From Promethearchaeati archaeon (GTDB lineage Archaea; Asgardarchaeota; Heimdallarchaeia; Heimdallarchaeales; Heimdallarchaeaceae): 64,000 nucleotides of DNA. Below are positions 1-64,000 of the stretch, piece after piece. The stretch is taken from positions 1 through 64,000 of the forward strand of contig JABLTJ010000010.1 of NCBI GenBank assembly GCA_013166775.1, given 5' to 3'. The notes beneath the pieces are model-generated. The model was not told the origin of the DNA and did not search any database. It saw only the letters and a list, made by a program, of their open reading frames with translations. Within the stretch, counting starts at the first letter, position 1, and the number at the start of each line of letters is the position of its first letter. Made by a program: the position numbers and the translations under genes.

Positions 1-151
1 AACGAAGAAAAAGATATTAATCTTAAAAATTACATTATTCCCCTAGATGCTAGAGTGTACATTTGAGTGAATTTCTACAACATGAAGAGAGGAAATAAGA
101 AAGAGAAAAAAATATAAAAAAAAATAAAAAAAAAGAAAAAAAAGAAAAAAA

Positions 152-829
152 CTAATAGTTTTGTCTGAAGTATTTATACATCTCGTATCCGTCTATAATT
201 CCCCAACCAAGATTATATGTTTCATAGTTAGCAAAAGAAGAATAAGGAAAATTGGGATAGTGTGGAGAACTACCTTCGTCATTAATCCAAGCCATATAAC
301 CACCCATTTCATTTTCCCAATAGCTCGGAGGATGTTCTGGAGCGTCTCCAGTTTCTTCGCATAGTAGTTGAACTATTGATACATCTAGATCAGTTGTGGA
401 TTTGTAGTTATTCTGATACTGTTCAAGTAGTGCAAGAATCCCTGCAACCATTGGACAGGCATTACTAGTACCATAAAATTCGTTTTTATTAGCTATGGGA
501 GCCCAATCCAGTTCTGATGCGTAATAGATTGCTGCAATCTCAACTCCAAAACCAGTGTTTGCTCTACTATCTCTTTCCCATCTATCTGATGGATCCCCAT
601 GATTGCTATCTGGTACTCCTGTAACTCCAATTACAGTATCGAAACAAACTGGATATGAAATTAATTCCTGGAAGGGAGAGATGAGTTTTTCACAGTTACT
701 GGCTTTTATTAATTTTGAAGCAATATTCAAAAATTTATGGAGATGTTGTGATGAAGAAGAACTTAAACAAATCTCCAAAATAATAGAAACAAATAATGAA
801 ACATGATTTTTATAATTGAACGATTTCAA
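152..829 (-). pseudogene. Subtilisin-like (S8) peptidase C-terminal remnant
   Basis: Has the catalytic-Ser motif GTSNACPMVAGILALL and a terminal GWGIIDG. No Asp or His catalytic motifs; the N-terminal ~60 codons look non-homologous. Confidence 0.6.
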
Positions 830-1051
830 AAGACAAAGAGAAAATTAAGTGATTATTTGGGAAAAAGGATAAAGAATCCAAATAAAAACGTTTACCTATA
901 CTTCTCAATAAAAGATAAAAATATTAATTATAATTCTTTTCCCTTACAGAGAAGAAGCAGATATTAGTAAAAGTTATTGTGATATAGTAAATATTATTAC
1001 AAAAACACTATTTTTTCTTCAGCAATAGTATAATAAAAAATAGGAATAATC

Positions 1052-2395
1052 TTAAGGATTATTCTCTTTTTCTTCATTTTTTATTTTTGACGTATCTCCT
1101 GATAACAGGAAAATGTTAACTAGAACCATCAAAGCTGCTATTCCTATAAAGAGACCAGGAATCGAGAAATCTGCGATTAATCCAAATAGAGGAGCAAAAA
1201 TAAACACTAGTATGGATTTAAATTGAGCTTCGACACTTAACATCGTTGCTCTTTGTTCTTTCTTAATCACTTCAGCAAGATAATCAACAGCTAAGGGTCT
1301 TCTAATGTTTTCAAAAATATAGATGAATAAGAAAAGAAAAATTACAATTGCTGGTATTTTCACCCAGATAAATATCGAATTTAAGACTAAAATTCCGGCA
1401 AATAGATAAAAGAGCAAGTCCATTGCTCGCTTTGTACCTCTTACTACTTCTTTTACCTTGTATGCTGTTCTAGATGCTACTGAAGAGAAAATATAGAAAA
1501 TCGAATACATTGATCCCAGGATGATTGTAATTAGATCTTCTTCTAACAAACCTGAGGAATCTAAACCTAGATTAATTATTATAACTCCAATATATAAAAT
1601 AATTACAGGCTGGATGTAGTCTTTAATACTCTTAAAAACTGCATCATAGCTTGATGATGAAAATACTCCCCTAATTAATCTTTTATTCTTGAATGCAACA
1701 AGCACTTCTTTGAATCCTTTCCCCATTTCTTTTAAAAAATTAGATTCAATCTTTATGTGTTCATTCATATATGGTGGATATGTAGCAATTAGAATAAAAT
1801 CAAGTAGATAAGGAATTATTGTGATGATGAAAACCCATTGAGAAGCAGCAATAAACAGAACCATGAAAATAGAAACTATTCCATTGATTGTAGAACCAAT
1901 TAAAGACCATGATCTAGTTCGACCATATACAAAGGTTTTGAAATCTTGAAATTCATTTCTATCCATCCAGGTCAATATCATTGCTTTATGTGTTCCAGAT
2001 CTAAATGATTCACCCAATCCATAGAATGCCGCTGCTATAAAGATAACAAAGAAGTAGTTAATATTTCGACCAAGCCCAATGAAGAAAAGAACAAATGATA
2101 TGATATAGAAAACAAAACAGAAGAGAAGCTCATTTTTCTTGCCAAATCTATCTGCTAAAATTCCTGAAGGAATTTCAAAAACATACGTGAAAACTTCTTG
2201 AACTAAGAAAATCAATCCAATTTTAAAAAGAATAAATTCAGTATTAAATTCTGATAGATAAACATAAAGCATAACTATTAGATATGGTTCAAAAAATCTC
2301 AAGTTCTTGAAAAAACCATAGAATCTAAATTTCCACATCAACGGATCTTTGAGTATTTTTCTTTGTATTATTTTATTCTCATTTTGTTCTTTCAT
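1052..2395 (-). CDS. MFS transporter
   Basis: ~12 hydrophobic segments; MFS motif A-like EIPSGILADRFGKK. Confidence 0.9.
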   Translation of the reverse strand: MKEQNENKIIQRKILKDPLMWKFRFYGFFKNLRFFEPYLIVMLYVYLSEFNTEFILFKIGLIFLVQEVFTYVFEIPSGILADRFGKKNELLFCFVFYIISFVLFFIGLGRNINYFFVIFIAAAFYGLGESFRSGTHKAMILTWMDRNEFQDFKTFVYGRTRSWSLIGSTINGIVSIFMVLFIAASQWVFIITIIPYLLDFILIATYPPYMNEHIKIESNFLKEMGKGFKEVLVAFKNKRLIRGVFSSSSYDAVFKSIKDYIQPVIILYIGVIIINLGLDSSGLLEEDLITIILGSMYSIFYIFSSVASRTAYKVKEVVRGTKRAMDLLFYLFAGILVLNSIFIWVKIPAIVIFLFLFIYIFENIRRPLAVDYLAEVIKKEQRATMLSVEAQFKSILVFIFAPLFGLIADFSIPGLFIGIAALMVLVNIFLLSGDTSKIKNEEKENNP

Positions 2396-2430
2396 CAGAT
2401 GCTTCTAATGTGATTTATTCAATGCTATTC

Positions 2431-2718
2431 TTAATTCTTTCTTGAGATTTCTATCTTTTTTTTGTGAGATGGATCAGTTACATAAATTGTAATAGCTTCT
2501 GAAAGAGGGTTAAAATTACCTGAATCATAATTTCCTGCTCTAGTTTTCACACATTCCTTGCAAAGTCCTGCAGGAATTATAATATTATCGAGCAAATCTT
2601 TCTTTTCTCTACTGATGCATCTCCCGCATAGTGGTTTTTCACAAGATGAACACCCATACTTAGCTTTAACACCACAATTTGAGCAAGAGATCTCATAAAG
2701 AAGTATAATTCTAGCCAA
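2431..2718 (-). CDS. Small zinc-finger protein
   Basis: Four CxxC pairs: CSNC, CSSC, CGRC, CKEC. Confidence 0.65.
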   Translation of the reverse strand: MARIILLYEISCSNCGVKAKYGCSSCEKPLCGRCISREKKDLLDNIIIPAGLCKECVKTRAGNYDSGNFNPLSEAITIYVTDPSHKKKIEISRKN

Positions 2719-2873
2719 TAAATCTCACTATTAGAACATTAAAGATATCCTATTAAAACCACACAAAAAAAGAGCGAAACAACTTCGTCTCATTAAGTTT
2801 TATCAATAATTTAGATAAGAATCTTTGATTATAATGAACAAACACGGATTATACTCGAGGACATTATTCTATT

Positions 2874-3245
2874 CTATCGTAGACTACTTTTTGTTGTAGA
2901 ATCAAGTAATAAATGACTCAAATAACCTAAAAAAAACCCAAATACAGGATAAGGGAAAAGTTTTTCTCCATATCTTGGAATAATCACGAAACAAATAATA
3001 AAAGCAGAAATAAAGATAAGAGATAGCATGAACCAAGAATGAAATAAGCCTCTATGGTCAGGATTTGTGGGACGTTCGATAATATCTGGAAAAATAGCTC
3101 CTGTAAAAACACATACGATAGATATACCAATAATTAGTACCAATCTGAAGTAACTGAATTCTTCCGCAAAAAAATAGTAAACTAAACCAACAACCGGGAG
3201 ACCAAAGAACAATCCTCCTGCGATATGAGTCAATCTCCTGGACAT
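2874..3245 (-). CDS. Membrane metal-dependent hydrolase (YdjM/DUF457-like)
   Basis: Motifs TH, PD, HRGLFHS and SHLLLD within TM helices. Confidence 0.85.
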   Translation of the reverse strand: MSRRLTHIAGGLFFGLPVVGLVYYFFAEEFSYFRLVLIIGISIVCVFTGAIFPDIIERPTNPDHRGLFHSWFMLSLIFISAFIICFVIIPRYGEKLFPYPVFGFFLGYLSHLLLDSTTKSSLR

Positions 3246-3355
3246 TAATTCAAATTCTCCTCTACACTTAATATAAACTAATTATTATAAAAATGGAAGT
3301 AAAACCAGCCTATTACAAAGCAAAAAAATCATAAAGATATCTGATAAGGAAATAT

Positions 3356-3802
3356 ATGGATGATTCAAAAGAAAAAGCAAAAAGATGGATTGAAAAACTA
3401 AAAATCACAACAGATTTATTTCTTAAACTTCCTGTAGATACCAAACTCCCTAATGGATGGGGAAAAAGAGAGCTTGGTATACATCTCCAAGGATGGGATG
3501 AGGAAATGATTAAAATTGCTGAACCTTTAAAACAAGGAAAAGCATTCATTTGGGAAGACTTTTGTGCGGATCCTCCCGATTCTTATAATGCGAAATTCCT
3601 AGAGAGAAGCAAAGGTAAGCGTTTAGAAGAAGTCATATCCAGTTTTGAACAAACAAGAACAACAATAGTAAAAGTGTATGAAGATATATTAAATAACCAT
3701 TTCCAAGAAGACAAGAAGCACACAGACTACTTTTCTCTGTGGTGGCATGATGTACATCATCTCAAATTAGCTGGAATAGATGTTGAGGATTTAATAGAAT
3801 GA
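3356..3802 (+). CDS. DinB-superfamily four-helix protein (ClbS/DfsB-like)
   Basis: WGKRELGIHLQGWD and C-terminal HDVHH metal-binding pattern. Confidence 0.7.
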   Translation: MDDSKEKAKRWIEKLKITTDLFLKLPVDTKLPNGWGKRELGIHLQGWDEEMIKIAEPLKQGKAFIWEDFCADPPDSYNAKFLERSKGKRLEEVISSFEQTRTTIVKVYEDILNNHFQEDKKHTDYFSLWWHDVHHLKLAGIDVEDLIE

Positions 3803-3818
3803 AGATTCAACTTGGTAC

Positions 3819-3971
3819 TTAGTGGGAAATTTGTTTAGAATTATCTCCCATTACAAAAACTTGTGGTGGTTCACCAGGAATTAAGAACCAATAAATTAAA
3901 TTACATTTTTTGCAATAAAGATAACCTTCCTTGAGTTTATCAGTATACCTCCCACAATTCCTGCATTTCAT
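3819..3971 (-). CDS. 50-aa zinc-ribbon microprotein (not in ORF track)
   Basis: Hand translation MKCRNCGRYTDKLKEGYLYCKKCNLIYWFLIPGEPPQVFVMGDNSKQISH; CxxC-x13-CxxC; fills an otherwise empty gap. Confidence 0.65.
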   Translation of the reverse strand: MKCRNCGRYTDKLKEGYLYCKKCNLIYWFLIPGEPPQVFVMGDNSKQISH

Positions 3972-4101
3972 CGATACACCAGTAGATTTTCTTAAACTGA
4001 ATCTTCTTCTGAAATCTTATATTGAATATTAATTATTAAATTATTTGTTCAAAAAAGCAAAGAAGTAATGATTTTTCTGTATTCTCCTCTCTAAAATGCA
4101 A

Positions 4102-4947
4102 TTACTGACCTTCTATTCCCTCATAAATCTTCTTTATTTTATTTATAACTGGTTTTACAAACTCATCTAAGTCGAATTTTTCATCCTCTTCAAACTCGAA
4201 TTCGCAAACCTCACCACCAAAAAGATAGAAATAAGCATCAATTCTATCTTCATCTTTAACTCCTTCAGAATCCATTTCTTCTTCGAATTTCCTCTTGAGC
4301 TTAGCTAGCTTCGCAAAGAATTCAACTGAAGCAACTCCTATCTCCATCATATGCCTGGGTTTGGAAACTTTCATATCCATTGATAATAAAGTGTGACTGC
4401 TCACTGGATAATTGAGATTTGTAGGTTTTAGTTTATTTAGAATTGCTTGTTCACCTTTTTCAAAGTTATTAAGAATAAAATTTTCAATGTTATGATTATA
4501 AGAAAAAGATCTTCGGGCTTTTTGTGCCATAGAACCTAAATCTTTCTGATTCATCATTCTGAGAAGAAACATGCGAGAAATATCTTCATCATCTAGTTTC
4601 ATTGTTCTCTCAATGATGGTTGGAATAATCTCTTCAAAAACTGTATCTTGTTCTCTAGAATATTTCTTCGAAGAAAGAGAAGATAACCTATAATATTTTC
4701 CCCGTTCTTTTTCTGTTTTATTAATATCAATTTCTATCAATTTAGGATCTTTTAGCATTTCTGAAATGTGATGATGAATAGTACTCTCTGTTTTACCAAT
4801 TAACCCAGCTAGATTCTTAATATTCATGGAACCAAAATTACGAATAGCCATTAAAATTCCGTATTGGGTTTCATTTTCAAGTAATTTCTCAAATCTACTC
4901 TCTACCTTTTTTTTGGATGGTTTGTCTCTTTTTGAAGATTCTGTCAT
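4102..4947 (-). CDS. ArsR-like winged-helix transcriptional regulator
   Basis: N-terminal wHTH (MNIKNLAGLIGKTESTIHHHISEM...GKYYRLS) plus an extended C-terminal domain. Confidence 0.8.
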   Translation of the reverse strand: MTESSKRDKPSKKKVESRFEKLLENETQYGILMAIRNFGSMNIKNLAGLIGKTESTIHHHISEMLKDPKLIEIDINKTEKERGKYYRLSSLSSKKYSREQDTVFEEIIPTIIERTMKLDDEDISRMFLLRMMNQKDLGSMAQKARRSFSYNHNIENFILNNFEKGEQAILNKLKPTNLNYPVSSHTLLSMDMKVSKPRHMMEIGVASVEFFAKLAKLKRKFEEEMDSEGVKDEDRIDAYFYLFGGEVCEFEFEEDEKFDLDEFVKPVINKIKKIYEGIEGQ

Positions 4948-4983
4948 AACATATTAATGTAAATAACCCCCCTATTTAAATAA

Positions 4984-5072
4984 TTCGACATTCGAATGAA
5001 TTCGACCATCGAAAGGTTTATAAAGATTATTCAAATTGTAAATTAGACCATCGAATTTATTCGACAACCGAA
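4984..5072. promoter_or_regulatory. Four palindromic operator boxes TTCGA-N3-TCGAA flanking a TATA box
   Basis: ttcgacattcgaa 4984-4996, ttcgaccatcgaa 5001-5013, ttagaccatcgaa 5043-5055, ttcgacaaccgaa 5060-5072; TATA-like tttataaa at 5017-5024. Confidence 0.8.
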
Positions 5073-5081
5073 TTTATTGAG

Positions 5082-5342
5082 GTGCAAAAAATGGCAATAA
5101 AGAACAAAGAAAAAAAATTATTAATTGAGCTAAGTGGAAGAGATGAAAAAAAACACAAATCTGATTTGGATTTAGCAAGAATAAGCGCTGATGAGATAGA
5201 TAATATAATTGAGTTTTTATTTGAAATCTCTTTTAAGGAAAATTCTCGTTCTAGAGAACATATCCATGATAATTTTAAAATTAAAGAGAAACTGAAAAAA
5301 GAAAAAAACCAGCTAAGATCTCAAGGTTTTTTCATCTTTTAG
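5082..5342 (+). CDS. Hypothetical small charged protein (probable start ATG 5091)
   Basis: ORF with a GAGGTG SD-like motif upstream; first gene after the operator. Confidence 0.65.
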   Translation: MQKMAIKNKEKKLLIELSGRDEKKHKSDLDLARISADEIDNIIEFLFEISFKENSRSREHIHDNFKIKEKLKKEKNQLRSQGFFIF

Positions 5343-5361
5343 CTTAAAATGAGGTTTTAAA

Positions 5362-6309
5362 ATGACTAATAGTAAAATAACTTTATCTGAATTGAAGTTT
5401 AGAAAAATAAAAGAAAAAGAACGAATGCCATTTTATGAATATGCGTTCGAATCAGGAAAAGAGCATGCTACAAATGTCCTTGGATTGTCTTTTGACTATC
5501 TTAAGAAGATATGCAAGATAAATAGAATACTCTTAGGTCTACCTTTGAGAATATTCGCTAGAAACATGAAAGATTATTTTGCAGAATTGGATGACGAAAT
5601 CGTAGCTGGATTCTCTATATTCTTTGATAAGAAGAAAGATAAGTATGAGCTTGGAAATGTGTTTACTAGACCTAAATTCCAAGGAAGAGGAATTGGGAAT
5701 TTAGTTATGAAAGAGGTTCTCTCATCTTATGGACACAAGAAGATTGAGCTCAGTGTTGATGAGACAAACGACGTAGCAATTCATCTTTATTATAAATATG
5801 GTTTCAAGAAAGAATATACGACTGCAGAATATGTTGAAGAATTACCTTTTGAAACAAAAACTCTACCAAATGGGTATTCATTAAGAATAGCGAAAAAAGA
5901 AGATCTGAGTAAATTAGAAAAAATAACGAAAGCTTTTCCCAAGTTAAATGATATCCCTAAAATTTACAAAAAATCCTTCAATAAAACAGAGAAGAGAAAA
6001 TTTCGAATGATGTTTCAATTACCTGGTATTTTGCTCCATGGAGAGGAAATAGTAGGAATTGGAAGAGTCATTTGGAATTCAGGTGTTCCTGAAACTGCTC
6101 AGATGAGTGTGTTTGCAGTTCTAAATGAAGCATCAGATGCTTATCCTTGTCTTGTATCCTTCCTGACAGATCAAACAATGAAATACGGGTTAAAAAAAAT
6201 GGTATGGGATAGAACAGAGAAGACTGAAGCTTTTGCAAATGAAATGGAGCAATTTTTGGGACAACCAACTAGAACAGGATTGAAAATGAGAAGGGAATTA
6301 AGTAGTTAA
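5362..6309 (+). CDS. GNAT N-acetyltransferase (tandem GNAT-like)
   Basis: Acetyl-CoA motif FQGRGIG and NDVAIHLYYKYGF. Confidence 0.88.
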   Translation: MTNSKITLSELKFRKIKEKERMPFYEYAFESGKEHATNVLGLSFDYLKKICKINRILLGLPLRIFARNMKDYFAELDDEIVAGFSIFFDKKKDKYELGNVFTRPKFQGRGIGNLVMKEVLSSYGHKKIELSVDETNDVAIHLYYKYGFKKEYTTAEYVEELPFETKTLPNGYSLRIAKKEDLSKLEKITKAFPKLNDIPKIYKKSFNKTEKRKFRMMFQLPGILLHGEEIVGIGRVIWNSGVPETAQMSVFAVLNEASDAYPCLVSFLTDQTMKYGLKKMVWDRTEKTEAFANEMEQFLGQPTRTGLKMRRELSS

Positions 6310-6375
6310 CAAAGCTTCCCTCTTTTTTTTTCGAAAGATTTATGATGTTTAGAACAATTTTCACATCGACCTAAT

Positions 6376-7487
6376 ATGCAACAAGAAAAGAAAAAATTAC
6401 TGTTATTTGATAGGTTTCCTGAATTAGAATCCTCAATTCCTTGGGTTGAGCTAATTGACCATGATACACTATTGAACGTTTATCAAATCTTGAAAAAGAA
6501 TTGGAATTAGATTCACTATGGGTAAAAAGAGATGATCTAACATCACAATTGTATGGTGGTAACAAACTAAGAAAACTAGAATTTATTCTTGCGGATGCAA
6601 AGAGAAAAGGATATGATTCTGTCATGACACGTGGAGGTATTGGTTCAAATTTTTGTGTTGCTAATGCAACTATATGTAATAAACTTGGATTACTGCCCGT
6701 TGCAGCTTTAGTAGATCAACCCATTAATCCAATCGTTAAAAAAAATCTTTTGATAAATCTCTATTATAAGAATGAATTATATTACATAAGAAAAGGTAGC
6801 AGAGCTAAATGGCTTAAACTATGGTTGAATCTAAAGAAAAGAAATATCTATTATATGTTAACACCGGGTGGAAGTGTACCTCTAGGGACTTTAGGGTATG
6901 TCAACGCTGAACTTGAACTAAAAAATCAAATAGATAAGAACAATATTCCAGAACCTGATTATATTTTCGTTGCGTGTGGCTCAGCTGGAACTGTAGCAGG
7001 TTTAGCTCTAGGATTGAAACTAGCTGAGATAAAAGCAAAAATCATTGCTGTACAAGTTTCATTATTCATTGGATATGAGGGAACAGTCAAATTAGCTTAT
7101 GATACAAGAGATATGATGTTTAAATTCGATAAATCAGTTCCCGAAGTAAAAATAGATAACATTATTTTTGAAACTGATTATTTTGGAGAAGGTTATGCTA
7201 AACCAACTGATGAAGGTTTAGCTGCTATGGAACTCATAAAGAAAACCCAAAAAATGGAACTGGAATCAACCTATACTGGTAAAACACTAGCAGCTCTAAT
7301 AGGTTTTGCTAATCAAAAACATAATTCTATCAAAGAGAAAACAATTCTATTTTGGAATACTTTCAATAGTAGAGATTTTTCAGAAATTTTGAAGAAAATG
7401 AAATATAAAGACTTTCTAAAAATCTTCACTGGATTTTCGAAAAATGAACTGGTTGCACCTGATGTTAATTTTATACGAAAAATTTAA
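6376..7487 (+). pseudogene. D-cysteine desulfhydrase/ACC deaminase family PLP enzyme, frameshifted
   Basis: KRDD, GGNKLRKLE and ESTYTGK motifs. The N-terminus (ATG 6376, LFDRFPEL...PW) is in another frame; one added C near 6469 restores TPIERL. A second likely 1-nt loss near 7416 would give FPKNLHWIFEK* ending at 7447. Confidence 0.75.
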
Positions 7488-7490
7488 CTA

Positions 7491-8492
7491 TTGATGTTCG
7501 TAAAGAAGAATATACTCTGTGAAGTGAATAGAATGAAAATTACAAACCACTTAAAAAAAATATCAAAGAGAAGAATCATTTATGGGTTCTTATTCTCACT
7601 CTTTATCATATTACTAATTATGTATATTTACAGTCGATTTGCAGAAGGAAATTTTATTGAAAGATTAGCTAATATTACTCATGAAGAATACAAGTTATTT
7701 TTGAAGGCTTATATTGATTCATTCTTTATCTATTCAATCAGTGCAATAATCATTCTAGTGATTCTGAATTTCATTATGCATGCATTAGAAGAAAAAGTTT
7801 CACCAGATATTCATAATACTTTGCATGTTTTAACTAGAGTAATTGTTATTCCGTTTTTCATTATTGCTTATCTCAACAGGTTTGAAGCATATTCAGGAGC
7901 AATTATTGGCGTTGCTGCTATCTTAGGTGGTGCATTAGGTATTGCTGCAGCTCTATCCATAAATGAATTAGTTACAGGAGTATCTATGGTTTTTAGTAAA
8001 CATCACAATGTGGGTGATTATCTACTAATTCCTAATATGGGGATTGAAGGAATAGTAAATGAAATTTCAATAAGATATTTAACCATCCTTCAGCCAGATA
8101 GGACAATAGCTGTTATCCCAAACAAAAAATTAAGAGATTCTGAAATAATAAATATTAAAGTAACAAAAACAGAAAAGGACAGAGACGGTATAACAGATTT
8201 CCTCTTATATGGTCGTAGAGTAACAGAGACACAATATGTATATCCTCTAAAATGGGCTGTTAATTCTGAAGATAGTCATAATGACTGTGTGAAAGCGATT
8301 AAAAAAACTGTTCCACAATTCAAAGATTTTCTTGAGAATGATGAAGCTGATTGGCAGATAATAGAAAGGAATCGATTGGATCGTAGATATGCAGTGTTAC
8401 TAACTGTATTAGATCCAACTATATTATTGGAGTTGAAGGATGATTTTACAGAAGCATTGGAAACAATTTATGAAAAAATAAAAAACAAATAG
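7491..8492 (+). CDS. mscS: Small-conductance mechanosensitive channel family protein
   Basis: TM helices followed by an MscS beta domain (VGDYL...GIVNEISIRY...IPN). Confidence 0.8.
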   Translation: MMFVKKNILCEVNRMKITNHLKKISKRRIIYGFLFSLFIILLIMYIYSRFAEGNFIERLANITHEEYKLFLKAYIDSFFIYSISAIIILVILNFIMHALEEKVSPDIHNTLHVLTRVIVIPFFIIAYLNRFEAYSGAIIGVAAILGGALGIAAALSINELVTGVSMVFSKHHNVGDYLLIPNMGIEGIVNEISIRYLTILQPDRTIAVIPNKKLRDSEIINIKVTKTEKDRDGITDFLLYGRRVTETQYVYPLKWAVNSEDSHNDCVKAIKKTVPQFKDFLENDEADWQIIERNRLDRRYAVLLTVLDPTILLELKDDFTEALETIYEKIKNK

Positions 8493-8519
8493 TTTACAAC
8501 TCTTGCTTCCTGCTTCATT

Positions 8520-9854
8520 TTATTCAGCATCTATCTCTACTCTTTTCTTTTTTCTTACTTTTGGTACATAATCCTCACCATAGAGATTTCTAACTATATC
8601 AAGTCTAGATGCATCTCTTCTTGTGAGGAAACTAGTTATCTTCCCGTTTATCCATTCTAATGTTCCTTTAAATTTCACCTTTTCCCACAGTTTTAGAAAC
8701 ACAAACCAGAGCATAATTAATGCAAAACCATAAATGAATGCGAATATTGGATTAGTTGACCATCCAGGAGCAATTTTGTCAAGAATCAATTCTTTAATTG
8801 TGGTTCCTACTAATGGTTCAAAAACAAAAATTGTAAGTGTGATTAAACCAAAACGTCTGATGAACTTACTGTGGAGAGCTTTTCTAACTTTGCTTTTCTC
8901 TGGTGAATAGTGAAAATAATAACAGAAGGTACTAAGCCATATAAAAAAACCAATTTGAATGAAATTCCATTGAGTTGGTAGTGTTTGGAATATTTCTGAA
9001 GAATCAGGATGGCCATAAATAGCAAGAAGTATAGATCCTACAGTTAAATATAGAGCTCCTGCTGTACTTCCCACAATCGCAACTTTCTTACGATCAAGTT
9101 CTTGTGAAAAAGCTATGCCAAACATTGCACCATATAAAGCATATCCAATGTATGGGAAAAATGGATAAGTGTCTCCAATTAAAATGCTGAATAATCCACC
9201 TTTCGAATGTTGACCATTAATGTATGCATCATACCAAATCGGTCTTAATAGATTCTTCATAGGCTCTGTAACACAAATAATTGTAGTAGCTAATACTCCA
9301 ATTACAATTAGATTCCTCTTAACATACTTATGACCCTCTCTCATTCCAAGAAGAGCTAACACTATACCTGTACAAATAATACTCAAACCAATTGCGAAAA
9401 GTGCTGTATTCTTGTATATTAATGTAAAAACTGATGGATATTGTATTTGACCTGTTTGTATACTCCCAATAATTAATGAATATTCAGAAGGTCCATCTGG
9501 ATAAGGAAATTCAGCGTTTCCGATCATTGTGTGATTGAATAGTGCTACTTGGATTTTACCTATAAGAATAACCCATAAACCTGTAACTAATCCACTTAAG
9601 AATACTCCTAGTGATTTACTCTTTCCAGATCTCATTCTGGAATACATACTTATTGCATTCGACATTCCTGAAATTAAGGCAAAAATACCAGCAGCTTTAC
9701 CAAGCACTAATGCAAGTCCAGCAAAAGGATTTGCTAAAATCAGATTCATTTGATTTTTACTTGGGAGAGAATCCCAATAGTATGAACCATGAAAGAATAA
9801 CATGAAAAGTATGGATATACCTCGAAGGAAATCTATAACTTGTATTCTTTTCAT
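8520..9854 (-). CDS. Multi-pass membrane protein, HGSNAT/DUF1624-like acyltransferase superfamily
   Basis: N-terminal RIxxIDxLRG...H; PFFPY; C-terminal GTLEW. Confidence 0.7.
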   Translation of the reverse strand: MKRIQVIDFLRGISILFMLFFHGSYYWDSLPSKNQMNLILANPFAGLALVLGKAAGIFALISGMSNAISMYSRMRSGKSKSLGVFLSGLVTGLWVILIGKIQVALFNHTMIGNAEFPYPDGPSEYSLIIGSIQTGQIQYPSVFTLIYKNTALFAIGLSIICTGIVLALLGMREGHKYVKRNLIVIGVLATTIICVTEPMKNLLRPIWYDAYINGQHSKGGLFSILIGDTYPFFPYIGYALYGAMFGIAFSQELDRKKVAIVGSTAGALYLTVGSILLAIYGHPDSSEIFQTLPTQWNFIQIGFFIWLSTFCYYFHYSPEKSKVRKALHSKFIRRFGLITLTIFVFEPLVGTTIKELILDKIAPGWSTNPIFAFIYGFALIMLWFVFLKLWEKVKFKGTLEWINGKITSFLTRRDASRLDIVRNLYGEDYVPKVRKKKRVEIDAE

Positions 9855-9920
9855 AGAATTCGGTTAATTATAGATTGGAACATCATTAAAAATTTTACGC
9901 GTTTTACATGTAAAGTGGGA

Positions 9921-10805
9921 TTATTCCAAAACAGATTTAACGAATTCTTCTGTTATTCTACCTAACGCAGGTAACTGTACAAATATTGTTCTGAATCCTG
10001 GACTTATTTGCATTGCTTTCCTATAATATTTCCTTGCCTTTTCTTCTAATCCTTCCTCAAAGCAAAGATAACCAAGGTGTGCCCATCCGTTAACTGTGTA
10101 TCTTTCCTCGTTTGTTCCAATAAATTTCTCCATCTCAGCAATAGCTGTTTTTTTGTCTTCCTGATATTGTTGTGATATTCCAAAGATTGTATTGAAGAAA
10201 TTATGAACATTCAAAATTCGTCCAAGTTCTTTTACGGGTTCATCATGATCTTCAACCTTTATATCAATGATTCTATCCGATTTAAGAAAACCAGCTTCTT
10301 TTTTTTCAACTATTATTCTCGCACTTTCCTTACCCCTTGAATCTCCTCCTGCATCGTCTCCAGCAAGAAGTGCAGCATATAAACGATTAGCAAGAGTTCC
10401 TTGAGTTTCTTCAAAAGCTTTAGCCATATCCTCAATAACTTTGGAGCTTACAAGTATATTACCTTGACATGTGTATCCTTTGCCTGTCTTATGTCCTGCC
10501 CAACCTAAGCATTTACTGCCTGTGAAAGCTAGAACCTTACCTTCATATGTTACCATTCCTAATTGTCTTGATTCCAAATCCTCATCAACTTCACCGAAAT
10601 GTTTGAGGATTTCCTCCAGAGATAATCCTTCTTTGAGTTTTTCAAGACCCAAAGGACCTAAACTCCAGTTTACCATTGCTTGAGTAGAAATCGCACCAAG
10701 TTCTGCTTCAACAAAACCGATTCTTCCAGCATCATAAATACATGAAGCACCAGCAAATCCAATCTCTTTATTTTCTTTATCAACAGCTACAATTGAAAAT
10801 GTCAT
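9921..10805 (-). CDS. DUF1028 (Ntn-hydrolase-like) protein with C-terminal TPR
   Basis: MTFSIVA start; GAISTQA, QGNIL, AGGDSRG; TPR-like tail. Confidence 0.85.
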   Translation of the reverse strand: MTFSIVAVDKENKEIGFAGASCIYDAGRIGFVEAELGAISTQAMVNWSLGPLGLEKLKEGLSLEEILKHFGEVDEDLESRQLGMVTYEGKVLAFTGSKCLGWAGHKTGKGYTCQGNILVSSKVIEDMAKAFEETQGTLANRLYAALLAGDDAGGDSRGKESARIIVEKKEAGFLKSDRIIDIKVEDHDEPVKELGRILNVHNFFNTIFGISQQYQEDKKTAIAEMEKFIGTNEERYTVNGWAHLGYLCFEEGLEEKARKYYRKAMQISPGFRTIFVQLPALGRITEEFVKSVLE

Positions 10806-10914
10806 GAAGGGAAAAAAGTTACCATGTATTAAGACTTTTTGCTACACAGATTCTGTGAAAGTTTATTTACAACTGAATAAAACAAGAAAGACATGACAAA
10901 TTAAATAGATAGAG

Positions 10915-11820
10915 ATGACTGAAATGACTGTAATTGAAAAACAAACAAGATTTATTTCTTTTCTGATTTGTATCATGTCCTATGTTATAGCGTTGGGTGT
11001 GGCAATAGGGATAGGATTTGCATTACATCCTAGGATTCATCCAATTTTTACAGCTCTGGTAGCAGATATTGTAGCAACTCTTGTAATTTATCTGTATAGC
11101 ACTATCTTAAAGAACACTAGCTTATACGATCCTTATTGGAGTTTTATTCCAATTATTATCGCTCTTTATTGGTTATTTAGTTCAACACCAGTCAGTGAAA
11201 TCACAATTAGACAAATAGTCATCTTATTACTAGTATGTGTTTACGGAATAAGATTAACATATAATTGGAGTATCGGATGGAAAGGTTTAAGTCACGAAGA
11301 CTGGCGATATACAAAATATCGAAAAGATTTTCCAAAATGGTTCTGGGGTATTAATCTTACAGGACTTCAAATGATGCCAACCATATTAGTATTCCTTGGT
11401 TGCTTATCTCTATATCCGGCTTTAACAACTACTTTTCCAACATTCAATATCTTAACAATCTTTGGGATAATAATTGTTTCAATGGCAATTATAATCGAAA
11501 CTGTTGCTGATGAGCAACTAAGAAAATTCAATAAACAAAAAGAGAAAGGACAAATGATTTCTTCAGGATTATGGGGTTACACAAGACATCCAAATTATTT
11601 TGGTGAAATAAGTTTTTGGTGGGGATTATGGTTCTTTGCTTTATCCATAAATCCAGCTACTTACTGGTGGATGATAGTCGGACCTGTAGGTATTACAATA
11701 CTCTTCTTTGTAATCAGTATGCCAATGATGGAAAAATATCTTGTGGAAAAATATCCCAACTATGGAGATTATCAGAAAAGAGTATCAATGCTAATACCTT
11801 GGTTCTCGAGAAAAAAATAG
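10915..11820 (+). CDS. DUF1295 / steroid 5-alpha-reductase-like membrane protein
   Basis: YDPYWS, EDWRY, ADEQL, GLWGYTRHPNYFGE. Confidence 0.9.
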   Translation: MTEMTVIEKQTRFISFLICIMSYVIALGVAIGIGFALHPRIHPIFTALVADIVATLVIYLYSTILKNTSLYDPYWSFIPIIIALYWLFSSTPVSEITIRQIVILLLVCVYGIRLTYNWSIGWKGLSHEDWRYTKYRKDFPKWFWGINLTGLQMMPTILVFLGCLSLYPALTTTFPTFNILTIFGIIIVSMAIIIETVADEQLRKFNKQKEKGQMISSGLWGYTRHPNYFGEISFWWGLWFFALSINPATYWWMIVGPVGITILFFVISMPMMEKYLVEKYPNYGDYQKRVSMLIPWFSRKK

Positions 11821-11859
11821 TTCTCTTTTTGATTATTGAAAAAAAGTGAAGGGTGTAAA

Positions 11860-12381
11860 TTAAGTTACCCAACGAGAGAAGAAGAATAGTAGTATTATAC
11901 CTCCAGCTAGAATTATTAGACCATTTATTAGCAGGAACAAAAACGACGATACGCCGGGCATAGTTTTCCTACCTTTTTCATTTCTCCAGAAGATGTGTAT
12001 TAAAGCAGAACCTTCCCAACCTTCAGGCATAAGATCCAAAAACAGATGGGATGCGTGACCAACTAAATACATGGCAAATATTGGTACTAAGAAAACAAAA
12101 TCTCCTGTCAAATCTTTTCTTGTAAGGTAAACAGGTAGTGTAAATGCGATTGGTAAAATGAATGAGTGGGTTAAGACATTCCTGTGAGGTAAGAGTTTTT
12201 GCCACAAAACATCATAATCAGGCAATTGTGCTCCAAAATGACATGCAAAGAATGAGAGTATCATCCATACAGAATGTTTAACGTCAATAGTAGCAAAATT
12301 TACACCACTGAAGAAATGATAGAGTACTATTATAACAATCCAAGCTGAGGTTGCTCCAAGAAGATGACCTTTACGATGCAA
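11860..12381 (-). CDS. Membrane metal-dependent hydrolase (YdjM/DUF457-like)
   Basis: GH, LPDYD, HRNVLTHS, SHLFLD. Confidence 0.8.
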   Translation of the reverse strand: MHRKGHLLGATSAWIVIIVLYHFFSGVNFATIDVKHSVWMILSFFACHFGAQLPDYDVLWQKLLPHRNVLTHSFILPIAFTLPVYLTRKDLTGDFVFLVPIFAMYLVGHASHLFLDLMPEGWEGSALIHIFWRNEKGRKTMPGVSSFLFLLINGLIILAGGIILLFFFSRWVT

Positions 12382-12498
12382 ATTATCACCAAACTTCAGT
12401 TACTGCAAATGATATTAGTAGTTTTTAAACTTTACAGCTAAAATATATTAAGCTAAGATTTTTTAAAGAATTATAACATAACTGAATGTGTGATTTAG

Positions 12499-13458
12499 AT
12501 GAGCAATGAAATGATTGAAATAGTTGAGGAAATTGAAGAACCCAAGAAAGAGAATATATGGTTCTTAATTTTAGGTGTCTTGATTCTCTATGGTTTAATC
12601 CTGGTTTTTGCAAACAACATTCTAGGAAGAATTGTTAGTTCTGAAACTCTAGAATCTAAGCCTTATCTATACCAAATCAATCTATTTGTAATCCTTCTTG
12701 TATTCTTCTTAGTCATTGTACCCTTTTTATTCAGAATTCCAGAGCGTAATCAAACCTACCTGCAATTTCTCAAGAAAATAAAACTAATAAAAATTCAACC
12801 AATCATTGCTGTATTGGGATTGGGCATAACCACAGGAGTGATTTTTTTAGTTTTCCTACTATTATCTTCCCTAGTATCTGTTGCAATTATTGGCGGGGAA
12901 TTAATCTTAGATTTCAGATTGCTTTGGGTAGGCTATGGGTTTTCAGAATATCTCTATCGAGCACTGATACCCGGTATATGGGAAGAAGTAGCATTCAGAG
13001 GAATAGTGCTAGTGCTACTCCTGAAGAAATATTCGAAACAAAATTCAATAATAATAAACTCAATACTTTTTGGACTATTCCATCTCATAAATTTAGTTAA
13101 TATGCGATATTCGATATATCCTGAAGTTGTGGCAATAAATGTAATATTCCAAGTAATTTATACTACAGCAGCAGGTTTTGTTTTTGCATATCTGTTTGTT
13201 AAAACTGAGAGTCTCATACCTTCGATTCTATCTCATTTTACTTTAGATGCATTTGGTCCCTTTCTACAAACGATTGTGTTTGGAACACTCAGCTTAGCAG
13301 ATATAGCTATTCTTAGAACAAGCCAAACAGTGTTAGGAATTGGCTTAATCCCTGCAATTGTTAATGTTCTCATAATCTACTTAGTTTATTGGTTGTGGAA
13401 GAAAAAAAGATTCTTTGAACCTGTTATCTTAGAAGATAAGATGAAGCTAATTGAATGA
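12499..13458 (+). CDS. CPBP family (CAAX/Abi) intramembrane glutamic protease
   Basis: EEVAFRG, FGLFH, H..LD motifs. Confidence 0.9.
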   Translation: MSNEMIEIVEEIEEPKKENIWFLILGVLILYGLILVFANNILGRIVSSETLESKPYLYQINLFVILLVFFLVIVPFLFRIPERNQTYLQFLKKIKLIKIQPIIAVLGLGITTGVIFLVFLLLSSLVSVAIIGGELILDFRLLWVGYGFSEYLYRALIPGIWEEVAFRGIVLVLLLKKYSKQNSIIINSILFGLFHLINLVNMRYSIYPEVVAINVIFQVIYTTAAGFVFAYLFVKTESLIPSILSHFTLDAFGPFLQTIVFGTLSLADIAILRTSQTVLGIGLIPAIVNVLIIYLVYWLWKKKRFFEPVILEDKMKLIE

Positions 13459-13533
13459 AGTAACTAAAACTATATTTATTTTTTATTCTTTCTTCTGATT
13501 TTTTCTATTTTTTTAAGTAAACCTTTTACTTTT

Positions 13534-13556
13534 ATACTGAAGGCTTTATTCAGTAT
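13534..13556. terminator. Hairpin between convergent genes
   Basis: atactgaa-N7-ttcagtat inverted repeat beside T-rich tracts. Confidence 0.35.
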
Positions 13557-13582
13557 GATTCATAACCTGTTTCATATATAAT

Positions 13583-14080
13583 TTATTCATAACCTGAGAG
13601 ACATACCATGGTGTGAGTACGTTGAACACCATCAATAGAAGTGATGATTTTAAGATTTTGTTCGAGAGTGTCAATGCCTTCAGTTTTCATTTTGATCATA
13701 GCATCATATTCACCAGCGAGGTGATGCATTTCGATAATATCTAGCTCTTCATGACGTTTCCAGAGATTCTGAGCAGTAAAATCCCAAACACTAGCAGCAC
13801 GATCTAAGACAACAAGGATGATAGCGGTGATTTCCTTACCAAGTTTCTTGTCATCAGTAATAATTGTATAGCCAGTAATAATATCATTTTTCTCTAATGA
13901 TTTAATACGTGTATGAACAGTTTGGCGAGTGATACTATCAACTATTTCATTCTCTTGTAATTTAATTGAGATTTCTTCTTTAGGTAAACGACTATCACTT
14001 TTGAGATATTCAATTATCTTTTTATCAATGTTATCAATACGCATAATATCCACTTTTTGACATTTGTTAAGTTTGAACAA
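13583..14080 (-). CDS. Lrp/AsnC transcriptional regulator
   Basis: IDNIDKKII...HTH...II.GYT and a RAM domain (AGEYD); likely start at ATG ~14044. Confidence 0.92.
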   Translation of the reverse strand: MFKLNKCQKVDIMRIDNIDKKIIEYLKSDSRLPKEEISIKLQENEIVDSITRQTVHTRIKSLEKNDIITGYTIITDDKKLGKEITAIILVVLDRAASVWDFTAQNLWKRHEELDIIEMHHLAGEYDAMIKMKTEGIDTLEQNLKIITSIDGVQRTHTMVCLSGYE

Positions 14081-14242
14081 ATCTATTAATGATTATGTCA
14101 AAATAACAATAGTATATACGTTTAAATATTTAACTATAGTTAAGTGATTAACAAAAAAGCACATGATGTGTAATGTGAAATCTTATAAATGCGTATTTTT
14201 GTAAAATATTTAGTTAGAATCAACTTAATGGTAGAATGAAAG

Positions 14243-15589
14243 ATGGTATTAGAAATTAATCCAAAAAATTTAGAAATTAGTTTCGCTGATTGGGTAGAAA
14301 AAATACCTGAAAGTGAGATTAGAAGATTGTTAAGGTACTCTCCAAAATATTATTTTGGTGGAGGTAAACCAGGCTTACTACCTGTACAAACTTTTCACAA
14401 AATAATCGAAGAAATCGTTGTCGATGAGAAAAAACTTTTGAGAGAAAATTCTACGAGATCTCTAGATAATTACAATTATGGTAAAACTGAAGGGAATGAT
14501 GACTTAAGAGAAGTTCTTGCTCAACGTCTAAATAGAAAGGACAAAGTTAACTGTACTAAAGATGATTTAGTGATTACAACAGGTTCTCAGCAAATACTCT
14601 ATGCTCTAAATGATGTTTTAATTAGACCAGGAGATATAATTTTAGTTCCTCGACCAACTTATCTTGGATTCTTGAGACCAGCAGAAAAAATGGGTGCGAA
14701 AATAATTACTTTGCCTACTGATGAGAATGGAATGATAACTGAATATATTGATGTAGCTATTAAACTATGTAAGAAAGAGTTTGGTAGAAACCCTAAAGTT
14801 CTCTATGTTTTACCTTATTCAGATAATCCTAAAGGAACTACTTTGTCTAATAAAAGGAAGCAAGAGATTATAGATACTGTCTTCCCTCATAATGATATTT
14901 TAATTATTGAAGATGCAGCCTATAAAGAGATTCAATTTGATGACAAAGAATATCATCCGTTGAAAGAGCATGATACTGAAAATCAGAGGATAGCTTATCT
15001 TTCTTCAACAACAAAAGAAGCTGCTTCATTCAGATTGGGGTATCATGTTCTTCCAGATAGAATCAGAGATGCAGTAATCAAAGCGAAAGGGTACTATGAT
15101 CTGTGTACATCAGAATTTACACAAAGAATAGCTTCGAAATACTATGAGAAACACATTGATGAGCAAATTCCAATTATTCAACAGGGGTATAAATTGAGAA
15201 GAGATGCAATGGTAAAAGCTGTTGATGAATTTATGCCCGAGGGAATATTTACTCTACCAACTGGTGGATTCTTTGTCTGGTATGAAACAAAAGATAAGGC
15301 GTTTGATTCAAAAATATTCGTAGAGGAAGCTTTAGAAAATGGTATGAGTTTTGTTCCAGGATATTCATTTTTCCCATCCACAGGTTATAGTATAACCGAA
15401 GAAAATTCTTTGATCCATGGTAAAACAAGCACAAATACTATGAGATTAGGATACTCCTTACTCTCCCCAGAATTAATTACTGAGGGAATTGAAAAATTAG
15501 GTGATTTAATGTATGAAAGTCAGAAACGGAATACTAAAAAAGTAAAATGTTTAGGAACGCTGGAAGATTATTCAAAATTCTGGTTCTAG
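14243..15589 (+). CDS. Class I/II PLP-dependent aminotransferase
   Basis: TTGSQQ, NPKG, IIEDAAY, PLP lysine in SSTTK...RLG; divergent from the Lrp gene. Confidence 0.9.
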   Translation: MVLEINPKNLEISFADWVEKIPESEIRRLLRYSPKYYFGGGKPGLLPVQTFHKIIEEIVVDEKKLLRENSTRSLDNYNYGKTEGNDDLREVLAQRLNRKDKVNCTKDDLVITTGSQQILYALNDVLIRPGDIILVPRPTYLGFLRPAEKMGAKIITLPTDENGMITEYIDVAIKLCKKEFGRNPKVLYVLPYSDNPKGTTLSNKRKQEIIDTVFPHNDILIIEDAAYKEIQFDDKEYHPLKEHDTENQRIAYLSSTTKEAASFRLGYHVLPDRIRDAVIKAKGYYDLCTSEFTQRIASKYYEKHIDEQIPIIQQGYKLRRDAMVKAVDEFMPEGIFTLPTGGFFVWYETKDKAFDSKIFVEEALENGMSFVPGYSFFPSTGYSITEENSLIHGKTSTNTMRLGYSLLSPELITEGIEKLGDLMYESQKRNTKKVKCLGTLEDYSKFWF

Positions 15590-15593
15590 AAAA

Positions 15594-16061
15594 ATGAACC
15601 AGTTTAATAAAGTGATATTAATGGTTGAGAAAAACATAGTAAATGAAGCTAAGAGATATTGGAAACACGGGCATAATTGTGCTCAATCAGCAGCTGGTGG
15701 GATCTTAGATTATTTTGGTTTTGAATCTGAGAGTGAAATACTGAATAAATCCTTCTTACCTTACGGTGGAGGAATTGGAGAAAGATCTATATGCGGATCA
15801 TTAGTAGGAGCTTTGGGTGCTCTGAGTTTTCTACTGAAGGAGAAAGGATTAGATAATGAAAAAATATATGCGAAAATTAAGGTTCTAAAAACAGCTTTCG
15901 CAGAATCAAATGGTTCTCTCTATTGTAAAGAGCTTCTTGATGGGTATATTGATCAAGATGGTAAAATAGATATAGAAAATCCAGAGAGAAAAAAAGTGTG
16001 TGATCAGACAGTAGAAACAGTTGTTCTAATTGTAAAGGATATTGTTGAAAATATAAACTAG
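15594..16061 (+). CDS. C_GCAxxG_C_C family putative redox protein
   Basis: NCAQS, GGGIG..SICGS, LYC and a terminal Cys. Confidence 0.85.
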   Translation: MNQFNKVILMVEKNIVNEAKRYWKHGHNCAQSAAGGILDYFGFESESEILNKSFLPYGGGIGERSICGSLVGALGALSFLLKEKGLDNEKIYAKIKVLKTAFAESNGSLYCKELLDGYIDQDGKIDIENPERKKVCDQTVETVVLIVKDIVENIN

Positions 16062-16121
16062 TTTCTTACTCTCTTTATTTTTTATGAAAAGTTTCTTATT
16101 TTGTTATACTCTTTATAAATT

Positions 16122-16619
16122 ATGAAACGAGAAATTCGTTTGGAGAACCTCTATTTAGATTATGGTAAAGAAAGATTTCTAAACTGGTGTCGTACTCTCT
16201 ATAGTTTTAGATTCATCAAATCTCATTCTTATCCAGATGATATGAATCCAGATCGATTTATTGCTCTTATAAATTTTAAAGATGAAGATGAACTGCGAAA
16301 TTTTGTTAATATCATGAAAATTGAATCAGATGTCGATATACAAGAAGCTATCACATCAGAATCTTATTTCTCTGGAAAAGCAAAAGTAAATGAAACTACA
16401 TGTTATATCGAAATTAACAAGGTTCTGAAAAACTTGGTTTTTGTGGTTTCCGGAACAGAGGAAGATCAGTTTGCTTTAGATGATTCAACTTTTCAAAGGG
16501 CAAAGAAAATTGATCAATTCTTATCTGAACTCAATATGGTATTTGTTAGTTCTCCTTACGATGATGTATATAGTATAACTCCTGAATTTTATCCTTCAGT
16601 TTGGAATAAAGAACACTGA
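16122..16619 (+). CDS. Hypothetical protein
   Basis: 165-aa ORF with normal composition; no motif recognised. Confidence 0.65.
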   Translation: MKREIRLENLYLDYGKERFLNWCRTLYSFRFIKSHSYPDDMNPDRFIALINFKDEDELRNFVNIMKIESDVDIQEAITSESYFSGKAKVNETTCYIEINKVLKNLVFVVSGTEEDQFALDDSTFQRAKKIDQFLSELNMVFVSSPYDDVYSITPEFYPSVWNKEH

Positions 16620-16620
16620 C

Positions 16621-17775
16621 CTAAGGTGGTAGTAATCTCTGCTTTTCAGCTCTTCTGAATTTGTTTAGTCGAAGTTGGAGAAGCATAGCTAAACCTTGTT
16701 TTAACATAGTTTTTTCAATATATTCTTGGAGTTCTTCGTTATTATTAGTATTACCTATTTCTCTCTCTTGATTACGGATTGTTAATGTAGTTATATCTTT
16801 CATCATTTTGGAATATATTTTCATAACATCCTTATTTTTTCTTTCAGCTTTCAATATTGCTTTTGCAGCTATCCTTCCTGATAGTGCTGCAGAATCCATC
16901 CCTACTCCCCTAGTTGGGTCAACTAATCCTGCTGCATCTCCAGCCATTAGAATTCTGTTCCTTCCCAACCACACACGATTTTTTGAGTGTAGATTCATTG
17001 AAGTTTTATATCCTTCCCTTTTAATAATTTCTCCAGTGATGTTAAATTCCTTTTTTACATGATTGTAGAATTTTTCTTGCCTTTCGTTTACATTGGTGTC
17101 GTTGCATCCAGTCCCTATTACCCAATAATCCTTACGATCATCTAGTGTTTTCTTGTATATCCAAGCAAACATTGCATTATTCCAATCTAGATTCCAAAAT
17201 TGATATAGAGTTTCCTGATCTAAATCAGCTTCACCATCGATATAATAATTTAATGTTGCTCCTTCAAAATCAGATGAGAAATCTTCAGGACGAAGTTGAG
17301 AACGAATTTTAGGACGTAAACCAGTTGCATCAATGAAATATTTTGCTTTAAATTTCATATCTTTCTTTTCTTTAGGTTTAACTAAATTCACTAAAATCTG
17401 GTCTTTTTGTTCTTCTATACTCTGACAAACGATATCATCAATGAATTCTGCTCCAGAATCCTGAGCAAGAATGTTTAACCAATGATCAAAGGATTTCCTC
17501 ATAAAATTAAACATTTTAAATGGAGAACCTACTGATTTTCCATCAGGAAGAATCATTTTAATTTTTTTTAACTCAACGTTGCACAGACGATCTTGAGGAA
17601 TTTTTTCTCCTAATATTTTTTCAAAATAACCAAACTGTATACCCGAACATGGTTTATTTCTAGGAGTTTTTCTTCTCTCAACAAGGAGAGTTTTTAAACC
17701 TCCTCTTGTTGCGAATTTAGCTGCTGTAGAACCTGCAATACCTCCACCAGCAACAATTAAATCATACTCCAACAT
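16621..17775 (-). CDS. Geranylgeranyl reductase family FAD-dependent oxidoreductase
   Basis: GGGIAG, KPCSG, DATG, GDAAG...P..G.G. Confidence 0.88.
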   Translation of the reverse strand: MLEYDLIVAGGGIAGSTAAKFATRGGLKTLLVERRKTPRNKPCSGIQFGYFEKILGEKIPQDRLCNVELKKIKMILPDGKSVGSPFKMFNFMRKSFDHWLNILAQDSGAEFIDDIVCQSIEEQKDQILVNLVKPKEKKDMKFKAKYFIDATGLRPKIRSQLRPEDFSSDFEGATLNYYIDGEADLDQETLYQFWNLDWNNAMFAWIYKKTLDDRKDYWVIGTGCNDTNVNERQEKFYNHVKKEFNITGEIIKREGYKTSMNLHSKNRVWLGRNRILMAGDAAGLVDPTRGVGMDSAALSGRIAAKAILKAERKNKDVMKIYSKMMKDITTLTIRNQEREIGNTNNNEELQEYIEKTMLKQGLAMLLQLRLNKFRRAEKQRLLPP

Positions 17776-17914
17776 ATGAATTACAATTTTTGGTGTATTG
17801 CTTAAATGTTACCCTCTAGGTATAAATATTTGGGGATTCTTTTCAGATATCTAGAATATGCTACATTAGAAAAGGATACATAATATTTTTAGGATAAGAA
17901 TCAGCATTTCAGTC

Positions 17915-18550
17915 ATGAGCTCTTCTAATCCCCATTGCATCTGTATTTGGGAAGAAGAAGAATCATGCGAAGATTGTGAACTTAAAGGGCGATTACACTG
18001 TCATTTAGATACGAGATATTCAGTCATTTTTGGTATACCCTTCTTCATTGCATTCATCCCAACTTTCGTAGGTTTAATTCTGCTTGATTATCCATTAAAT
18101 CTTATCTCAACTCTTACTTGGATTGGATACATAATTTTCTTTTTTCTAATTTGGGAACCCCCCATTCTTTGTGCTCATTGTCCTTATTATGCTGAAGGTG
18201 AAACTAAGTTTCTGCATTGTTCAATTAATTATGGTTTTTTTAAAACAGCAAAATTCAAACCAGGTCCAGCTAGTTTGTGGGAAAAGATTCAGTTTCTAAT
18301 TGGAGCAAATCTAATTTTTGTAATTCCGATGATTTTTCTGATTATTAGTCAGAAATGGGTATATTTAGGTATACTAGTTTTTGGTGTAGTTGTATGGTAC
18401 ATTGTTATTCAATGGAAAATATGCACCGATTGCATAAATTTCTCTTGTATTCTTAATAAAGTCCCCAAAGAAATAAGGGATGAATTCTTGAAAAAAAATC
18501 CCGAAATGTATGGAGCTTGGAAAAAGAGTGGGTATAAATTTGATGAATAG
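17915..18550 (+). CDS. Cys/His-rich membrane protein
   Basis: 4 TM; CEDC, HCH, CAHCPYY, CTDCINFSC. Confidence 0.7.
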   Translation: MSSSNPHCICIWEEEESCEDCELKGRLHCHLDTRYSVIFGIPFFIAFIPTFVGLILLDYPLNLISTLTWIGYIIFFFLIWEPPILCAHCPYYAEGETKFLHCSINYGFFKTAKFKPGPASLWEKIQFLIGANLIFVIPMIFLIISQKWVYLGILVFGVVVWYIVIQWKICTDCINFSCILNKVPKEIRDEFLKKNPEMYGAWKKSGYKFDE

Positions 18551-18570
18551 TTTTTTATTTACCACTTCTA

Positions 18571-19107
18571 TTGTCTGTTTTAATGAAAATACGACTTGCA
18601 AAAGCTTCTGATGCAGAAGGAATTGCATATGCTGGAGTAAAAACCTGGCAAACAAATTATAGAGGAATCTTCCCTGATGAGGAACTTGATAAACTATCAT
18701 TTAAGGAGGCTATTGGAAGGTGGAAAAAATCTCTTTTATTGAACAGAATCAAAGAAAATTTACAGATTATTGTTGCTGAAGATTTGGAAAAAGGAATTGT
18801 AGGATTTGCTGCAGGAGGAAAGTATGAAAACACAGATCCCTATGATTGTGAAATTGGAGCGATTTATGTGCTTAATGAACATCAAAGAAAGGGAGTAGGA
18901 ACGAAACTTGTAGAGAAAAAAGTAGAATTCTTTCAAACCAAAGGATGGAAATCAATGATAATATGGGCTCTAAAAGACAATTTCCAAAAAGGTTTTTATG
19001 AAAAACTTGGAGGGAAACCTAAAGAAACACAACCATATGAGAAGTGGGGAATGAAATACGAACTTGTTGGGTATGTTTGGGAAGATATAAATGAAATAAT
19101 TTTTTAA
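18571..19107 (+). CDS. GNAT N-acetyltransferase
   Basis: IYV..EHQRKGVG, FYEKLGG. Confidence 0.9.
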   Translation: MSVLMKIRLAKASDAEGIAYAGVKTWQTNYRGIFPDEELDKLSFKEAIGRWKKSLLLNRIKENLQIIVAEDLEKGIVGFAAGGKYENTDPYDCEIGAIYVLNEHQRKGVGTKLVEKKVEFFQTKGWKSMIIWALKDNFQKGFYEKLGGKPKETQPYEKWGMKYELVGYVWEDINEIIF

Positions 19108-19132
19108 AATATAATTATAAAAAAATATGCTC

Positions 19133-19234
19133 TTAAAGGCTTCCTTTTTGAAGAATGAAAGCTTCTAATGCATTTCTTCTATCTTTATTGATTGCTTTTT
19201 GAAGTTTTTTCTGGTTTTTTGTTTTATCAGTCAT
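19133..19234 (-). CDS. 33-aa basic microprotein, copy 1 (not in ORF track)
   Basis: MTDKTKNQKKLQKAINKDRRNALEAFILQKGSL; frame and length are conserved in copy 2, with synonymous changes. Confidence 0.7.
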   Translation of the reverse strand: MTDKTKNQKKLQKAINKDRRNALEAFILQKGSL

Positions 19235-19261
19235 TTTTTTTCGCCAACCAAACATCAGTTT

Positions 19262-19305
19262 CTATTTAAATAGCAATTGCCCACACGATGTGAACACAAG
19301 TTGTG
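19262..19305 (-). promoter_or_regulatory. TATA box and tandem CACA-N3-TGTG boxes upstream of the microprotein
   Basis: ctatttaaatag 19262-19273; cacacgatgtg 19282-19292; cacaagttgtg 19295-19305; retained at 20672-20715. Confidence 0.6.
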
Positions 19306-19359
19306 ACCTAAAGAAAAGTAGAAATCTAAAAAGTGAATTATGAAATCAAAAGGAAAATG

Positions 19360-20316
19360 TTAAAATGATATATTGGGGAATTCTATTCTCTCATTTAGCA
19401 TTTCTTCTTGAACTTCTTTTTTAATTTTAATATAAGTTTCATTGTCTTCTATATCTAATTCCCTTTCTATTCTTTGAAGGATTCTTTCGTAGAACTCTTT
19501 CATCAGACCTTTAAGTACAATCCTAAACCCATGATAAGCCCAGAAAGCTTCTAGATAATCTTTAGCTTCATAAATCACCGTTCTTTCTGCCTTCTTTTCA
19601 TATCCAGGGAAAATGACCATATCCTCTGCAAACTTACTGAAACTATATAGTATTTCAACAATTATTGGGCCAGAAAGAACATAAGGTTTTATCTCTTTAA
19701 GTTTCGTTATTCTTTCAAATGCTTTTTCTTCTAATTGTTTGTATATTTCTTTTAATGGAAAACAGACAAATTTATCTCCTTCCTTTTTCTTAACAGAAAC
19801 TGTTGCAATATCTGGGAAATAATGATTAGCTTCCTTTATAGCTGCATCATCTCCACTAACTAATATTGTTGGGACACCAAAATATCCTGCTAACCAAGCT
19901 GCTTGCTCAATTTCCCCAATAGGTTTTTCATTCATTCGTAAAACCGTAAATCCAGAATTTGTATGAGCTATAAAACCATCGATAGTACCTTCCTGTGCAT
20001 GAAGGCCAATTAAAACTAATGCATCATAATTTCCTAATTTTTCTGAACGAATAAGTTCTGCTAGTGTAACCATCCATCCTCCTCCCAAATAAGATGCAAT
20101 TTCATCAAGATCTTCTAATATCACATTATCTCCCATACCATGACCATCAAAGATGTCTACTTGAATTACTCCAGCTGACTTCAGTCCTTTAATCGCAGCA
20201 TTGATCTCAGCTGTTATTAGATGTTTGTAATTATTATCTTTAAAACCTGTATCTGGATCATCAATTCCAGAAACTCCCTCAATATCAATCCAAATTAATA
20301 CTTTCATAATATTCAC
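19360..20316 (-). CDS. dppA: M55 family D-aminopeptidase
   Basis: DIEGVSG, DGHG, IGLHA, AHT, GE and SGDD metal-binding motifs. Confidence 0.88.
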   Translation of the reverse strand: MNIMKVLIWIDIEGVSGIDDPDTGFKDNNYKHLITAEINAAIKGLKSAGVIQVDIFDGHGMGDNVILEDLDEIASYLGGGWMVTLAELIRSEKLGNYDALVLIGLHAQEGTIDGFIAHTNSGFTVLRMNEKPIGEIEQAAWLAGYFGVPTILVSGDDAAIKEANHYFPDIATVSVKKKEGDKFVCFPLKEIYKQLEEKAFERITKLKEIKPYVLSGPIIVEILYSFSKFAEDMVIFPGYEKKAERTVIYEAKDYLEAFWAYHGFRIVLKGLMKEFYERILQRIERELDIEDNETYIKIKKEVQEEMLNERIEFPNISF

Positions 20317-20398
20317 CTAACTAATAATTTATTCGAATATGCATTTAATTCTAACACTTATAATCTTTTAGTGTGATAAATATAGAATATCCAGCATA

Positions 20399-20524
20399 TT
20401 GATTGATTTTTATGAAAAACTAGGAGGAGAACTCAAAGAAACACAGATTTATGAAAAATGGGGAAAGAAGTATAATCTTACTGGTTATATGTGGGTGGGT
20501 ATAAAAGAAATAATTTTAGAATAA
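20399..20524 (+). pseudogene. 5'-truncated remnant of the GNAT gene at 18571
   Basis: Translates DFYEKLGGELKETQIYEKWGKKYNLTGYMW, matching the C-terminus of 18571..19107. Confidence 0.8.
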
Positions 20525-20542
20525 AATACAAAAGTGATGCAA

Positions 20543-20644
20543 TTAAAGGCTTCCCTTTTGAAGAATAAAAGCCTCTAATGCATTTCTTCGATCCTTTTTG
20601 ATTGCTTTTTGAAGTTTTTTCTGGGTTTTTATTTTTTCAATCAT
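20543..20644 (-). CDS. 33-aa basic microprotein, copy 2 (not in ORF track)
   Basis: MIEKIKTQKKLQKAIKKDRRNALEAFILQKGSL. Confidence 0.7.
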   Translation of the reverse strand: MIEKIKTQKKLQKAIKKDRRNALEAFILQKGSL

Positions 20645-20766
20645 TTTTTTTCGCCAACCTAACATCAGTTTCTATTTAAATAGCAATTGCCCACACAATG
20701 TTAACACAAGTTGTGACATAACTAGTGAATAAATCAAAAAAATTGTAAACCTAGTATTTGATTTTC

Positions 20767-20982
20767 TTAATCTAATACTCTCTTCTTTCTATAAAGAATG
20801 TATTCTACTGGAACAATGTGACCGTCATTATAATGTTTCAGAACAGCATCTAAATTTTGAGCACAATAGTGATTATTTATGGAACATAAAGCACTGATTT
20901 CTGAAATATCATACCAATTGTCTCCATCTACGCTACATTCTGCTAATCCGTATTGTCTGATGAAAAGATTATCTGTAATCAT
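20767..20982 (-). CDS. Hypothetical small protein or gene fragment
   Basis: 71-aa ORF only; no motif recognised. Confidence 0.4.
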   Translation of the reverse strand: MITDNLFIRQYGLAECSVDGDNWYDISEISALCSINNHYCAQNLDAVLKHYNDGHIVPVEYILYRKKRVLD

Positions 20983-21169
20983 ATGAATTAAGACAGATTT
21001 TAATTTAAAAAGAGTGAAAATATCGAATGACCTTTAGTGTCTCAAAGTTTCAAGAAAAAATTCAGTTGCACTTACTGAAATTCTTTTTAACTGAAAAAAA
21101 CCTATTCATATGATAACCTAGTTAATTCAGAACGGTTTATCGAATTCAGTTTCAATTTAACTGACAAAG

Positions 21170-21700
21170 GTGACAACAATTAGAAAACAAAGAATAATCA
21201 AAGACTACGAATCTTTGAGGAAACTCCATAAGGATGGGATAATAGGTCAAGTGAAAGCATATCCAAGTAAAAAGAAATCAATGTATCATTTAGCAGTAGG
21301 TTTCAAGGGACCAAAAGGAACTCCCTACGAAGGTGGAAAATACAAATTAGAGATTTTATTTGGTCCAAATTATCCTTACAAACCACCATTTGTAAGATTG
21401 CATACACCTATCTGGCATCCAAATTTCTGGCCTAATCCAAAAGAATATCCAAAGAAAAGAAATATCTGTTTAGCACTAGTAGATAATGAATTAATTGGAA
21501 AACATGATGGTTGGTCTCCAAGCAAAAATATTACAACAGTTATACATTCAATTTTGGCTATGTTTAATGTTGATGGTGCATATGTAAATCCAAAGGATGT
21601 CTTCAATAAAGATGCAGCACTTGAATTTCTCAAAGATAAGAAAAAATTCACGAAGAAAGCTCAGGGAATAAGTAAGAAGTATGCAAAGTCTTACTGGTAA
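21170..21700 (+). CDS. Ubiquitin-conjugating enzyme E2
   Basis: RI.KD helix, GPKGTPYEGG, YPYKPP, HPN, catalytic Cys in ICL, WSP. Confidence 0.95.
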   Translation: MTTIRKQRIIKDYESLRKLHKDGIIGQVKAYPSKKKSMYHLAVGFKGPKGTPYEGGKYKLEILFGPNYPYKPPFVRLHTPIWHPNFWPNPKEYPKKRNICLALVDNELIGKHDGWSPSKNITTVIHSILAMFNVDGAYVNPKDVFNKDAALEFLKDKKKFTKKAQGISKKYAKSYW

Positions 21701-21742
21701 ATGAACGTATAAAAGAAACCATTGACATAGGAGTATTGAAAA

Positions 21743-22450
21743 ATGCATAACGATGAAGATAAGATTCCTGAGCAATACAAAGAATTATTGAAAAAAATTG
21801 AAGCTATTGAGAAAATCTTAGGTATGTCAGCAATAGATAAAATTGTTGAAGATATGGAAACTGAGAGTGAGATTGTTGTATCTGATGAGGACTTGTTAAT
21901 CACTCCAAGACCTGAAGTAACAATAAAACCTAAAGCCTATTTCAAATTAGCTAAACACGCATTAACATATGCAAATTCGAATATACCTAAGAGAGAGTGG
22001 GTTGAAATCATAGGTCTATTAACAGGGCAAATGGCTAAGGAAGGAACTCCTTTAGAACAAGTTATTGTAGATGACTATTGGCCTGTTGATCAAGGTGATG
22101 CGATAAGTGTTGAAATTGTGGATCAAAAAGTATTCACAGAAATCTTTCATAAAAAGGAATCCACCCAGTTCATAATTGGGTGGGCTCATTCACACCCTAG
22201 TTTTACACCTTTCTTGAGTGATGATGATTTTAGAACACATCTTAGGTATCAAACATTCTGGAACAAATCAATAGCACTAGTAATTGATCCTCTAATGATT
22301 TCTAGAGATGATTATGGTTTAGGTGTTTTTAGAATAGATGATGATAAACAATCCTACTATAAATTATCTATTGAAGTTGAAGGATTGAGCACTCAGGCTA
22401 GCTTTGAATCTATTGACTTATTCATGAAGAATGAAAAAGAGAATGACTAA
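21743..22450 (+). CDS. JAMM/MPN+ metalloprotease (Rpn11/CSN5-like)
   Basis: E(IIGLL)...GWAHSHP...S..D JAMM motif; ALVIDP. Confidence 0.93.
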   Translation: MHNDEDKIPEQYKELLKKIEAIEKILGMSAIDKIVEDMETESEIVVSDEDLLITPRPEVTIKPKAYFKLAKHALTYANSNIPKREWVEIIGLLTGQMAKEGTPLEQVIVDDYWPVDQGDAISVEIVDQKVFTEIFHKKESTQFIIGWAHSHPSFTPFLSDDDFRTHLRYQTFWNKSIALVIDPLMISRDDYGLGVFRIDDDKQSYYKLSIEVEGLSTQASFESIDLFMKNEKEND

Positions 22451-22479
22451 TCTATTGAGCATACAAGGTTGTAAAAAAA

Positions 22480-23622
22480 TTGGAATTGAATAATGTTAAA
22501 ACCTACTTAGCTATTGCAATTATCGGTAGTGTAGTTGGTTTTCTTTATCTGATAATTCAGAGAGAACAAGGTCTTCCAAAAACACTACTATTCTTTTACA
22601 TAACCTTGTATATCATCGCTTTTCTAAGATATGTTCTGGAAAGAAGACATTATAGAAAACATAAAGCTGTAACTGCTAGTACACAATTTCTAATCCTACC
22701 TTTCAGCGTCCTGTTCATGGGAAATTATATCTCACCATTTTCTAATTTTGTTGAGATTTTTGTAATCAATATTAATTTAGTTAGTGGAGATACTGTTCAT
22801 CTGTACTTCAACCTTATCTCTCTCTCTATGATTTTACCTTTGATAGTTTTATCTGTTCTTTTCAACAACTATTTCTCCGGAAAATGGCCAGCAATGGCTG
22901 TTAATAGAAAAATAAGACGAGGACGGCTTATTCCTTTCCTTCTTTTTACATTATTCGTCTTACTTCTGCTATTTGGTTTCTTTATAAATCTAAAAATGGA
23001 TTTTCTTAGTCTCTTCTTTGCTGTGATATACTTTGTGATGTTTATTGGATATTTCATAGTATCTCCCTTACAAAAATCAAGACAACGTACTGTTCAAAGA
23101 ACTCCTGCAGCTTCTACAAGAAGATCACCAACAAGAGCTTCTGCATCATCAAGACAACGTCCATCTACAACATCTACATCAACAAGAAGTAGGCGAAGTA
23201 CTTCTGCACAGACTAGTGGAAGAATTTCTTCTTCATCAGCTAGCAGAAGAAGAGCCGTAACCACAGCTCGAACTACTAGTGCAAAAATTGCCCCTGGAAA
23301 AGACATAACTACAACAAAGAAAGTAACTAGATCTACAACAGTAAGAAGAGGTACAAAGAATATTTTCCCTGTTGGAAGAGCTACTAAAGATGATTTAAAA
23401 TGTATTATCTGTTATATGGATTTCAAAAAATCTGAATCAAGAAAAGTAATTTTATGCCCACATTGTAAATATCCAGCTCATGCTGACGAATTCTTTAACT
23501 GGTTCCAACAATCAAAACTATGTGCAAGATGCAATAAACCCATTTCAACTAAGTATGTAAAATCTCCAATTTACAGAGTTAGTACAAAAGTATACATAGA
23601 AACTGTGATTGAGAAGATATAA
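22480..23622 (+). CDS. Multi-pass membrane protein with C-terminal RING-like domain (putative E3)
   Basis: ~6 TM, S/T/R-rich linker, CIIC-x14-CPHC-x4-H-x2-E..W..CARC. Confidence 0.8.
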   Translation: MELNNVKTYLAIAIIGSVVGFLYLIIQREQGLPKTLLFFYITLYIIAFLRYVLERRHYRKHKAVTASTQFLILPFSVLFMGNYISPFSNFVEIFVININLVSGDTVHLYFNLISLSMILPLIVLSVLFNNYFSGKWPAMAVNRKIRRGRLIPFLLFTLFVLLLLFGFFINLKMDFLSLFFAVIYFVMFIGYFIVSPLQKSRQRTVQRTPAASTRRSPTRASASSRQRPSTTSTSTRSRRSTSAQTSGRISSSSASRRRAVTTARTTSAKIAPGKDITTTKKVTRSTTVRRGTKNIFPVGRATKDDLKCIICYMDFKKSESRKVILCPHCKYPAHADEFFNWFQQSKLCARCNKPISTKYVKSPIYRVSTKVYIETVIEKI

Positions 23623-23704
23623 AAACTATAGAAGCCAAATGATTTAAAAGCAAGGTTTAGTAATAAATTTCTGTAAAATTAAAACGAGCATAATAGGTTT
23701 TAGT

Positions 23705-24292
23705 ATGGGAACAATAACACGTTTGACTTGGTCTTTCCTACTTTCTTTGTCGTTAGTAGGAGTCTCTATCTACTATTTTATTGAAGGAGACTCTCAAATG
23801 GGACGTCTATTTGTTTTCCTAGCTATTTTTGCTTTCCTATCATTTTTCTTTCTTTTCCGGAGTATGTATTATCTTAAGCATAAAGCAACATTCAATGAAT
23901 TCATCTTTGTTTTTGTTTTACCTTTGATTCCAGCATTGATCCTTCTCGCTCAAAAGTTGTTTGGGATAGATGCAATGTTTCTTCTTTCAACTGGGGAATT
24001 AACAACTAGTTTCATAGATTATGAATTTTATATTAATGCCATAGATTTGATGTTACTACCTTATTATCTAGCCAGTAATTTCCTGCTTTTCAGAACATTT
24101 GTCAGATACCCATTTATTAGATTCAGAAGTACAAGTGAAAAAGGTATTCCTCCAAAACTATCCGGATTTCTATTGATGATTCTAATACCAACATTAAACA
24201 TTGTAAGTTCTGTATTTTATTTCAATAACCTATTTCTACTTGTGTTTGGAATGATTTACTTCTATCTAGGAACAATAGCTCTATTTGTTTAA
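23705..24292 (+). CDS. Multi-pass membrane protein, paralog of the TM domain of 22480
   Basis: Shared Y.KHKA, F.LP, Y.N.I.L..LP and F..IYF motifs in the same order. Confidence 0.75.
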   Translation: MGTITRLTWSFLLSLSLVGVSIYYFIEGDSQMGRLFVFLAIFAFLSFFFLFRSMYYLKHKATFNEFIFVFVLPLIPALILLAQKLFGIDAMFLLSTGELTTSFIDYEFYINAIDLMLLPYYLASNFLLFRTFVRYPFIRFRSTSEKGIPPKLSGFLLMILIPTLNIVSSVFYFNNLFLLVFGMIYFYLGTIALFV

Positions 24293-24399
24293 ATAGAACC
24301 TTGAAACGATTCTCAATATTCAATAAAGAATACAACTTTTCTTTCAAAATCAGAAACTGTTTTTAAACTGATAATAGATAACTAAATATCAATATTAGG

Positions 24400-24993
24400 T
24401 TGGGAAAGAAAATGATTCCTCGCTGTGCTGTTTGTGGAAATCGAAGTGTTACTACTAAATATTTCAATTCTAGAACAAGGAAACTTTACTGTTCTAAAGA
24501 GTGTATGCAAATTTCAAATAGAAAGAGTTTTTTGTATGTTAGCATTTTCATGATAGTTGTAACACTTGCTGGTGGTATATCTGCGTTTATTCTTCTTAGA
24601 GAACAAGATCTAATATTATCTATTGCTCCACTCATTGTTATAGGTTTTGGTGTTCCTTTCAGTCTCTATCTATTTACTCAATATCTAAAAGGGAGACAAT
24701 TAGTAAAATCAAGAAGTATCGAATCTGAAAATATAATTTATTCATGCCTATTTTGTAATCATGAATATGAAAACAGGATTTTTGGAGCACCTACAATATG
24801 TCAAAAATGTGGAAAAGAATCTCCTTTTTGTGACATTTGTTATGAATATATATTTGCTGGAAAACCTGTCTACCAAATACAAAACTGTGGACACATATTC
24901 CATAAAACTGATCTCTTAGACTATCTTGAGAATGAAGAGACCTGTCCAAAATGTAAACAAGAAATAAGTTCGATTAACTTAAAAATCAAATAG
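24400..24993 (+). CDS. Two-TM protein with zinc fingers and C-terminal RING-H2 (putative E3)
   Basis: CAVC..CSKEC; 2 TM; CLFC..CQKC; CDIC-x15-CGHIFH-x2-D...CPKC. Confidence 0.85.
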   Translation: MGKKMIPRCAVCGNRSVTTKYFNSRTRKLYCSKECMQISNRKSFLYVSIFMIVVTLAGGISAFILLREQDLILSIAPLIVIGFGVPFSLYLFTQYLKGRQLVKSRSIESENIIYSCLFCNHEYENRIFGAPTICQKCGKESPFCDICYEYIFAGKPVYQIQNCGHIFHKTDLLDYLENEETCPKCKQEISSINLKIK

Positions 24994-25021
24994 ATGTTTA
25001 AAATCAAGTTTTCAAAAGTAT

Positions 25022-25783
25022 CTATTTTGGTTTCTTCTGTTTAGGTTTCTTTTGTTCTGGTACTTTGTATCTCAAAGGTGTCTTCTGCTTTGGAATCTTT
25101 TGTAGAGGTTGTTTTTGTGCTGGGATTTTGGTTTTCTTAATCTCTTCTATTTCTCTGGTTACTGGTGTTTCCTTTTTCTTTTTCTCCTTTCTTTCTTCTT
25201 TCGGAGCTGGTCGCGATTCTTTACTTTTAAAATCAGAGAATTTTTCACTATCATTGATTGGAGGTGACCCCTCTTCTTTCTCCCTCTTTTCTTCTCTTGG
25301 AACTGATTTTGATTCTTTACCTTTAAAATCAGAGAATTTTTCGCTATCGTTTATTGGAGGTGGTGTTTCCTCTTTCACCTTCTTCTTAGGTGGTTCTTTG
25401 TCTGGAATATATTTAATGGGTTTTTTTTCTTTGAGTTTATCTTGCTTAGGAATTTTCGACTTGGGTATTTTTTGTTTTGGAATTCCTTTACTTCTACTCT
25501 TTGTTTGATTGAGCTTCTGTTGTGTAGGTTTTTTTTCAGTAATCTTGCTCTTGGGTATTCCTTTATTTCTTCTATCTGCATTCAAATCCTTAATTTCGGA
25601 CTTAGTGGGACTACTTATTTCTTTAGTTTGCTTCTGTTTTCTTGGTGGAACAATATATTCCTCTCTTATTTTGTGTTTAGGAGGAGTATCTTTAGGTATC
25701 TTTGTTTTTGGTATTTTTTCAGATGGGATTTTTTGTTTTGGTATTTTCGAGTTAACTCTTTTCTTCTCCTTTTTTCTTGCCAA
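25022..25783 (-). CDS. Lys/Pro-rich low-complexity repeat protein
   Basis: TTG start with GGTGG SD-like motif; many KIPK(Q/S/T) units; PPINDSEKFSDFK occurs twice. Confidence 0.75.
   Translation of the reverse strand: MARKKEKKRVNSKIPKQKIPSEKIPKTKIPKDTPPKHKIREEYIVPPRKQKQTKEISSPTKSEIKDLNADRRNKGIPKSKITEKKPTQQKLNQTKSRSKGIPKQKIPKSKIPKQDKLKEKKPIKYIPDKEPPKKKVKEETPPPINDSEKFSDFKGKESKSVPREEKREKEEGSPPINDSEKFSDFKSKESRPAPKEERKEKKKKETPVTREIEEIKKTKIPAQKQPLQKIPKQKTPLRYKVPEQKKPKQKKPK
25215..25362. repeat. Intragenic 52-bp direct repeat, 96-bp period
   Basis: 25215-25266 and 25311-25362 both encode PPINDSEKFSDFKxKES. Confidence 0.85.
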
Positions 25784-26010
25784 TTGAAACCCACCTTTAA
25801 ATCAAATTTCTCTCTTAAATTAAGAACCTCTGTACTATTTATTTCTATGTTAATTATATTGTTTCTGGTAGTCCAATAAAAGGTTCTAACACTATAATAG
25901 TTTATTTAGAATCTTAAATAAGAAATATTTAAAATTTCGATACTAAAGATATTCTTAAAAGGTTATATTTGATAGTAAAACTTGATTTATAACATAAGAG
26001 GTTGGTATAA

Positions 26011-26367
26011 ATGAGCGAAGAATTTGAAGAATTATCCTTCGATGAAGAAGAGGAAGAAATTGAAGAAGTCGTTGAAGAAGAAATCGTATCAAAAACACCT
26101 TCAACTAAGACTCCAGCTGGAAAGAAAATAAGTGTTTATTTCCAAAGCACAATTGGACCAAGTCCAAAACAAGAAAAACTAGTAGTTGCAACTGATGCAC
26201 CTATTGATGATATAAAATACACTGTAAGTCAAATCTTTGGACTTCCACCTGAAGAATTTCATCTTTCTCATGCAGGAAGAACCTGTGATCCTGGCGATAC
26301 TTTTGAAGACTACGGTGTTGAAGACGGAGACACTGTATTACTAATACCCGTTTCTACAGCAGGATAA
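26011..26367 (+). CDS. Ubiquitin/SUMO-like modifier with acidic N-terminal extension
   Basis: Beta-grasp pattern ISVYFQ..LVV..PIDDIK..GLPPEE..L..AGR....T.EDYGVEDGDTVLL; ends in STAG. Confidence 0.9.
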   Translation: MSEEFEELSFDEEEEEIEEVVEEEIVSKTPSTKTPAGKKISVYFQSTIGPSPKQEKLVVATDAPIDDIKYTVSQIFGLPPEEFHLSHAGRTCDPGDTFEDYGVEDGDTVLLIPVSTAG

Positions 26368-26389
26368 ATTTGTTTAATATTTTTTAGAG

Positions 26390-26445
26390 AGAGAATCAAG
26401 GTTCTCTTATCTTTTTCTTTATTTTCTATTCATCTTTTCTTTCAC
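26390..26445 (+). terminator. Hairpin plus T-rich tract after the Ubl gene
   Basis: agagaa-tcaagg-ttctct followed by a long pyrimidine-rich run. Confidence 0.4.
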
Positions 26446-26510
26446 TGCCTAAAGGAAATAAAATAAAAAAGTTGAAATATAAGAATCAATGATTTTGAGT
26501 ATATACTATA

Positions 26511-27788
26511 ATGAGTGTAATCACAATGAATCAAGACACTAGAAAATCAAATAATTCAAACTTCTTCAGTGAAGCTCTTAGTTCAGTAGAAAGAGTAAGA
26601 TTTGATAGACAACTAAGACTTCCAGGTTGGAATCAGAAAGCTCTGAAAGATTCTACTGTTCTCATAGTAGGTGTAGGAGGATTGGGAACAGAAGTAGCAA
26701 AGAATCTAGCAATGGCAGGAGTAGGTGTTCTACATCTAATAGATTTAGACATCATTGAACATTCTAATCTTAATAGACAAATTTTATTTTATGATGCTGA
26801 GGAAGGAGAACCCAAATCAAAAGTTGCTGCTCGAACACTAAGAAAAATAAATCCTCATAGTAGGTATATTTGGCATTACTCAAATCTTGAAGATGTTGAT
26901 CCAGAGATATATGCGACAGCTGATTTATACATAGCTGGTCTAGATTCTGTAACAGCAAGGAATGAGCTAATACGTAGGGCTGTTCATTTTAAGAAACCAA
27001 TGATTGACGGAGGAACAGCAACATACTATGGGCATGTCTATACATATCTACCAGACGAAAATTCTTGTCTGCAATGTGATCCTCAAAGAGAAAGAGAGCG
27101 AGAAACTCTTGCAGCTTGTACTCTCGTAGGTGTTCCTAGAAAGAGATCTCACTGTTTGCTGAAGGGACAACTATTTTTTGAATCAAAGCATAATAGACCA
27201 CCAGATACAACTGTGGTAGATGAAGTGAAAATAGCTTTAGATTATGCTAATGATTTGGTAAAAGAACATTTTCCTGACTCAGGTTTATTCACTTTGGATG
27301 AGGCTGTAAAAATGATTGATCAACATGATCCAACGGTAATTTCAATTAATGCAGTAATAGCTTCAATCCAAACTCAAGAATCATTAAAACTATTACATCA
27401 TATTAAAGGAATTAAACTGGGGACAGTAAATCCAGAATATCTGATATACAATGGATTAGTAGGGAAGTTCTTCTATATAGAAAAACCACCCAACAAGGAA
27501 TGCCATCTATGTGGTTCAAATGCACCAATAATTGAAACTATTGAATTGCCTGATACATCTACACTAGACATGATACTGCCAATTATCAAGAACAGAGGAT
27601 ACACCTTTGATCCTGAGCTACTACCTAATTTCTGGCTAATGGATTTGAAAGAAATGAAAGAAGCGCAAAAAGGTTTTACTTTGAAAGAACAAAAAATAAG
27701 AAACTACGAAACAGTTTATGTGACCGGTCTCTCAAAAGATAACGAAGAAATTGATGTTTATTTACGGATTTTATTAAAGAGCAGATAG
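26511..27788 (+). CDS. Ubiquitin-like activating enzyme E1 (Uba2/Uba3-like)
   Basis: RFDRQ, GVGGLG, SNLNRQ, GLDS..AR, CLQC...CHLC zinc site, catalytic ACTLVGVPR...HC, C-terminal UFD-like segment. Confidence 0.93.
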   Translation: MSVITMNQDTRKSNNSNFFSEALSSVERVRFDRQLRLPGWNQKALKDSTVLIVGVGGLGTEVAKNLAMAGVGVLHLIDLDIIEHSNLNRQILFYDAEEGEPKSKVAARTLRKINPHSRYIWHYSNLEDVDPEIYATADLYIAGLDSVTARNELIRRAVHFKKPMIDGGTATYYGHVYTYLPDENSCLQCDPQRERERETLAACTLVGVPRKRSHCLLKGQLFFESKHNRPPDTTVVDEVKIALDYANDLVKEHFPDSGLFTLDEAVKMIDQHDPTVISINAVIASIQTQESLKLLHHIKGIKLGTVNPEYLIYNGLVGKFFYIEKPPNKECHLCGSNAPIIETIELPDTSTLDMILPIIKNRGYTFDPELLPNFWLMDLKEMKEAQKGFTLKEQKIRNYETVYVTGLSKDNEEIDVYLRILLKSR

Positions 27789-27806
27789 CAACTCATCTTT
27801 TCTTAG

Positions 27807-28715
27807 TTGTTGAGAAGACCTTCTCATAAAAAGAGAAAGATTAATAAATGCTTCTTTCTACCCCTAAATGTGCAAATAAAAAAACTTAGCAACTATAATC
27901 CTGATAAAGAAGTTGAAATAAATGTTAAGGATATGGTTGCATGGAATTTTATTAGAGTTGACAGATTTCTACAATATCTTAGGGACAACAGAAGGGAAAT
28001 ACTAGAAATTTTCATCACCAATCTAGAACAAAAGTACACTTCAGTAACTAGAACGAAATACAAACTATCAGATATAGATATTTTCACTGAAACTTTCGAG
28101 AAACTCCAAATAGTAAAGAACCATCCTAATCTTCTAGATTCAATCATTAATCTCGTTCTTTCAGCTCTAGAAATCACTTCTGATTTTAAATGGGAATCAT
28201 CTGTATTGAATGTCGCACAGATAACTACAAAGAGAGCTTGGTTAGATTCTCATATTTATTTCTCTGAGCTTCTTACAGAAATGCTAGATAGAGAAGAAGC
28301 GATAAATTTTCTTCGAAACTATTTTGTTTTTAATGTGAATGAATATGGAAACATAAAACAACATGAATCCTTACAATCTGGTTTTAAGTCAGATTATGAG
28401 AGTGGTAAAAGAGATGAGAACACAAAACTTGTTTCGATTTTACTAAATGAAGGTCTATATGCTACAAGAGTTGATATATGTATGTTATCTGAAGCATTGA
28501 AAGAATATCCTGATTCTGAAATCAAACATACAGTTTGTTGTTCTGCTGATCATGCTATAGTGAAAAAAGCAAATGAAAATTTTGTCTTGACAAGAACATC
28601 AACATTGATGAATGGTCCTTACTGTGATTTCTGCTGTCATGATACAAGAATCATGGAAAAGATTGAGCATCCTTCAAAGGAATTTTATGAAAAGCTTGGA
28701 GAAAGTGAAATTTAA
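27807..28715 (+). CDS. ATC-hydrolase/V4R-like family protein, copy 1 (likely start GTG 27870)
   Basis: DIC...CCSAD...LTRTSTLMNGPYCDF. Confidence 0.8.
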   Translation: MLRRPSHKKRKINKCFFLPLNVQIKKLSNYNPDKEVEINVKDMVAWNFIRVDRFLQYLRDNRREILEIFITNLEQKYTSVTRTKYKLSDIDIFTETFEKLQIVKNHPNLLDSIINLVLSALEITSDFKWESSVLNVAQITTKRAWLDSHIYFSELLTEMLDREEAINFLRNYFVFNVNEYGNIKQHESLQSGFKSDYESGKRDENTKLVSILLNEGLYATRVDICMLSEALKEYPDSEIKHTVCCSADHAIVKKANENFVLTRTSTLMNGPYCDFCCHDTRIMEKIEHPSKEFYEKLGESEI

Positions 28716-29050
28716 TGGCAAAAAAATACCCAGTAAAAATAACTATTGTAAGAAAATTCAGCTCAGAAGAAGTATTTGGGCATGAACACTACTATCCAGA
28801 TGGTAGAAAATCAACTCTATGTCCACATTTTGACGAAAATGAAGAAATAATCATCGATCATGCTTACATCGATTTACCATCTGATTGGCCTTGTTCATGG
28901 GCATGGATGGACTTATGGAAGGATTTATCAGTTTTATCCCTAGGAGGAGATTTTAGTCACACTGAACCTAGAATAACATATACAACCTGTAGGGATGGAA
29001 CCAAACCAGTTGTTTTCAAACTGGAAAGAATAGAAGAAGAGGAAGAATAA
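28715..29050 (+). CDS. TIGR04076-family small Cys protein
   Basis: CP..., C.WAW, C.DG..PVVFKLERI; start overlaps the upstream stop (TAATG). Confidence 0.85.
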   Translation: MAKKYPVKITIVRKFSSEEVFGHEHYYPDGRKSTLCPHFDENEEIIIDHAYIDLPSDWPCSWAWMDLWKDLSVLSLGGDFSHTEPRITYTTCRDGTKPVVFKLERIEEEEE

Positions 29051-29052
29051 TT

Positions 29053-29919
29053 ATGAAAATAGAGAATTATAAATGCTTTAGTTTGACAAAAAAAGAAAAA
29101 TTCACACCTGAAAATTTTATAAAAGTAAGACTTCAGAGAATTGATTTAGTTCTTAAAATCTTTAAATCAATCAAACCTGATGAATTGAACATTTATGTTT
29201 CAAATTTAAAAGATAAATTCAGCGAAATTGTTGTTGATTATAATTTTAATGTTGAAGCTTTTAATTGGGATTTCATAAGAGAAGAATTGACTATTTTACG
29301 AAATTTCCCTGATCTAGAAAGACTAATTTTTCTCTACGCTTGTATGACTGTAGATTTACCTGAAGATTATGTGAATGAACAGGGAGAAATAGAAGCTCCA
29401 TATTTTGACCTAAGAAAAACAGGAGAAAGAATCTCTTATTATATAGTAAGAACTTTGGTAGATACTTATGGAAAAGAAGAAGGTACTGAAATCTATAAAC
29501 AAATAGCTCCGGAAATTATCAGAGAGTATAGGGCTAAAGATCAACCAGAAGAACCCAAAGAGCCAAAAACTATTACAGTTGCAGAAAACAATAAGAAATA
29601 TGTAGAAGCATGGTGCAGAGTTGGTCTTGCAGATTTTACTTCTTGTTTAATTGATGATTATAAAGTAGTATATCGTTTTGACAGTTGCTTAACTCCAGAA
29701 GCTTTGAAAGACTTCAACGACCCAGATATTGCATACTTATGTTCATGTTACATAGCAGATATTCCAGAATTTAACGAGGGTAGAACAATTCATCTACGAA
29801 GAACTCAAACTTTACATCACGCTAAATTCTGTGATGAGTTCTATTGGAATAATTCAGTCTATCCTGATGCAGAACAACCATCTTTAGAGTTTACAGAAAA
29901 GATAGGAAAAGATTTGTGA
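29053..29919 (+). CDS. ATC-hydrolase/V4R-like family protein, copy 2
   Basis: FDSC...YLCSC...RRTQTL...FCDE. Confidence 0.82.
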   Translation: MKIENYKCFSLTKKEKFTPENFIKVRLQRIDLVLKIFKSIKPDELNIYVSNLKDKFSEIVVDYNFNVEAFNWDFIREELTILRNFPDLERLIFLYACMTVDLPEDYVNEQGEIEAPYFDLRKTGERISYYIVRTLVDTYGKEEGTEIYKQIAPEIIREYRAKDQPEEPKEPKTITVAENNKKYVEAWCRVGLADFTSCLIDDYKVVYRFDSCLTPEALKDFNDPDIAYLCSCYIADIPEFNEGRTIHLRRTQTLHHAKFCDEFYWNNSVYPDAEQPSLEFTEKIGKDL

Positions 29920-30806
29920 AAATAAAATCAGGTGCTAAGATGAAAATTACAACCCATGATTTTTTCAACAAAGAATCTAAAAGTGATATCAAGCTTAATG
30001 AGTTTATTAAGAAATGCTTTGAGCAAACTGATTCAGTAATTAAATATTTCAAAGAATTTAGAGAAAATAAATTAGATGAATATGTGTTTGCATTGCAGAA
30101 TAGATTAAAGAGTGAATTAAAAGAATCTCAATATAAAATAGATATTTTTAAACTCGATGAAATAGAAAAGAATCTTTCTTTACTCCATAATTATCCTGAA
30201 ATGGAAGAAACAATCATAAATTTTATCTGGAAGATATTAGATATCCCAAAAGATTTTGATACTCTAAATGAAAAATTCAATCTCTTATATTTCAACATCA
30301 GGAAAGCTGAAAGGCATCTATCTTACTATAGAGTAAAAGCTATTGAGGATCTATTAGGAAAAGAGGAATGCATAAAAGTATACAAGAATATTGTTGAATA
30401 TCTAATCAAAGAAATGAAAGAACAAGAATCTAGAGAACAACCAGAAGATCCAATGAAGGTAACACGAATTGAATCAAGGAAGTTTGTGCTCGAAAACTAT
30501 AAGAAACTTGGAGTTGGGGATTTTACGCTCGGAATCTATGATGATTACAAGGAAATATACCGATTCGATAGATGTATTGTGCATGAAGTTCTAAAGGACT
30601 TTAATGATCCAGATATCGCTTATCTTAGCTCTTGCTATTTAAGAGATTCACCAAGTAACAATGAAGGCTATATTATTCACATGAGAAAAACACAAACCTT
30701 GCATCATAACAAATTCTGTGACGAGTTTTATTGGAATAATTCTGTCTATCCTGATGCAGAACAACCATCATTGGAGTTTACTGAAAATATGGGGAAAGAT
30801 AAGTGA
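29916..30806 (+). CDS. ATC-hydrolase/V4R-like family protein, copy 3
   Basis: FDRC...YLSSC...KTQTL...FCDE. Confidence 0.82.
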   Translation: MKIKSGAKMKITTHDFFNKESKSDIKLNEFIKKCFEQTDSVIKYFKEFRENKLDEYVFALQNRLKSELKESQYKIDIFKLDEIEKNLSLLHNYPEMEETIINFIWKILDIPKDFDTLNEKFNLLYFNIRKAERHLSYYRVKAIEDLLGKEECIKVYKNIVEYLIKEMKEQESREQPEDPMKVTRIESRKFVLENYKKLGVGDFTLGIYDDYKEIYRFDRCIVHEVLKDFNDPDIAYLSSCYLRDSPSNNEGYIIHMRKTQTLHHNKFCDEFYWNNSVYPDAEQPSLEFTENMGKDK

Positions 30807-30830
30807 AAAAAAAAGAAGGAGTAAGATAAA

Positions 30831-31694
30831 ATGAAGAGTGAAAGTTACAAATGTTATAGTTTAACAAAGAAGGGAAATATGAAACCAATTGGTTTAATTC
30901 ATGCTAGGATGGAGAGAACAGATTTTGTTTTGCAATCTCTTCACAAACTCAAACCAGAGGATATGAACAAATATGTCTCTCATTTAACAGATAAATTGAG
31001 TGAAATTGTTGGTGATTATACATTTGAGATGAATGTTTTTGACTGGAATTTTATAAGAAAGGATTTGGAAATTCTTCCAAATTTTCCCCAATTAGAAAAA
31101 GCAATTTTCTATTGGTCATGCAAAACGTTAAAATTACCTGACAACTATAAATCGGATCAAGGAGAAATAGAGTTAGTATTTTTTGATGAAATCAAATCGA
31201 ATGAGAGATTATCGTACCATAGAGTAAAAACCTTTGTTGAAATCTATGGTGAAGATTTGGGAACAGAACTTTACAAGCAGATTGTACCAGAAGTGGTTAA
31301 AGCTCTAAAATCGAAGTATTTAGGAGAAAAACCTGCTGATCCTAAGTCAGTAAATATTCTAGTTTCGAATAAAAGATCAATTGAATCTTGGTGCAAAACT
31401 GGTTTAGCAGATTTTAGTTTTCATATTTTTGATGATTATAAAATTGTATACCGTTTTGACAGTTGTTTAACTCCAGAAGCATTAAAAGACTTCAAAGACC
31501 CAGATATTGCATACCTAGCTTCTTGTTACATAGGTGATGTACCTGAATGGAATAAGGATAAAATTATCCATCTTCGAAGAACACAGACTCTTCATCATGC
31601 TGAATTCTGTGACGAAATGTATTGGAATAATTTAGTTCATCCAGATGCAGAACAGCCATCTTTAGAATTTACAGAAAATATGGGTAAAGAATAA
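30831..31694 (+). CDS. ATC-hydrolase/V4R-like family protein, copy 4
   Basis: FDSC...YLASC...RRTQTL...FCDE. Confidence 0.82.
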   Translation: MKSESYKCYSLTKKGNMKPIGLIHARMERTDFVLQSLHKLKPEDMNKYVSHLTDKLSEIVGDYTFEMNVFDWNFIRKDLEILPNFPQLEKAIFYWSCKTLKLPDNYKSDQGEIELVFFDEIKSNERLSYHRVKTFVEIYGEDLGTELYKQIVPEVVKALKSKYLGEKPADPKSVNILVSNKRSIESWCKTGLADFSFHIFDDYKIVYRFDSCLTPEALKDFKDPDIAYLASCYIGDVPEWNKDKIIHLRRTQTLHHAEFCDEMYWNNLVHPDAEQPSLEFTENMGKE

Positions 31695-31723
31695 AATAAG
31701 TAGAAAAAAAGGAATGAATTAAA

Positions 31724-32587
31724 ATGAAAACAGAGAGTCATAAATGTTATAGTCTAACAAAGAAAGGAAATATTAATCCGAGTAATGTGATTAAAGAAAG
31801 GATGGAACGAACTGATTTAGTGATAAAGTTCTTCCACAAGTTAAAACCTGAGGATCTGAATCTATATATTAATACTCTAAAAGACAAATTAGATGAAATT
31901 GTGGGTGATTATGAATTCGATGAGAGTGCTTTCGACTGGGAGTTTTTAAGAGAAGGAAATGAAGTGCTTTCTGATTTTCCAGATTTTGAAAAAACAGTTT
32001 TTCTGTGGATCTGTAAAACACTTAAGATTCCTGATACCTATCATTCAGAAAAAGGAGCAATAGAACTAGTATATTTCGATGAAATCAAATCAAAAGCGAG
32101 GTTGCCATATTATAGAGTAAAAACTTTTGCTGAAATGTATGGTAAAGAGGAGGGAATAGAGATATACAAACAAGTTGTACAAGAAGTGATTAAAGCTCTA
32201 AAATCGAAGTATATGCCTCCAAAACCACCCAATCCAGAATCAATAACTATTCTAGCGTCTAATAAAGGTTCTATTGAATCTTGGCGTAGAATCGGTTTAG
32301 TGGATTTCACATACTGTATTTTCGATGATTTTAAGATAATTTACCGTTTTGATAATTGCTTAACTCCAGAAGCATTAAAAGATTTCAATGATCCTGATAT
32401 AGCCTATCTAGCTACCTGTTATATTGGTGATGCACCTGAATGGAATAAGGATAAAATCATTCATATGAGAAGAACACAAACTCTTCATCATGCTAAATTC
32501 TGTGATGAATTTTATTGGAACAACTATGTGCATCCAGATGCTGAACAACCATCATTAGAGTTTACAAGAAATATGGGGAAGGATTAG
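31724..32587 (+). CDS. ATC-hydrolase/V4R-like family protein, copy 5
   Basis: FDNC...YLATC...RRTQTL...FCDE. Confidence 0.82.
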   Translation: MKTESHKCYSLTKKGNINPSNVIKERMERTDLVIKFFHKLKPEDLNLYINTLKDKLDEIVGDYEFDESAFDWEFLREGNEVLSDFPDFEKTVFLWICKTLKIPDTYHSEKGAIELVYFDEIKSKARLPYYRVKTFAEMYGKEEGIEIYKQVVQEVIKALKSKYMPPKPPNPESITILASNKGSIESWRRIGLVDFTYCIFDDFKIIYRFDNCLTPEALKDFNDPDIAYLATCYIGDAPEWNKDKIIHMRRTQTLHHAKFCDEFYWNNYVHPDAEQPSLEFTRNMGKD

Positions 32588-32599
32588 GAGGAATAAGAA

Positions 32600-33472
32600 A
32601 TGGAAGTTTTTAGAACAGGCAAATATCATATAAGTGATCTTGATAATCTTCAAGAACTACAACCTTTGGAATATGCAAATAGAACTGTCTTAAAGAGATT
32701 GAATTATCTAATTGGATTCATTAAGAAAGAGAAACCTGAAATATTACAAAATTTCGTTACTAAACTAAATCTTAAACTTGTCAAGCTTCTGAATAAACCC
32801 TATGTTAATGAAGGGGATGACGAAGAAAAAATTGTAAGCAAAGATTTTATTCATCTGAAAGTTTTTCCAGAACTTTTATACAATTGCTTGAATTATTATC
32901 TTCAATTACTTAATATCGATACTTCAATGAACTGGAGTGAAGACAAAATCAAAATCCCAAACAGGAACTATATTCAATCTTTTCTTTATCATAGATATTA
33001 CAATGCTTTGGTTTTAACAGAGATATTGGAGAGAAATCTAGCTGTTCAGATTTTCAAAGATTATATTGATTCTTATGTTAAATCACAATCAACAGATTGG
33101 AGAAAATACGAGAACTTAGAAGAATTTAGGGAAGCTAGAATACCTAAGAAAGATGATCCACCTAACATAGGCTGGATTATTGTACAAGGAATTATTGAAA
33201 ATGGTAAATACCCTCAGAAAAAAATAACATGTATGTGGGCTGATGCTATCACAGATTTACCTGACACTGAATTAAAATATCTTGCAGCATGTTATGGAGA
33301 TTTTCAAGGATATAATAATAATAATGAGAATTTTGTATTAACAATGAGTCATACAATTGTTGAAGGATATCCTTATTGCGATTGTATTGTACATGATATA
33401 AGAGTAAACAAAGATCTAACACATCCACCAAAGGAATTTTTTGATAACATATGGCAATTGAAAGAAGATTGA
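32600..33472 (+). CDS. ATC-hydrolase/V4R-like family protein, copy 6
   Basis: TCMW...ACYGD...LTMSHTIVEGYPYCD. Confidence 0.82.
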   Translation: MEVFRTGKYHISDLDNLQELQPLEYANRTVLKRLNYLIGFIKKEKPEILQNFVTKLNLKLVKLLNKPYVNEGDDEEKIVSKDFIHLKVFPELLYNCLNYYLQLLNIDTSMNWSEDKIKIPNRNYIQSFLYHRYYNALVLTEILERNLAVQIFKDYIDSYVKSQSTDWRKYENLEEFREARIPKKDDPPNIGWIIVQGIIENGKYPQKKITCMWADAITDLPDTELKYLAACYGDFQGYNNNNENFVLTMSHTIVEGYPYCDCIVHDIRVNKDLTHPPKEFFDNIWQLKED

Positions 33473-33475
33473 AAT

Positions 33476-34369
33476 TTGCAAAAAAGAGGTGAAAAAATGG
33501 AGTTTGAAAAAATAGGCGTTTATAATCCAGATGCTTTGTATGCTTTACAGGAGATACAACCTCTGGAATTTGCACTGCGTTCACCAATTAAGCGTTTAGA
33601 TTTTATAATAGGCTTTCTTAAAAAAAGGAAACCAGAAATTGTAGAAGCTTATGTTAAAAAGCTTGAAGAAAAATACGGAAAATTGGCGACAAAATCATAC
33701 GTTGATCAATCTGATATTGATATTAAGAAAATGATATCGGATTTATCAAATCTAAAGGAGTTTCCTGATTTAGCGAAAAGAAGTCTAAATCTTTTTCTTA
33801 ACTTACTAGAGATTGAAGATAATACTGACTGGATCAAAGAAAAGACAAAAATCATTCAGAAGAATTATATTAAATCATTCTTGGGACCAAAATATTACAA
33901 CATTGAGAGCTTAGTGAATATAATTGAAAGAGAAGAAGCAGTTCAGTTATACAAGAATTATATTACTGAATTTATGATCGATTACTATAAAGATATGGAA
34001 GATAATGTAGAAGATCTAGATGCTTTTTGGAAAAAACGCTTCCAAAACTATGCGGAAGATGAATCAGATCATTGGGTTGTCATTCATAGTAAACCTAACA
34101 AAGGTAAACTGATTTACCGAAAAGATGTTTGTCTTTGGATTGATGCTATGGAGGATTTTACAGATACAGAGTTTAAATATCTAGTGTGCTGTTATGGTGA
34201 TTTTCAAGGAGCTAAAAGAGAGAATAAGCATTTCATATTAACAATGGATCATACAATTGCAAAAGGTGATCCTTTTTGTAGTTGTATTCTCCATGATACA
34301 AGGATCGATTGGGATCTAACACATCCCCCAAAAGAATTTTGGGATAGCATTTGGCCATTACAGGAATAG
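33476..34369 (+). CDS. ATC-hydrolase/V4R-like family protein, copy 7
   Basis: VCLW...CCYGD...LTMDHTIAKGDPFC. Confidence 0.82.
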   Translation: MQKRGEKMEFEKIGVYNPDALYALQEIQPLEFALRSPIKRLDFIIGFLKKRKPEIVEAYVKKLEEKYGKLATKSYVDQSDIDIKKMISDLSNLKEFPDLAKRSLNLFLNLLEIEDNTDWIKEKTKIIQKNYIKSFLGPKYYNIESLVNIIEREEAVQLYKNYITEFMIDYYKDMEDNVEDLDAFWKKRFQNYAEDESDHWVVIHSKPNKGKLIYRKDVCLWIDAMEDFTDTEFKYLVCCYGDFQGAKRENKHFILTMDHTIAKGDPFCSCILHDTRIDWDLTHPPKEFWDSIWPLQE

Positions 34370-34410
34370 CAGAATAAATAAAAAAATTAAGTGTTAATAT
34401 ATTGTAATGT

Positions 34411-34902
34411 TTACTCAACTTTACTAAGAATCTGGAGAAAGAATAAACCTAGAGTGTTTTTGTGAAATAGAGTGTATATCCCAACAACTCCAACTGCAAG
34501 TAACAATATCAAAGGATATGGTAATGCAAATAGTCTATTCTCAATTAGTACTCTTATACCTAGATACAACACATAGATTGTCAAAGCTGAACCTGCTGAA
34601 TATATACTTGTTAGGAGGAACCATCCTGATTTTTTCTTATTAATAAAAAGTAAATTCGCTGCTAAGCTTATTATTGCTAAGATAAGAAAAATGGTTCCAA
34701 CCAATTTGAATAAAGGATCAAAATCAGGTAAATCGTCAATTTCCCCATCTGGTAAGTAAGAAGACCCTCTTGAGATAATTAAAAGAAATGTACCTATACC
34801 CATTCCCAAAACTGCTAGTATGTAAGTTAGAATGATGGTTGTTTTTCCTTGAGAAGAGAATGCTTCAGAGTCATCTGGATAGAAAAATGATAAATTGCTC
34901 AT
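34411..34902 (-). CDS. Hypothetical 4-TM membrane protein
   Basis: Four hydrophobic segments. Confidence 0.7.
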   Translation of the reverse strand: MSNLSFFYPDDSEAFSSQGKTTIILTYILAVLGMGIGTFLLIISRGSSYLPDGEIDDLPDFDPLFKLVGTIFLILAIISLAANLLFINKKKSGWFLLTSIYSAGSALTIYVLYLGIRVLIENRLFALPYPLILLLAVGVVGIYTLFHKNTLGLFFLQILSKVE

Positions 34903-34972
34903 TATTTTAACAAAGGTTCAGATATTTATAAAAATTCCATCTCTAGAAAGAAGAAGAAAACTTGCTAGACAA

Positions 34973-35383
34973 CTATTTTGCTGGTTTTTCATTTGCTACA
35001 GAATTTCTCATAGTAAGTTTCAGAGATGTAAATAGTGCTGCAAATCCTAATGTCCCTGCAATAATAAAGAATGGCCATAGTTCTCTGTATTCAAGGAGAT
35101 TGAAGTACACGAACAGCATACTAGTACTAATTCCTAAAAACATTGACCATCCCCAGTAAAACAATGAATCTATCCATGTTATAGTTGGTTTTTTTAGACC
35201 AAAATATGCAATAATCGCAAATCCACTCCACATACCTATTCCTATTATTGGATATATTTGCCATTCTTCCCAATTGAAAAATAATCCAAAACCCAAAGCA
35301 AGCATAGCAGTCAAAGTTGTGAGAAATAGAATTACGGTCCATAAAGTTAATAGATAGAGAGGTTTACGCTGTTTCTCCATCAA
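34973..35383 (-). CDS. Hypothetical 4-TM membrane protein
   Basis: Four hydrophobic segments. Confidence 0.7.
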   Translation of the reverse strand: MMEKQRKPLYLLTLWTVILFLTTLTAMLALGFGLFFNWEEWQIYPIIGIGMWSGFAIIAYFGLKKPTITWIDSLFYWGWSMFLGISTSMLFVYFNLLEYRELWPFFIIAGTLGFAALFTSLKLTMRNSVANEKPAK

Positions 35384-35412
35384 TGAGAAATGAATTCCTC
35401 CTGCCCATTATA

Positions 35413-35755
35413 CTAAATGAAAAGTAACCATAACAGGCATAGCTTGAAAATCCTCCACGCTCCTAAATTGGAATAAGCAAGAGCAATCATACTGATAGTA
35501 GTTGCCATAAACAGAAAGAACAACCAAATTATGATTGTTATTGTAGGTTGAATATACCTTTTTCTAAAAACGAGATAAAAAATCGTCATCAAAACTATGA
35601 GAACTACCATTCCGAATAGGACTACAAAACCACTCCAGACCAGATAAATCATGCCGAAGAACAAACACAAATAAAATCCCTATTATACTACTAATTATCC
35701 AAGTCCAAATAGTTAAGCCAAACAGGTATTTTTGTCTTTCTTTTATTGAAATCAT
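35413..35755 (-). pseudogene. Frameshifted paralog of the 34973 membrane protein
   Basis: Removing one base near 35668 joins the two track ORFs and gives FGLFF as in the neighbour; LT.WT and PTIT are also shared. Confidence 0.6.
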
Positions 35756-35959
35756 TAAATTACGCTTTTATACATTAATATAATTTCACTATAAGAATAA
35801 TGAAAATCTATCAAATTATCCTATTTATTTGTGTATATTCCCAGTACATCCCATTCAAAAAATTTTATAAAAAAAGAAAAGAAGTCTAAAGAGATTGTGT
35901 AAGAGTAGATAATAATAAACTTAAAGTTTGATTGTTACTTACTTGAATTACTTGCTGAC

Positions 35960-36157
35960 TTAGACTGTAGTTACGTTTGTTGCTTGAGTACCTCTATCGG
36001 TATCTTCAACTTCGAATTCAACCTCATCTCCTTCTCTGAGATCATCAAATTCACCTGAAACTGCTGTGCGGTGGAAAAAGAGATCTTTTTCTTCTCCTTC
36101 AACAGTGATGAATCCATAACCTTTGTCTGAGATGATTCTTTTGATATTTCCTTTCAA
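35960..36157 (-). CDS. csp: Cold-shock domain protein
   Basis: RNP1 KGYGFI, RNP2 LFFH, L.EGD.VEF...G.QA.NV. Confidence 0.95.
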   Translation of the reverse strand: MKGNIKRIISDKGYGFITVEGEEKDLFFHRTAVSGEFDDLREGDEVEFEVEDTDRGTQATNVTTV

Positions 36158-36343
36158 ATTAATTCCTCAATTTAGTTATTTGTTAGAATCCTGTTAGAGA
36201 TTCTTTAATTAAAAATGGATATTCAGAAATTAGTTAATCTTTTAAGAGTTAAACAGAAATCTAAACCATCTTATTTTTAATTGTAATAAAAAATTGATTT
36301 ATCGCCTAATAAAGTATACTATTAATACAAACTAATAATCAGA

Positions 36344-36727
36344 TTACAAACCCTGCAATAAAATATAGTGAATATTGTAAATTATTCTCTGAAGTTTACC
36401 ATCCTTTTGAGTTTTTTCATAGATTTCTTTGATTTTAATTTCATTACCTGTTTTGCCAATTACAGAATATTCTTCCTCTGTTCTTGTATATTTAAGATCA
36501 AATTCCTCTTCAAAGAATACTTCGAGATAATCGATCTTTCCATTCTCTAACGCATCTTCAAATTCATCATATGAGAGCCCAAATCCCTTTTCTGGAGGAT
36601 GAACGCCTTGTTTTATTAATTTAAGAACAATATCTTCATGGTTACAAGCTGGGCATTGTATGATATCAAATAGGGTTTCATAATCTTCATCAAACCTGTT
36701 TTGGCACTTTTTACAGTAAAACTTCAT
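36344..36727 (-). CDS. Zinc-ribbon protein
   Basis: CKKC...CPAC at the N-terminus. Confidence 0.7.
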   Translation of the reverse strand: MKFYCKKCQNRFDEDYETLFDIIQCPACNHEDIVLKLIKQGVHPPEKGFGLSYDEFEDALENGKIDYLEVFFEEEFDLKYTRTEEEYSVIGKTGNEIKIKEIYEKTQKDGKLQRIIYNIHYILLQGL

Positions 36728-36860
36728 TTATTTGTATTAGTGATACTAGTTTAAAAAACTATACAAATCAAATATTACTTATAGAAATTTCCACTATTTT
36801 CTCTTTTCTAAGATAATAGAACAACACAACTTATTTAAAATTCAATTACAGTTTTCATAT

Positions 36861-37250
36861 ATGAGTGAACGTGAAGTAAAATATTACAAGATGTTAGCTA
36901 AGAAATATGAAACTGCTGAAAAAATGTTTGAAGCAAAAGAAGACTATGATGAATTAGAAGCTGATAAAGCTAGTTTTCAGAAAAAACAAGCTAGGGGAAA
37001 TGCTGAAGTACAAGAACAGCAGCTAAAAATAGTAAAGTTAAGAAATGATGGTAAAGAAGATAAAGCTCTGAAACAAGAAATGAAATTAAAGAAGAAAGAA
37101 GCAAATATTGCTCAATTCAAAAGAACAATTCAGGAAATTCAATCGAAAATAGAAAAGAAGAAACTAGAAGTTCTTAAAAATGAAGGTGAACTTCAAAAAA
37201 TAGAAACCCAGTTAAGAGCGGATTTTGCAGAAAAATTTACACAAATGTAA
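36861..37250 (+). CDS. Coiled-coil helical-hairpin protein
   Basis: Continuous K/E/Q-rich heptads with a central NDGKEDKA turn. Confidence 0.75.
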   Translation: MSEREVKYYKMLAKKYETAEKMFEAKEDYDELEADKASFQKKQARGNAEVQEQQLKIVKLRNDGKEDKALKQEMKLKKKEANIAQFKRTIQEIQSKIEKKKLEVLKNEGELQKIETQLRADFAEKFTQM

Positions 37251-37253
37251 ATC

Positions 37254-37688
37254 ATTTGATATTCTTTTCTCTTTATGAACTATAGTTACATAATTTGGAG
37301 CTTCTTTTTTTATGCCAAGAAGCCATAACCATCTCTTAAAATCTAAAATAAATGCAATAATTGTGATTCCTATTTGTGGTAGAAGCACAGCTATACCTGT
37401 AAAGATAAATTGACCATAATAATATGCACTTAACATCCCTAAAGCTGCTGAAAATATTTCTACACTCACCTTAATCTATCCTGGAACGGATAATCCTATA
37501 GTTTTTGTATCTAGTGATCTTTTATCACCAGGGGTGTTTAGTAGAGCTAAAGAAAGAATGCTTAATGCGAATAATAAACCAAATCCATAACATATTAAGA
37601 TAGCAGATAATAGTAACCATAACCATGTAGTTAATTCTGTTAAGAATCTCATAATAGGAGGCACATATAGCTTTTTTGATTCAGACAT
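37254..37688 (-). pseudogene. YrdB/DUF2568-like membrane protein interrupted by an in-frame TAG
   Basis: RFLTEL...PGD...VPG*IKVSVE; the two track ORFs are in one frame separated by TAG at 37476-37478. The 3' end is approximate (track ORF runs to 37212). Confidence 0.55.
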
Positions 37689-37877
37689 TTTTAAAACTTC
37701 GATCTACTTTCTTTATAAGATAAAAGAGCTAGTATTTACCAAAATTAACGATTAACTTCTTTTTTGGTATTTCTCCTATTAAGAATATGTGATAGCATCT
37801 AATGCAACCTGTTAAACGACTTCTTAAAAAGAAAAGATGTATGATATTTTTTCAATATCGTACTTTTACTTAGATTC

Positions 37878-38075
37878 TTATATTGTTTTAAGATTTACTG
37901 CTTGAAGTCCTCTATCAGTTTCTTCAACATCGAATTCTACATTATCTCCTTCTTTTAGATCACCGAATTCAACAGTAACTCCAGATTGATGGAAAAAGAT
38001 ATCTTTCTCATCGTCTTCAGTTTGGATAAAACCAAAGTTTCTATTATACATTATTCTTTTGATTGTGCCTTTCAT
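37878..38075 (-). CDS. csp: Cold-shock domain protein
   Basis: NFGFI, IFFH, LKEGD.VEF...GLQAVNL. Confidence 0.95.
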   Translation of the reverse strand: MKGTIKRIMYNRNFGFIQTEDDEKDIFFHQSGVTVEFGDLKEGDNVEFDVEETDRGLQAVNLKTI

Positions 38076-38306
38076 TTAGCTTTCCTCCATTTATTTTTCA
38101 CTTTTAGGAAGTGACATCCAATAAATTGAAACATAGTAATCAGATGTAGCTAAATCTTGTTAAGAATTAAAACAATCATAACTAACTAGTTCAAATCTAC
38201 TTAATTAACACTACATAGAGGGTTCATAAACTATTGGGTAAGCTTAAATTAAAAAATAAAAGAAGCTCTAGAACAAAATTATAAGTATTCAATCTTTTTC
38301 CTACTT

Positions 38307-38906
38307 ATGGAATCAGATTCTAAAAAACCTGATGATGAACAGAGAATTCGTAGTCTTCTATACAAAATTCAAAAGGGTTATACTGACAGGGATGAGAATG
38401 TGGTCTCTGAATGGGCTGAAGACCTATTTGATGAACGGGTAACGATAATTGGTACAAGTTCAATTAAACCTGGAGATTTTGAATGGAGGAATGGACATGC
38501 AGCTGCTATTGAAATGTTTAGAAGTGACTGGTTAAATTGGGGAGATGTAAAACTTTCAACCGAAGAAGCAGAGATAGATATTGAAGGAAATGCATCATGG
38601 GTAGCAGTATATGCAACAGTTACAAGGGATACAAAGAAAAGCGTAAATCATTCTGCAGAAGTGAGTCGAGAGCGATCATTAAAACGAATAAAGCAGTACT
38701 CTGAAAAGGAATGGACAACAAAACAAGCTCTTTACGAGATTATTTATGATGCAAGTATGGTTTTAACACAGTACGAAAGAAGTGATATATTTATTTGGCC
38801 AATTAGAATAACTCTTGGATTGTTTCAACGAAATAATAAATGGTTAATAAGACAAGTACACTTTTCATTTCCAGGAAGAGGATTTCCAAATGTAAGATTA
38901 GAATAA
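38307..38906 (+). CDS. SnoaL/NTF2-like protein
   Basis: IIGTS...EWR.G and terminal R.T...W.I..VHFSFP. Confidence 0.8.
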   Translation: MESDSKKPDDEQRIRSLLYKIQKGYTDRDENVVSEWAEDLFDERVTIIGTSSIKPGDFEWRNGHAAAIEMFRSDWLNWGDVKLSTEEAEIDIEGNASWVAVYATVTRDTKKSVNHSAEVSRERSLKRIKQYSEKEWTTKQALYEIIYDASMVLTQYERSDIFIWPIRITLGLFQRNNKWLIRQVHFSFPGRGFPNVRLE

Positions 38907-39002
38907 TAAAACATTTTATTTTCTCTAATTGCTTTGCAAATAGAAATATAAATGTTTGAAAAGTAATAACCAACCTCAATAAAATATAATACTTGTGTTA
39001 GC

Positions 39003-39866
39003 ATGAATGAACAGGAAAATTTCGATGAAATAGAAAAACAAAAGTTATTCTCTCCAATTATTATGTTTTTACTATTAAGCTTTGTAATAACTTGGGGATT
39101 ATCTTTGTTGTTTATCTATCCTCTCAATTTCATTTACCAGATGAGAAGCTTTGATAGTTTCATTGGTATTCTCTGTACTATTGCTGTTGGATTACAGAGT
39201 TTTGGTCCTACATTCGCAGCAATAATAACAATAGTTTATTATGAAGGTAAAAAAGGTTTGAAAGAATTTGGAAAACGTTTCATAAAAATCAAAGTCAAAT
39301 TTTATTGGTATCTCCTGGTTTTCTTTTTACCAGTGATAGTTTATTCTATACCTATCATAGCAAATCTGATTTTTGGTAATCCAAATAATTACTCTTACTT
39401 TGATACAAGTATTTGGGGTATAGATGTCTCTGTTATTATAATCAATATTGTTTTTGCAGGTTTAGCAGAAGAGCCTGGTTGGAGGGGATTTGCAGTTCCA
39501 GAGATGAGTAAGAAGCACCGACCAATCGTAACAGGTATGGTTATTGGTGTATTCTGGGCTGTATGGCACCTGTTATCGTATATTTACGGTGGAAGATCCT
39601 GGTCAACTTTTCCTCAGTTTGTTTTTACAGTTACTATTATCTCGTGTATCTATGTATGGATCTATATGAAAACAGAAAGTGTTCCCTTAATGATTATATT
39701 TCATGTTATGCATAATCTCTCAAATCGAGTATTTATTAAATACCATAAACCAATCTGGGGAGGTTTAATCTATCTTCTAGTTCTCTCTTTTATTATCATA
39801 CTTGATAGATCATTTGTATTTAAAAAACCAAACCTGCTGGATTCTGAAGAAGAGATTGATTCTTAG
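39003..39866 (+). CDS. CPBP family intramembrane protease
   Basis: EEPGWRG, WAVWH, HVMHN. Confidence 0.92.
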   Translation: MNEQENFDEIEKQKLFSPIIMFLLLSFVITWGLSLLFIYPLNFIYQMRSFDSFIGILCTIAVGLQSFGPTFAAIITIVYYEGKKGLKEFGKRFIKIKVKFYWYLLVFFLPVIVYSIPIIANLIFGNPNNYSYFDTSIWGIDVSVIIINIVFAGLAEEPGWRGFAVPEMSKKHRPIVTGMVIGVFWAVWHLLSYIYGGRSWSTFPQFVFTVTIISCIYVWIYMKTESVPLMIIFHVMHNLSNRVFIKYHKPIWGGLIYLLVLSFIIILDRSFVFKKPNLLDSEEEIDS

Positions 39867-39980
39867 ATCTTTAATGAAAACAATTTCCCAAAAACCTTTT
39901 TCTAAAATGAAAAATGTGTTTTATTCTAATAGATATATATAATCCGAAACACCATTCAATATTATATCAACATTATATTA

Positions 39981-40193
39981 GTGGTGAAATCATTGGATAG
40001 AAAAATCCTCAAAGAAAAACAAAGAGAATTAAAAGAAAATGTACGAGGAAAACCATACTTCAATACTATAAAACCAAAAATCCGTTTTACGATTGAAGTT
40101 TTCAAATTAATTTTTAAAGATATTAAATCTACTAGATTATTTCATTCTAAGAAATCGAAAACTCAAGACGAGAAATTGATTGAAGACTCATAA
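39981..40193 (+). CDS. Hypothetical small basic protein
   Basis: ORF only. Confidence 0.4.
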   Translation: MVKSLDRKILKEKQRELKENVRGKPYFNTIKPKIRFTIEVFKLIFKDIKSTRLFHSKKSKTQDEKLIEDS

Positions 40194-40268
40194 TTTCGCT
40201 TTAAGCGCGTTCTAAACTTGTTACTCGAAGCGGTTATACTTTTATACATATAACTGAAAAAATAGGAT

Positions 40269-41342
40269 ATGTCTAAATATTCTATTAAATCAAAATTAGG
40301 GGACTTAATGAAAAGTCCTAAGGCTAGAGCAGTTTTGGAGAAACATTTACCTGGAATCTCTAAAGATCCTCAGCTGAAGAGGGGATTTAAAATGACACTG
40401 AAGTTTATTGCTAATATGCCCGGTTCTGGTTTCCCCAAAGAGAAACTACCTGATATAGACGCTGATTTGCAGGCTATAATAGAGGATGATGAAGAACTTC
40501 TCTCAGTACAAGAAGATGTCGAAGAACCTATTCCCTCAACACTGGGTTATACTATCAAGGAAATTCCTGAAGCTACGAAAAGGTTGGAAGGAAAAGTTGT
40601 AGTTCTTACAGGTGCTAGCGCGGGGCTCGGAAAGCAGATGTCTATCCGTCTTGCTCAGGAAGGAGCAAAATTGGCTATATGTGCCAGATCAGTGGATAAG
40701 TTGAAGATCACAGCGGATTTATGCGAAGCTGAAGGAGCTGAAGTACTAGCTGAAAAGTGCGATGTCTCGAAATATGATGATTTGAAGAAATTTGTTGATA
40801 AGACAGTGAAGAAATTCGGAACTATTGATGTCCTTGTTAATAATGCAAATTATGAAGCAGATCGACAGCTTTTTCTAAATCAAGATGTGGAAGAATTAGA
40901 CAAAGCTTTACACACAGGTGTTTACGCCCACTGGCACTTGATGAAATTAAGCTATCCTTACATGAAAGGAAAATCCTCGTCAATAATCAATTTCACTTCA
41001 GGAACCTATCAAGTAGGTTTGGATTTGTATGCTTCTTATGCTGCTGATAAAGGAGCAATACGTGCTCTTTCTATGGTAGTTGCTCGTGAGTGGGGAGCTG
41101 ATGGCATTCGAGTGAATACAATTAGTCCTGTTGCCATTACCGATACCATCGTGGATAAACTTTCACCAGAATACTCCGCATGGGTAAAAGGTATGATGAA
41201 GGACAATGCTATGCAACGGGTTGGTGATCCTTATTCAGATATCGCACCAGTTTTGGTCTTCCTTGCCTCAGAGGAGAGCCGATGGATCACAGGACAGAAC
41301 ATCAATGTGGATGGAGGACAAAGAGAGACAATACATATTTAA
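40269..41342 (+). CDS. Short-chain dehydrogenase/reductase with ~70-aa N-terminal helical domain
   Basis: TGASAGLG, NNA, YAADK, IRVNTISP, ITGQNINVDGG. Confidence 0.9.
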   Translation: MSKYSIKSKLGDLMKSPKARAVLEKHLPGISKDPQLKRGFKMTLKFIANMPGSGFPKEKLPDIDADLQAIIEDDEELLSVQEDVEEPIPSTLGYTIKEIPEATKRLEGKVVVLTGASAGLGKQMSIRLAQEGAKLAICARSVDKLKITADLCEAEGAEVLAEKCDVSKYDDLKKFVDKTVKKFGTIDVLVNNANYEADRQLFLNQDVEELDKALHTGVYAHWHLMKLSYPYMKGKSSSIINFTSGTYQVGLDLYASYAADKGAIRALSMVVAREWGADGIRVNTISPVAITDTIVDKLSPEYSAWVKGMMKDNAMQRVGDPYSDIAPVLVFLASEESRWITGQNINVDGGQRETIHI

Positions 41343-41513
41343 TCCATGTTGAAGGATATTCAGTTTATTTTGAGCTTGTATCCTCCTACTTTCTTCTTTC
41401 TTTATCAAAAAGACAAATAATTTTTTTATTAGTTACTGATGGACAATTAACTTTACGAACTAAATTTGATGAAATAATTTCAGAGTACTTTATATTCTAT
41501 TACATTGAAAATC

Positions 41514-42095
41514 TTATTTCTGTTCAAGTTTTTTTGCTAAGAAAATGTATTTTCCCCATTTTTTTTCCTCTCCTGAAAATCTAACTTCTTCATGTATTAT
41601 CTCCCATTTATTATTAGACTCTTTTAGTGCATTCTTTAGTAAACCCTCTCTCAAAGATAAGCTCCCTATGCGTTCATTTGAATAAGGAACTTTTATGAAA
41701 AGTAAACCCCCTTCTTTAGTATTCTCTATAAATTTGTTAAGAATACCTATTTGTTCAATTTGATAAAAGAAATAATGAAATATGTAACTTAATACAATGA
41801 TATCAAATTTCTCGGAGAAGCTGTATTCCTGAATATCACAAACCACTCCTTTAACCTTAGAATTCTCACGTTTAGCTTTTTCATTCATTATGTCAATAGC
41901 TATCTCAGACATATCAATCCCAATAACATCATAACCTAATGATGCAAGATAGAAACTGTTTCTCCCAAGACCACAAGCAACATCTAAGGCTTTTCCATTA
42001 TCTACTTCTTCTAGAAACTCTACCAAATCTTCGTCAGGTTCATCAACAAAACAAAAAGCGTAATACCACTCTTCATCAGAAGACATAATGTACAC
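41514..42095 (-). CDS. Class I SAM-dependent methyltransferase (TehB-like)
   Basis: ALDVACGLGRNS, FDIIV, GGLL. Confidence 0.9.
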   Translation of the reverse strand: MYIMSSDEEWYYAFCFVDEPDEDLVEFLEEVDNGKALDVACGLGRNSFYLASLGYDVIGIDMSEIAIDIMNEKAKRENSKVKGVVCDIQEYSFSEKFDIIVLSYIFHYFFYQIEQIGILNKFIENTKEGGLLFIKVPYSNERIGSLSLREGLLKNALKESNNKWEIIHEEVRFSGEEKKWGKYIFLAKKLEQK

Positions 42096-42163
42096 AATAT
42101 CAAAAAAATCAAATAAATCTTCTTATTTCAAATATAAAATTGCAAGTTAGCTTATTTACATGT

Positions 42164-43390
42164 TTAAGATTCTAGATTTTTCTTGTTCTTTTTGAAGAAC
42201 CTGAGTATACTCTTTTCTTTCTTTATTCTCATTCCAAATAGGAAACGCAAAGTATTCTCTTCTCTGATGATTAGTAATAATAGGGAGGTTGCTACAAATG
42301 CTGATACTACAATAATTATGTATTTCGCAAAAATCGCTAGATTCAGGGGTATCACAAAGAAACCTATCACTATTATAACTGTTTGATGAATGATATAGAA
42401 AGGTAAAACTAATTCATTAAGATATCTTCTACTTTTAGTGTTTTTGTTTAAGAATTTGCTACCCATAGCAAAAAGTACTATTAACCAGCTCCAAGCATAG
42501 ATATCAGCTAATACTAAGAATAACAGATCATTTGGGAAGAAGAATTGCGAAACTCCAAGTAAGACAGCTGTAACTAATACAATAATCACTGAGGGAATAG
42601 CATGTTTCTCGATTGTTGTTTTAAACTCCTTATCTAATGCAAATGCGAAACCATAGACGAAGAACAAGAACTGTGACATAGGTGTCCAACCACCAAATAA
42701 TGGAATTATACCACCTAGAATGCCATTAAGAAATTCAAATAGGAAAACAGGTATTATCAGCAGAAAAATCATTCCTGGTTTTCTGAAAAAAGCTGTAATT
42801 TTTAGAAATCCAGTTTTAGTATTTTCCTTTCTTAAAAATAAGAATAAAGGAAATGCGATTATTGAGAATCCAAAAAGCAGAAGAAGAAACCATAAGTGAT
42901 GACCAAAAATTGCAAAATTTCCTCCTAGTTCATAAATTCCTTTGAAGATTTTTGGATAATAAGCAAAATAAGAACCTGAAAATTCTGAATAATAAATTCT
43001 TTCCAAGTAAACTTGTAATGGAATGTGAGTAAATATGCCAATTATGAATGGTACCATTAAACGAACTGATCTATCAAGTAAATACTTGCTATTTTTTATG
43101 TTTCTGCTTTTCATAAATTCTATAGCGTAGTAAGTGCTCATACCGGCTAGTATGAAGAAGAATGGCATTCCAAATCCGCCAAGGTAATAAACAAATGCAG
43201 TCATACCAATAGAACTTTCAGCATTCATTATATGCCAAGGAAGATCTTCGCCTTGAAAGAAACGAGCACTATGAAAGATGAATACAAGAATAATTGCAAT
43301 AACTCTCAACCAATCTAAATCATACCTTCTTTCCTGCAGTTTTGGTGCAGATGTGGAGGTTTTGTCTAATACTTTGCTCATATTTATCAC
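42164..43390 (-). CDS. Acyltransferase-3 family (OpgC/MdoC-like), copy 1
   Basis: RRYDLDWLR..H, MPFFF, RLMVP, HHLWFL, PFYIIHQ. Confidence 0.9.
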   Translation of the reverse strand: MINMSKVLDKTSTSAPKLQERRYDLDWLRVIAIILVFIFHSARFFQGEDLPWHIMNAESSIGMTAFVYYLGGFGMPFFFILAGMSTYYAIEFMKSRNIKNSKYLLDRSVRLMVPFIIGIFTHIPLQVYLERIYYSEFSGSYFAYYPKIFKGIYELGGNFAIFGHHLWFLLLLFGFSIIAFPLFLFLRKENTKTGFLKITAFFRKPGMIFLLIIPVFLFEFLNGILGGIIPLFGGWTPMSQFLFFVYGFAFALDKEFKTTIEKHAIPSVIIVLVTAVLLGVSQFFFPNDLLFLVLADIYAWSWLIVLFAMGSKFLNKNTKSRRYLNELVLPFYIIHQTVIIVIGFFVIPLNLAIFAKYIIIVVSAFVATSLLLLIIREENTLRFLFGMRIKKEKSILRFFKKNKKNLES

Positions 43391-44647
43391 CTAATTCTCT
43401 GATATCTCTTTTTTTCTTATAAATCGAAGAATTCCTTTTTCTTTCTTAATTCGCATTCCAAAGACAAATCTTGAAGAATTGAATTCTCTAATGATAATTA
43501 AAAGTAGGAAATTTGCAATGAAAGCACTAACGAGTATAATTAGATATTTAACGATAATTGATAATTCTAATTGAACTACGAAATAACCTATTATTCCTAC
43601 AACAACAAAATGGATAATGTAAAACGGAAGAACTAGTTCATTGAGGAATTTTCGGGCTTTACTATCCTTGTTCAAAAATTTTTCTCCTAAATTTATTATC
43701 AATATAAGTAAACTAAAAGCGTAAATAGTTCGAAGTAAATAGAAAATTGCTTCGATGTAATGAAAACTTGGATTAACATAGAGATCATCTAGAAATCGCA
43801 AATTTAAGAAAACTAATGGGACTGCGGTGACAACTGTCAAAATTATAGCTAGTTTGTTGTTCTTCTTTAATGACTGTCTAAATTGCTTATCATATGCGAA
43901 AAAAAATCCATAGATATAGAAGAAGATGTAAGAAATAAAATCCCAACCTCCTAATCTTCCGAGACTAAACCATGTTTCATTTGTATTGTGCAAAACTTCT
44001 ATAATGTAAATGGGAATAATCAGAAAGAAAAGTATCCCTGGTTTATTCATAAAAGATGCAATTTTAGATATACAAGAACGATTTTTCTCTTTTCGTAATA
44101 GAATGAAAGGGTAAAATAAAATCATAGATATAACAAATAGTATGACAAGAAACCATAAGTGATGACCGAAGAGAGAAAAATTCCCTCCAAAACCATAAAA
44201 GCCTTTGAAATATTGCGGATAGAATGCAAAAAAAGAGACAGTATTTGGATCTAAAAATCCTTTATTTGCCCACTCAAGATAAACTAAGATAGAAATATAA
44301 GTTAACATACCGATGAAATATGGTACTAAAAGTCTAAGGAACCTAACAAGAACATATCTATTATTCTTAATCCCTCTCTTTTCCATAAATCCTATAGCAT
44401 AGAATGCACTCATTCCAGCGATTAAAAAGAACAAAGGAATCCCCATAGCTGTTACGAATGTCATTCCTATCGAGATATTAACATTAGTTTCAGCATTTTT
44501 AATATTCAAACCTTCAGCGTCAAAAAACTTAGTACAATGATAAACAAATACCATGAATATCGCAATTATCCTTAACCAGTCCAAATCATATCTTCTTTCT
44601 AAACTAGAGAAAGTAGAAATTACAACTGCTTCATCTATTTCATTCAT
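43391..44647 (-). CDS. Acyltransferase-3 family (OpgC/MdoC-like), copy 2
   Basis: Same motifs as copy 1. Confidence 0.9.
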   Translation of the reverse strand: MNEIDEAVVISTFSSLERRYDLDWLRIIAIFMVFVYHCTKFFDAEGLNIKNAETNVNISIGMTFVTAMGIPLFFLIAGMSAFYAIGFMEKRGIKNNRYVLVRFLRLLVPYFIGMLTYISILVYLEWANKGFLDPNTVSFFAFYPQYFKGFYGFGGNFSLFGHHLWFLVILFVISMILFYPFILLRKEKNRSCISKIASFMNKPGILFFLIIPIYIIEVLHNTNETWFSLGRLGGWDFISYIFFYIYGFFFAYDKQFRQSLKKNNKLAIILTVVTAVPLVFLNLRFLDDLYVNPSFHYIEAIFYLLRTIYAFSLLILIINLGEKFLNKDSKARKFLNELVLPFYIIHFVVVGIIGYFVVQLELSIIVKYLIILVSAFIANFLLLIIIREFNSSRFVFGMRIKKEKGILRFIRKKEISEN

Positions 44648-45900
44648 TCGATCACCTTTTCCTTACGAAAATATCTAAACAGTCCCTTCTCTTTTTTAAC
44701 TCTCATTCCAAACAGAAATCTAAGAGAATTGAACTCCCTTATTATTAACAGTAAAAGAAGAATTCCTATTAGTGATGAAGAAATGATTATCAGATACTTC
44801 CATATTATTGCAATATTAAGTTGAATAATGAAAAATCCGATTACAATCAATAGAGTCTGATGAAGTATGTAGAACGGAAGAACTAATTCATTCAAGAATT
44901 TCCTTGCTTTACTTTCTTTATTCAAGTACTTCTCTCCAGCATATAGAATAACAATTAACCAGCTCCATGCAAAAATAGTTCTAAAAAACCAAAATAGTAA
45001 GATAATATACGAGAATCCTTCTGGTGGAGTAATGAATAGTTCATCAAATTTGAAATTTATTAGAATACCGAGAGTTACTCCTGATAAAATCCCTATAATT
45101 AATGATGCTTTAACATGCTTCTTGATTATTTCTTTGAACTGTTTATCATATGCTAAGATGAATCCATAAATGTATAGAACTAGAAGTGAAATTATATTCC
45201 ACCCACCAAAACGAGGAATATCAGTTAAAAACATTGTATAGATGAACTCTAGAATAAACAAGGGTAAAGGGAATAGATAAATCATTCCTGGAATTGAGAA
45301 AAATTTAGCGAATTTTGCTAACCCCTTACGTCTCTTCTCCTTTCTCATGAAGTTGAATAAATTATATGTAAGAAGTGTGAAAATAAAAAGCAAAACTAGA
45401 AACCATAAATGGTGTCCATAGAAAGCAAAATTTCCTCCATTAAAACCATAAAGACCATTGAAATAATCAGGATAAAACTCAAAAAAAGATCCTGAAAAAA
45501 CTCCTGTATTAACTCTTTCAAGATAAACCTGGAGAGTTATATGTGTGACTAAACCTACGGAAAAAGGAATCATTAATCTAATAAATCTTAGTAAAACATA
45601 TTTTCTCCCTTTTATCTCTCTAGCTTCTAAGAAACCCATAGCATAGAAAGTTCCAAGACCTGCGATTGTGAAAAATAATGGCATACCTATAGCTGTCAGA
45701 AAAGACATATATCCTGTAATCATTGGATTCGTTTCTGCATTTCGAAGATGCCAGTCTTCTGCGTCAAAGAATCTTGTTCCATGATAAACAAAGACTAGGA
45801 ATATAGCAATTATTCTTAGCCAGTCTATATCATATCTCCTCTCTAACAGAGTAAAAGTAGGTACTGAAGCAGAATCAGAGTTTGAATCCAAATTTACCAC
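44644..45900 (-). CDS. Acyltransferase-3 family (OpgC/MdoC-like), copy 3
   Basis: Same motifs as copy 1. Confidence 0.9.
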   Translation of the reverse strand: MVNLDSNSDSASVPTFTLLERRYDIDWLRIIAIFLVFVYHGTRFFDAEDWHLRNAETNPMITGYMSFLTAIGMPLFFTIAGLGTFYAMGFLEAREIKGRKYVLLRFIRLMIPFSVGLVTHITLQVYLERVNTGVFSGSFFEFYPDYFNGLYGFNGGNFAFYGHHLWFLVLLFIFTLLTYNLFNFMRKEKRRKGLAKFAKFFSIPGMIYLFPLPLFILEFIYTMFLTDIPRFGGWNIISLLVLYIYGFILAYDKQFKEIIKKHVKASLIIGILSGVTLGILINFKFDELFITPPEGFSYIILLFWFFRTIFAWSWLIVILYAGEKYLNKESKARKFLNELVLPFYILHQTLLIVIGFFIIQLNIAIIWKYLIIISSSLIGILLLLLIIREFNSLRFLFGMRVKKEKGLFRYFRKEKVIE

Positions 45901-46253
45901 TTCAAGCCTTAAATAAGGCGTTTAATAGTTTTTAAAGAATTTGAATAATATAAATTTTCCCCACATTTTAGAAATGGATCAAAATTCACTAAAAATGCTT
46001 GTTTTAAGGTCTACTTCCAAGAAGGGAGACTAACCAAGAAGGTATGTTCTAATTTAATATCTATTCAGAGAAAGAGAATAGAATTGGTTGGCTCAATGAT
46101 CAATTTTTACCTCAAATATACATACTTTTTGTTAACCTCTCTCGAAAGCTTTATTAGTAAAAATGTGATATATTCTAGTATATTTCCTAAGAAAAAAAAG
46201 AAATTAGGCAATAAGACCAATTACTATAAAATTTAGTCTTTAGAGGGTTCAGA

Positions 46254-49200
46254 TTGAGAATAATCTATGCTAAAATAATTGTAGTAGCAATTATGATTTC
46301 AAGCCCCCTCTTTTTACAAAATTTCAATAACGCTACACCATTTGATAATATACTATCTAATACATTATCAAATAATAACAATAGTTTAAATAATAAAACT
46401 AATGAGCTTGAACATTTGAAGCAATCTCCTTTTAGTTATACTCCCATAACTTCTCATTCCTCAGAAGGGGTTAACCTCAATGTTAGTGATAAAATATCTT
46501 TTTCTCACAGTTTCTCTTTAAATCTTGATTCTACGAATCACTATACCAATTCTTACTCTATTAACTCTTTTACTGGATATACTCCAGAGTTATTTTACAA
46601 TATAACTGACATCACTGCAATTCCTGAGTATTTCCCTGTAGAAACTTCTTGGGGAGGTTCAAATATAGAATTAGCATACAACCAGTATTTATCTATCCTT
46701 CAAGGTTTTGATGTTCCATGGGATTATGCGGAATTTGTTGGAGCGGATATTTATCTAGAAACAGTTGGGAGTGGTTCTCTAGGAAGTGTTGAACTTGAAT
46801 TGTGGTTGATAGAAGATGAAGGAGTATTTCCTGATATGAACAATCCAAATAATCTCTCTTTTGATTTTTCTGCTCCTTATACAAATGCAAATCCTGTCCC
46901 TTCAGCTGCTACAAACAATTTTACTTTTTATGATTTTAATGATACTATAATTCCTAAAGGAGATTATTTCATAGTAGCAAATTTATCAGTTGTAGATATA
47001 ACAGATCCAAGTCAAAGATTTGCATGGAACTACAAAACAGGTGTGCCGTATAATGGTAAAAGCTATCTTTGGGATCAATCTGCAACATGGCTGAATCGAA
47101 CAAACAATTATGATTTTCCATTAATTCCAAAATTGCTCCCGTTAGACATAAATAAAAATCCTAAGACATTCACAAACCCTGCAAGTGCTAATCTAACTGA
47201 TAACGGAAACCCAATAACAACTGTAAATCAATTAATATTAGGAACTGGAGCTCACGATCTTTCAACAAATCTGTCAATTTCAATTTCATTTAATAATAGT
47301 TATTCTTACTTAAGAACATATAATGGATTATCATCTTTCCATGCATGTAATTCTACATTTTTAGATTACAGCATTTATTGGAATATAAGCTGGAGTGTTG
47401 ACCAAATAGATTTTTCTCCTTATTCAAATCCCGAAAGAGAACATATACTGCTTTCTCCATCAGATTGGAATACAAGTTTTTATACAATATTAGTTAACAA
47501 TACTACTCCTACAGATATCACTCGAATATCCGCTGGTTATCTTATAGATTTAGATCTTCTTATACAGAACAAAAATTATTTTGCAGCAGATTTGAAATTG
47601 GATACAACGAGTCCAAATTATCTCTATAGCACTTGTAACACTAATGGAACTCTTGAAACAAATTCCTACCGTCTAGGTTATTGGACACCTATAAATATTA
47701 CTCATTCTTTGGGTGTAGAAGGTTCTTCAATTAACTGCGAAGTGTGTATTAAAGACATATCTCTTCTAGATATCTCCATGGGAGAACTAAATCTTTCAAT
47801 TTACAATCCAGAAGGAAATATTAATCCACTTAAAATTAATGGTTTTGATAACTTAACCTACATAGATACAAGTTTTTATTCCATAGTTGAATCAGATCAA
47901 ATATCTCCAGGAATTTATCAAGTAAGTACTGCTTTTGATCCTTCAGTTTATGGATCTGATCAACCTGGATATTGGACTCTTACTTATTTCTGGAATAATG
48001 GTACAGAAGTTGGATTCTTCTCAAGAAGAATATCTGTAAATATATATACTTCAGCATTGTTTGAGTGGCAAGTAACTCCTGATACTGATATTTGGACTTT
48101 TGATAATTCCGAAAAAATAAAAAGAATCTTTGGCGACACATTAAATGTTAGGGTCCGATGTTATAGTAAAACAGAACCTTTTTTCTCTGGAGAAGGAGTC
48201 TATATATCTAGCGCAAACGTAACCTATCAAACAAGTATGTTAGAAGAAGGTGAATTAACCTTTCTTGAACCATTCTACAGCTCTTCAATTCCCCTCCTTT
48301 ATGAACCAGGAGAGTATTATGTTATGTTATATGCAAGTGGGTTATTCCATGATTCTTCTTCTATTCAGATACCTGTAACGGTATATCATCAATTTTCGAT
48401 TGAAACATCTAAAACTGATTATTATCTAAATTTCAGTAATTCTGTAGGTATAAAGTTTCAGCTGAATGACATTTCAAATCTAAGTAAAATAATAACTCCC
48501 GATGATATAGTAATATCAATAAACAGCACTATTGTGAATTCCAATTATTATTCAAACAGTTCAATAAATGATCAAATCGAAATACTTCTTGATACGTCAT
48601 TTCTTGGGTTAGAAATAGGAATATATGAATTTGGAATAATGGTTTCAAAGAAATTCTTCTTAGAGGATTATAATCATGAAAATGAAACTGTATCGGTTTA
48701 TTTACATATTGAAGAAATTTCTTCCGTTGTAAATAATGTTAATTTTAATAATACTATCTATCATAACAATCAAACAATTATTTCCTTTAGCTACTATGAT
48801 ACAAATCATTCTGAGTTTATATCAGATGCATCTGTTTCAGTATATGCTGATATTAATGAATATGAAGTAATTTCAATCTATTCAAATAATGAAGCTTATT
48901 ATGTTTTACTTAGAATATATGAACCATCAGTTAATTCTTTGAATGTGTTTCTTAATGTTTCTAAAGCAGGATATTGCTCCATACTCAATCTACATCTAGC
49001 AACATTGAATATAAAACCTAATGAAATCATTTCCCCTACTAGTCCACCAAATCCTGCTTCTTTGATAGCTTTGATAATTGTTGTATCTATGATAATTATA
49101 ATTTCTGTATCAATAATTATTTTTATTCAAGTAAAACGAAAGAAAAAAAAGAGATTAGTTAAAACACAAATTGAATTAGAACGTGCTAGAAATATTTTTC

Positions 49201-49823
49201 AAAGCGTTATCTTAACGAAAAAAATACTGATTGTTCATCATCAAACAAGCTTACCAGTTTTTTATCTTGATTTAGAAGCTAAAAGTGAACTAGATTCTGC
49301 ACTTGTTTCTGGAATTCTTGAAGCGATTTCTTCAATAGGAACTGAAATTTCTGGATCACCATCTGGTATTAAGAAGATAGAATATTATGATTTTGAAGTT
49401 TCTAGGGCTTATAGCGGTGCTTTTGCAATCTATCTATTTTCGGATAATCTTGTATGCAATGAAATATTTGATGGTTTATCTAACATAATTAATTGGTTTG
49501 ACATTACCTTTAGTCATCAATCTGTGGGATGGGATGGATCGATGAATATTTTTACAGAATTCCAAGAGTTAATTGAAGAGAAAATCTCTGAAGAAATTTA
49601 CCTATGGTTATTATATTCCATTGAACTCTCTTCGGAAGGGTTAGATTTTTCTAGAAAGCTTTCAAAAATTGATAAGGAAATTATCGGTTTTCTAACTACT
49701 AATGGAAAAACTTCTGTAGCTGTGATTCTTGATAGATTAGAAAAATACGAGAAAGAAGAAATTTTAGTAGCTCTTTTCATTTTATTTGAGGAGGGAAGAA
49801 TAGTTGGAGAAGAATCTCTATAG
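46254..49823 (+). CDS. Large single-pass surface protein with cytoplasmic longin-like and winged-helix domains
   Basis: Signal-like N-terminus, ~900-aa beta-rich region with many N-x-S/T sequons, one TM then KRKKKKR, then KKILIVHH.TSLP...SGILEAISSIG.E. Confidence 0.8.
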   Translation: MRIIYAKIIVVAIMISSPLFLQNFNNATPFDNILSNTLSNNNNSLNNKTNELEHLKQSPFSYTPITSHSSEGVNLNVSDKISFSHSFSLNLDSTNHYTNSYSINSFTGYTPELFYNITDITAIPEYFPVETSWGGSNIELAYNQYLSILQGFDVPWDYAEFVGADIYLETVGSGSLGSVELELWLIEDEGVFPDMNNPNNLSFDFSAPYTNANPVPSAATNNFTFYDFNDTIIPKGDYFIVANLSVVDITDPSQRFAWNYKTGVPYNGKSYLWDQSATWLNRTNNYDFPLIPKLLPLDINKNPKTFTNPASANLTDNGNPITTVNQLILGTGAHDLSTNLSISISFNNSYSYLRTYNGLSSFHACNSTFLDYSIYWNISWSVDQIDFSPYSNPEREHILLSPSDWNTSFYTILVNNTTPTDITRISAGYLIDLDLLIQNKNYFAADLKLDTTSPNYLYSTCNTNGTLETNSYRLGYWTPINITHSLGVEGSSINCEVCIKDISLLDISMGELNLSIYNPEGNINPLKINGFDNLTYIDTSFYSIVESDQISPGIYQVSTAFDPSVYGSDQPGYWTLTYFWNNGTEVGFFSRRISVNIYTSALFEWQVTPDTDIWTFDNSEKIKRIFGDTLNVRVRCYSKTEPFFSGEGVYISSANVTYQTSMLEEGELTFLEPFYSSSIPLLYEPGEYYVMLYASGLFHDSSSIQIPVTVYHQFSIETSKTDYYLNFSNSVGIKFQLNDISNLSKIITPDDIVISINSTIVNSNYYSNSSINDQIEILLDTSFLGLEIGIYEFGIMVSKKFFLEDYNHENETVSVYLHIEEISSVVNNVNFNNTIYHNNQTIISFSYYDTNHSEFISDASVSVYADINEYEVISIYSNNEAYYVLLRIYEPSVNSLNVFLNVSKAGYCSILNLHLATLNIKPNEIISPTSPPNPASLIALIIVVSMIIIISVSIIIFIQVKRKKKKRLVKTQIELERARNIFQSVILTKKILIVHHQTSLPVFYLDLEAKSELDSALVSGILEAISSIGTEISGSPSGIKKIEYYDFEVSRAYSGAFAIYLFSDNLVCNEIFDGLSNIINWFDITFSHQSVGWDGSMNIFTEFQELIEEKISEEIYLWLLYSIELSSEGLDFSRKLSKIDKEIIGFLTTNGKTSVAVILDRLEKYEKEEILVALFILFEEGRIVGEESL

Positions 49824-49916
49824 GTATTAGTGATTTGCATTTCTTTCTTATTTTCTCTTTTTTCAAAAAAAATGCAACTTTCCTCTAGAAAATTTAATCA
49901 CAAAAATATTTAAATA

Positions 49917-50381
49917 TTGATATTATTAGTTTTTTTTTGCAAGAGTGATAATCTGAATGATATACTAGATTTTAGTAAGAAATACTGGCTCGATGAAAAT
50001 TGTGCGAGAACCACTGCTTGTGGAATACTTGATTACTACAAATATACAGATGCAAGTGAAATTCTATTCAAATCCTTTGCTCCTTTTGGTGAAGGTCTTG
50101 GGGAAAGACTAACTTGTGGATCTGTTATTGGTTCTTTAGCTGCTCTGAGTTACATCCTTTCTGAAAAGGTTCTAAGTAAACAAGAAATATTAAAAAAGGC
50201 AGATATTTTCAAAGAATCTTTTCGAGAGGAATTTGGAACTATACAATGTTCTGCTATACTTCAACCATATTTAAAACAAAACGAATCCTACCCAAGCGAT
50301 CCTGTCAGACTGGATATTTGTACAAAAACAATTAAAAAAGCAGTTTTAGAAGTGGAACGAATTATTGAATCCTTGAGTTGA
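49917..50381 (+). CDS. C_GCAxxG_C_C family putative redox protein
   Basis: NCART, G.GLG..TCGS, IQC and a terminal Cys; paralog of 15594. Confidence 0.8.
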   Translation: MILLVFFCKSDNLNDILDFSKKYWLDENCARTTACGILDYYKYTDASEILFKSFAPFGEGLGERLTCGSVIGSLAALSYILSEKVLSKQEILKKADIFKESFREEFGTIQCSAILQPYLKQNESYPSDPVRLDICTKTIKKAVLEVERIIESLS

Positions 50382-50729
50382 ATCAAATTTTGTAGGAACT
50401 ATTGAAAATTAAGTAAGTATAGAGACGAAATCATTCCATTCAAAGTTGTCTTTCTAGATGTTTTGCTACTCTAATCTTATCGGAACCTTTTATTCCTTTC
50501 AGAAACTTATGCTCATTATTAAGTTCGCTGAATTCTTCTTTTTCATATTGGATTCTTCGCTGCGGGAAAATTCTGTATAAAAGTAAGATGATCTTTTCTT
50601 TTATTTCTCGCATTAGTATCAATATAACAATGCACATTCTTCTTATATAAACATAGCCTATTTTCAGAAACCTTAATATTTTATAAGTTTATTATTATTT
50701 AGTTCAGATTTGTAAAGGAGACAGAAATA

Positions 50730-51410
50730 GTGAGTTTTCGTCAAAAATTCCAAGATGCTTTCATGATCAAAAAAATACTGGTTGTTCATACAGAGAAATG
50801 TATTCCTATCTTTGAGATAGATCTAAGAAGTGAAATTGAAATAGATCCATCAATAATATGTGACGAATTAGAGACAGGAACTTTAACTCAGATGCAAGAA
50901 ACCCTTGGAACTACAGAGGTCTTCAGAATTCAGTATTATAGTTTTACAGTTTTAACTTCAATTTTAGGACCTTATTCTGTGTATCTATTTGCTGAAGCAG
51001 AAACAAGTCCGATTGTAGAAGCTGGTGTAAAAGAACTAGCAAAGTGGTTTAATATAATTATGGGATACGATGGTATTGAATGGAGCGGTTCTGAAGAGAT
51101 TCAAGAGTATTTCAAAGACAGTATAATAAAGAAAGTGATGGAATTATTTAGTATTTGGATGCTGTATCCTTTAGAGATTAATCGAGAAGCTATGAAAAGA
51201 ATCTTTGGAAGAAATGAATTACAAAGAAAAATAATGTCTTATTTTAAAGAAAAAAAGCAAATTACTTCCGTGAAACTACTCGACGAACTAATCAAGATAG
51301 CAGATGAAGAGGAAATACTAGCAAATATCTATGATTTAGTGGAGCAAGATTTCTTAAGAACTGGAACAACTGATGAATATACACAAACTTTCTTTGAATT
51401 GAAAAATTAA
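50730..51410 (+). CDS. Soluble longin-like + winged-helix protein (divergent paralog of the receptor tail)
   Basis: FQ...IKKILVVH...PIFE...DPSII...KWF...GYDG..W.GS; no TM. Confidence 0.75.
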   Translation: MSFRQKFQDAFMIKKILVVHTEKCIPIFEIDLRSEIEIDPSIICDELETGTLTQMQETLGTTEVFRIQYYSFTVLTSILGPYSVYLFAEAETSPIVEAGVKELAKWFNIIMGYDGIEWSGSEEIQEYFKDSIIKKVMELFSIWMLYPLEINREAMKRIFGRNELQRKIMSYFKEKKQITSVKLLDELIKIADEEEILANIYDLVEQDFLRTGTTDEYTQTFFELKN

Positions 51411-51751
51411 AACCAATAGTTCCTAGCTTCTTCCTTTTGCACAATCTCTTTAGAATTTTAGAGAAATACTTTAATGATTTAAATAAATATTTTAAAGAGA
51501 TGTTATTGTAAACCTAGGATTTTATAGAAATTGAAAAATACAAAGATTCAAAAATCACTATAAGCTTTGAGATGATTGTTTGAAAGTGGATATGAGTTCT
51601 AATAAGAAGACAGTTTTCTTCAGATGCAGAGAAAATATAGAAACGATTGAAAAAACTCCATTCTACTGTATTTTCTTTGCCTTTAATTCATTCATTTATA
51701 TACAATAAAAATTTAAGTAAGATAATATAATAAAGCAGAATAAAGGGGAAT

Positions 51752-54700
51752 TTGATGACTCATTTTATGTTCAAAAATGAAATCATTTCAAAAATATTAA
51801 CTCTAATAATTATCTCATTATTGATACTTGTATATCTACCTCAAAATAGCATTCTAGATGACAATAAATCATTTTCCTCAGAGTTATTAGATAATTCAAA
51901 ACAAGAGGGATTTGAAAACTATGAGAACGATTATTTGAAAAATAGACCTTTTAGTTTTGCTTATACTCCAATAGATAATTTAACTGGAACTGGAGACAAT
52001 CTTGTAGTGACAGATGAATTAGCAGTTTCTCATTCTGTAAGCTTATCACTAACTTCAGGCAATGGATATTCTGATTCATATACAATATCCGGAATTTCAG
52101 GATTTACAAATCAAAATCTAGAATACGATTTATCTATTTCTTCAAGACGAGATGATTATATTATTCTTGAGTCAAGTATTGATAATAAAAATGCAGATTT
52201 AGATTCAAATCAAGTTAGAGTAGCACAAGGTTTTGAAGTTTATTGGGATTATGCTGTCTTTTATGGTGCAGATATTTACTTAGATGCAACTGGATCAACT
52301 TTAGGAAATGATCAGCTTGAATTGTTTGTAGTAAAAGCAGATGGTCTTGGACAACCAAATATGAGTGATATAAGAGCAATTGACTTAAATGGTCCTTATA
52401 ATTCCTCCAACACAATCCCTGCAAGCTCAACTGGTAATTATGCATATTACGATTTTACAAATATCTCCTTAAGTGGAAATGCCATACTTGAAAATGGAAA
52501 TTACTTCATAGTAGCTAATCTTTCATCCTATGATGTGTCAGCAGATAACTTCTTTTGGGTTGGAGAACAAGGCGGTTCTGAAACTTATCCTAACTACCTA
52601 CATGATGGTACTAGTTGGAGTCTTCCTAATGATGAAACAAGAGATTTAATTGTGGATTTGAAACCATCTTACTCAAACGGAACTTCACTTGTATTTACAG
52701 ATCCAACTGACGTATCCCTTCAAGATAATGCACAAGCAGTAACTTCACTCACACAGCAAATAACATCAACTGGTCTTCATACAATTACTAGTGATACTTC
52801 AATAGATATAAGCATGAATAATAGTTATCTATTCAGCAATGTTCTAAGTTGTATAGCGACCTATTACGCAGATAATTCCACATATCCCAATTATGATATT
52901 TCTTGGGAAATCATTTGGAATATCCCTCAAGTCGATCTCTTGTCTTACTCAAATCCAGTAAGGAACCACTACATCTTAGCTCCAAGCGATTGGAGTAATA
53001 CTGTTTTTTCACTTTCATTAAACGATATACCTATCACCGTATTAAGAAATTTAGCAGGTTACGAATGTGATATTCAAATTCTATATTCAGGAAGTGAATA
53101 TTTGGAGGGAGATTTCAAATTACAAACCTCGAGTCCTAATTATGTTACGAATACAGAGATTTCAGATGGTGTTCAAGTTACGAACGAATTTACTTTAGGT
53201 TATTGGACTACTGATACAATTGATGCATTCGGGCATGAAGGTTCATCGGTTTTTGTGGAAGTAGGAATAAACGATATTTTGCAGAGCGGTGGAATATTGA
53301 ATTTTACTCTATTTAACAGTGATGGGAATATCATTCCTTGGAAGAACTCCAGTTTATTACCAGCGAATCTTAATTATATAGATACATCATATTATTCAGG
53401 ACTTGGTTATTTCGATCCTGGAGAAAACGTTTTCAAACACAATATCTCTATTGATCCTTCAATAAGTGAGAGTGATAAAGAAGGACAATGGACCGCATTT
53501 GTCCTGTGGCAAAACGGAACTGAAGTAGGCTTATTTTCAAGTTCAATCGTTATAGGAAAACCAACTCTTGCTGAGTTTGCGTGGGAAGATACATTAGGTC
53601 AAAATGATATGACAAATGATACAATGATAGAATTAACTAGGATTAATGGACATGGGATACACATAGAAGTAGATTATTACAATATAAGCGATCCATTCTT
53701 CTCTGGAATTGGAACGCCAATCACTCATGCAATTGTTAATTATACTGCTAGCTGGGGAGATTCAGGATCACTTCCCTTTGTTGATACTCAATATGTTCTT
53801 GATATTATAACTGATGCACCCACTGGTGTCTATACAATAAACTTGATTGCTTCAGGACCTTTCCTAGAAACTCAATCAATTCAAATTTCAGTAAGAATAG
53901 TTCATCAGTTTGAAATATCACCTGTACGTAACAGTTATGCTGTAAACTATACGAATGAAGTTACAGCAATTTTCGAACTAAGGGATATTTCTTTTGGAAA
54001 TGTTCTTGTGGAACCAGATAGCATTGTCCTAAAATTCAATGGTTCAACTTTAAGCGTTGCTGATTATACTTATAGTTTTGATAATCAAAGGATAAAAATA
54101 ACAATAGATACAGGAGATATTCTAGGTTTATCATTAACTCCAGATAGTTATACATTACTAGTTTCCGCAATCAAAACGGATTTTGTCTCTGATTATGGCA
54201 TAGATACAGCAGTGGATAGTACAACGATTGTTGTAACAACTATTCATACACACATAGCGATTGAAGAAACAGTTACAGAAACAGATTCTAACAGTCAAAT
54301 ATCAGTAACTTTTAGATTTGTTGATTTAAACCATTCTGTTGATATAGAAGGTGCCTCAGTAGATGTAAGATTCGATATTGATGAAATAGAATTAGTTTCA
54401 TGGAATGAGAATAACGGGTTATATACTCTTTTAATCAGAATAAATGAACCCTCAATAGCTACATTAAATGTTTTTATTGACATTTACAAAACTGGTTATC
54501 AATCTCAGATGAATTTTCTTTTAAGTTCAGTTTCAATTAATCTCCCAACAAATGGCGGAGGAATACCCTTAGGGGTTCTAATTGGTATTATAGCTGGTAT
54601 CGCTGTTGTTATTTTAGCAACAGTAGGTTATTTTGTATTCAGGCGAAGAATGCAAGCTACAAAGGATGTTAGATTAAAGTCAAGATCTAGAGCAAGAGCA

Positions 54701-55327
54701 ATTTTCCAAAGTACTATGATGATCAAGAAAGTTATTGTAGTTCATCATGAAACCAGTCTCCCAATTTTCGAAAAGGATGTAGATAAAAATGCAATTGTTG
54801 ATCCATCAATTATAACAGGTGTACTGCAGGCTATCTCTTCTATTGGCACAGAAATGATAGGTGCCCCAACAGGTGTGAAAAAAATAGAATATTATGGTTT
54901 TGTCGTAACAAGTGCCTATAGTGGAGCTTACACAGTTTATGTGTTCTCTGAAACTGAAATAGAACCTGAATTTGAAACAGGTGTTGATAATATTGCAAGG
55001 TGGTTTGACTTAATTTTTGGTTATGATAGTGCTCAATGGGATGGTTCAATGGACATTTACAATGAATATAGAATCTCGATTGAGGAAAAAATTTCTGAAG
55101 AGTTATTTTTATGGATGCTATTTCCTATTCATGTTCCAGATAAAGAAATGGACTTAAATATTCTGAATCAAGTAGAAAAGGAAATCTTAGAAGCAATTAC
55201 TCAAAACGCAAATATGACTGTAATTAAATTAGTCGATCAGTTAGATAAATACGATAGTGAGGAAGTAATTTATCATCTTTTTAATCTTGTAGATTCTGAA
55301 CACATAATAACAAGCTATACAGATTAA
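51752..55327 (+). CDS. Large single-pass surface protein with cytoplasmic longin-like and winged-helix domains
   Basis: Full-length paralog of 46254 (QGF.V.WDYA.F.GADIYL, LGYWT, W.NGTEVG.FS); TM followed by RRR and the same cytoplasmic module. Confidence 0.8.
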   Translation: MMTHFMFKNEIISKILTLIIISLLILVYLPQNSILDDNKSFSSELLDNSKQEGFENYENDYLKNRPFSFAYTPIDNLTGTGDNLVVTDELAVSHSVSLSLTSGNGYSDSYTISGISGFTNQNLEYDLSISSRRDDYIILESSIDNKNADLDSNQVRVAQGFEVYWDYAVFYGADIYLDATGSTLGNDQLELFVVKADGLGQPNMSDIRAIDLNGPYNSSNTIPASSTGNYAYYDFTNISLSGNAILENGNYFIVANLSSYDVSADNFFWVGEQGGSETYPNYLHDGTSWSLPNDETRDLIVDLKPSYSNGTSLVFTDPTDVSLQDNAQAVTSLTQQITSTGLHTITSDTSIDISMNNSYLFSNVLSCIATYYADNSTYPNYDISWEIIWNIPQVDLLSYSNPVRNHYILAPSDWSNTVFSLSLNDIPITVLRNLAGYECDIQILYSGSEYLEGDFKLQTSSPNYVTNTEISDGVQVTNEFTLGYWTTDTIDAFGHEGSSVFVEVGINDILQSGGILNFTLFNSDGNIIPWKNSSLLPANLNYIDTSYYSGLGYFDPGENVFKHNISIDPSISESDKEGQWTAFVLWQNGTEVGLFSSSIVIGKPTLAEFAWEDTLGQNDMTNDTMIELTRINGHGIHIEVDYYNISDPFFSGIGTPITHAIVNYTASWGDSGSLPFVDTQYVLDIITDAPTGVYTINLIASGPFLETQSIQISVRIVHQFEISPVRNSYAVNYTNEVTAIFELRDISFGNVLVEPDSIVLKFNGSTLSVADYTYSFDNQRIKITIDTGDILGLSLTPDSYTLLVSAIKTDFVSDYGIDTAVDSTTIVVTTIHTHIAIEETVTETDSNSQISVTFRFVDLNHSVDIEGASVDVRFDIDEIELVSWNENNGLYTLLIRINEPSIATLNVFIDIYKTGYQSQMNFLLSSVSINLPTNGGGIPLGVLIGIIAGIAVVILATVGYFVFRRRMQATKDVRLKSRSRARAIFQSTMMIKKVIVVHHETSLPIFEKDVDKNAIVDPSIITGVLQAISSIGTEMIGAPTGVKKIEYYGFVVTSAYSGAYTVYVFSETEIEPEFETGVDNIARWFDLIFGYDSAQWDGSMDIYNEYRISIEEKISEELFLWMLFPIHVPDKEMDLNILNQVEKEILEAITQNANMTVIKLVDQLDKYDSEEVIYHLFNLVDSEHIITSYTD

Positions 55328-55493
55328 TATATCTGTTAGATTAAAACAAGTTCTGAACTACATCAAATCTGTGAAGATTCTATGAAAAAACTAATTTCAT
55401 GTTTTGTCAAAAACACTTATATTTGGTTTTGTAGAGACTATACTGGGTTAGAGAAAACTGGGGTTAAAATGTAACTGATAAACAATACATTCA

Positions 55494-56204
55494 GTGATGG
55501 AACATAGATTTAAGGGGATTTTCTTGGTGGTAGAAGAAATATCAATTTCTAAATGGAAAGGGAAAGCAAGGGAAATCTTTCAGAGTGTGTTCATGATAAG
55601 AAAGATAATTGTCGTACATCATGAAACTAGTTTACCCGTTTTTGAGCAAGATTTCTACGAAAATTCAAATATTGATTCTTCAATTGTGACAGGTGTTCTA
55701 CAAGCTGTTTCCTCAATTGGAAGGGAAATTACAGGCTCTCCTACAAGTATCAAGAAGATAGAATTCCATGGGTTTGTAGTGACAAATGCATATAGTGGTG
55801 ACTATACTGTTTATCTGTTCTCTGAAAGAAGTATTCATGAAGCATTAGCAGATGGAGTACAGCATATCGCCAAGTGGTTCGATGTGATTTTTGGTCATGA
55901 TGGGGCACAATGGGATGGTTCAATGGATCTGTTCAATGAATACAAAGTTACTATAAGAGAAAAAATTTGCAAGGAATTATTTCTATGGTTTCTCTATCCA
56001 ATACATATTTCTGATTTAGATCCTGAACAAATAAAACCTCTTAGACCAATTGAAAAAGATATTATATCGTTAATTAAATCAAGAGAAAGAGCAACTACTA
56101 TGATATTGATGGATCAACTAAATAGTTACACAAATGGAGAGCTTCTTGAAGCTTTAGTACAACTAGTAAAATCCAATATAATCTTAACAAACTTTTGTGA
56201 TTAA
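55494..56204 (+). CDS. Soluble longin-like + winged-helix protein (close paralog of the 51752 tail)
   Basis: AREIFQS...VVHHETSLP...TGVLQA.SSIG.E...WDGSMD; no TM. Confidence 0.78.
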   Translation: MMEHRFKGIFLVVEEISISKWKGKAREIFQSVFMIRKIIVVHHETSLPVFEQDFYENSNIDSSIVTGVLQAVSSIGREITGSPTSIKKIEFHGFVVTNAYSGDYTVYLFSERSIHEALADGVQHIAKWFDVIFGHDGAQWDGSMDLFNEYKVTIREKICKELFLWFLYPIHISDLDPEQIKPLRPIEKDIISLIKSRERATTMILMDQLNSYTNGELLEALVQLVKSNIILTNFCD

Positions 56205-56269
56205 TTTAAGTCCAATAAATTAATAAGCTTATTATAATAGAATAAGATAACATTTCATAAGGTTGTTTT

Positions 56270-56608
56270 ATGGAAAAAATGTTATTTGTAATATGGACAG
56301 CAAACAAAGGAATATTCACACATGTGATGATGAATGTTTTAGATTTTAAAGAAAAGGGATATGAAGTCGGTGTAGTTTTTGAGAGTGACGGATGCAAGCA
56401 TATTAGTGAATTTGAAAGCAATACTAACGAAAAATTCGAGAAAATGAAAGAATTGAAATTGATTTTTTCAGTGTGTAAAGCTTGTGCTAAAGGAATGGGT
56501 GCATTAGATTCAGCAAAAAGACAAAACTTACCAATTCATGATGATTTATGGGGACATACTCCTTTGGAAAAATGGGTTGCAGAAGGATTCAAGATAGTAT
56601 CAGTTTAG
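56270..56608 (+). CDS. DsrE-family protein
   Basis: H...N, VVFE, VCKACA, GH. Confidence 0.75.
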   Translation: MEKMLFVIWTANKGIFTHVMMNVLDFKEKGYEVGVVFESDGCKHISEFESNTNEKFEKMKELKLIFSVCKACAKGMGALDSAKRQNLPIHDDLWGHTPLEKWVAEGFKIVSV

Positions 56609-56632
56609 AACAGTAAAAATGTTAGAACTAAT

Positions 56633-57589
56633 TTATCCTTTTACTAAGACTAGTACAACTCCAGCAATAGTCATAAAGACCCCAAACAAGCCGATAAGAC
56701 TTGTTCTTTCTTTGTTCAAGAACCAAGTTACAGGTAATGCAAATAAAGGACTTGCAGCTGCAATTAAAGACATAAGCTCAGCTCCTGCTGATCTTGCTCC
56801 TTCTGCATAGAAAAATGCTCCAAGTGATGTGCCTATGATTGAAGCTACTATCAACCACACCCACGATTTTTTTGACCATTGACCAATTTGAACATAAGGT
56901 TTTCTCCATGCCATTAATAATAATAAAATAGCAGCAATTGGAAATCTTGCAGCATTACCAATTAAACTACTCGCTGTTTCAGTGTTAAGTAAATCTGCTA
57001 TATCATTTAGAACCCAATCTATTAGAACAACTCCTATCGCCCAACTAATAGCAGCGAGTAAGCCAGCAATAACAGCTAACCATGTTGTTTTTTTTGAGAT
57101 ATTTTTCGTATCCTCTTCGATTTGTTCTTCATTATTTTCCTGTTCAAGTTTTTTGAGATTCTGTTCTTGACTTATAGCTATTAGTAAAACTCCACAAATT
57201 ATCAAAAACGCAGAAATATAGAAAATATAGTGAATTTCTGAATGTAAAATGATTACTGAAAATAAGAATGTAAAAAGTGGAAAAGTCATTGAAATTGCTA
57301 GAGCTTTTGTAGTTCCTAGAGTTTTTTGAGCTTGAAAATAAAATGTGTCCCCTAATACTTGAGCACAAATTATGCTAGCAATAAGAAGTAACCAAATCTT
57401 ATATGAGAATGTAAAAATTTCTACGAAGAATCCCATTATAGCTACAGCTATTACAAAAGTTATTGCACCAATTGTTGTTCTTACTGCATTAATTTGTAAT
57501 GGTGATGCAATTTTTTCCACTTTTCTAATCATGGAATTGGAAGTAGCAAAACACACTACTGCTAGTACTGCAAAGATTCTTCCATCCAT
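56633..57589 (-). CDS. DMT/EamA family transporter
   Basis: Two 5-TM repeats; PLF...L.E motif in each. Confidence 0.9.
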   Translation of the reverse strand: MDGRIFAVLAVVCFATSNSMIRKVEKIASPLQINAVRTTIGAITFVIAVAIMGFFVEIFTFSYKIWLLLIASIICAQVLGDTFYFQAQKTLGTTKALAISMTFPLFTFLFSVIILHSEIHYIFYISAFLIICGVLLIAISQEQNLKKLEQENNEEQIEEDTKNISKKTTWLAVIAGLLAAISWAIGVVLIDWVLNDIADLLNTETASSLIGNAARFPIAAILLLLMAWRKPYVQIGQWSKKSWVWLIVASIIGTSLGAFFYAEGARSAGAELMSLIAAASPLFALPVTWFLNKERTSLIGLFGVFMTIAGVVLVLVKG

Positions 57590-57636
57590 AAGAAATGCAC
57601 TTTACTCGTAGTACTTGACTATTTTGGTGTATGTGG

Positions 57637-57900
57637 TTACTTTCTTGTTATTTTGAAAACAACTGGATTCTTATAATCAGGACAGCAGATAGTTACGCTT
57701 TCAGAGTCTTCTTCCCAAGGAAAACTTGATCCAATCCTTATTCCCAAAGCATATGGATAAATGGTATGAAAAGCAGCAGCACAAATTTGTCCTCTCTCTT
57801 CTGGGTATTTATACTTATCACCAATTTTATGACCAAAAGGACATGTACCAGCTTCCAATATTTTAACAACTTCAATCTCAACTTCGTTATCAATACTCAT
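57637..57900 (-). CDS. TIGR04076-family small Cys protein
   Basis: CPFGHKIGD, IC..AF, CCPD..NPVVFKI. Confidence 0.85.
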   Translation of the reverse strand: MSIDNEVEIEVVKILEAGTCPFGHKIGDKYKYPEERGQICAAAFHTIYPYALGIRIGSSFPWEEDSESVTICCPDYKNPVVFKITRK

Positions 57901-57932
57901 GATTTCACAATCCTAATAAGGTAAACAAACTA

Positions 57933-58427
57933 TTATTTTTTTACCCCATAAAGTTTTTCTCTAATTTTTTTATCAGTCCAACCTGTAGCTCTTTTGAAAA
58001 TCCAAATAACCTGACCTAGATGATTGCTTTCATGATTGAGAAGACCAGCAATTGCTCTCTTTCTAGGACGTTTCCCGAAACCAGTATCAAGTATTTCTTC
58101 TTGTTGTTCATCAGTCATCTTTTCGATTCCTTCTTTAATTGCATCAGATATTCTGTGAAATTCTTTTACTAAATCTTCTAAAGAAACAGTATTATCAGGC
58201 AAAGTTCCATACTCAAATCCTAATTTTGTTTCTTCAAATCCAGCATTTGGCACAAGATTTTTGAACCAATTGAGAACGGAAATTAAATGACGGAAGATTA
58301 ACTCAGGAGACCAAGTGTCCTCACTGTAATTCTTGTGAAAAACTTCCTCTGGAACAAGTTTAAAAAGTTCTAAATGCTCGTTGCGATCCTCTTCAATTAA
58401 TCTATAGTAATCAGCTAATGTGAACAT
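57933..58427 (-). CDS. DinB family protein
   Basis: WS...H and HESNHLGQ. Confidence 0.85.
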   Translation of the reverse strand: MFTLADYYRLIEEDRNEHLELFKLVPEEVFHKNYSEDTWSPELIFRHLISVLNWFKNLVPNAGFEETKLGFEYGTLPDNTVSLEDLVKEFHRISDAIKEGIEKMTDEQQEEILDTGFGKRPRKRAIAGLLNHESNHLGQVIWIFKRATGWTDKKIREKLYGVKK

Positions 58428-58474
58428 ATCTTAAGAGAAAGATATCAGTTTATAAACTTGATTGCGATAATATA

Positions 58475-59734
58475 TCACTTGAATTGAAACCAGAACCAGA
58501 AACACCAATATAAGATGATTAAAACAGCTCCAATAGCACTTGGAATTCTTTTTTTACCTTCAAGAAGTTTAATTGCAGAGATATTGACAGCTCCAAATAT
58601 TCCCATAAAGATTATACTTGCAATTGTTGCTACAATCCTGATATCAAAGAAAACAACAAAAAGCATACTAATGATTCCAGATAATATAATAGCTCTAGCA
58701 GGAACTCTAGTTTTTGGATTTATTTTTGAGATCGCAACAGGAATAACTTTCTCATGTGAAAGCATATAGGAGAGTCTAGAAGATCCTAATAAGGTTGCAT
58801 TAATCGCTGAAGCTGCTGAAACTATCGCTGCTATGGCCATAATCCATTTTCCAGCTGATCCTAGAAAGACACTTGCTGAGACAGTGAGAATAACTTCCCC
58901 GTATGATTCTAAGTCAGAACTCCACCCTAGAACCCCTACAGTAACTATTGCTACTGCAACGTAGATAATTAAAACAACTATTATGGAAAAATACATACCA
59001 ATTGGTAGATCCTTCTTAGGATTCTTCATCTCTTCAACAGAATTAGATAGAATTTCGAAACCCTCCATAGAAACAAAAATCAAAACAGAACTTGCGACTA
59101 GTGAATAACCATCTCTTATGAAGAATGGATCTGTGAAATTATCCCTTTTAATTGCAAAAATTCCTACTAGTATGTATAAAATAAGAATAGAAACTTTCAC
59201 TAAAACGAGAATATTTTGAGTCCTACTTGATTCTTTGATTCCTATCAAATTTAATCCAATAAAAAGGACTACACTTAGTAATTGAAAGAAAAACGCAGAA
59301 GCTGATACTTGATAGAAGAACAAATCAAGTGTTCTATCTCCAAAGATTTTCCAAACCTCCCCCAAATACCAACCAAAAGTCATTGCATACAAACTAACAG
59401 AAAAACTATAACCAAACCATAAAATGATACCTATAACACCAGACAAAGATTTTGATTTAAAAGCTTCACGGACATAAATAAAAGCCCCTCCAGCTCTTGG
59501 GTGTTTTAAAGCAAGGTGAACATAGCTATATGCTGTAAAAGCACTTACGATTCCTGCTAAGAGAAAAGCTAAAAACGCTCCGGGACCTGTATCTGCTATA
59601 ACAATTCCCAAAACACTGAAAACTCCACCACCAATAAGTGCACCTATAGCTATCCCTAGTGCTTCTTTTAATCCCAATTCCTTTGAAAGCTCAACAATAT
59701 CTGAGCTTCCATTATTATCTTTATCGTTTGACAT
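58475..59734 (-). CDS. APC-superfamily amino-acid permease
   Basis: IGGGVF, P.AGGAF.Y, GFE..., EE.KNP. Confidence 0.92.
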   Translation of the reverse strand: MSNDKDNNGSSDIVELSKELGLKEALGIAIGALIGGGVFSVLGIVIADTGPGAFLAFLLAGIVSAFTAYSYVHLALKHPRAGGAFIYVREAFKSKSLSGVIGIILWFGYSFSVSLYAMTFGWYLGEVWKIFGDRTLDLFFYQVSASAFFFQLLSVVLFIGLNLIGIKESSRTQNILVLVKVSILILYILVGIFAIKRDNFTDPFFIRDGYSLVASSVLIFVSMEGFEILSNSVEEMKNPKKDLPIGMYFSIIVVLIIYVAVAIVTVGVLGWSSDLESYGEVILTVSASVFLGSAGKWIMAIAAIVSAASAINATLLGSSRLSYMLSHEKVIPVAISKINPKTRVPARAIILSGIISMLFVVFFDIRIVATIASIIFMGIFGAVNISAIKLLEGKKRIPSAIGAVLIILYWCFWFWFQFK

Positions 59735-59832
59735 TGGTACCCCATTGGCTGAACAAATTAAAGCAAAAAATTTATAATTCTTGTTATTTAGTCAATATAA
59801 TTCTTTTTCTGAGTCTATATATCTAAAATAGC

Positions 59833-60753
59833 TTAGGGCAAAGAAACTACAACAAAGTAGTAAATAAATAACGCAACCACTGAAGCAAAAAGACTCCAGT
59901 GAACCTTCCTATTCCATGAAGACAAGTATCTACCATGAAGAATACCAAATGGAATAAGTAGAACTACTGCCAAGAAAAGCATAAAGAAAGGTATGTTTGC
60001 TAACCCATCTAATATATTGTGATTAATAGAACTAAATCCTAAAAGTGAAATAATAATTACTTCCCAAATTAGAATCCAAACGATACCTACCATAGCTGTA
60101 ATCCCTTTCTTCTTATCCTCCATCTCTGTTGTTCTAAAGGTTAGAAAAGTTGGGATCATGGTAAAAGGAATGAAAATCCCTATCAGTGAAATAACTGCTC
60201 CTTGCACCCATATTATATTCGTTGCACCAATTTTCTGTCTTCTAGCAGCAATATGCTGAGCTAACATATGCCCCCCAAAAACAATAAGTGTGGAAATGAA
60301 AGTTGTTAGGAGTTTCCATAGATAATCAGATGATAATGGAATTCCTTGCCAAAGACGAAAATCAAACAATTCATTCAGAGACAATACAATTCCTACAAAG
60401 ACAGAAATTACCAAAACATTGTAAATATTCCTGCTAAAACTATACAACGTGAAAAAAGAAGATCTCGTTATAAATCTATCTTGAGGTTCAACATAGACTG
60501 ATTTCTGCTCAATATCACGAGGAGAATAATACTGCTTTTGTTTTCTACTTACCTTTTCTTTCTTTTCAGTAGCTTTGGGAATAACAGGACTAACCTTTGC
60601 TTTTCTATATTCATCAGTTTGATACATTCCTATCCTTGGACAATCATGCTGCTCTGGTAGTCTATGTTTTGCACAATATGATTGATTACAAAGTTTACAT
60701 TTAAAGGGTAAACTTTCTTCCTCTTTACAATCAGGATAAGAGCAGTTTTTCAT
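59833..60753 (-). CDS. AN1-type zinc finger fused to a membrane (M50-like) domain
   Basis: C..PDC...LPFKCKLC...YC.KHRLPE.H.C; ~6 TM with GHMLAQH and LLIPFGILHG. Confidence 0.8.
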   Translation of the reverse strand: MKNCSYPDCKEEESLPFKCKLCNQSYCAKHRLPEQHDCPRIGMYQTDEYRKAKVSPVIPKATEKKEKVSRKQKQYYSPRDIEQKSVYVEPQDRFITRSSFFTLYSFSRNIYNVLVISVFVGIVLSLNELFDFRLWQGIPLSSDYLWKLLTTFISTLIVFGGHMLAQHIAARRQKIGATNIIWVQGAVISLIGIFIPFTMIPTFLTFRTTEMEDKKKGITAMVGIVWILIWEVIIISLLGFSSINHNILDGLANIPFFMLFLAVVLLIPFGILHGRYLSSWNRKVHWSLFASVVALFIYYFVVVSLP

Positions 60754-60793
60754 TATTATACAAGGATTCTCATATACACTTAAAGAATTTGCT

Positions 60794-61666
60794 TTATAAC
60801 ATATGATGAATACAAACTCCAGTATTGAGGAGCTTATCTCTAATTTTGCTAGATAAAGGTTTGGAAATTTTCTTCAAGAGATTTCTTTGTTTCGATTTAC
60901 CAATTATTACTAAATCGGGTTCATCCTTACCAGAAATAAATTTCAACGAAGATAAAACTTTGTGACCAACAATAAACTTGGGTTGAACAATCTGTCCGAA
61001 AATATCCTCATATCTTTTGAGGTAAGTTCTAAATGAATTCTGTTCTTTTTTAATCTCCTTCTCTTTAAGAACTTCTCTTAGAGGTAATGCAGCAGGTACT
61101 GCAGCGATGTGATAAACCTTAACTTTGGCATTTTTTTGTGGTGCAGCAATAGCTGATGCCCATCTAAGAAGAAAAGGATCTCTTGTAGAATAAGGTAGTA
61201 AAACAGCTATGTTCTTTAGTTTATCAGAAATTTTCTTTAACGTAGGGGGAAAGACTTGAAGAATTTCAGTATGAATATAAGGTATTATTGAAGTTGAAAT
61301 ACTCTTAGTTGTCATTTTATCAAGAAGAGTGGGTCTTCTTCTTCCAGACATAATCACAAGATTATGCCTGTGTTTCTTCCAATATTCGATTATTGCTTCA
61401 GGAATATTCTTCTTATTCTCGATAATCAGGTCGTGTTCGATTTCATATTTCGAAAGTTTTTTGAGATAATTATCGATGCTACTACCAACATCTGTTCCTA
61501 TATGTAAAAGATCTATTTTTCCCCCATATTCATGTGCTATATAAAATGCGATTTCCAACCCCATACACTCAAAATCTTGACCACCTATTGGCACTAAAAT
61601 TCTATCAAGATTCAAGAAATAAACATCTTGAAAATCAGGGTGTAATTTTGAGGGAATCCTTGACAT
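60794..61666 (-). CDS. Tandem universal stress protein (USP) domain protein
   Basis: RILVPIGG...LLHI...LVIMSG and a second repeat NIAVLL...DLVIIG. Confidence 0.8.
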   Translation of the reverse strand: MSRIPSKLHPDFQDVYFLNLDRILVPIGGQDFECMGLEIAFYIAHEYGGKIDLLHIGTDVGSSIDNYLKKLSKYEIEHDLIIENKKNIPEAIIEYWKKHRHNLVIMSGRRRPTLLDKMTTKSISTSIIPYIHTEILQVFPPTLKKISDKLKNIAVLLPYSTRDPFLLRWASAIAAPQKNAKVKVYHIAAVPAALPLREVLKEKEIKKEQNSFRTYLKRYEDIFGQIVQPKFIVGHKVLSSLKFISGKDEPDLVIIGKSKQRNLLKKISKPLSSKIRDKLLNTGVCIHHML

Positions 61667-61733
61667 TCTCTTGTTCGATAACGGTTAAAACTCATCTAAT
61701 ATAAAGATTATTCTAAAAATTTGTTAGAGCAAT

Positions 61734-62744
61734 CTAGACTTGCTCTCGTAAATCTATTATATCCTCAGCTGATGGACCAGTACCAATAATTGAAACTTTG
61801 ATTCTAGTCTCGGATTCAATCTTCTCGATAAACTCCTCTATTTCACCTTTTATCATATCAACATCATTGGCTTTTGCTATTTGTGGATAAAGAATATCAA
61901 GTTTAGTTAAACCAATCTGTGATGCTCCATTCAATCTTACTGCTTTTCTAGCAAGGTCGTAATTGAATGGTGCAGCTCTTCTCAATCGTCCTGTGACAGC
62001 TCCATATTCTTCCCATCCCCTTCTCATTGTTTCTTCGGGTGATAGTTCTCCTGGTAGCTCCCCTGTTCCTACTCTAGTAATAAAAGATTTCATGATAACC
62101 ATAACATCAGTAACTCTTGTTGGACCTACTCCAAGATCTGAACAAATCGCAGCTGCAGAAGTGTCCTTAGATGTAACATAAGGATAACTTCCATGAAACA
62201 ATGAAAGTAGTATTGCTTGACTTCCTTCTGCCATTACTCCATTGCCTTTGTCTAACTCATCATTAATTTCTACACTAACATCAGTAAGATAAGATTCTAG
62301 TTCAGGAATTTCTTTAGCTATTTTTAATTTACGTAGCACTCTGTCAACATTTGCTGGACCAGTCCCACTTCCTGTTGACCCTATCTTTACTTTGAGATGT
62401 TCATTAGAAGAATCAATGTTTATATGTTCTTGTTCAATGATTCCACATTGAAAATCTACACCCATTCTATCATGAGTTTTGGTCACATCTAGTTCTTTTA
62501 GTAAAATCTTAGGGTCAACTAAAACTCCAGCACCTATTAATAAACGAATCCTTGGATTTACAAAACCAGATGGAACCATTCGAAGCTTATATTCTTGCTT
62601 TTGAAACTGAATTGTGTGACCAGCGTTTGTTCCTACTCCAGCTCTTGCTACAATGCTTGGTTCATCTTTTAAAGCTAGAAAAGAAAGAATCTTACCTTTT
62701 CCTTCATCTCCCCAAAAACCTCCACAAACAACAGTAAATGACAT
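61734..62744 (-). CDS. purA: Adenylosuccinate synthetase (short archaeal type)
   Basis: WGDEGKGK, NAGHT, EGSQ, YPYVTS, TRVG.G, VTGR.RR, TKLD. Confidence 0.97.
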   Translation of the reverse strand: MSFTVVCGGFWGDEGKGKILSFLALKDEPSIVARAGVGTNAGHTIQFQKQEYKLRMVPSGFVNPRIRLLIGAGVLVDPKILLKELDVTKTHDRMGVDFQCGIIEQEHINIDSSNEHLKVKIGSTGSGTGPANVDRVLRKLKIAKEIPELESYLTDVSVEINDELDKGNGVMAEGSQAILLSLFHGSYPYVTSKDTSAAAICSDLGVGPTRVTDVMVIMKSFITRVGTGELPGELSPEETMRRGWEEYGAVTGRLRRAAPFNYDLARKAVRLNGASQIGLTKLDILYPQIAKANDVDMIKGEIEEFIEKIESETRIKVSIIGTGPSAEDIIDLREQV

Positions 62745-62854
62745 ACAAGAATAGACAAGGAAAACTCATTGTTAAATTTTTCACATCAACTCTGATATAG
62801 TATTAAATTACATTGAGAAAGAAATATTAGTGCAACAAGAATCTTGTTCTCATC

Positions 62855-63703
62855 ATGGATTACGAATTAGTGGAATTTGAATCGCCCTTTTTCACACTAT
62901 ATAAGTTGCATGAAGGAATCTATGCCGTAATTGCCACAGATCATGCTCTAACTGGTGCAAATGCAGGTTTTTTTAATATAGGGAATCATACAATTCTATT
63001 TGATACTTTGGCAACTCCTAATGCAACTCAGGATTTACTAAAAGCATCTGAAATCTTTACTTCAAGAAAACCTACGATGGTTATAAATAGTCATTATCAC
63101 GGAGATCACATTTATGGAAATTATGCAATTCCCTCTAGTGTTCCAATAATAAGTAATCCAACAACTCTAGCAATGATGAAGAAGTATACTTTAGAGAAGT
63201 TAGCTGAATACCAGAAAATTGCTCCATCAGAGATAAACTAATACAAAGAACAATTGAATTCTGAAGAGAATCCCTCAAAAATTTTTGAAATAGAAAACGA
63301 TATTAAATTCTTGGAAACAATAATAGAACCAAATTTTCATTTAAGAACTCCTGATTTGCTAATTGATGATTCCCTTATTGCTCAAGGTAGTGAAAGAATG
63401 GTACAAATTCTCAATGTAGGAGCCGCACATTCAGAAGGAGATATCATAGCTTACTTCCCTTCAGAAAAAATCTGTTTTATGAGTGATCTCTTATTTGAAA
63501 ATGTAGAACCCAGTTGGGCAGAAAAGGAAACAGTAATGCCATTTGCTGTTAATCCACTTCAACATTATAAAATTCTTGAAAAATACAATAAGAAAGAACT
63601 AATAGCAGCTGTTCCAGGTCATGGAAAACTGATTTCTGCTGCTTCTGTTTTCGAGAAAAATATGGATTATTTAAAGCTAAAATATCAAGAAGTGTTGAAA
63701 TAA
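62855..63703 (+). pseudogene. MBL-fold metallo-hydrolase split by an in-frame TAA
   Basis: SHYHGDH in part 1; AHS.GD, SDL and PGHG in part 2; same frame, TAA at 63239-63241. Confidence 0.8.
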
Positions 63704-63759
63704 AATACGCTTTAACAAAAAACTAATAAATTACCTCTCTAAGTCAAGCTTGAATAACA

Positions 63760-64000
63760 ATGTCCATATTTGGAGTTGTAAAGATTGTACTTTTAGGTGA
63801 TTACGCAACAGGAAAGACAACCCTAAAAAGAAATTTCATGGGTCTTCATTTAGATGAAGCTTATATGAGTACCCTAGGTGTAGATTTAGCATCTCACAAA
63901 CACGAAGACGAAGATATGGAAATAACCTTTCAGATTTGGGATCTTGGAGGACAACCAGAATTTAAAGAACTGAGAAGTAAGCAATATGCAGGAGCAGAGG
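63760..64000 (+). CDS. Rab/Ras-like small GTPase (truncated by the window edge; not in ORF track)
   Basis: MSIFGVVKIVLLGDYATGKTT...YMSTLGVD...FQIWDLGGQ: G1, G2 and G3 boxes. Confidence 0.9.
   Translation, partial: MSIFGVVKIVLLGDYATGKTTLKRNFMGLHLDEAYMSTLGVDLASHKHEDEDMEITFQIWDLGGQPEFKELRSKQYAGAE

Follow-up and report, generated by a model that had tools for sequence, protein, structure and literature searches.

A probable second ubiquitin-like conjugation system with a membrane-borne RING protein in Asgard archaea

Within a 64,000-nucleotide stretch of a Heimdallarchaeaceae contig (the window), an eight-gene cluster at 21170-27788 probably encodes a second, self-standing Asgard ubiquitin-like conjugation system, paralogous to the canonical Gly-Gly system. 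A first-pass annotation had described a ubiquitin-like cluster extending from an E2 to an E1 gene, with its catalytic motifs intact. In an ORF check, the reading frames matched its coordinates; all eight genes were found, and the catalytic residues of the E2, the JAMM protease and the E1 are intact and invariant across lineages. The conserved module comprises the E2, the JAMM protease, a six-TM RING protein (TMRING1), its RING-less remote paralog (TMpar), a Lys-rich disordered protein, one or two ubiquitin-like modifiers (Ubls) with the C-terminus [V/H/A]STAG, and a long E1 (Table 1). The intergenic region between the Lys-rich and Ubl genes is presumed to be their shared promoter region. No description of this module was found in the searched literature.

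Table 1. Features of the conjugation cluster, with positions counted from the first letter of the window.
Feature	Position	Strand	Basis
E2, 176 aa	21170..21700	+	Pfam UQ_con 3.2e-27
Rpn11-like JAMM metalloprotease, 235 aa	21743..22450	+	Pfam JAB 8.8e-12
TMRING1 (multi-TM RING), whole gene	22480-23622	+	zf-RING_2 0.0098, sub-cut-off
TMRING1 membrane domain, residues 1-205	22480..23094	+	hydropathy, AF2, loop charges
TMRING1 disordered basic linker, residues ~206-291	23095..23352	+	AF2 pLDDT, ortholog composition
TMRING1 variant RING finger, residues ~300-380	23377..23622	+	invariant ligands, Foldseek, sub-threshold Pfam
TMpar, 195 aa	23705..24292	+	no Pfam family; hhalign to TMRING1
TMRING2 (2-TM RING), 197 aa	24400..24993	+	zf-RING_2 1e-7, 32.5 bits, passes cut-off
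Lys-rich disordered protein, 253 aa	25022..25783	-	composition; no Pfam family
AT-rich divergent intergenic region, Lys-rich gene / Ubl gene	25784..26010		sequence read, gene arrangement
Ubl modifier, 118 aa	26011..26367	+	Pfam ubiquitin 1.2e-6, passes cut-off
Long E1, 425 aa	26511..27788	+	ThiF 2.6e-51

Judged by its sequences, the cluster is a second complete ubiquitin-like gene set, separate from the ESCRT-linked Gly-Gly operon that the genome also carries. That operon, located on another contig, comprises canonical ubiquitin, a short E1 and UEV-Vps23, and the genome also carries a stand-alone JAB gene. The cluster Ubl is only 23% identical to the canonical ubiquitin and scores 27 bits against Caldiarchaeum ubiquitin, versus 62 bits for the canonical protein. 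Likewise, the cluster JAB protein scores 53 bits against Caldiarchaeum Rpn11, versus 91 bits for the other JAB of the genome. The E1 tree, a quick search with SH-aLRT support only and with no eukaryotic or Caldiarchaeum sequences, contains three clades (SH-aLRT 98, 95 and 99), follows taxonomy, and places the cluster E1s in a clade apart from the canonical short E1s, in which the insert downstream of the catalytic Cys is absent and the C-terminal tail is largely missing. The earlier proposal of a distinct system is upheld by this E1 clade, by the divergent Ubl and JAB proteins, and by the separate canonical cluster.

A synteny check found TMRING1 and TMpar beside the E1, E2, Ubl and JAB genes in several Asgard families, co-occurring with the long E1, in line with the annotated grouping. 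The core module occurs in Heimdallarchaeaceae, Kariarchaeaceae, Hodarchaeales, a fourth Heimdallarchaeia family and three Promethearchaeia genera. The order E2-JAB-TMRING1-TMpar-Lys-rich-Ubl-E1 is kept on all contigs of the genus that are sufficiently long; the locus is single-copy, and its neighbouring genes are constant within the genus. Kariarchaeaceae, Hodarchaeales and family f6 have the same gene set in a different order. The Promethearchaeia version belongs to only three genera of family f20, and no TMpar was found in it. The most distant TM-RING members lie downstream of Ubl-E1-E2-JAB or of JAB. In 79 of 83 Heimdallarchaeia genomes, the long E1 and the membrane RING occur together or are both missing (both in 52, neither in 27). 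Three genomes have the E1 only, at a contig end in each, and one has the TM-RING only. The module is missing from two closed genomes of the same family and from several families.

The cluster E2 has the UBC fold, and its PDB matches are generic UBC proteins (~1e-15). Its HPN motif is followed by a loop about seven residues longer than usual (FWPNPKEYPxKRN) and then by the catalytic Cys100, and the canonical RING-contact loops NYPYKPP and GWSPS are present. E2 orthologs are 61-86% identical across the Heimdallarchaeia families aligned, with C100, HPN, Y68/P69 and W115/P117 invariant. The JAMM residues E88, H149, H151, S159 and D162 do not vary among 15 orthologs of the protease; the best PDB match is the Caldiarchaeum Rpn11-like protein (3.6e-13), with Rpn11 next. 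The protease is probably both the Ubl C-terminal processing enzyme and the deconjugase. The E1 consists of an adenylation domain, the catalytic Cys203, a helical insert of ~60 aa, a CxxC..CxxC Zn site, and a C-terminal beta-grasp-like (UFD-type) tail. Its GxGGLGxE motif, Zn cysteines (C186/C189/C331/C334) and C203 are invariant across lineages.

The modifier had been called non-canonical, and its terminus and its distance from Caldiarchaeum ubiquitin agree with this. The Ubl consists of an acidic N-terminal tail with two K-T-P motifs (K28, K33), a beta-grasp core and an invariant C-terminus ..LLIPVSTAG; the ORF ends ..PVSTAG-stop, that is, with Ala-Gly. Within the genus, identity is 84-100% and the tail is invariant, with 1-3 additional residues in some species. 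Pairs of K[TI]P motifs occur in 12 of 13 cluster Ubls, and the K-[T/I]-P motif is common to the Ubl tail and the Lys-rich protein. The latter is 27.7% Lys, has no Cys or Trp, and contains many K-[I/T]-P units (ten K[ITV]P observed versus 1.47 expected, a count reached in 0 of 2000 shuffles); its ESM Atlas model has a pLDDT of 0.42. A K-rich gene (18-29% Lys) is kept in the module across families, and its product is a candidate substrate or adaptor. The first-pass annotation suggested membrane proteins as possible targets; the only conserved candidate of the module for such a role is this soluble, disordered protein.

TMRING1 consists of a membrane domain, a linker and a variant RING finger. 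Hydropathy predicts six TM helices, and the loop charges indicate an N-in/C-in topology by the positive-inside rule, so that the RING is predicted to be in the cytoplasm. The AF2 model of the membrane domain (pLDDT ~80-93) has no convincing solved structural relative, and only 49 cluster representatives among 1.84 billion match its profile; as modelled, it is a family-specific fold. The linker (pLDDT <50) is basic and of low-complexity S/T/R/P composition in all orthologs. The finger has the pattern C-x2-C-x14-C-x2-C-x4-H-x2-E-x10-C-x2-C. The sixth ligand position is taken by Glu, with a Trp four residues downstream. Across 29 orthologs, C308, C311, C326, C329, H334, E337, W341, C348, R350 and C351 do not vary. 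Foldseek returns RING/U-box matches for the C-terminal domain (prob 0.96-0.98), including the HRD1 RING (TMt 0.70, rmsd 1.9 A), and the finger matches 3lrq with a VIA Z of 7.4. Prok-RING_1 and zf-RING_2 matches occur in 18-19 of 21 orthologs (weakly to Prok-RING_1 in 19), all sub-threshold. The RING identity of TMRING1 thus follows from the conserved ligand set, the RING/U-box match of the AF2 model and the sub-threshold matches of its orthologs. E3 activity is not assured, because the finger is atypical and all Pfam RING matches are below cut-off. Besides the Glu at ligand 6, its unusual features are a C-x2-C spacing of ligands 3 and 4, a usual "linchpin" position next to the final Cys that holds neither Arg nor Lys, and, instead, an invariant Arg between the final two cysteines. 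All family members have the RING fused to the membrane domain, and, on the predicted topology, the membrane siting of this candidate ligase is well supported.

TMpar had been annotated as a RING-less paralog of TMRING1. Although no similarity is found by BLASTP, profile-profile comparison agrees with this assignment (hhalign 95.6% probability, E 1.2e-8, 161 columns with the TMRING1 membrane domain). This very Lys-poor protein adjoins TMRING1 and is conserved in Heimdallarchaeia families, but it is not indispensable, since the Promethearchaeia version lacks it. TMRING2 consists of a Zn ribbon, a 2-TM hairpin, another Zn ribbon, and a RING-H2 with Asp at the sixth ligand position. Within the cluster, it is found only in the genome under study and its nearest sister species, and it is therefore not a conserved module member. 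Its paralogs form a dispersed family in unrelated gene contexts, from which, judging by these contexts, TMRING2 is a recent lineage-specific insertion. The first-pass annotation took both membrane RINGs for ligases of the system; of the two, only the candidate ligase TMRING1 is a conserved part. Similarly, its statement that all RINGs are membrane-anchored holds inside the cluster; elsewhere, the genome has many other RING-matching ORFs. These other RING proteins may serve the cluster E2.

From the computed gene content, catalytic residues, conservation, co-occurrence and separateness from the canonical system, together with the predicted topology and folds, we infer the following scheme, including its biochemical steps, its substrates, TMRING1 as the E3 and the partnership of TMRING1 with TMpar. 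The JAMM protease would trim residues beyond the Ubl's terminal Gly and would afterwards undo conjugation. The UBA3-like E1 is proposed to adenylate the Ala-Gly, not a Gly-Gly, C-terminus and to load the Ubl on Cys203. It would then hand the Ubl to Cys100 of the dedicated E2, recruited via the ubiquitin-fold tail of the E1. The cytoplasmic variant RING of TMRING1, with TMpar as a probable co-worker, would discharge the E2~Ubl thioester onto lysines. Because the RING of a membrane protein would drive this discharge, conjugation is proposed to occur on the cytoplasmic side of the cell membrane. As acceptor or docking sites, the leading candidates are the K-[T/I]-P motifs of the Lys-rich protein and the Ubl tail. 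Ubiquitin-style tagging at a membrane was thus probably present in archaea closely related to eukaryotes.

The cascade may be real without TMRING1 being a ligase. The E2 itself would then read K-[T/I]-P sites, in the manner of Ubc9 and the SUMO consensus, and TMRING1 and TMpar would be a membrane anchor, receptor, regulator or the substrates themselves. The atypical, sub-cut-off finger with its empty linchpin position, the long conserved E2 loop beside the catalytic Cys, and the short lysine motif that the Ubl tail has in common with the Lys-rich protein are consistent with this. However, all eight ligand positions are invariant or nearly so in the 29 orthologs, as are the Ile that follows the first Cys and the Trp downstream of the sixth ligand. 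In RING ligases, those residues contact the E2, and they are essential in the Caldiarchaeum RING (PMC5654768). As the E2 also keeps both RING-contact loops and the finger fold matches RING E3 domains, a non-ligase role is rather unlikely. The module could also be an anti-virus conflict system that tags invader proteins at the membrane, like Bil or CBASS Cap2/Cap3. Its patchy distribution and the weak match of the E1 adenylation domain to CBASS E1-E2 models point this way, and bacterial operons of the same enzyme classes serve in defence (PMC11601603). Against this, no module component matched a specific PADLOC or NCBIfam defence model, the E1 matches being limited to the generic adenylation domain. 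Moreover, the conserved Ubl and E2, the taxonomy-like E1 tree and the single-copy locus with constant neighbours are unlike fast-evolving, mobile defence islands, which makes a defence function improbable.

An ordinary Asgard or Caldiarchaeum-type ubiquitin operon, with membrane-protein genes as chance neighbours, would contain the same enzyme classes (Ub, E1, E2, RING and Rpn11; PMC5654768), and the Caldiarchaeum E1 Cys domain is likewise reported to be ~60 aa (PMC11354881). This reading is, however, hardly credible beside the separate Gly-Gly cluster and stand-alone JAB, whose ubiquitin and JAB resemble the Caldiarchaeum proteins far more than the cluster copies do. The separate E1 clades (in a tree without Caldiarchaeum), the RING-membrane fusion in every member, and the synteny and co-occurrence of the membrane genes with the E1 also argue against it. 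A second, self-standing conjugation system thus remains the preferred reading.

Among known systems, the eukaryotic NEDD8 E1 catalytic subunit UBA3 (with the SUMO E1 UBA2) is the top match to the cluster E1 in sequence, profile and fold. The UBA3 match is the best and longest in sequence and profile comparison, and the AF2 model (pLDDT 84) matches it over its full length in Foldseek (4.6e-25). The two proteins have in common the adenylation domain, the CT..P....HC catalytic Cys motif, the helical Cys-domain insert, the CxxC..CxxC Zn site and the C-terminal ubiquitin-fold-like tail. Identity is only ~23%, however, and the cluster E1 is presumably a homodimer because the cluster has no APPBP1/SAE1-type partner gene.

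The annotated analogy to ERAD/MARCH ligases applies to architecture and not to kinship. As in Hrd1/ERAD and Doa10/MARCH, a multi-pass membrane domain is combined with a cytoplasmic RING, and the finger superposes on that of HRD1. Its ligand order, C4-H-x-C2, resembles RING-CH/PHD-type C4HC3, and the possible pairing of TMRING1 with TMpar recalls heteromeric membrane E3 complexes. In contrast, no sequence relationship of the TMRING1 membrane domain to these ligases was found, its best match to the HRD1 TM domain (Z 7.7) is within the noise range for helical bundles, and a Pfam search of the cluster proteins and orthologs gave no RINGv/MARCH match for TMRING1. Ligand 6 is Glu instead of Cys, the modifier is a protein other than ubiquitin, and the module's conserved genes include no Der1-, Sel1- or Cdc48-type gene.

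Prokaryotic operons with Ubl, E1, E2, JAB protease and sometimes RING include Bil and CBASS Cap2/Cap3 (PMC11601596, PMC11601603), and prokaryotic RINGs are described as being of the C4HC3 type (PMC11354881). Unlike those systems, the module has a separate, eukaryote-like E1 and E2 instead of Cap2-type fusions, has no specific PADLOC matches, and contains a finger whose Prok-RING_1 matches are all below curated cut-offs. Its inheritance looks vertical and its sequences are highly conserved, in further contrast to the bacterial operons.

The operon of Candidatus Caldiarchaeum subterraneum encodes Rpn11, Ub, E2-like, E1-like and small RING finger proteins; this E1/E2/small-RING cascade with Rpn11 processing was reconstituted and functions in vitro (PMC5654768), and it has ESCRT-linked relatives in Asgard archaea (PMC9192718; bioRxiv 10.1101/2023.07.25.550441). 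In both cases, five enzyme/modifier classes are encoded together, with an Rpn11-like protease, an E2 with HPN, catalytic Cys and RING-contact loops, a cross-brace RING-type finger with Ile and Trp as E2-contact residues, an E1 Cys-domain insert (as reported for Caldiarchaeum), and some modifiers bearing residues beyond the terminal Gly that need trimming. The module differs in its Ala-Gly Ubl with the acidic, K-T-P-bearing tail, in a RING with Glu as sixth Zn ligand that is borne on a six-helix membrane domain via a basic disordered linker, and in having a RING-less membrane paralog and a Lys-rich disordered protein as conserved partners. It also has a separate E1 clade and coexists with the canonical ubiquitin system in the same genomes.

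The cluster lies on contig C102 of genome G000 (3.85 Mb, 115 contigs, 31% G+C). Heimdallarchaeota AB_125 falls in the same genus, and the relatives of G000 carry the public names Heimdallarchaeaceae, Kariarchaeaceae and Hodarchaeales. The first-pass annotation had placed eight ORFs here, and all of them were recovered in an ORF listing at the positions it assigned.

Genes of the ubiquitin-like (Ubl) conjugation cluster and its flanks, with window coordinates
Feature	Coordinates	Strand	Domain match
Cys-rich membrane protein, 211 aa	17915-18550
GNAT-like gene	18571-19107	+
M55 D-aminopeptidase family gene	19360-20316	-	4e-55
E2	21170-21700		Pfam UQ_con 3.2e-27
JAMM protease (JAB)	21743-22450		Pfam JAB 8.8e-12
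TMRING1, multi-TM, 380 aa	22480-23622		Pfam RING match sub-threshold only
TMpar, membrane protein, 195 aa	23705-24292		no Pfam family
TMRING2, 2-TM RING	24400-24993		Pfam zf-RING_2 1e-7, above cut-off
Lys-rich protein, 27.7% Lys	25022-25783	-	no Pfam family
Ubl	26011-26367		Pfam ubiquitin 1.2e-6, above cut-off
E1	26511-27788		Pfam ThiF 2.6e-51
ATC_hydrolase-family paralog array	27807-34369
Cys-rich protein, 111 aa	28715-29050

The upstream flank holds the M55 and GNAT-like genes, and the 211-aa Cys-rich membrane protein is a conserved neighbour of the cluster within the genus. Downstream of E1 lie the ATC_hydrolase array and the 111-aa Cys-rich protein. The array was rejected as a component of the system because its place after E1 is shared by the nearest relatives alone (G006, G019, G021); in other congeneric species it is found elsewhere near the cluster.

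Within the genus, the order E2, JAB, TMRING1, TMpar, Lys-rich gene (on the opposite strand), Ubl and E1 is kept on every sufficiently long contig, and the Ubl was recovered in 22 of the 24 other genomes at 84-100% identity. The long E1 is also encoded beyond the genus, by two more genera of the family, by Kariarchaeaceae (58-62% identity) and Hodarchaeales (about 50%), and by family f6. Its neighbours there are one or two Ubls ending in [V/H]STAG, an E2, a JAB, a six-TM RING protein, TMpar and a protein with 18-29% Lys, in differing order. Of 1.84 billion cluster representatives, no more than 49 matched a profile of the TMRING1 membrane domain; almost all of these share the TM-linker-RING build, and the most distant members are located after Ubl-E1-E2-JAB or after JAB. 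A phylum-wide survey of 399 genomes found the domain in four Heimdallarchaeia families; outside them it turned up only in Promethearchaeia family f20, where 21 of 134 genomes, from three genera, have it. The f20 loci comprise a Lys-rich gene, two ASTAG Ubls, E1, E2, JAB and TM-RING, and TMpar is not detectable at them. The synteny search upholds the expectation that membrane genes are conserved beside E1, E2 and Ubl: TMRING1 and TMpar are kept across Heimdallarchaeia families, and TMRING1 also in f20.

The long E1 and TM-RING were found together in 52 of the 83 genomes of the class and were both absent from 27, including two closed genomes of the same family; E1 occurred alone in three genomes, always at contig ends, and TM-RING alone in one, all counts that include related and hence non-independent genomes. 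The joint absences within Kariarchaeaceae (three genomes) and Hodarchaeales (three genomes), despite kinship, are telling.

The number of Ubl genes varies. The genus of G000 has a single one, and many lineages have two in tandem or nearby, one short (..HSTAG or ..ASTAG) and the other with a longer N-terminal extension (..VSTAG); examples are L084:3378-4098 and loci L089, L093, L094, L095, L099, L100, L105, L107 and L109. Between both ASTAG Ubl genes of the f20 module, on the opposite strand, sits a gene for a 2-TM protein with a C-terminal ubiquitin-like domain (Pfam ubiquitin 2.9e-4) that has no terminal Gly (L105:4392-5201, minus strand; L107:4743-5537; L109:4871-5680).

The catalytic motifs, which had been called intact, are invariant in ortholog alignments. 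They comprise HPN and C100 of the E2, the E..HxH..S..D site of the JAB, and GxGGLGxE (ATP binding), C203 and the Zn cysteines of the E1. The top PDB match of the JAB is the Caldiarchaeum Rpn11-like protein. The E1 has UBA3 as its best and longest match, which spans residues 46-361 in the sequence comparison (9.4e-32) and positions 35-378 of 417 in the profile comparison (5.6e-49), and it matches UBA1 and UBA2 in the adenylation half only; C203 aligns to the catalytic Cys motif of UBA3. In Foldseek, the AF2 model of the E1 (pLDDT 84) matches UBA3 along its entire length (E 4.6e-25), with helices at 212-298 after C203 and a beta-alpha-beta, beta-grasp-like tail at 340-422. As modelled, the E1 has the catalytic-Cys domain insert and the C-terminal ubiquitin-fold domain of UBA3- or UBA2-like enzymes, the latter with a predicted role in E2 recruitment. 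A second ThiF-type gene, as expected for a partner of the APPBP1/SAE1 type, was found neither in the cluster nor in syntenic loci; the other ThiF-type genes of G000 are on other contigs.

TMRING1 has six TM helices, and its positive loops and basic linker share one side, so the RING is predicted to be cytoplasmic. Residues 206-291 form the disordered linker. The finger, with a model pLDDT of 84-92, resembles RING/U-box domains in Foldseek and VIA searches; EL5, the HRD1 RING and RNF165 are among its matches, as are, with Z about 7, Ring1b and 3lrq. Its invariant pattern is C-x2-C-x14-C-x2-C-x4-H-x2-E-x3-W-x6-C-x-R-C, with Glu at the sixth ligand position; the His of 'CPHC' is not a ligand, since this residue varies. 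The RING fold is always the C-terminal domain of a six-helix membrane protein of 360-465 aa. A solved relative of the membrane domain did not clearly emerge: Foldseek returned RING-domain matches and weak GPCR rows only, a VIA-wide search gave unrelated helical proteins at a best Z of 7-8, and the ESM Atlas gave the family's own cluster only. BLASTP detects no similarity between TMRING1 and TMpar, and an hhalign comparison of TMpar with the TMRING1 membrane domain (95.6% probability) suggests that the two are paralogous. The predicted complex of that domain with TMpar scored 0.01, a value obtained without controls that counts neither way, and a protein-atlas search for structural look-alikes of TMpar returned nothing usable.

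TMRING2 had been put forward as a second membrane ligase of the cluster, and it does not hold that place. Its position between TMpar and the Lys-rich gene is confined to G000 and the nearest relative, G006 (68% identity), and it has many paralogs in unrelated contexts of G000 and other genomes; it is therefore a lineage-specific insertion and no defining part of the module. The family consists of a Zn ribbon, a 2-TM hairpin, a second Zn ribbon and a RING-H2, with Asp or Glu at the sixth ligand position in seven of eight aligned members. One paralog (G000:C16:12554-13066) contains an in-frame TGA and an in-frame TAG and is a possible pseudogene.

The Ubl consists of an acidic N-terminal tail with two K-[T/I]-P motifs, a beta-grasp core and the invariant end ..IP[V/H/A]STAG. 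Every ortholog seen has the Ala-Gly terminus ([V/H/A]STAG), followed in some species by 1-3 further residues, which implies processing; such extensions include +K, +C, +WI and +SIN. Given the conserved partnership with E2, RING and JAMM genes, a sulfur-carrier function of the MoaD/ThiS type was rejected. The Lys-rich protein is disordered and has common motifs across families rather than alignable sequence; a protein-atlas search for look-alikes gave nothing usable. In the window, it contains ten K-[I/T/V]-P motifs against 1.47 expected (0 of 2000 shuffles as high), and the excess over composition is significant in most lineages. Such motifs also occur two or three times in the N-terminal tail of 12 of 13 cluster Ubls, usually exactly twice and 5-6 residues apart; the canonical ubiquitin has one and the Ubl of a third system none. 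The shared motif connects the Lys-rich gene with the Ubl in function and suggests a putative acceptor or docking motif.

That the module is merely the canonical ubiquitin operon is very improbable. G000 carries that operon on contig C27 (L013:2469-8653), with an 83-aa ubiquitin ending in ..KGGF, a 335-aa E1, a UEV/Vps23-core/Vps28 fusion of 469 aa and an EAP30-like gene. A TnpB/Cas12f-like ORF of 522 aa (Cas12f1-like_TNB 1.5e-15) is located a few genes from it. Against Caldiarchaeum ubiquitin, the canonical protein scores 62 bits and the cluster Ubl 27; against the Caldiarchaeum Rpn11 homolog, the stand-alone JAB of G000 scores 91 bits and the cluster JAB 53. That stand-alone JAB (280 aa, contig C56, L129:3874-4716), beside which G000 has a stand-alone E2 as well, stands closer to the Rpn11 proteins of Caldiarchaeum and eukaryotes and adjoins F420-ligase and pterin-binding enzyme genes. 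The short E1s of the canonical type have neither the insert that follows the catalytic Cys (profile positions 206-266) nor the greater part of the C-terminal tail. In an E1 tree of 38 rows, none of them eukaryotic or from Caldiarchaeum (quick search, midpoint root on a long MoeB-like branch), the cluster E1s (SH-aLRT 98), the canonical E1s (95) and a third Hodarchaeales paralog (99) form three clades, which agrees with the original view of a distinct system. Branching within the cluster clade tracks taxonomy, suggesting mainly vertical descent with losses. The third Hodarchaeales cassette (L121:6505-9684, G065:C38; L122:6072-9656, G057:C1) encodes a Zn-ribbon protein of 262 aa, a Ubl of 106-109 aa with the end ..DQIKGG, a divergent E2 (UQ_con 9e-25) and a 408-aa E1, which has the Cys-domain insert and is sister to the cluster E1s (SH-aLRT 88).

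A conflict system is somewhat less improbable, yet still unlikely. High conservation and vertical phylogeny speak against it, as do PADLOC and NCBIfam. For Bil, CBASS Cap2/Cap3 and their relatives, PADLOC has no matches to the E2, the Ubl or the membrane proteins; its E1 matches span the generic adenylation domain only, and its JAB matches lie at E about 3e-3. No cluster component exceeds NCBIfam cut-offs. There is a slightly better, though still small, chance that the E2 acts independently of an E3 and that the membrane proteins are anchors. The E2 is 61-86% identical across the aligned Heimdallarchaeia families, keeps the canonical RING-contact loops and has a conserved loop, between HPN and C100, about 7 residues above the usual length. 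The preferred reading is a working Ubl cascade in which TMRING1, probably with TMpar, would act as the E3 at the cytoplasmic face of the membrane. We regard such a system and the siting of its E3 as likely; that the Lys-rich protein and the Ubl tail, the candidate targets, are indeed modified is held with much lower confidence.

These elements can be joined, speculatively and at rather long odds, into a machine for consensus-motif-directed tagging at the membrane. The RING and RING-less six-helix pair would form a heteromeric membrane E3, and the K-[T/I]-P lysines would serve as acceptors. The two motifs in the Ubl tail would permit chain growth as in SUMO2/3, and the Lys-rich protein, which carries as many as ten motifs, would serve as the dedicated substrate, modified at several sites and coated or cross-linked at the membrane. 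Such a machine, if real, would represent a precursor of membrane-bound ubiquitin ligases from before the rise of eukaryotes.

No known archaea are more closely related to eukaryotes than Heimdallarchaeia, Hodarchaeales above all. If activity is confirmed, both the diversification into several parallel Ubl pathways and the siting of ubiquitin-type ligation at the membrane would predate eukaryotes. The system has a candidate ligase built into the membrane, a UBA3- or UBA2-like E1 and a modifier with a SUMO-like tail. Its gene set is small and fully defined, offers candidates for both the substrate and the recognition motif, and is suited to in vitro reconstitution; how membrane E3 ligases and Ubl specificity arose thus becomes open to direct test. 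Public records of the module proteins read 'hypothetical' or generic ThiF in all cases examined. A full-text literature search, with sparse coverage of subscription journals, found no membrane-RING, Ala-Gly Ubl system in Asgard archaea. Published studies of Asgard ubiquitin treat the ESCRT-linked system of the C27 type, with its Gly-Gly operon and soluble RING ligase (PMC9192718; bioRxiv 10.1101/2023.07.25.550441).

The module is a variant of archaeal E1/E2/RING/JAMM systems, new as far as the literature searched. Like Caldiarchaeum-type systems, it has an adenylating-type E1 with a catalytic Cys, a UBC-fold E2 with HPN, an Rpn11-like JAMM protease and a beta-grasp modifier. However, the modifier ends in Ala-Gly instead of Gly-Gly, and the RING is fused to a six-helix membrane protein instead of being a small soluble E3. 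An ATP-dependent E1 and E2 thioester cascade and RING-dependent isopeptide formation have been demonstrated for Caldiarchaeum only (PMC5654768). The E1 resembles UBA3 and UBA2 in its Cys-domain insert and ubiquitin-fold tail but has no partner subunit gene nearby, and the modifier shares a flexible tail with SUMO. Prokaryotic RINGs are of the C4HC3 type according to a review (PMC11354881). With RING-CH/MARCH ligases, TMRING1 may be compared for its ligand order (C4-H-E-C2), PHD/RINGv-like spacing and Trp after ligand 6; it gave no match to the RINGv profile at E<=1, its best matches being Prok-RING_1 and zf-RING_2, both below cut-off. Its RING superposes on that of HRD1 (TMt 0.70, rmsd 1.9 A), but the ligand pattern differs from RING-H2 (C3H2C3), and the match of its TM domain to Hrd1 (9uav_B, Z 7.7 over 113 residues) falls, according to the tool, in a range common for helical bundles. 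The comparison with ERAD and MARCH ligases remains an architectural analogy.

Follow-up and report, generated by a model that had tools for sequence, protein, structure and literature searches.

A ubiquitin-like protein ending in Ala-Gly as the probable tag of a second conjugation cascade in a Heimdall-group archaeon

The window (the whole 64,000 nt stretch of DNA analysed here) carries a short ORF for a protein with a ubiquitin-like (Ubl) core that ends in Ala-Gly, and the question raised by this locus is what kind of modifier, if any, the protein might be. The initial annotation described it as intermediate between ubiquitin and SUMO, and as a candidate for a proto-SUMO-like or novel modifier class. 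In the current study it is read as the tag of a second, self-contained Asgard ubiquitin-like conjugation cascade, existing beside the ubiquitin system of Gly-Gly (G-G) type; comparison of the encoded sequences makes this reading probable.

The ORF runs from ATG to TAA, with a GAGGT element 8–12 nt upstream of the start. It encodes 118 aa, all of the motifs originally quoted from it lie where they were said to lie, and Ala-Gly directly precedes the stop codon. Its parts are:

26011..26367, + strand: Ala-Gly ubiquitin-like modifier, 118 aa (arm 1–37, beta-grasp core 38–113, tail end Ala117-Gly118)
26011..26121, + strand: disordered N-terminal arm of the tag, with F-[DE]-[DE]-(x)-hydrophobic, an acidic run and two K-T-P motifs
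26347..26367, + strand: reactive tail P113-V-S-T-A-G118 plus stop; V114 is at the position of ubiquitin Arg72 and A117 at that of Gly75

The AlphaFold2 model of the tag gives a beta-grasp core (about residues 38/39–113) at pLDDT of around 90, and the N-terminal extension of some 37 residues noticed at the outset is borne out by low-confidence block values of 44–65. The match to PF00240 scores 28.6 bits (cut-off 25.4). Fold searches returned Caldiarchaeum ubiquitin (CsUb; first in Foldseek), ubiquitin and ISG15 as the top matches, with SUMO entries ranking below the ubiquitins, within about 2 Z units, so that the fold alone cannot discriminate between them. The only returns from the ESM Atlas were archaeal ubiquitin clusters with automatic names. 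In an ungapped alignment, Ile44, Lys48, Lys63, Arg72 and Gly75 of ubiquitin correspond to Ser86, Arg90, Asp105, Val114 and Ala117 of the tag. Neither hallmark of ubiquitin proper, Arg72 or the C-terminal G-G, is thus present, and the hydrophobic Ile44 patch, Lys48 and Lys63 of eukaryotic ubiquitin have no equivalents, Ser86 being invariant across the family alignment; the residue of CsUb itself at the Ile44 position is Thr. Since these surfaces are absent, readers of ordinary ubiquitin, such as the ESCRT-I UEV domain, would probably ignore the tag. A scan for promoters, using a bacterial model on archaeal DNA, found sites no commoner than in shuffled sequence.

A protein identical to the tag is encoded in a Candidatus Heimdallarchaeota MAG, which assigns the host to the Heimdall group of Asgard archaea. 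A homologue search recovered 91 proteins; with these, and with A117 and G118 invariant in the 64-row family alignment, the ORF is not a chance one. A profile search (E below 1e-13) detected the family in 122 of the 300 Asgard genomes covered, a count that represents 131 matches minus nine weak ones, and its named records cover the Heimdall, Kari, Hod, Promethe/Loki and Hermod groups; no relatives were found among the viral contigs searched. In an 80-column unrooted tree the family forms one clade across the Heimdall and Loki groups (support 91/81). The tail P-x-S-x-A-G is present in 185 of 187 distinct family sequences; 107 of these tails stop at the Gly, while 78 have residues beyond it. Head-to-tail precursors of two and three Ubl units also exist, and translate from their contigs. 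Extended tails and tandem precursors together mark the Gly as the reactive end that is conserved, and imply that many relatives must be trimmed. The suggestion that no maturation is needed consequently holds for the window copy, the Gly of which is exposed at the stop, but not for the family, and the further suggestion that the JAMM enzyme acts only as a deconjugase is contradicted at family level by the same tails and precursors. Orthologues with a G-G end or without the terminal Gly, named at the outset as evidence against an Ala-Gly class, were looked for, and G-G occurs in none of the 185 tails. Of the two labels offered for the protein, that of a distinct class with a conserved Ala-Gly end can be kept, but not that of a proto-SUMO (see below).

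The Ubl domain of this family is also found in other settings. A number of larger proteins (P0127, P0129, P0139, P0141–P0143, P0148, P0179, P0185) end in it with the Ala-Gly intact, their N-terminal parts including Roadblock-like, HerA-like ATPase, CDC48_N plus VWA, and CxxC-H domains; judged by their termini, these could be conjugated whole. A Loki-group paralogue of about 264 aa (L044:6178-6972, – strand, and some 24 Loki-group loci) is hydrophobic in its N-terminal part, carries a domain of the Ala-Gly Ubl family at the C-terminal side, and sits between two conjugatable tag copies, beside a winged-helix protein. It lacks Ala-Gly, has a basic C-terminal end and is membrane-anchored, which indicates that the domain has non-conjugated uses as well. 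In the large Asgard family coded f11, none of 76 genomes matched the Ala-Gly tag and none of 17 matched PF00240, which fits the lack of ubiquitin in Thorarchaeota reported in PMC9192718.

The neighbourhood of the tag contains genes for an E2, a JAMM protease, a membrane RING protein, a second membrane protein, a second RING protein, a Lys/Pro-rich protein and an E1, all of which, with the tag, lie within 6.6 kb:

21170..21700, + strand: E2 conjugating enzyme (PF00179, 95 bits), with an HPN motif and a Cys downstream of it
21743..22450, + strand: JAMM/Rpn11-like metalloprotease with an intact E...H-S-H-x7-S-x2-D
22480..23622, + strand: multi-pass membrane protein with a C-terminal RING variant, at least five predicted helices
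23705..24292, + strand: membrane protein without a RING, conserved in 19 Heimdall-group loci
24400..24993, + strand: two-helix membrane RING protein, at this place in one of 80 related loci
25022..25783, – strand: Lys/Pro-rich low-complexity protein with 10 K-[TIVA]-P motifs, conserved in 19 loci
26511..27788, + strand: dedicated E1, 425 aa, UBA3/UBA2-like, with an adenylation domain, two CxxC, catalytic Cys203 and a C-terminal beta-rich UFD-like domain

A Ubl, an E1 with a catalytic Cys and a C-terminal Ubl-like domain, an E2 with its Cys, a RING protein and a JAMM protease, the components that define archaeal operons of this kind, are therefore found in one cluster. The JAMM protein is the probable maturase and deconjugase, the multi-pass RING protein is the probable E3, and the Lys/Pro-rich protein is a candidate substrate or scaffold. 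The RING of the multi-pass protein has Glu at the sixth ligand position in all 39 orthologues, and its scores fall under the Pfam cut-offs. The two-helix RING protein, found in a single locus of the 80, is no core part of the cluster. Over the same 80 loci synteny was observed for E1 in 52, for E2 and JAMM in 41 each and for the membrane RING in 39. Where genes are missing, the locus is in many cases a short contig or an extra tag copy located elsewhere. The neighbours of Ala-Gly tags always match the paralogues of the window best, and never the other E1, E2 or JAMM of the genome. Both searches covered 38 genomes, and in every one of these tag and E1 (about 420 aa) are jointly present (30) or jointly absent (8), although the genomes are related and incomplete, so that the co-occurrence is no independent statistic.

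An ordinary ubiquitin, ending in G-G-F, is encoded beside a 335-aa E1 on another contig of the same genome, and the second E2 and second JAMM also lie on contigs other than that of the tag cluster. The genome as a whole therefore has two complete tag/E1 pairs, one Ala-Gly and one G-G. A third E1-like gene (G000 C45:5784-6107) is cut at a contig end and shows 52% identity to the window E1 over 86 residues, and the G-G ubiquitin and its E1 are followed by a 469-aa ORF (G000 C27:8750-10159, – strand), the start of which resembles an E2/UEV-type domain.

The E1 of the cluster differs from that of the G-G system. Its Cys203 lies in a motif, C-T-x4-P-R-x3-H-C, that aligns to the identical motif of UBA3 and is found in 49 of 50 Ala-Gly loci, but in none of 21 G-G-type E1s, none of nine UFM1-type E1s, and not in the Caldiarchaeum E1. 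Whole-protein scores of the window E1 are between 163 and 170 bits over UBA1, UBA2 and UBA3 (UBA3 170, UBA2 166), against 82 for UBA5, and Foldseek likewise gives a tie between UBA3, UBA2 and UBA1. A search of the PDB with the Cys domain alone found no relative, which leaves the motif and the whole-protein alignments as the basis of the likeness to UBA3. An ancestry of this domain shared with UBA3 is accordingly put forward as a lead; where the catalytic-Cys domain of UBA1, UBA2 and UBA3 comes from was called unresolved in a 2024 review (PMC11354881).

The position that discriminates ubiquitin from NEDD8 is of particular relevance here. Residue 72 acts as the gate: Asn574 and Gln576 of Uba1 accept Arg72, whereas Asn188 and Arg190 of Uba3 reject it, without making contact to Ala72 (PMC3731359). 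The corresponding columns of the window E1 hold His175 and Tyr177, both invariant in 16 aligned orthologues, with Tyr177 at the column of UBA3 Arg190. Tyr occupies this column in all 49 Ala-Gly E1s, whereas the Caldiarchaeum E1 and all 17 G-G loci have Gln there. On the side of the tag, position 72 is V, A, I, F or H in all 185 Ala-Gly tags and never Arg, compared with Arg in all 19 G-G ubiquitins. This co-variation, an alignment argument drawn from two clades of related members, is a sign of an insulated cascade, by which the Ala-Gly system would be kept apart from the G-G system. A model of the complex of E1 and tag scored 0.80 (best control 0.00), a mark reached by 58 of 80 solved pairs and two of 110 mismatched pairs; the runs agreed in at least 97% of contacts, with a partner pLDDT of at least 91. 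Such a textbook pair may pass by its likeness to solved E1-Ubl structures. The tail of the tag is threaded along E1 residues 167–175 in the model, where His175 is named at the interface and Tyr177 is not. The penultimate residue would also have consequences, as NEDD8 with Gly75 changed to Ser loads on its E1 but transfers poorly to E2 (PMC3731359), which implies that an Ala at this position needs an adapted E2.

It is the combination of a ubiquitin-fold tag, an invariant Gly, extended and tandem precursors, a co-occurring E1, and a linked E2, JAMM and membrane RING protein with intact catalytic motifs that argues for a second cascade. Archaeal operons with E1, E2, RING and JAMM genes for a ubiquitin-like protein were reportedly described by Nunoura in 2011. 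The operon of Caldiarchaeum subterraneum, as presented in PMC5654768 and PMC6043591, comprises CsUb, the E1-like Csub_C1476, an E2, a small RING protein and CsRpn11. It shares with the tag system a ubiquitin-fold tag, a single-chain UBA3-like E1 whose C-terminal domain is ubiquitin-like, a canonical E2, a RING protein and a JAMM protease, which in Caldiarchaeum matures the precursor. CsUb, however, ends in R-T-V-G-G, while the tag ends in S-T-A-G and has a 37-aa arm; the gate residue of the Caldiarchaeum E1 is Gln, and the Cys motif is missing from that enzyme; and the RING partner of the tag is a multi-pass membrane protein instead of a small RING protein. By analogy with the reconstituted Caldiarchaeum cascade, the JAMM would cut after Ala-Gly where needed and later remove the tag, the E1 would adenylate Gly118 and take the tag on Cys203, and the tag would then pass to the E2 and, with the membrane RING, onto lysines at the cytoplasmic face of the membrane. 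Insulation would be provided by Val or Ala in the tag where ubiquitin has Arg72, and by His/Tyr in the E1 where ubiquitin E1s have Asn or Asp/Gln.

In the arm of the tag, the motif F-[DE]-[DE]-(x)-hydrophobic is present in 174 of 178 family members and K-T-P in 160 of them. Compared with shuffled sequences, K-[TIVA]-P was counted 171 times in arms (5.5 in shuffles), 140 times in the Heimdall neighbour (19) and 95 times in the Loki coiled-coil neighbour (4.7), counts that overstate the enrichment as the sequences within each group are related. The motif thus recurs in two unrelated neighbours, the Lys/Pro-rich protein of the Heimdall group, whose 10 copies in the window are the most of any ORF in the genome, and the coiled-coil protein of the Loki group. 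The latter (L044:4385-5521, – strand, and 20 loci) is 340–385 aa long with K-[TI]-P at both ends, the last copy resembling the motif in the arm of the tag. As a signature of substrates genome-wide, K-T-P was rejected, being without enrichment in this genome (30 ORFs against about 19 expected). That K-[TI]-P supplies the acceptor Lys, with the arms building chains and the K-[TI]-P-rich neighbours serving as substrates, is a guess from motif recurrence; it is possible but on the doubtful side, and the most speculative step of the scheme. In that event the tag could work like SUMO without being SUMO. A role of K-T-P as a docking or binding site, or as a phosphorylation site, could fit as well.

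Other explanations differ in how they account for these data. The tag could be a duplicate of ordinary archaeal ubiquitin that shares the G-G enzymes and readers, Ala-Gly being a neutral variant; its best sequence and fold matches are indeed ubiquitins, and ubiquitin E1 tolerates some changes of Gly75 (PMC3731359), but the cluster has its own E1, E2 and JAMM paralogues throughout, the Ser at the Ile44 position is invariant, Arg72 is missing, the E1 gate co-varies, and the family is one clade over the Heimdall and Loki groups (91/81), all of which makes a simple duplicate improbable. Still less credible is a sulfur carrier of the ThiS/MoaD/Urm1 type, thiocarboxylated and not conjugated: the E1 belongs to the ThiF/MoeB superfamily, and four of 64 members gave weak ThiS matches, but the catalytic Cys of this E1 is invariant, its C-terminal domain is UFD-like, an E2 and a RING protein are linked to it, and no rhodanese, MoaE or ThiG was recognised among conserved neighbours (sequences read by eye, few of them scanned). 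Such a role had been named beforehand as contrary evidence; no pointer to it was found, nor was the arrangement of a G-G end with a minimal MoeB/ThiF-type E1 and no E2. A proto-SUMO, i.e. an archaeal sister or ancestor of eukaryotic SUMO with arm and Thr inherited from the common ancestor, is more in the spirit of the initial annotation, but the traits cited for it prove to be general. The 'SUMO-like' G-V-E-D-G-D belongs to a pattern, G-[VILM]-[EMD]-x-G-D, also present in five of 19 distinct Asgard G-G ubiquitins, and Thr at the 'SUMO position' (–3) occurs in six of the 19. The flexible extension before a beta-grasp core, present in the model of the tag, is not specific to SUMO either, although like that of SUMO it holds a conserved Lys. 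An intermediate place between ubiquitin and SUMO is at odds with the score of the tag core against the SUMO-like Pfam model PF11976 (23.2 bits, under the cut-off), as the genome's own ubiquitin scores 42.4, and with profile comparisons, in which the Ala-Gly family scores 53 to Asgard ubiquitin, 47 to eukaryote-type ubiquitin, 34 to the Asgard UFM1-like family (see below), 29 to SUMO and 17 to UFM1, while Asgard ubiquitin scores 58 to SUMO. The Ubl phylogeny originally recommended as a check groups SUMO with the G-G ubiquitins (99/89), apart from the Ala-Gly family, in a tree of 80 columns with six SUMO rows, long branches and no root. In favour of a proto-SUMO, an AU test did not reject a union of the family with SUMO (p=0.14; 80 columns), although the six distinct SUMO sequences, derived from one pattern-found seed, make this a weak test in both directions. 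The window E1 is also nearly as close to UBA2 as to UBA3 (166 and 170 bits, tied in Foldseek), while the G-G E1 of the genome scores lower on UBA2 (80 bits) than on UBA3 (126 bits), and UBA2 was the top PHYRE2 match of the C-terminal domain of the AB_125 E1 orthologue in PMC5654768. Against it, the tails have no Gln at –4 and hence nothing of the SUMO end Q-x-G-G; the window E2 matches UBE2R, UBE2B and UBE2L3 above Ubc9 (UBE2R2 62 bits, Ubc9 56); and the cluster has a JAMM instead of a Ulp/SENP protease. Nothing supports a specific tie of the tag to SUMO, and proto-SUMO, rejected as the best reading on the Pfam control, profile comparison and tree, is very unlikely.

An ancestry nearer to UFM1 has more to be said for it. 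The tag may be an early offshoot from ubiquitin towards UFM1, sister of an Asgard UFM1-like family plus UFM1, with a common single-Gly tail. The I-P-x4-G spacing is identical to that of UFM1, which also shares the single terminal Gly and a membrane-linked context; of the non-UFM families, the Ala-Gly one comes closest to the Asgard UFM1-like proteins (profile score 34 against 21–27); and in the tree it lies between ubiquitin plus SUMO (99/89) and the UFM1 group (98/90), a union with UFM1 alone not being rejected by the AU test (p=0.17). Direct profile matches to UFM1, however, have a probability of just 3–8%, none of 64 members matches PF03671, and the E1 is far from UBA5 (82 against 170 bits). 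Another Asgard family, whose E1s are UBA5-like, gives a match to eukaryotic UFM1 at a profile probability of 94%, with UFM1 first from the PDB, and occurs together with the Ala-Gly family in 13 genomes; the tree is unrooted, with long branches and 80 columns to draw on. UFM1 does not appear among the 50 matches listed in either of two fold searches, though it may rank lower. This reading is unlikely, and as it concerns ancestry it is compatible with the mechanism proposed for the second cascade.

That other family was reached from a PF03671 search of the 300 Asgard genomes, which gave nothing over the cut-off and mostly chance matches below it, and with its recognition as the true UFM1 match the idea that the tag is itself the Asgard UFM1, plausible at first sight and in view of PMC12962969, was rejected. 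It is distinct from the Ala-Gly family, is present in 35 of 300 genomes (E below 1e-10; loci L224–L263, for example L232:1402-1668, L230:1507-1767 and L224:1501-1812), and was not found in the genome of the window, which is 89% complete. Several members adjoin a ThiF-family E1 (UBA5-like by eye), a JAMM gene and a weak E2-like ORF, and such gene clusters may be undescribed so far. Ufm1 homologues are reported in nine Asgard clades in PMC12962969; the UFM1-like family probably corresponds to these, and the Ufm1 profile used there may have gathered some Ala-Gly proteins as well.

Returning to the second cascade, its genes have appeared in earlier records. The orthologues in Heimdallarchaeota AB_125 are OLS32357.1 (E1) and the adjacent OLS32358.1 (tag; HeimAB125_09790, 'hypothetical protein'). 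Hennell James et al. (2017; PMC5654768) sort archaeal ubiquitin clusters I–III by E1 and E2 trees, and their Supplementary Table 2B includes OLS32357.1. In locus numbering, the cluster JAMM (HeimAB125_09830) is followed by HeimAB125_09840, which PMC9192718 gives as one of two E2s that bear the Cys. The cluster was thus already catalogued in the 2017 study, via its E1, probably as a Cluster II; the passages of that study covered here make no mention of the Ala-Gly tag, its arm, insulation from the G-G system, the membrane RING or bench work on the cluster. Within the text of openly available literature, no description of an Ala-Gly tag or of its separation from the G-G system was found. Asgard G-G ubiquitin (HeimAB125_14240), a binder of the ESCRT-I UEV domain (PMC9192718), is the closest family by profile and is present in the same genome as the tag. 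Both have an S-[TA]-I-G loop after the first strand, but the former has Arg72, G-G and, at the Ile44 position, a hydrophobic residue needed for UEV binding, where the tag has Val, Ala-Gly and Ser.

That one prokaryotic genome has two tag/E1 pairs, with different residues at the known gate between ubiquitin and NEDD8, bears on the way in which a single ubiquitin cascade gave rise to several that do not cross (ubiquitin, NEDD8, SUMO, UFM1), and suggests parallel tagging pathways before eukaryotes. NEDD8 and UBA3 resemble the tag and its E1 in the combination of a small residue at 72 with a bulky residue at the gate, and UBA3 is the top E1 match of the window E1, including the motif around the catalytic Cys. 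NEDD8 differs from the tag by its G-G end, the lack of an arm, its dependence on the APPBP1 subunit and its cullin targets. Given its membrane RING partner, the Ala-Gly system would be a candidate for early tagging of membrane proteins. A wider scenario can be drawn, with three insulated Asgard cascades (G-G, Ala-Gly and UFM1-like), an Ala-Gly E1 that is the archaeal sister of the catalytic-Cys domain and residue-72 gating of UBA1/UBA2/UBA3, and a tag placed on K-[TI]-P sites with chains on the arm, a functional counterpart of SUMO or NEDD8 that was later lost or replaced in eukaryotes; taken as a whole, this would be a long shot.

Directly after the E1, the window holds a tandem run of about seven similar ORFs of 287–302 aa (nt 27807–34369), the first of which matches PF14196 (ATC hydrolase family). 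Two further ORFs of about 1190 aa each are located at nt 46254–49823 and nt 51752–55327.
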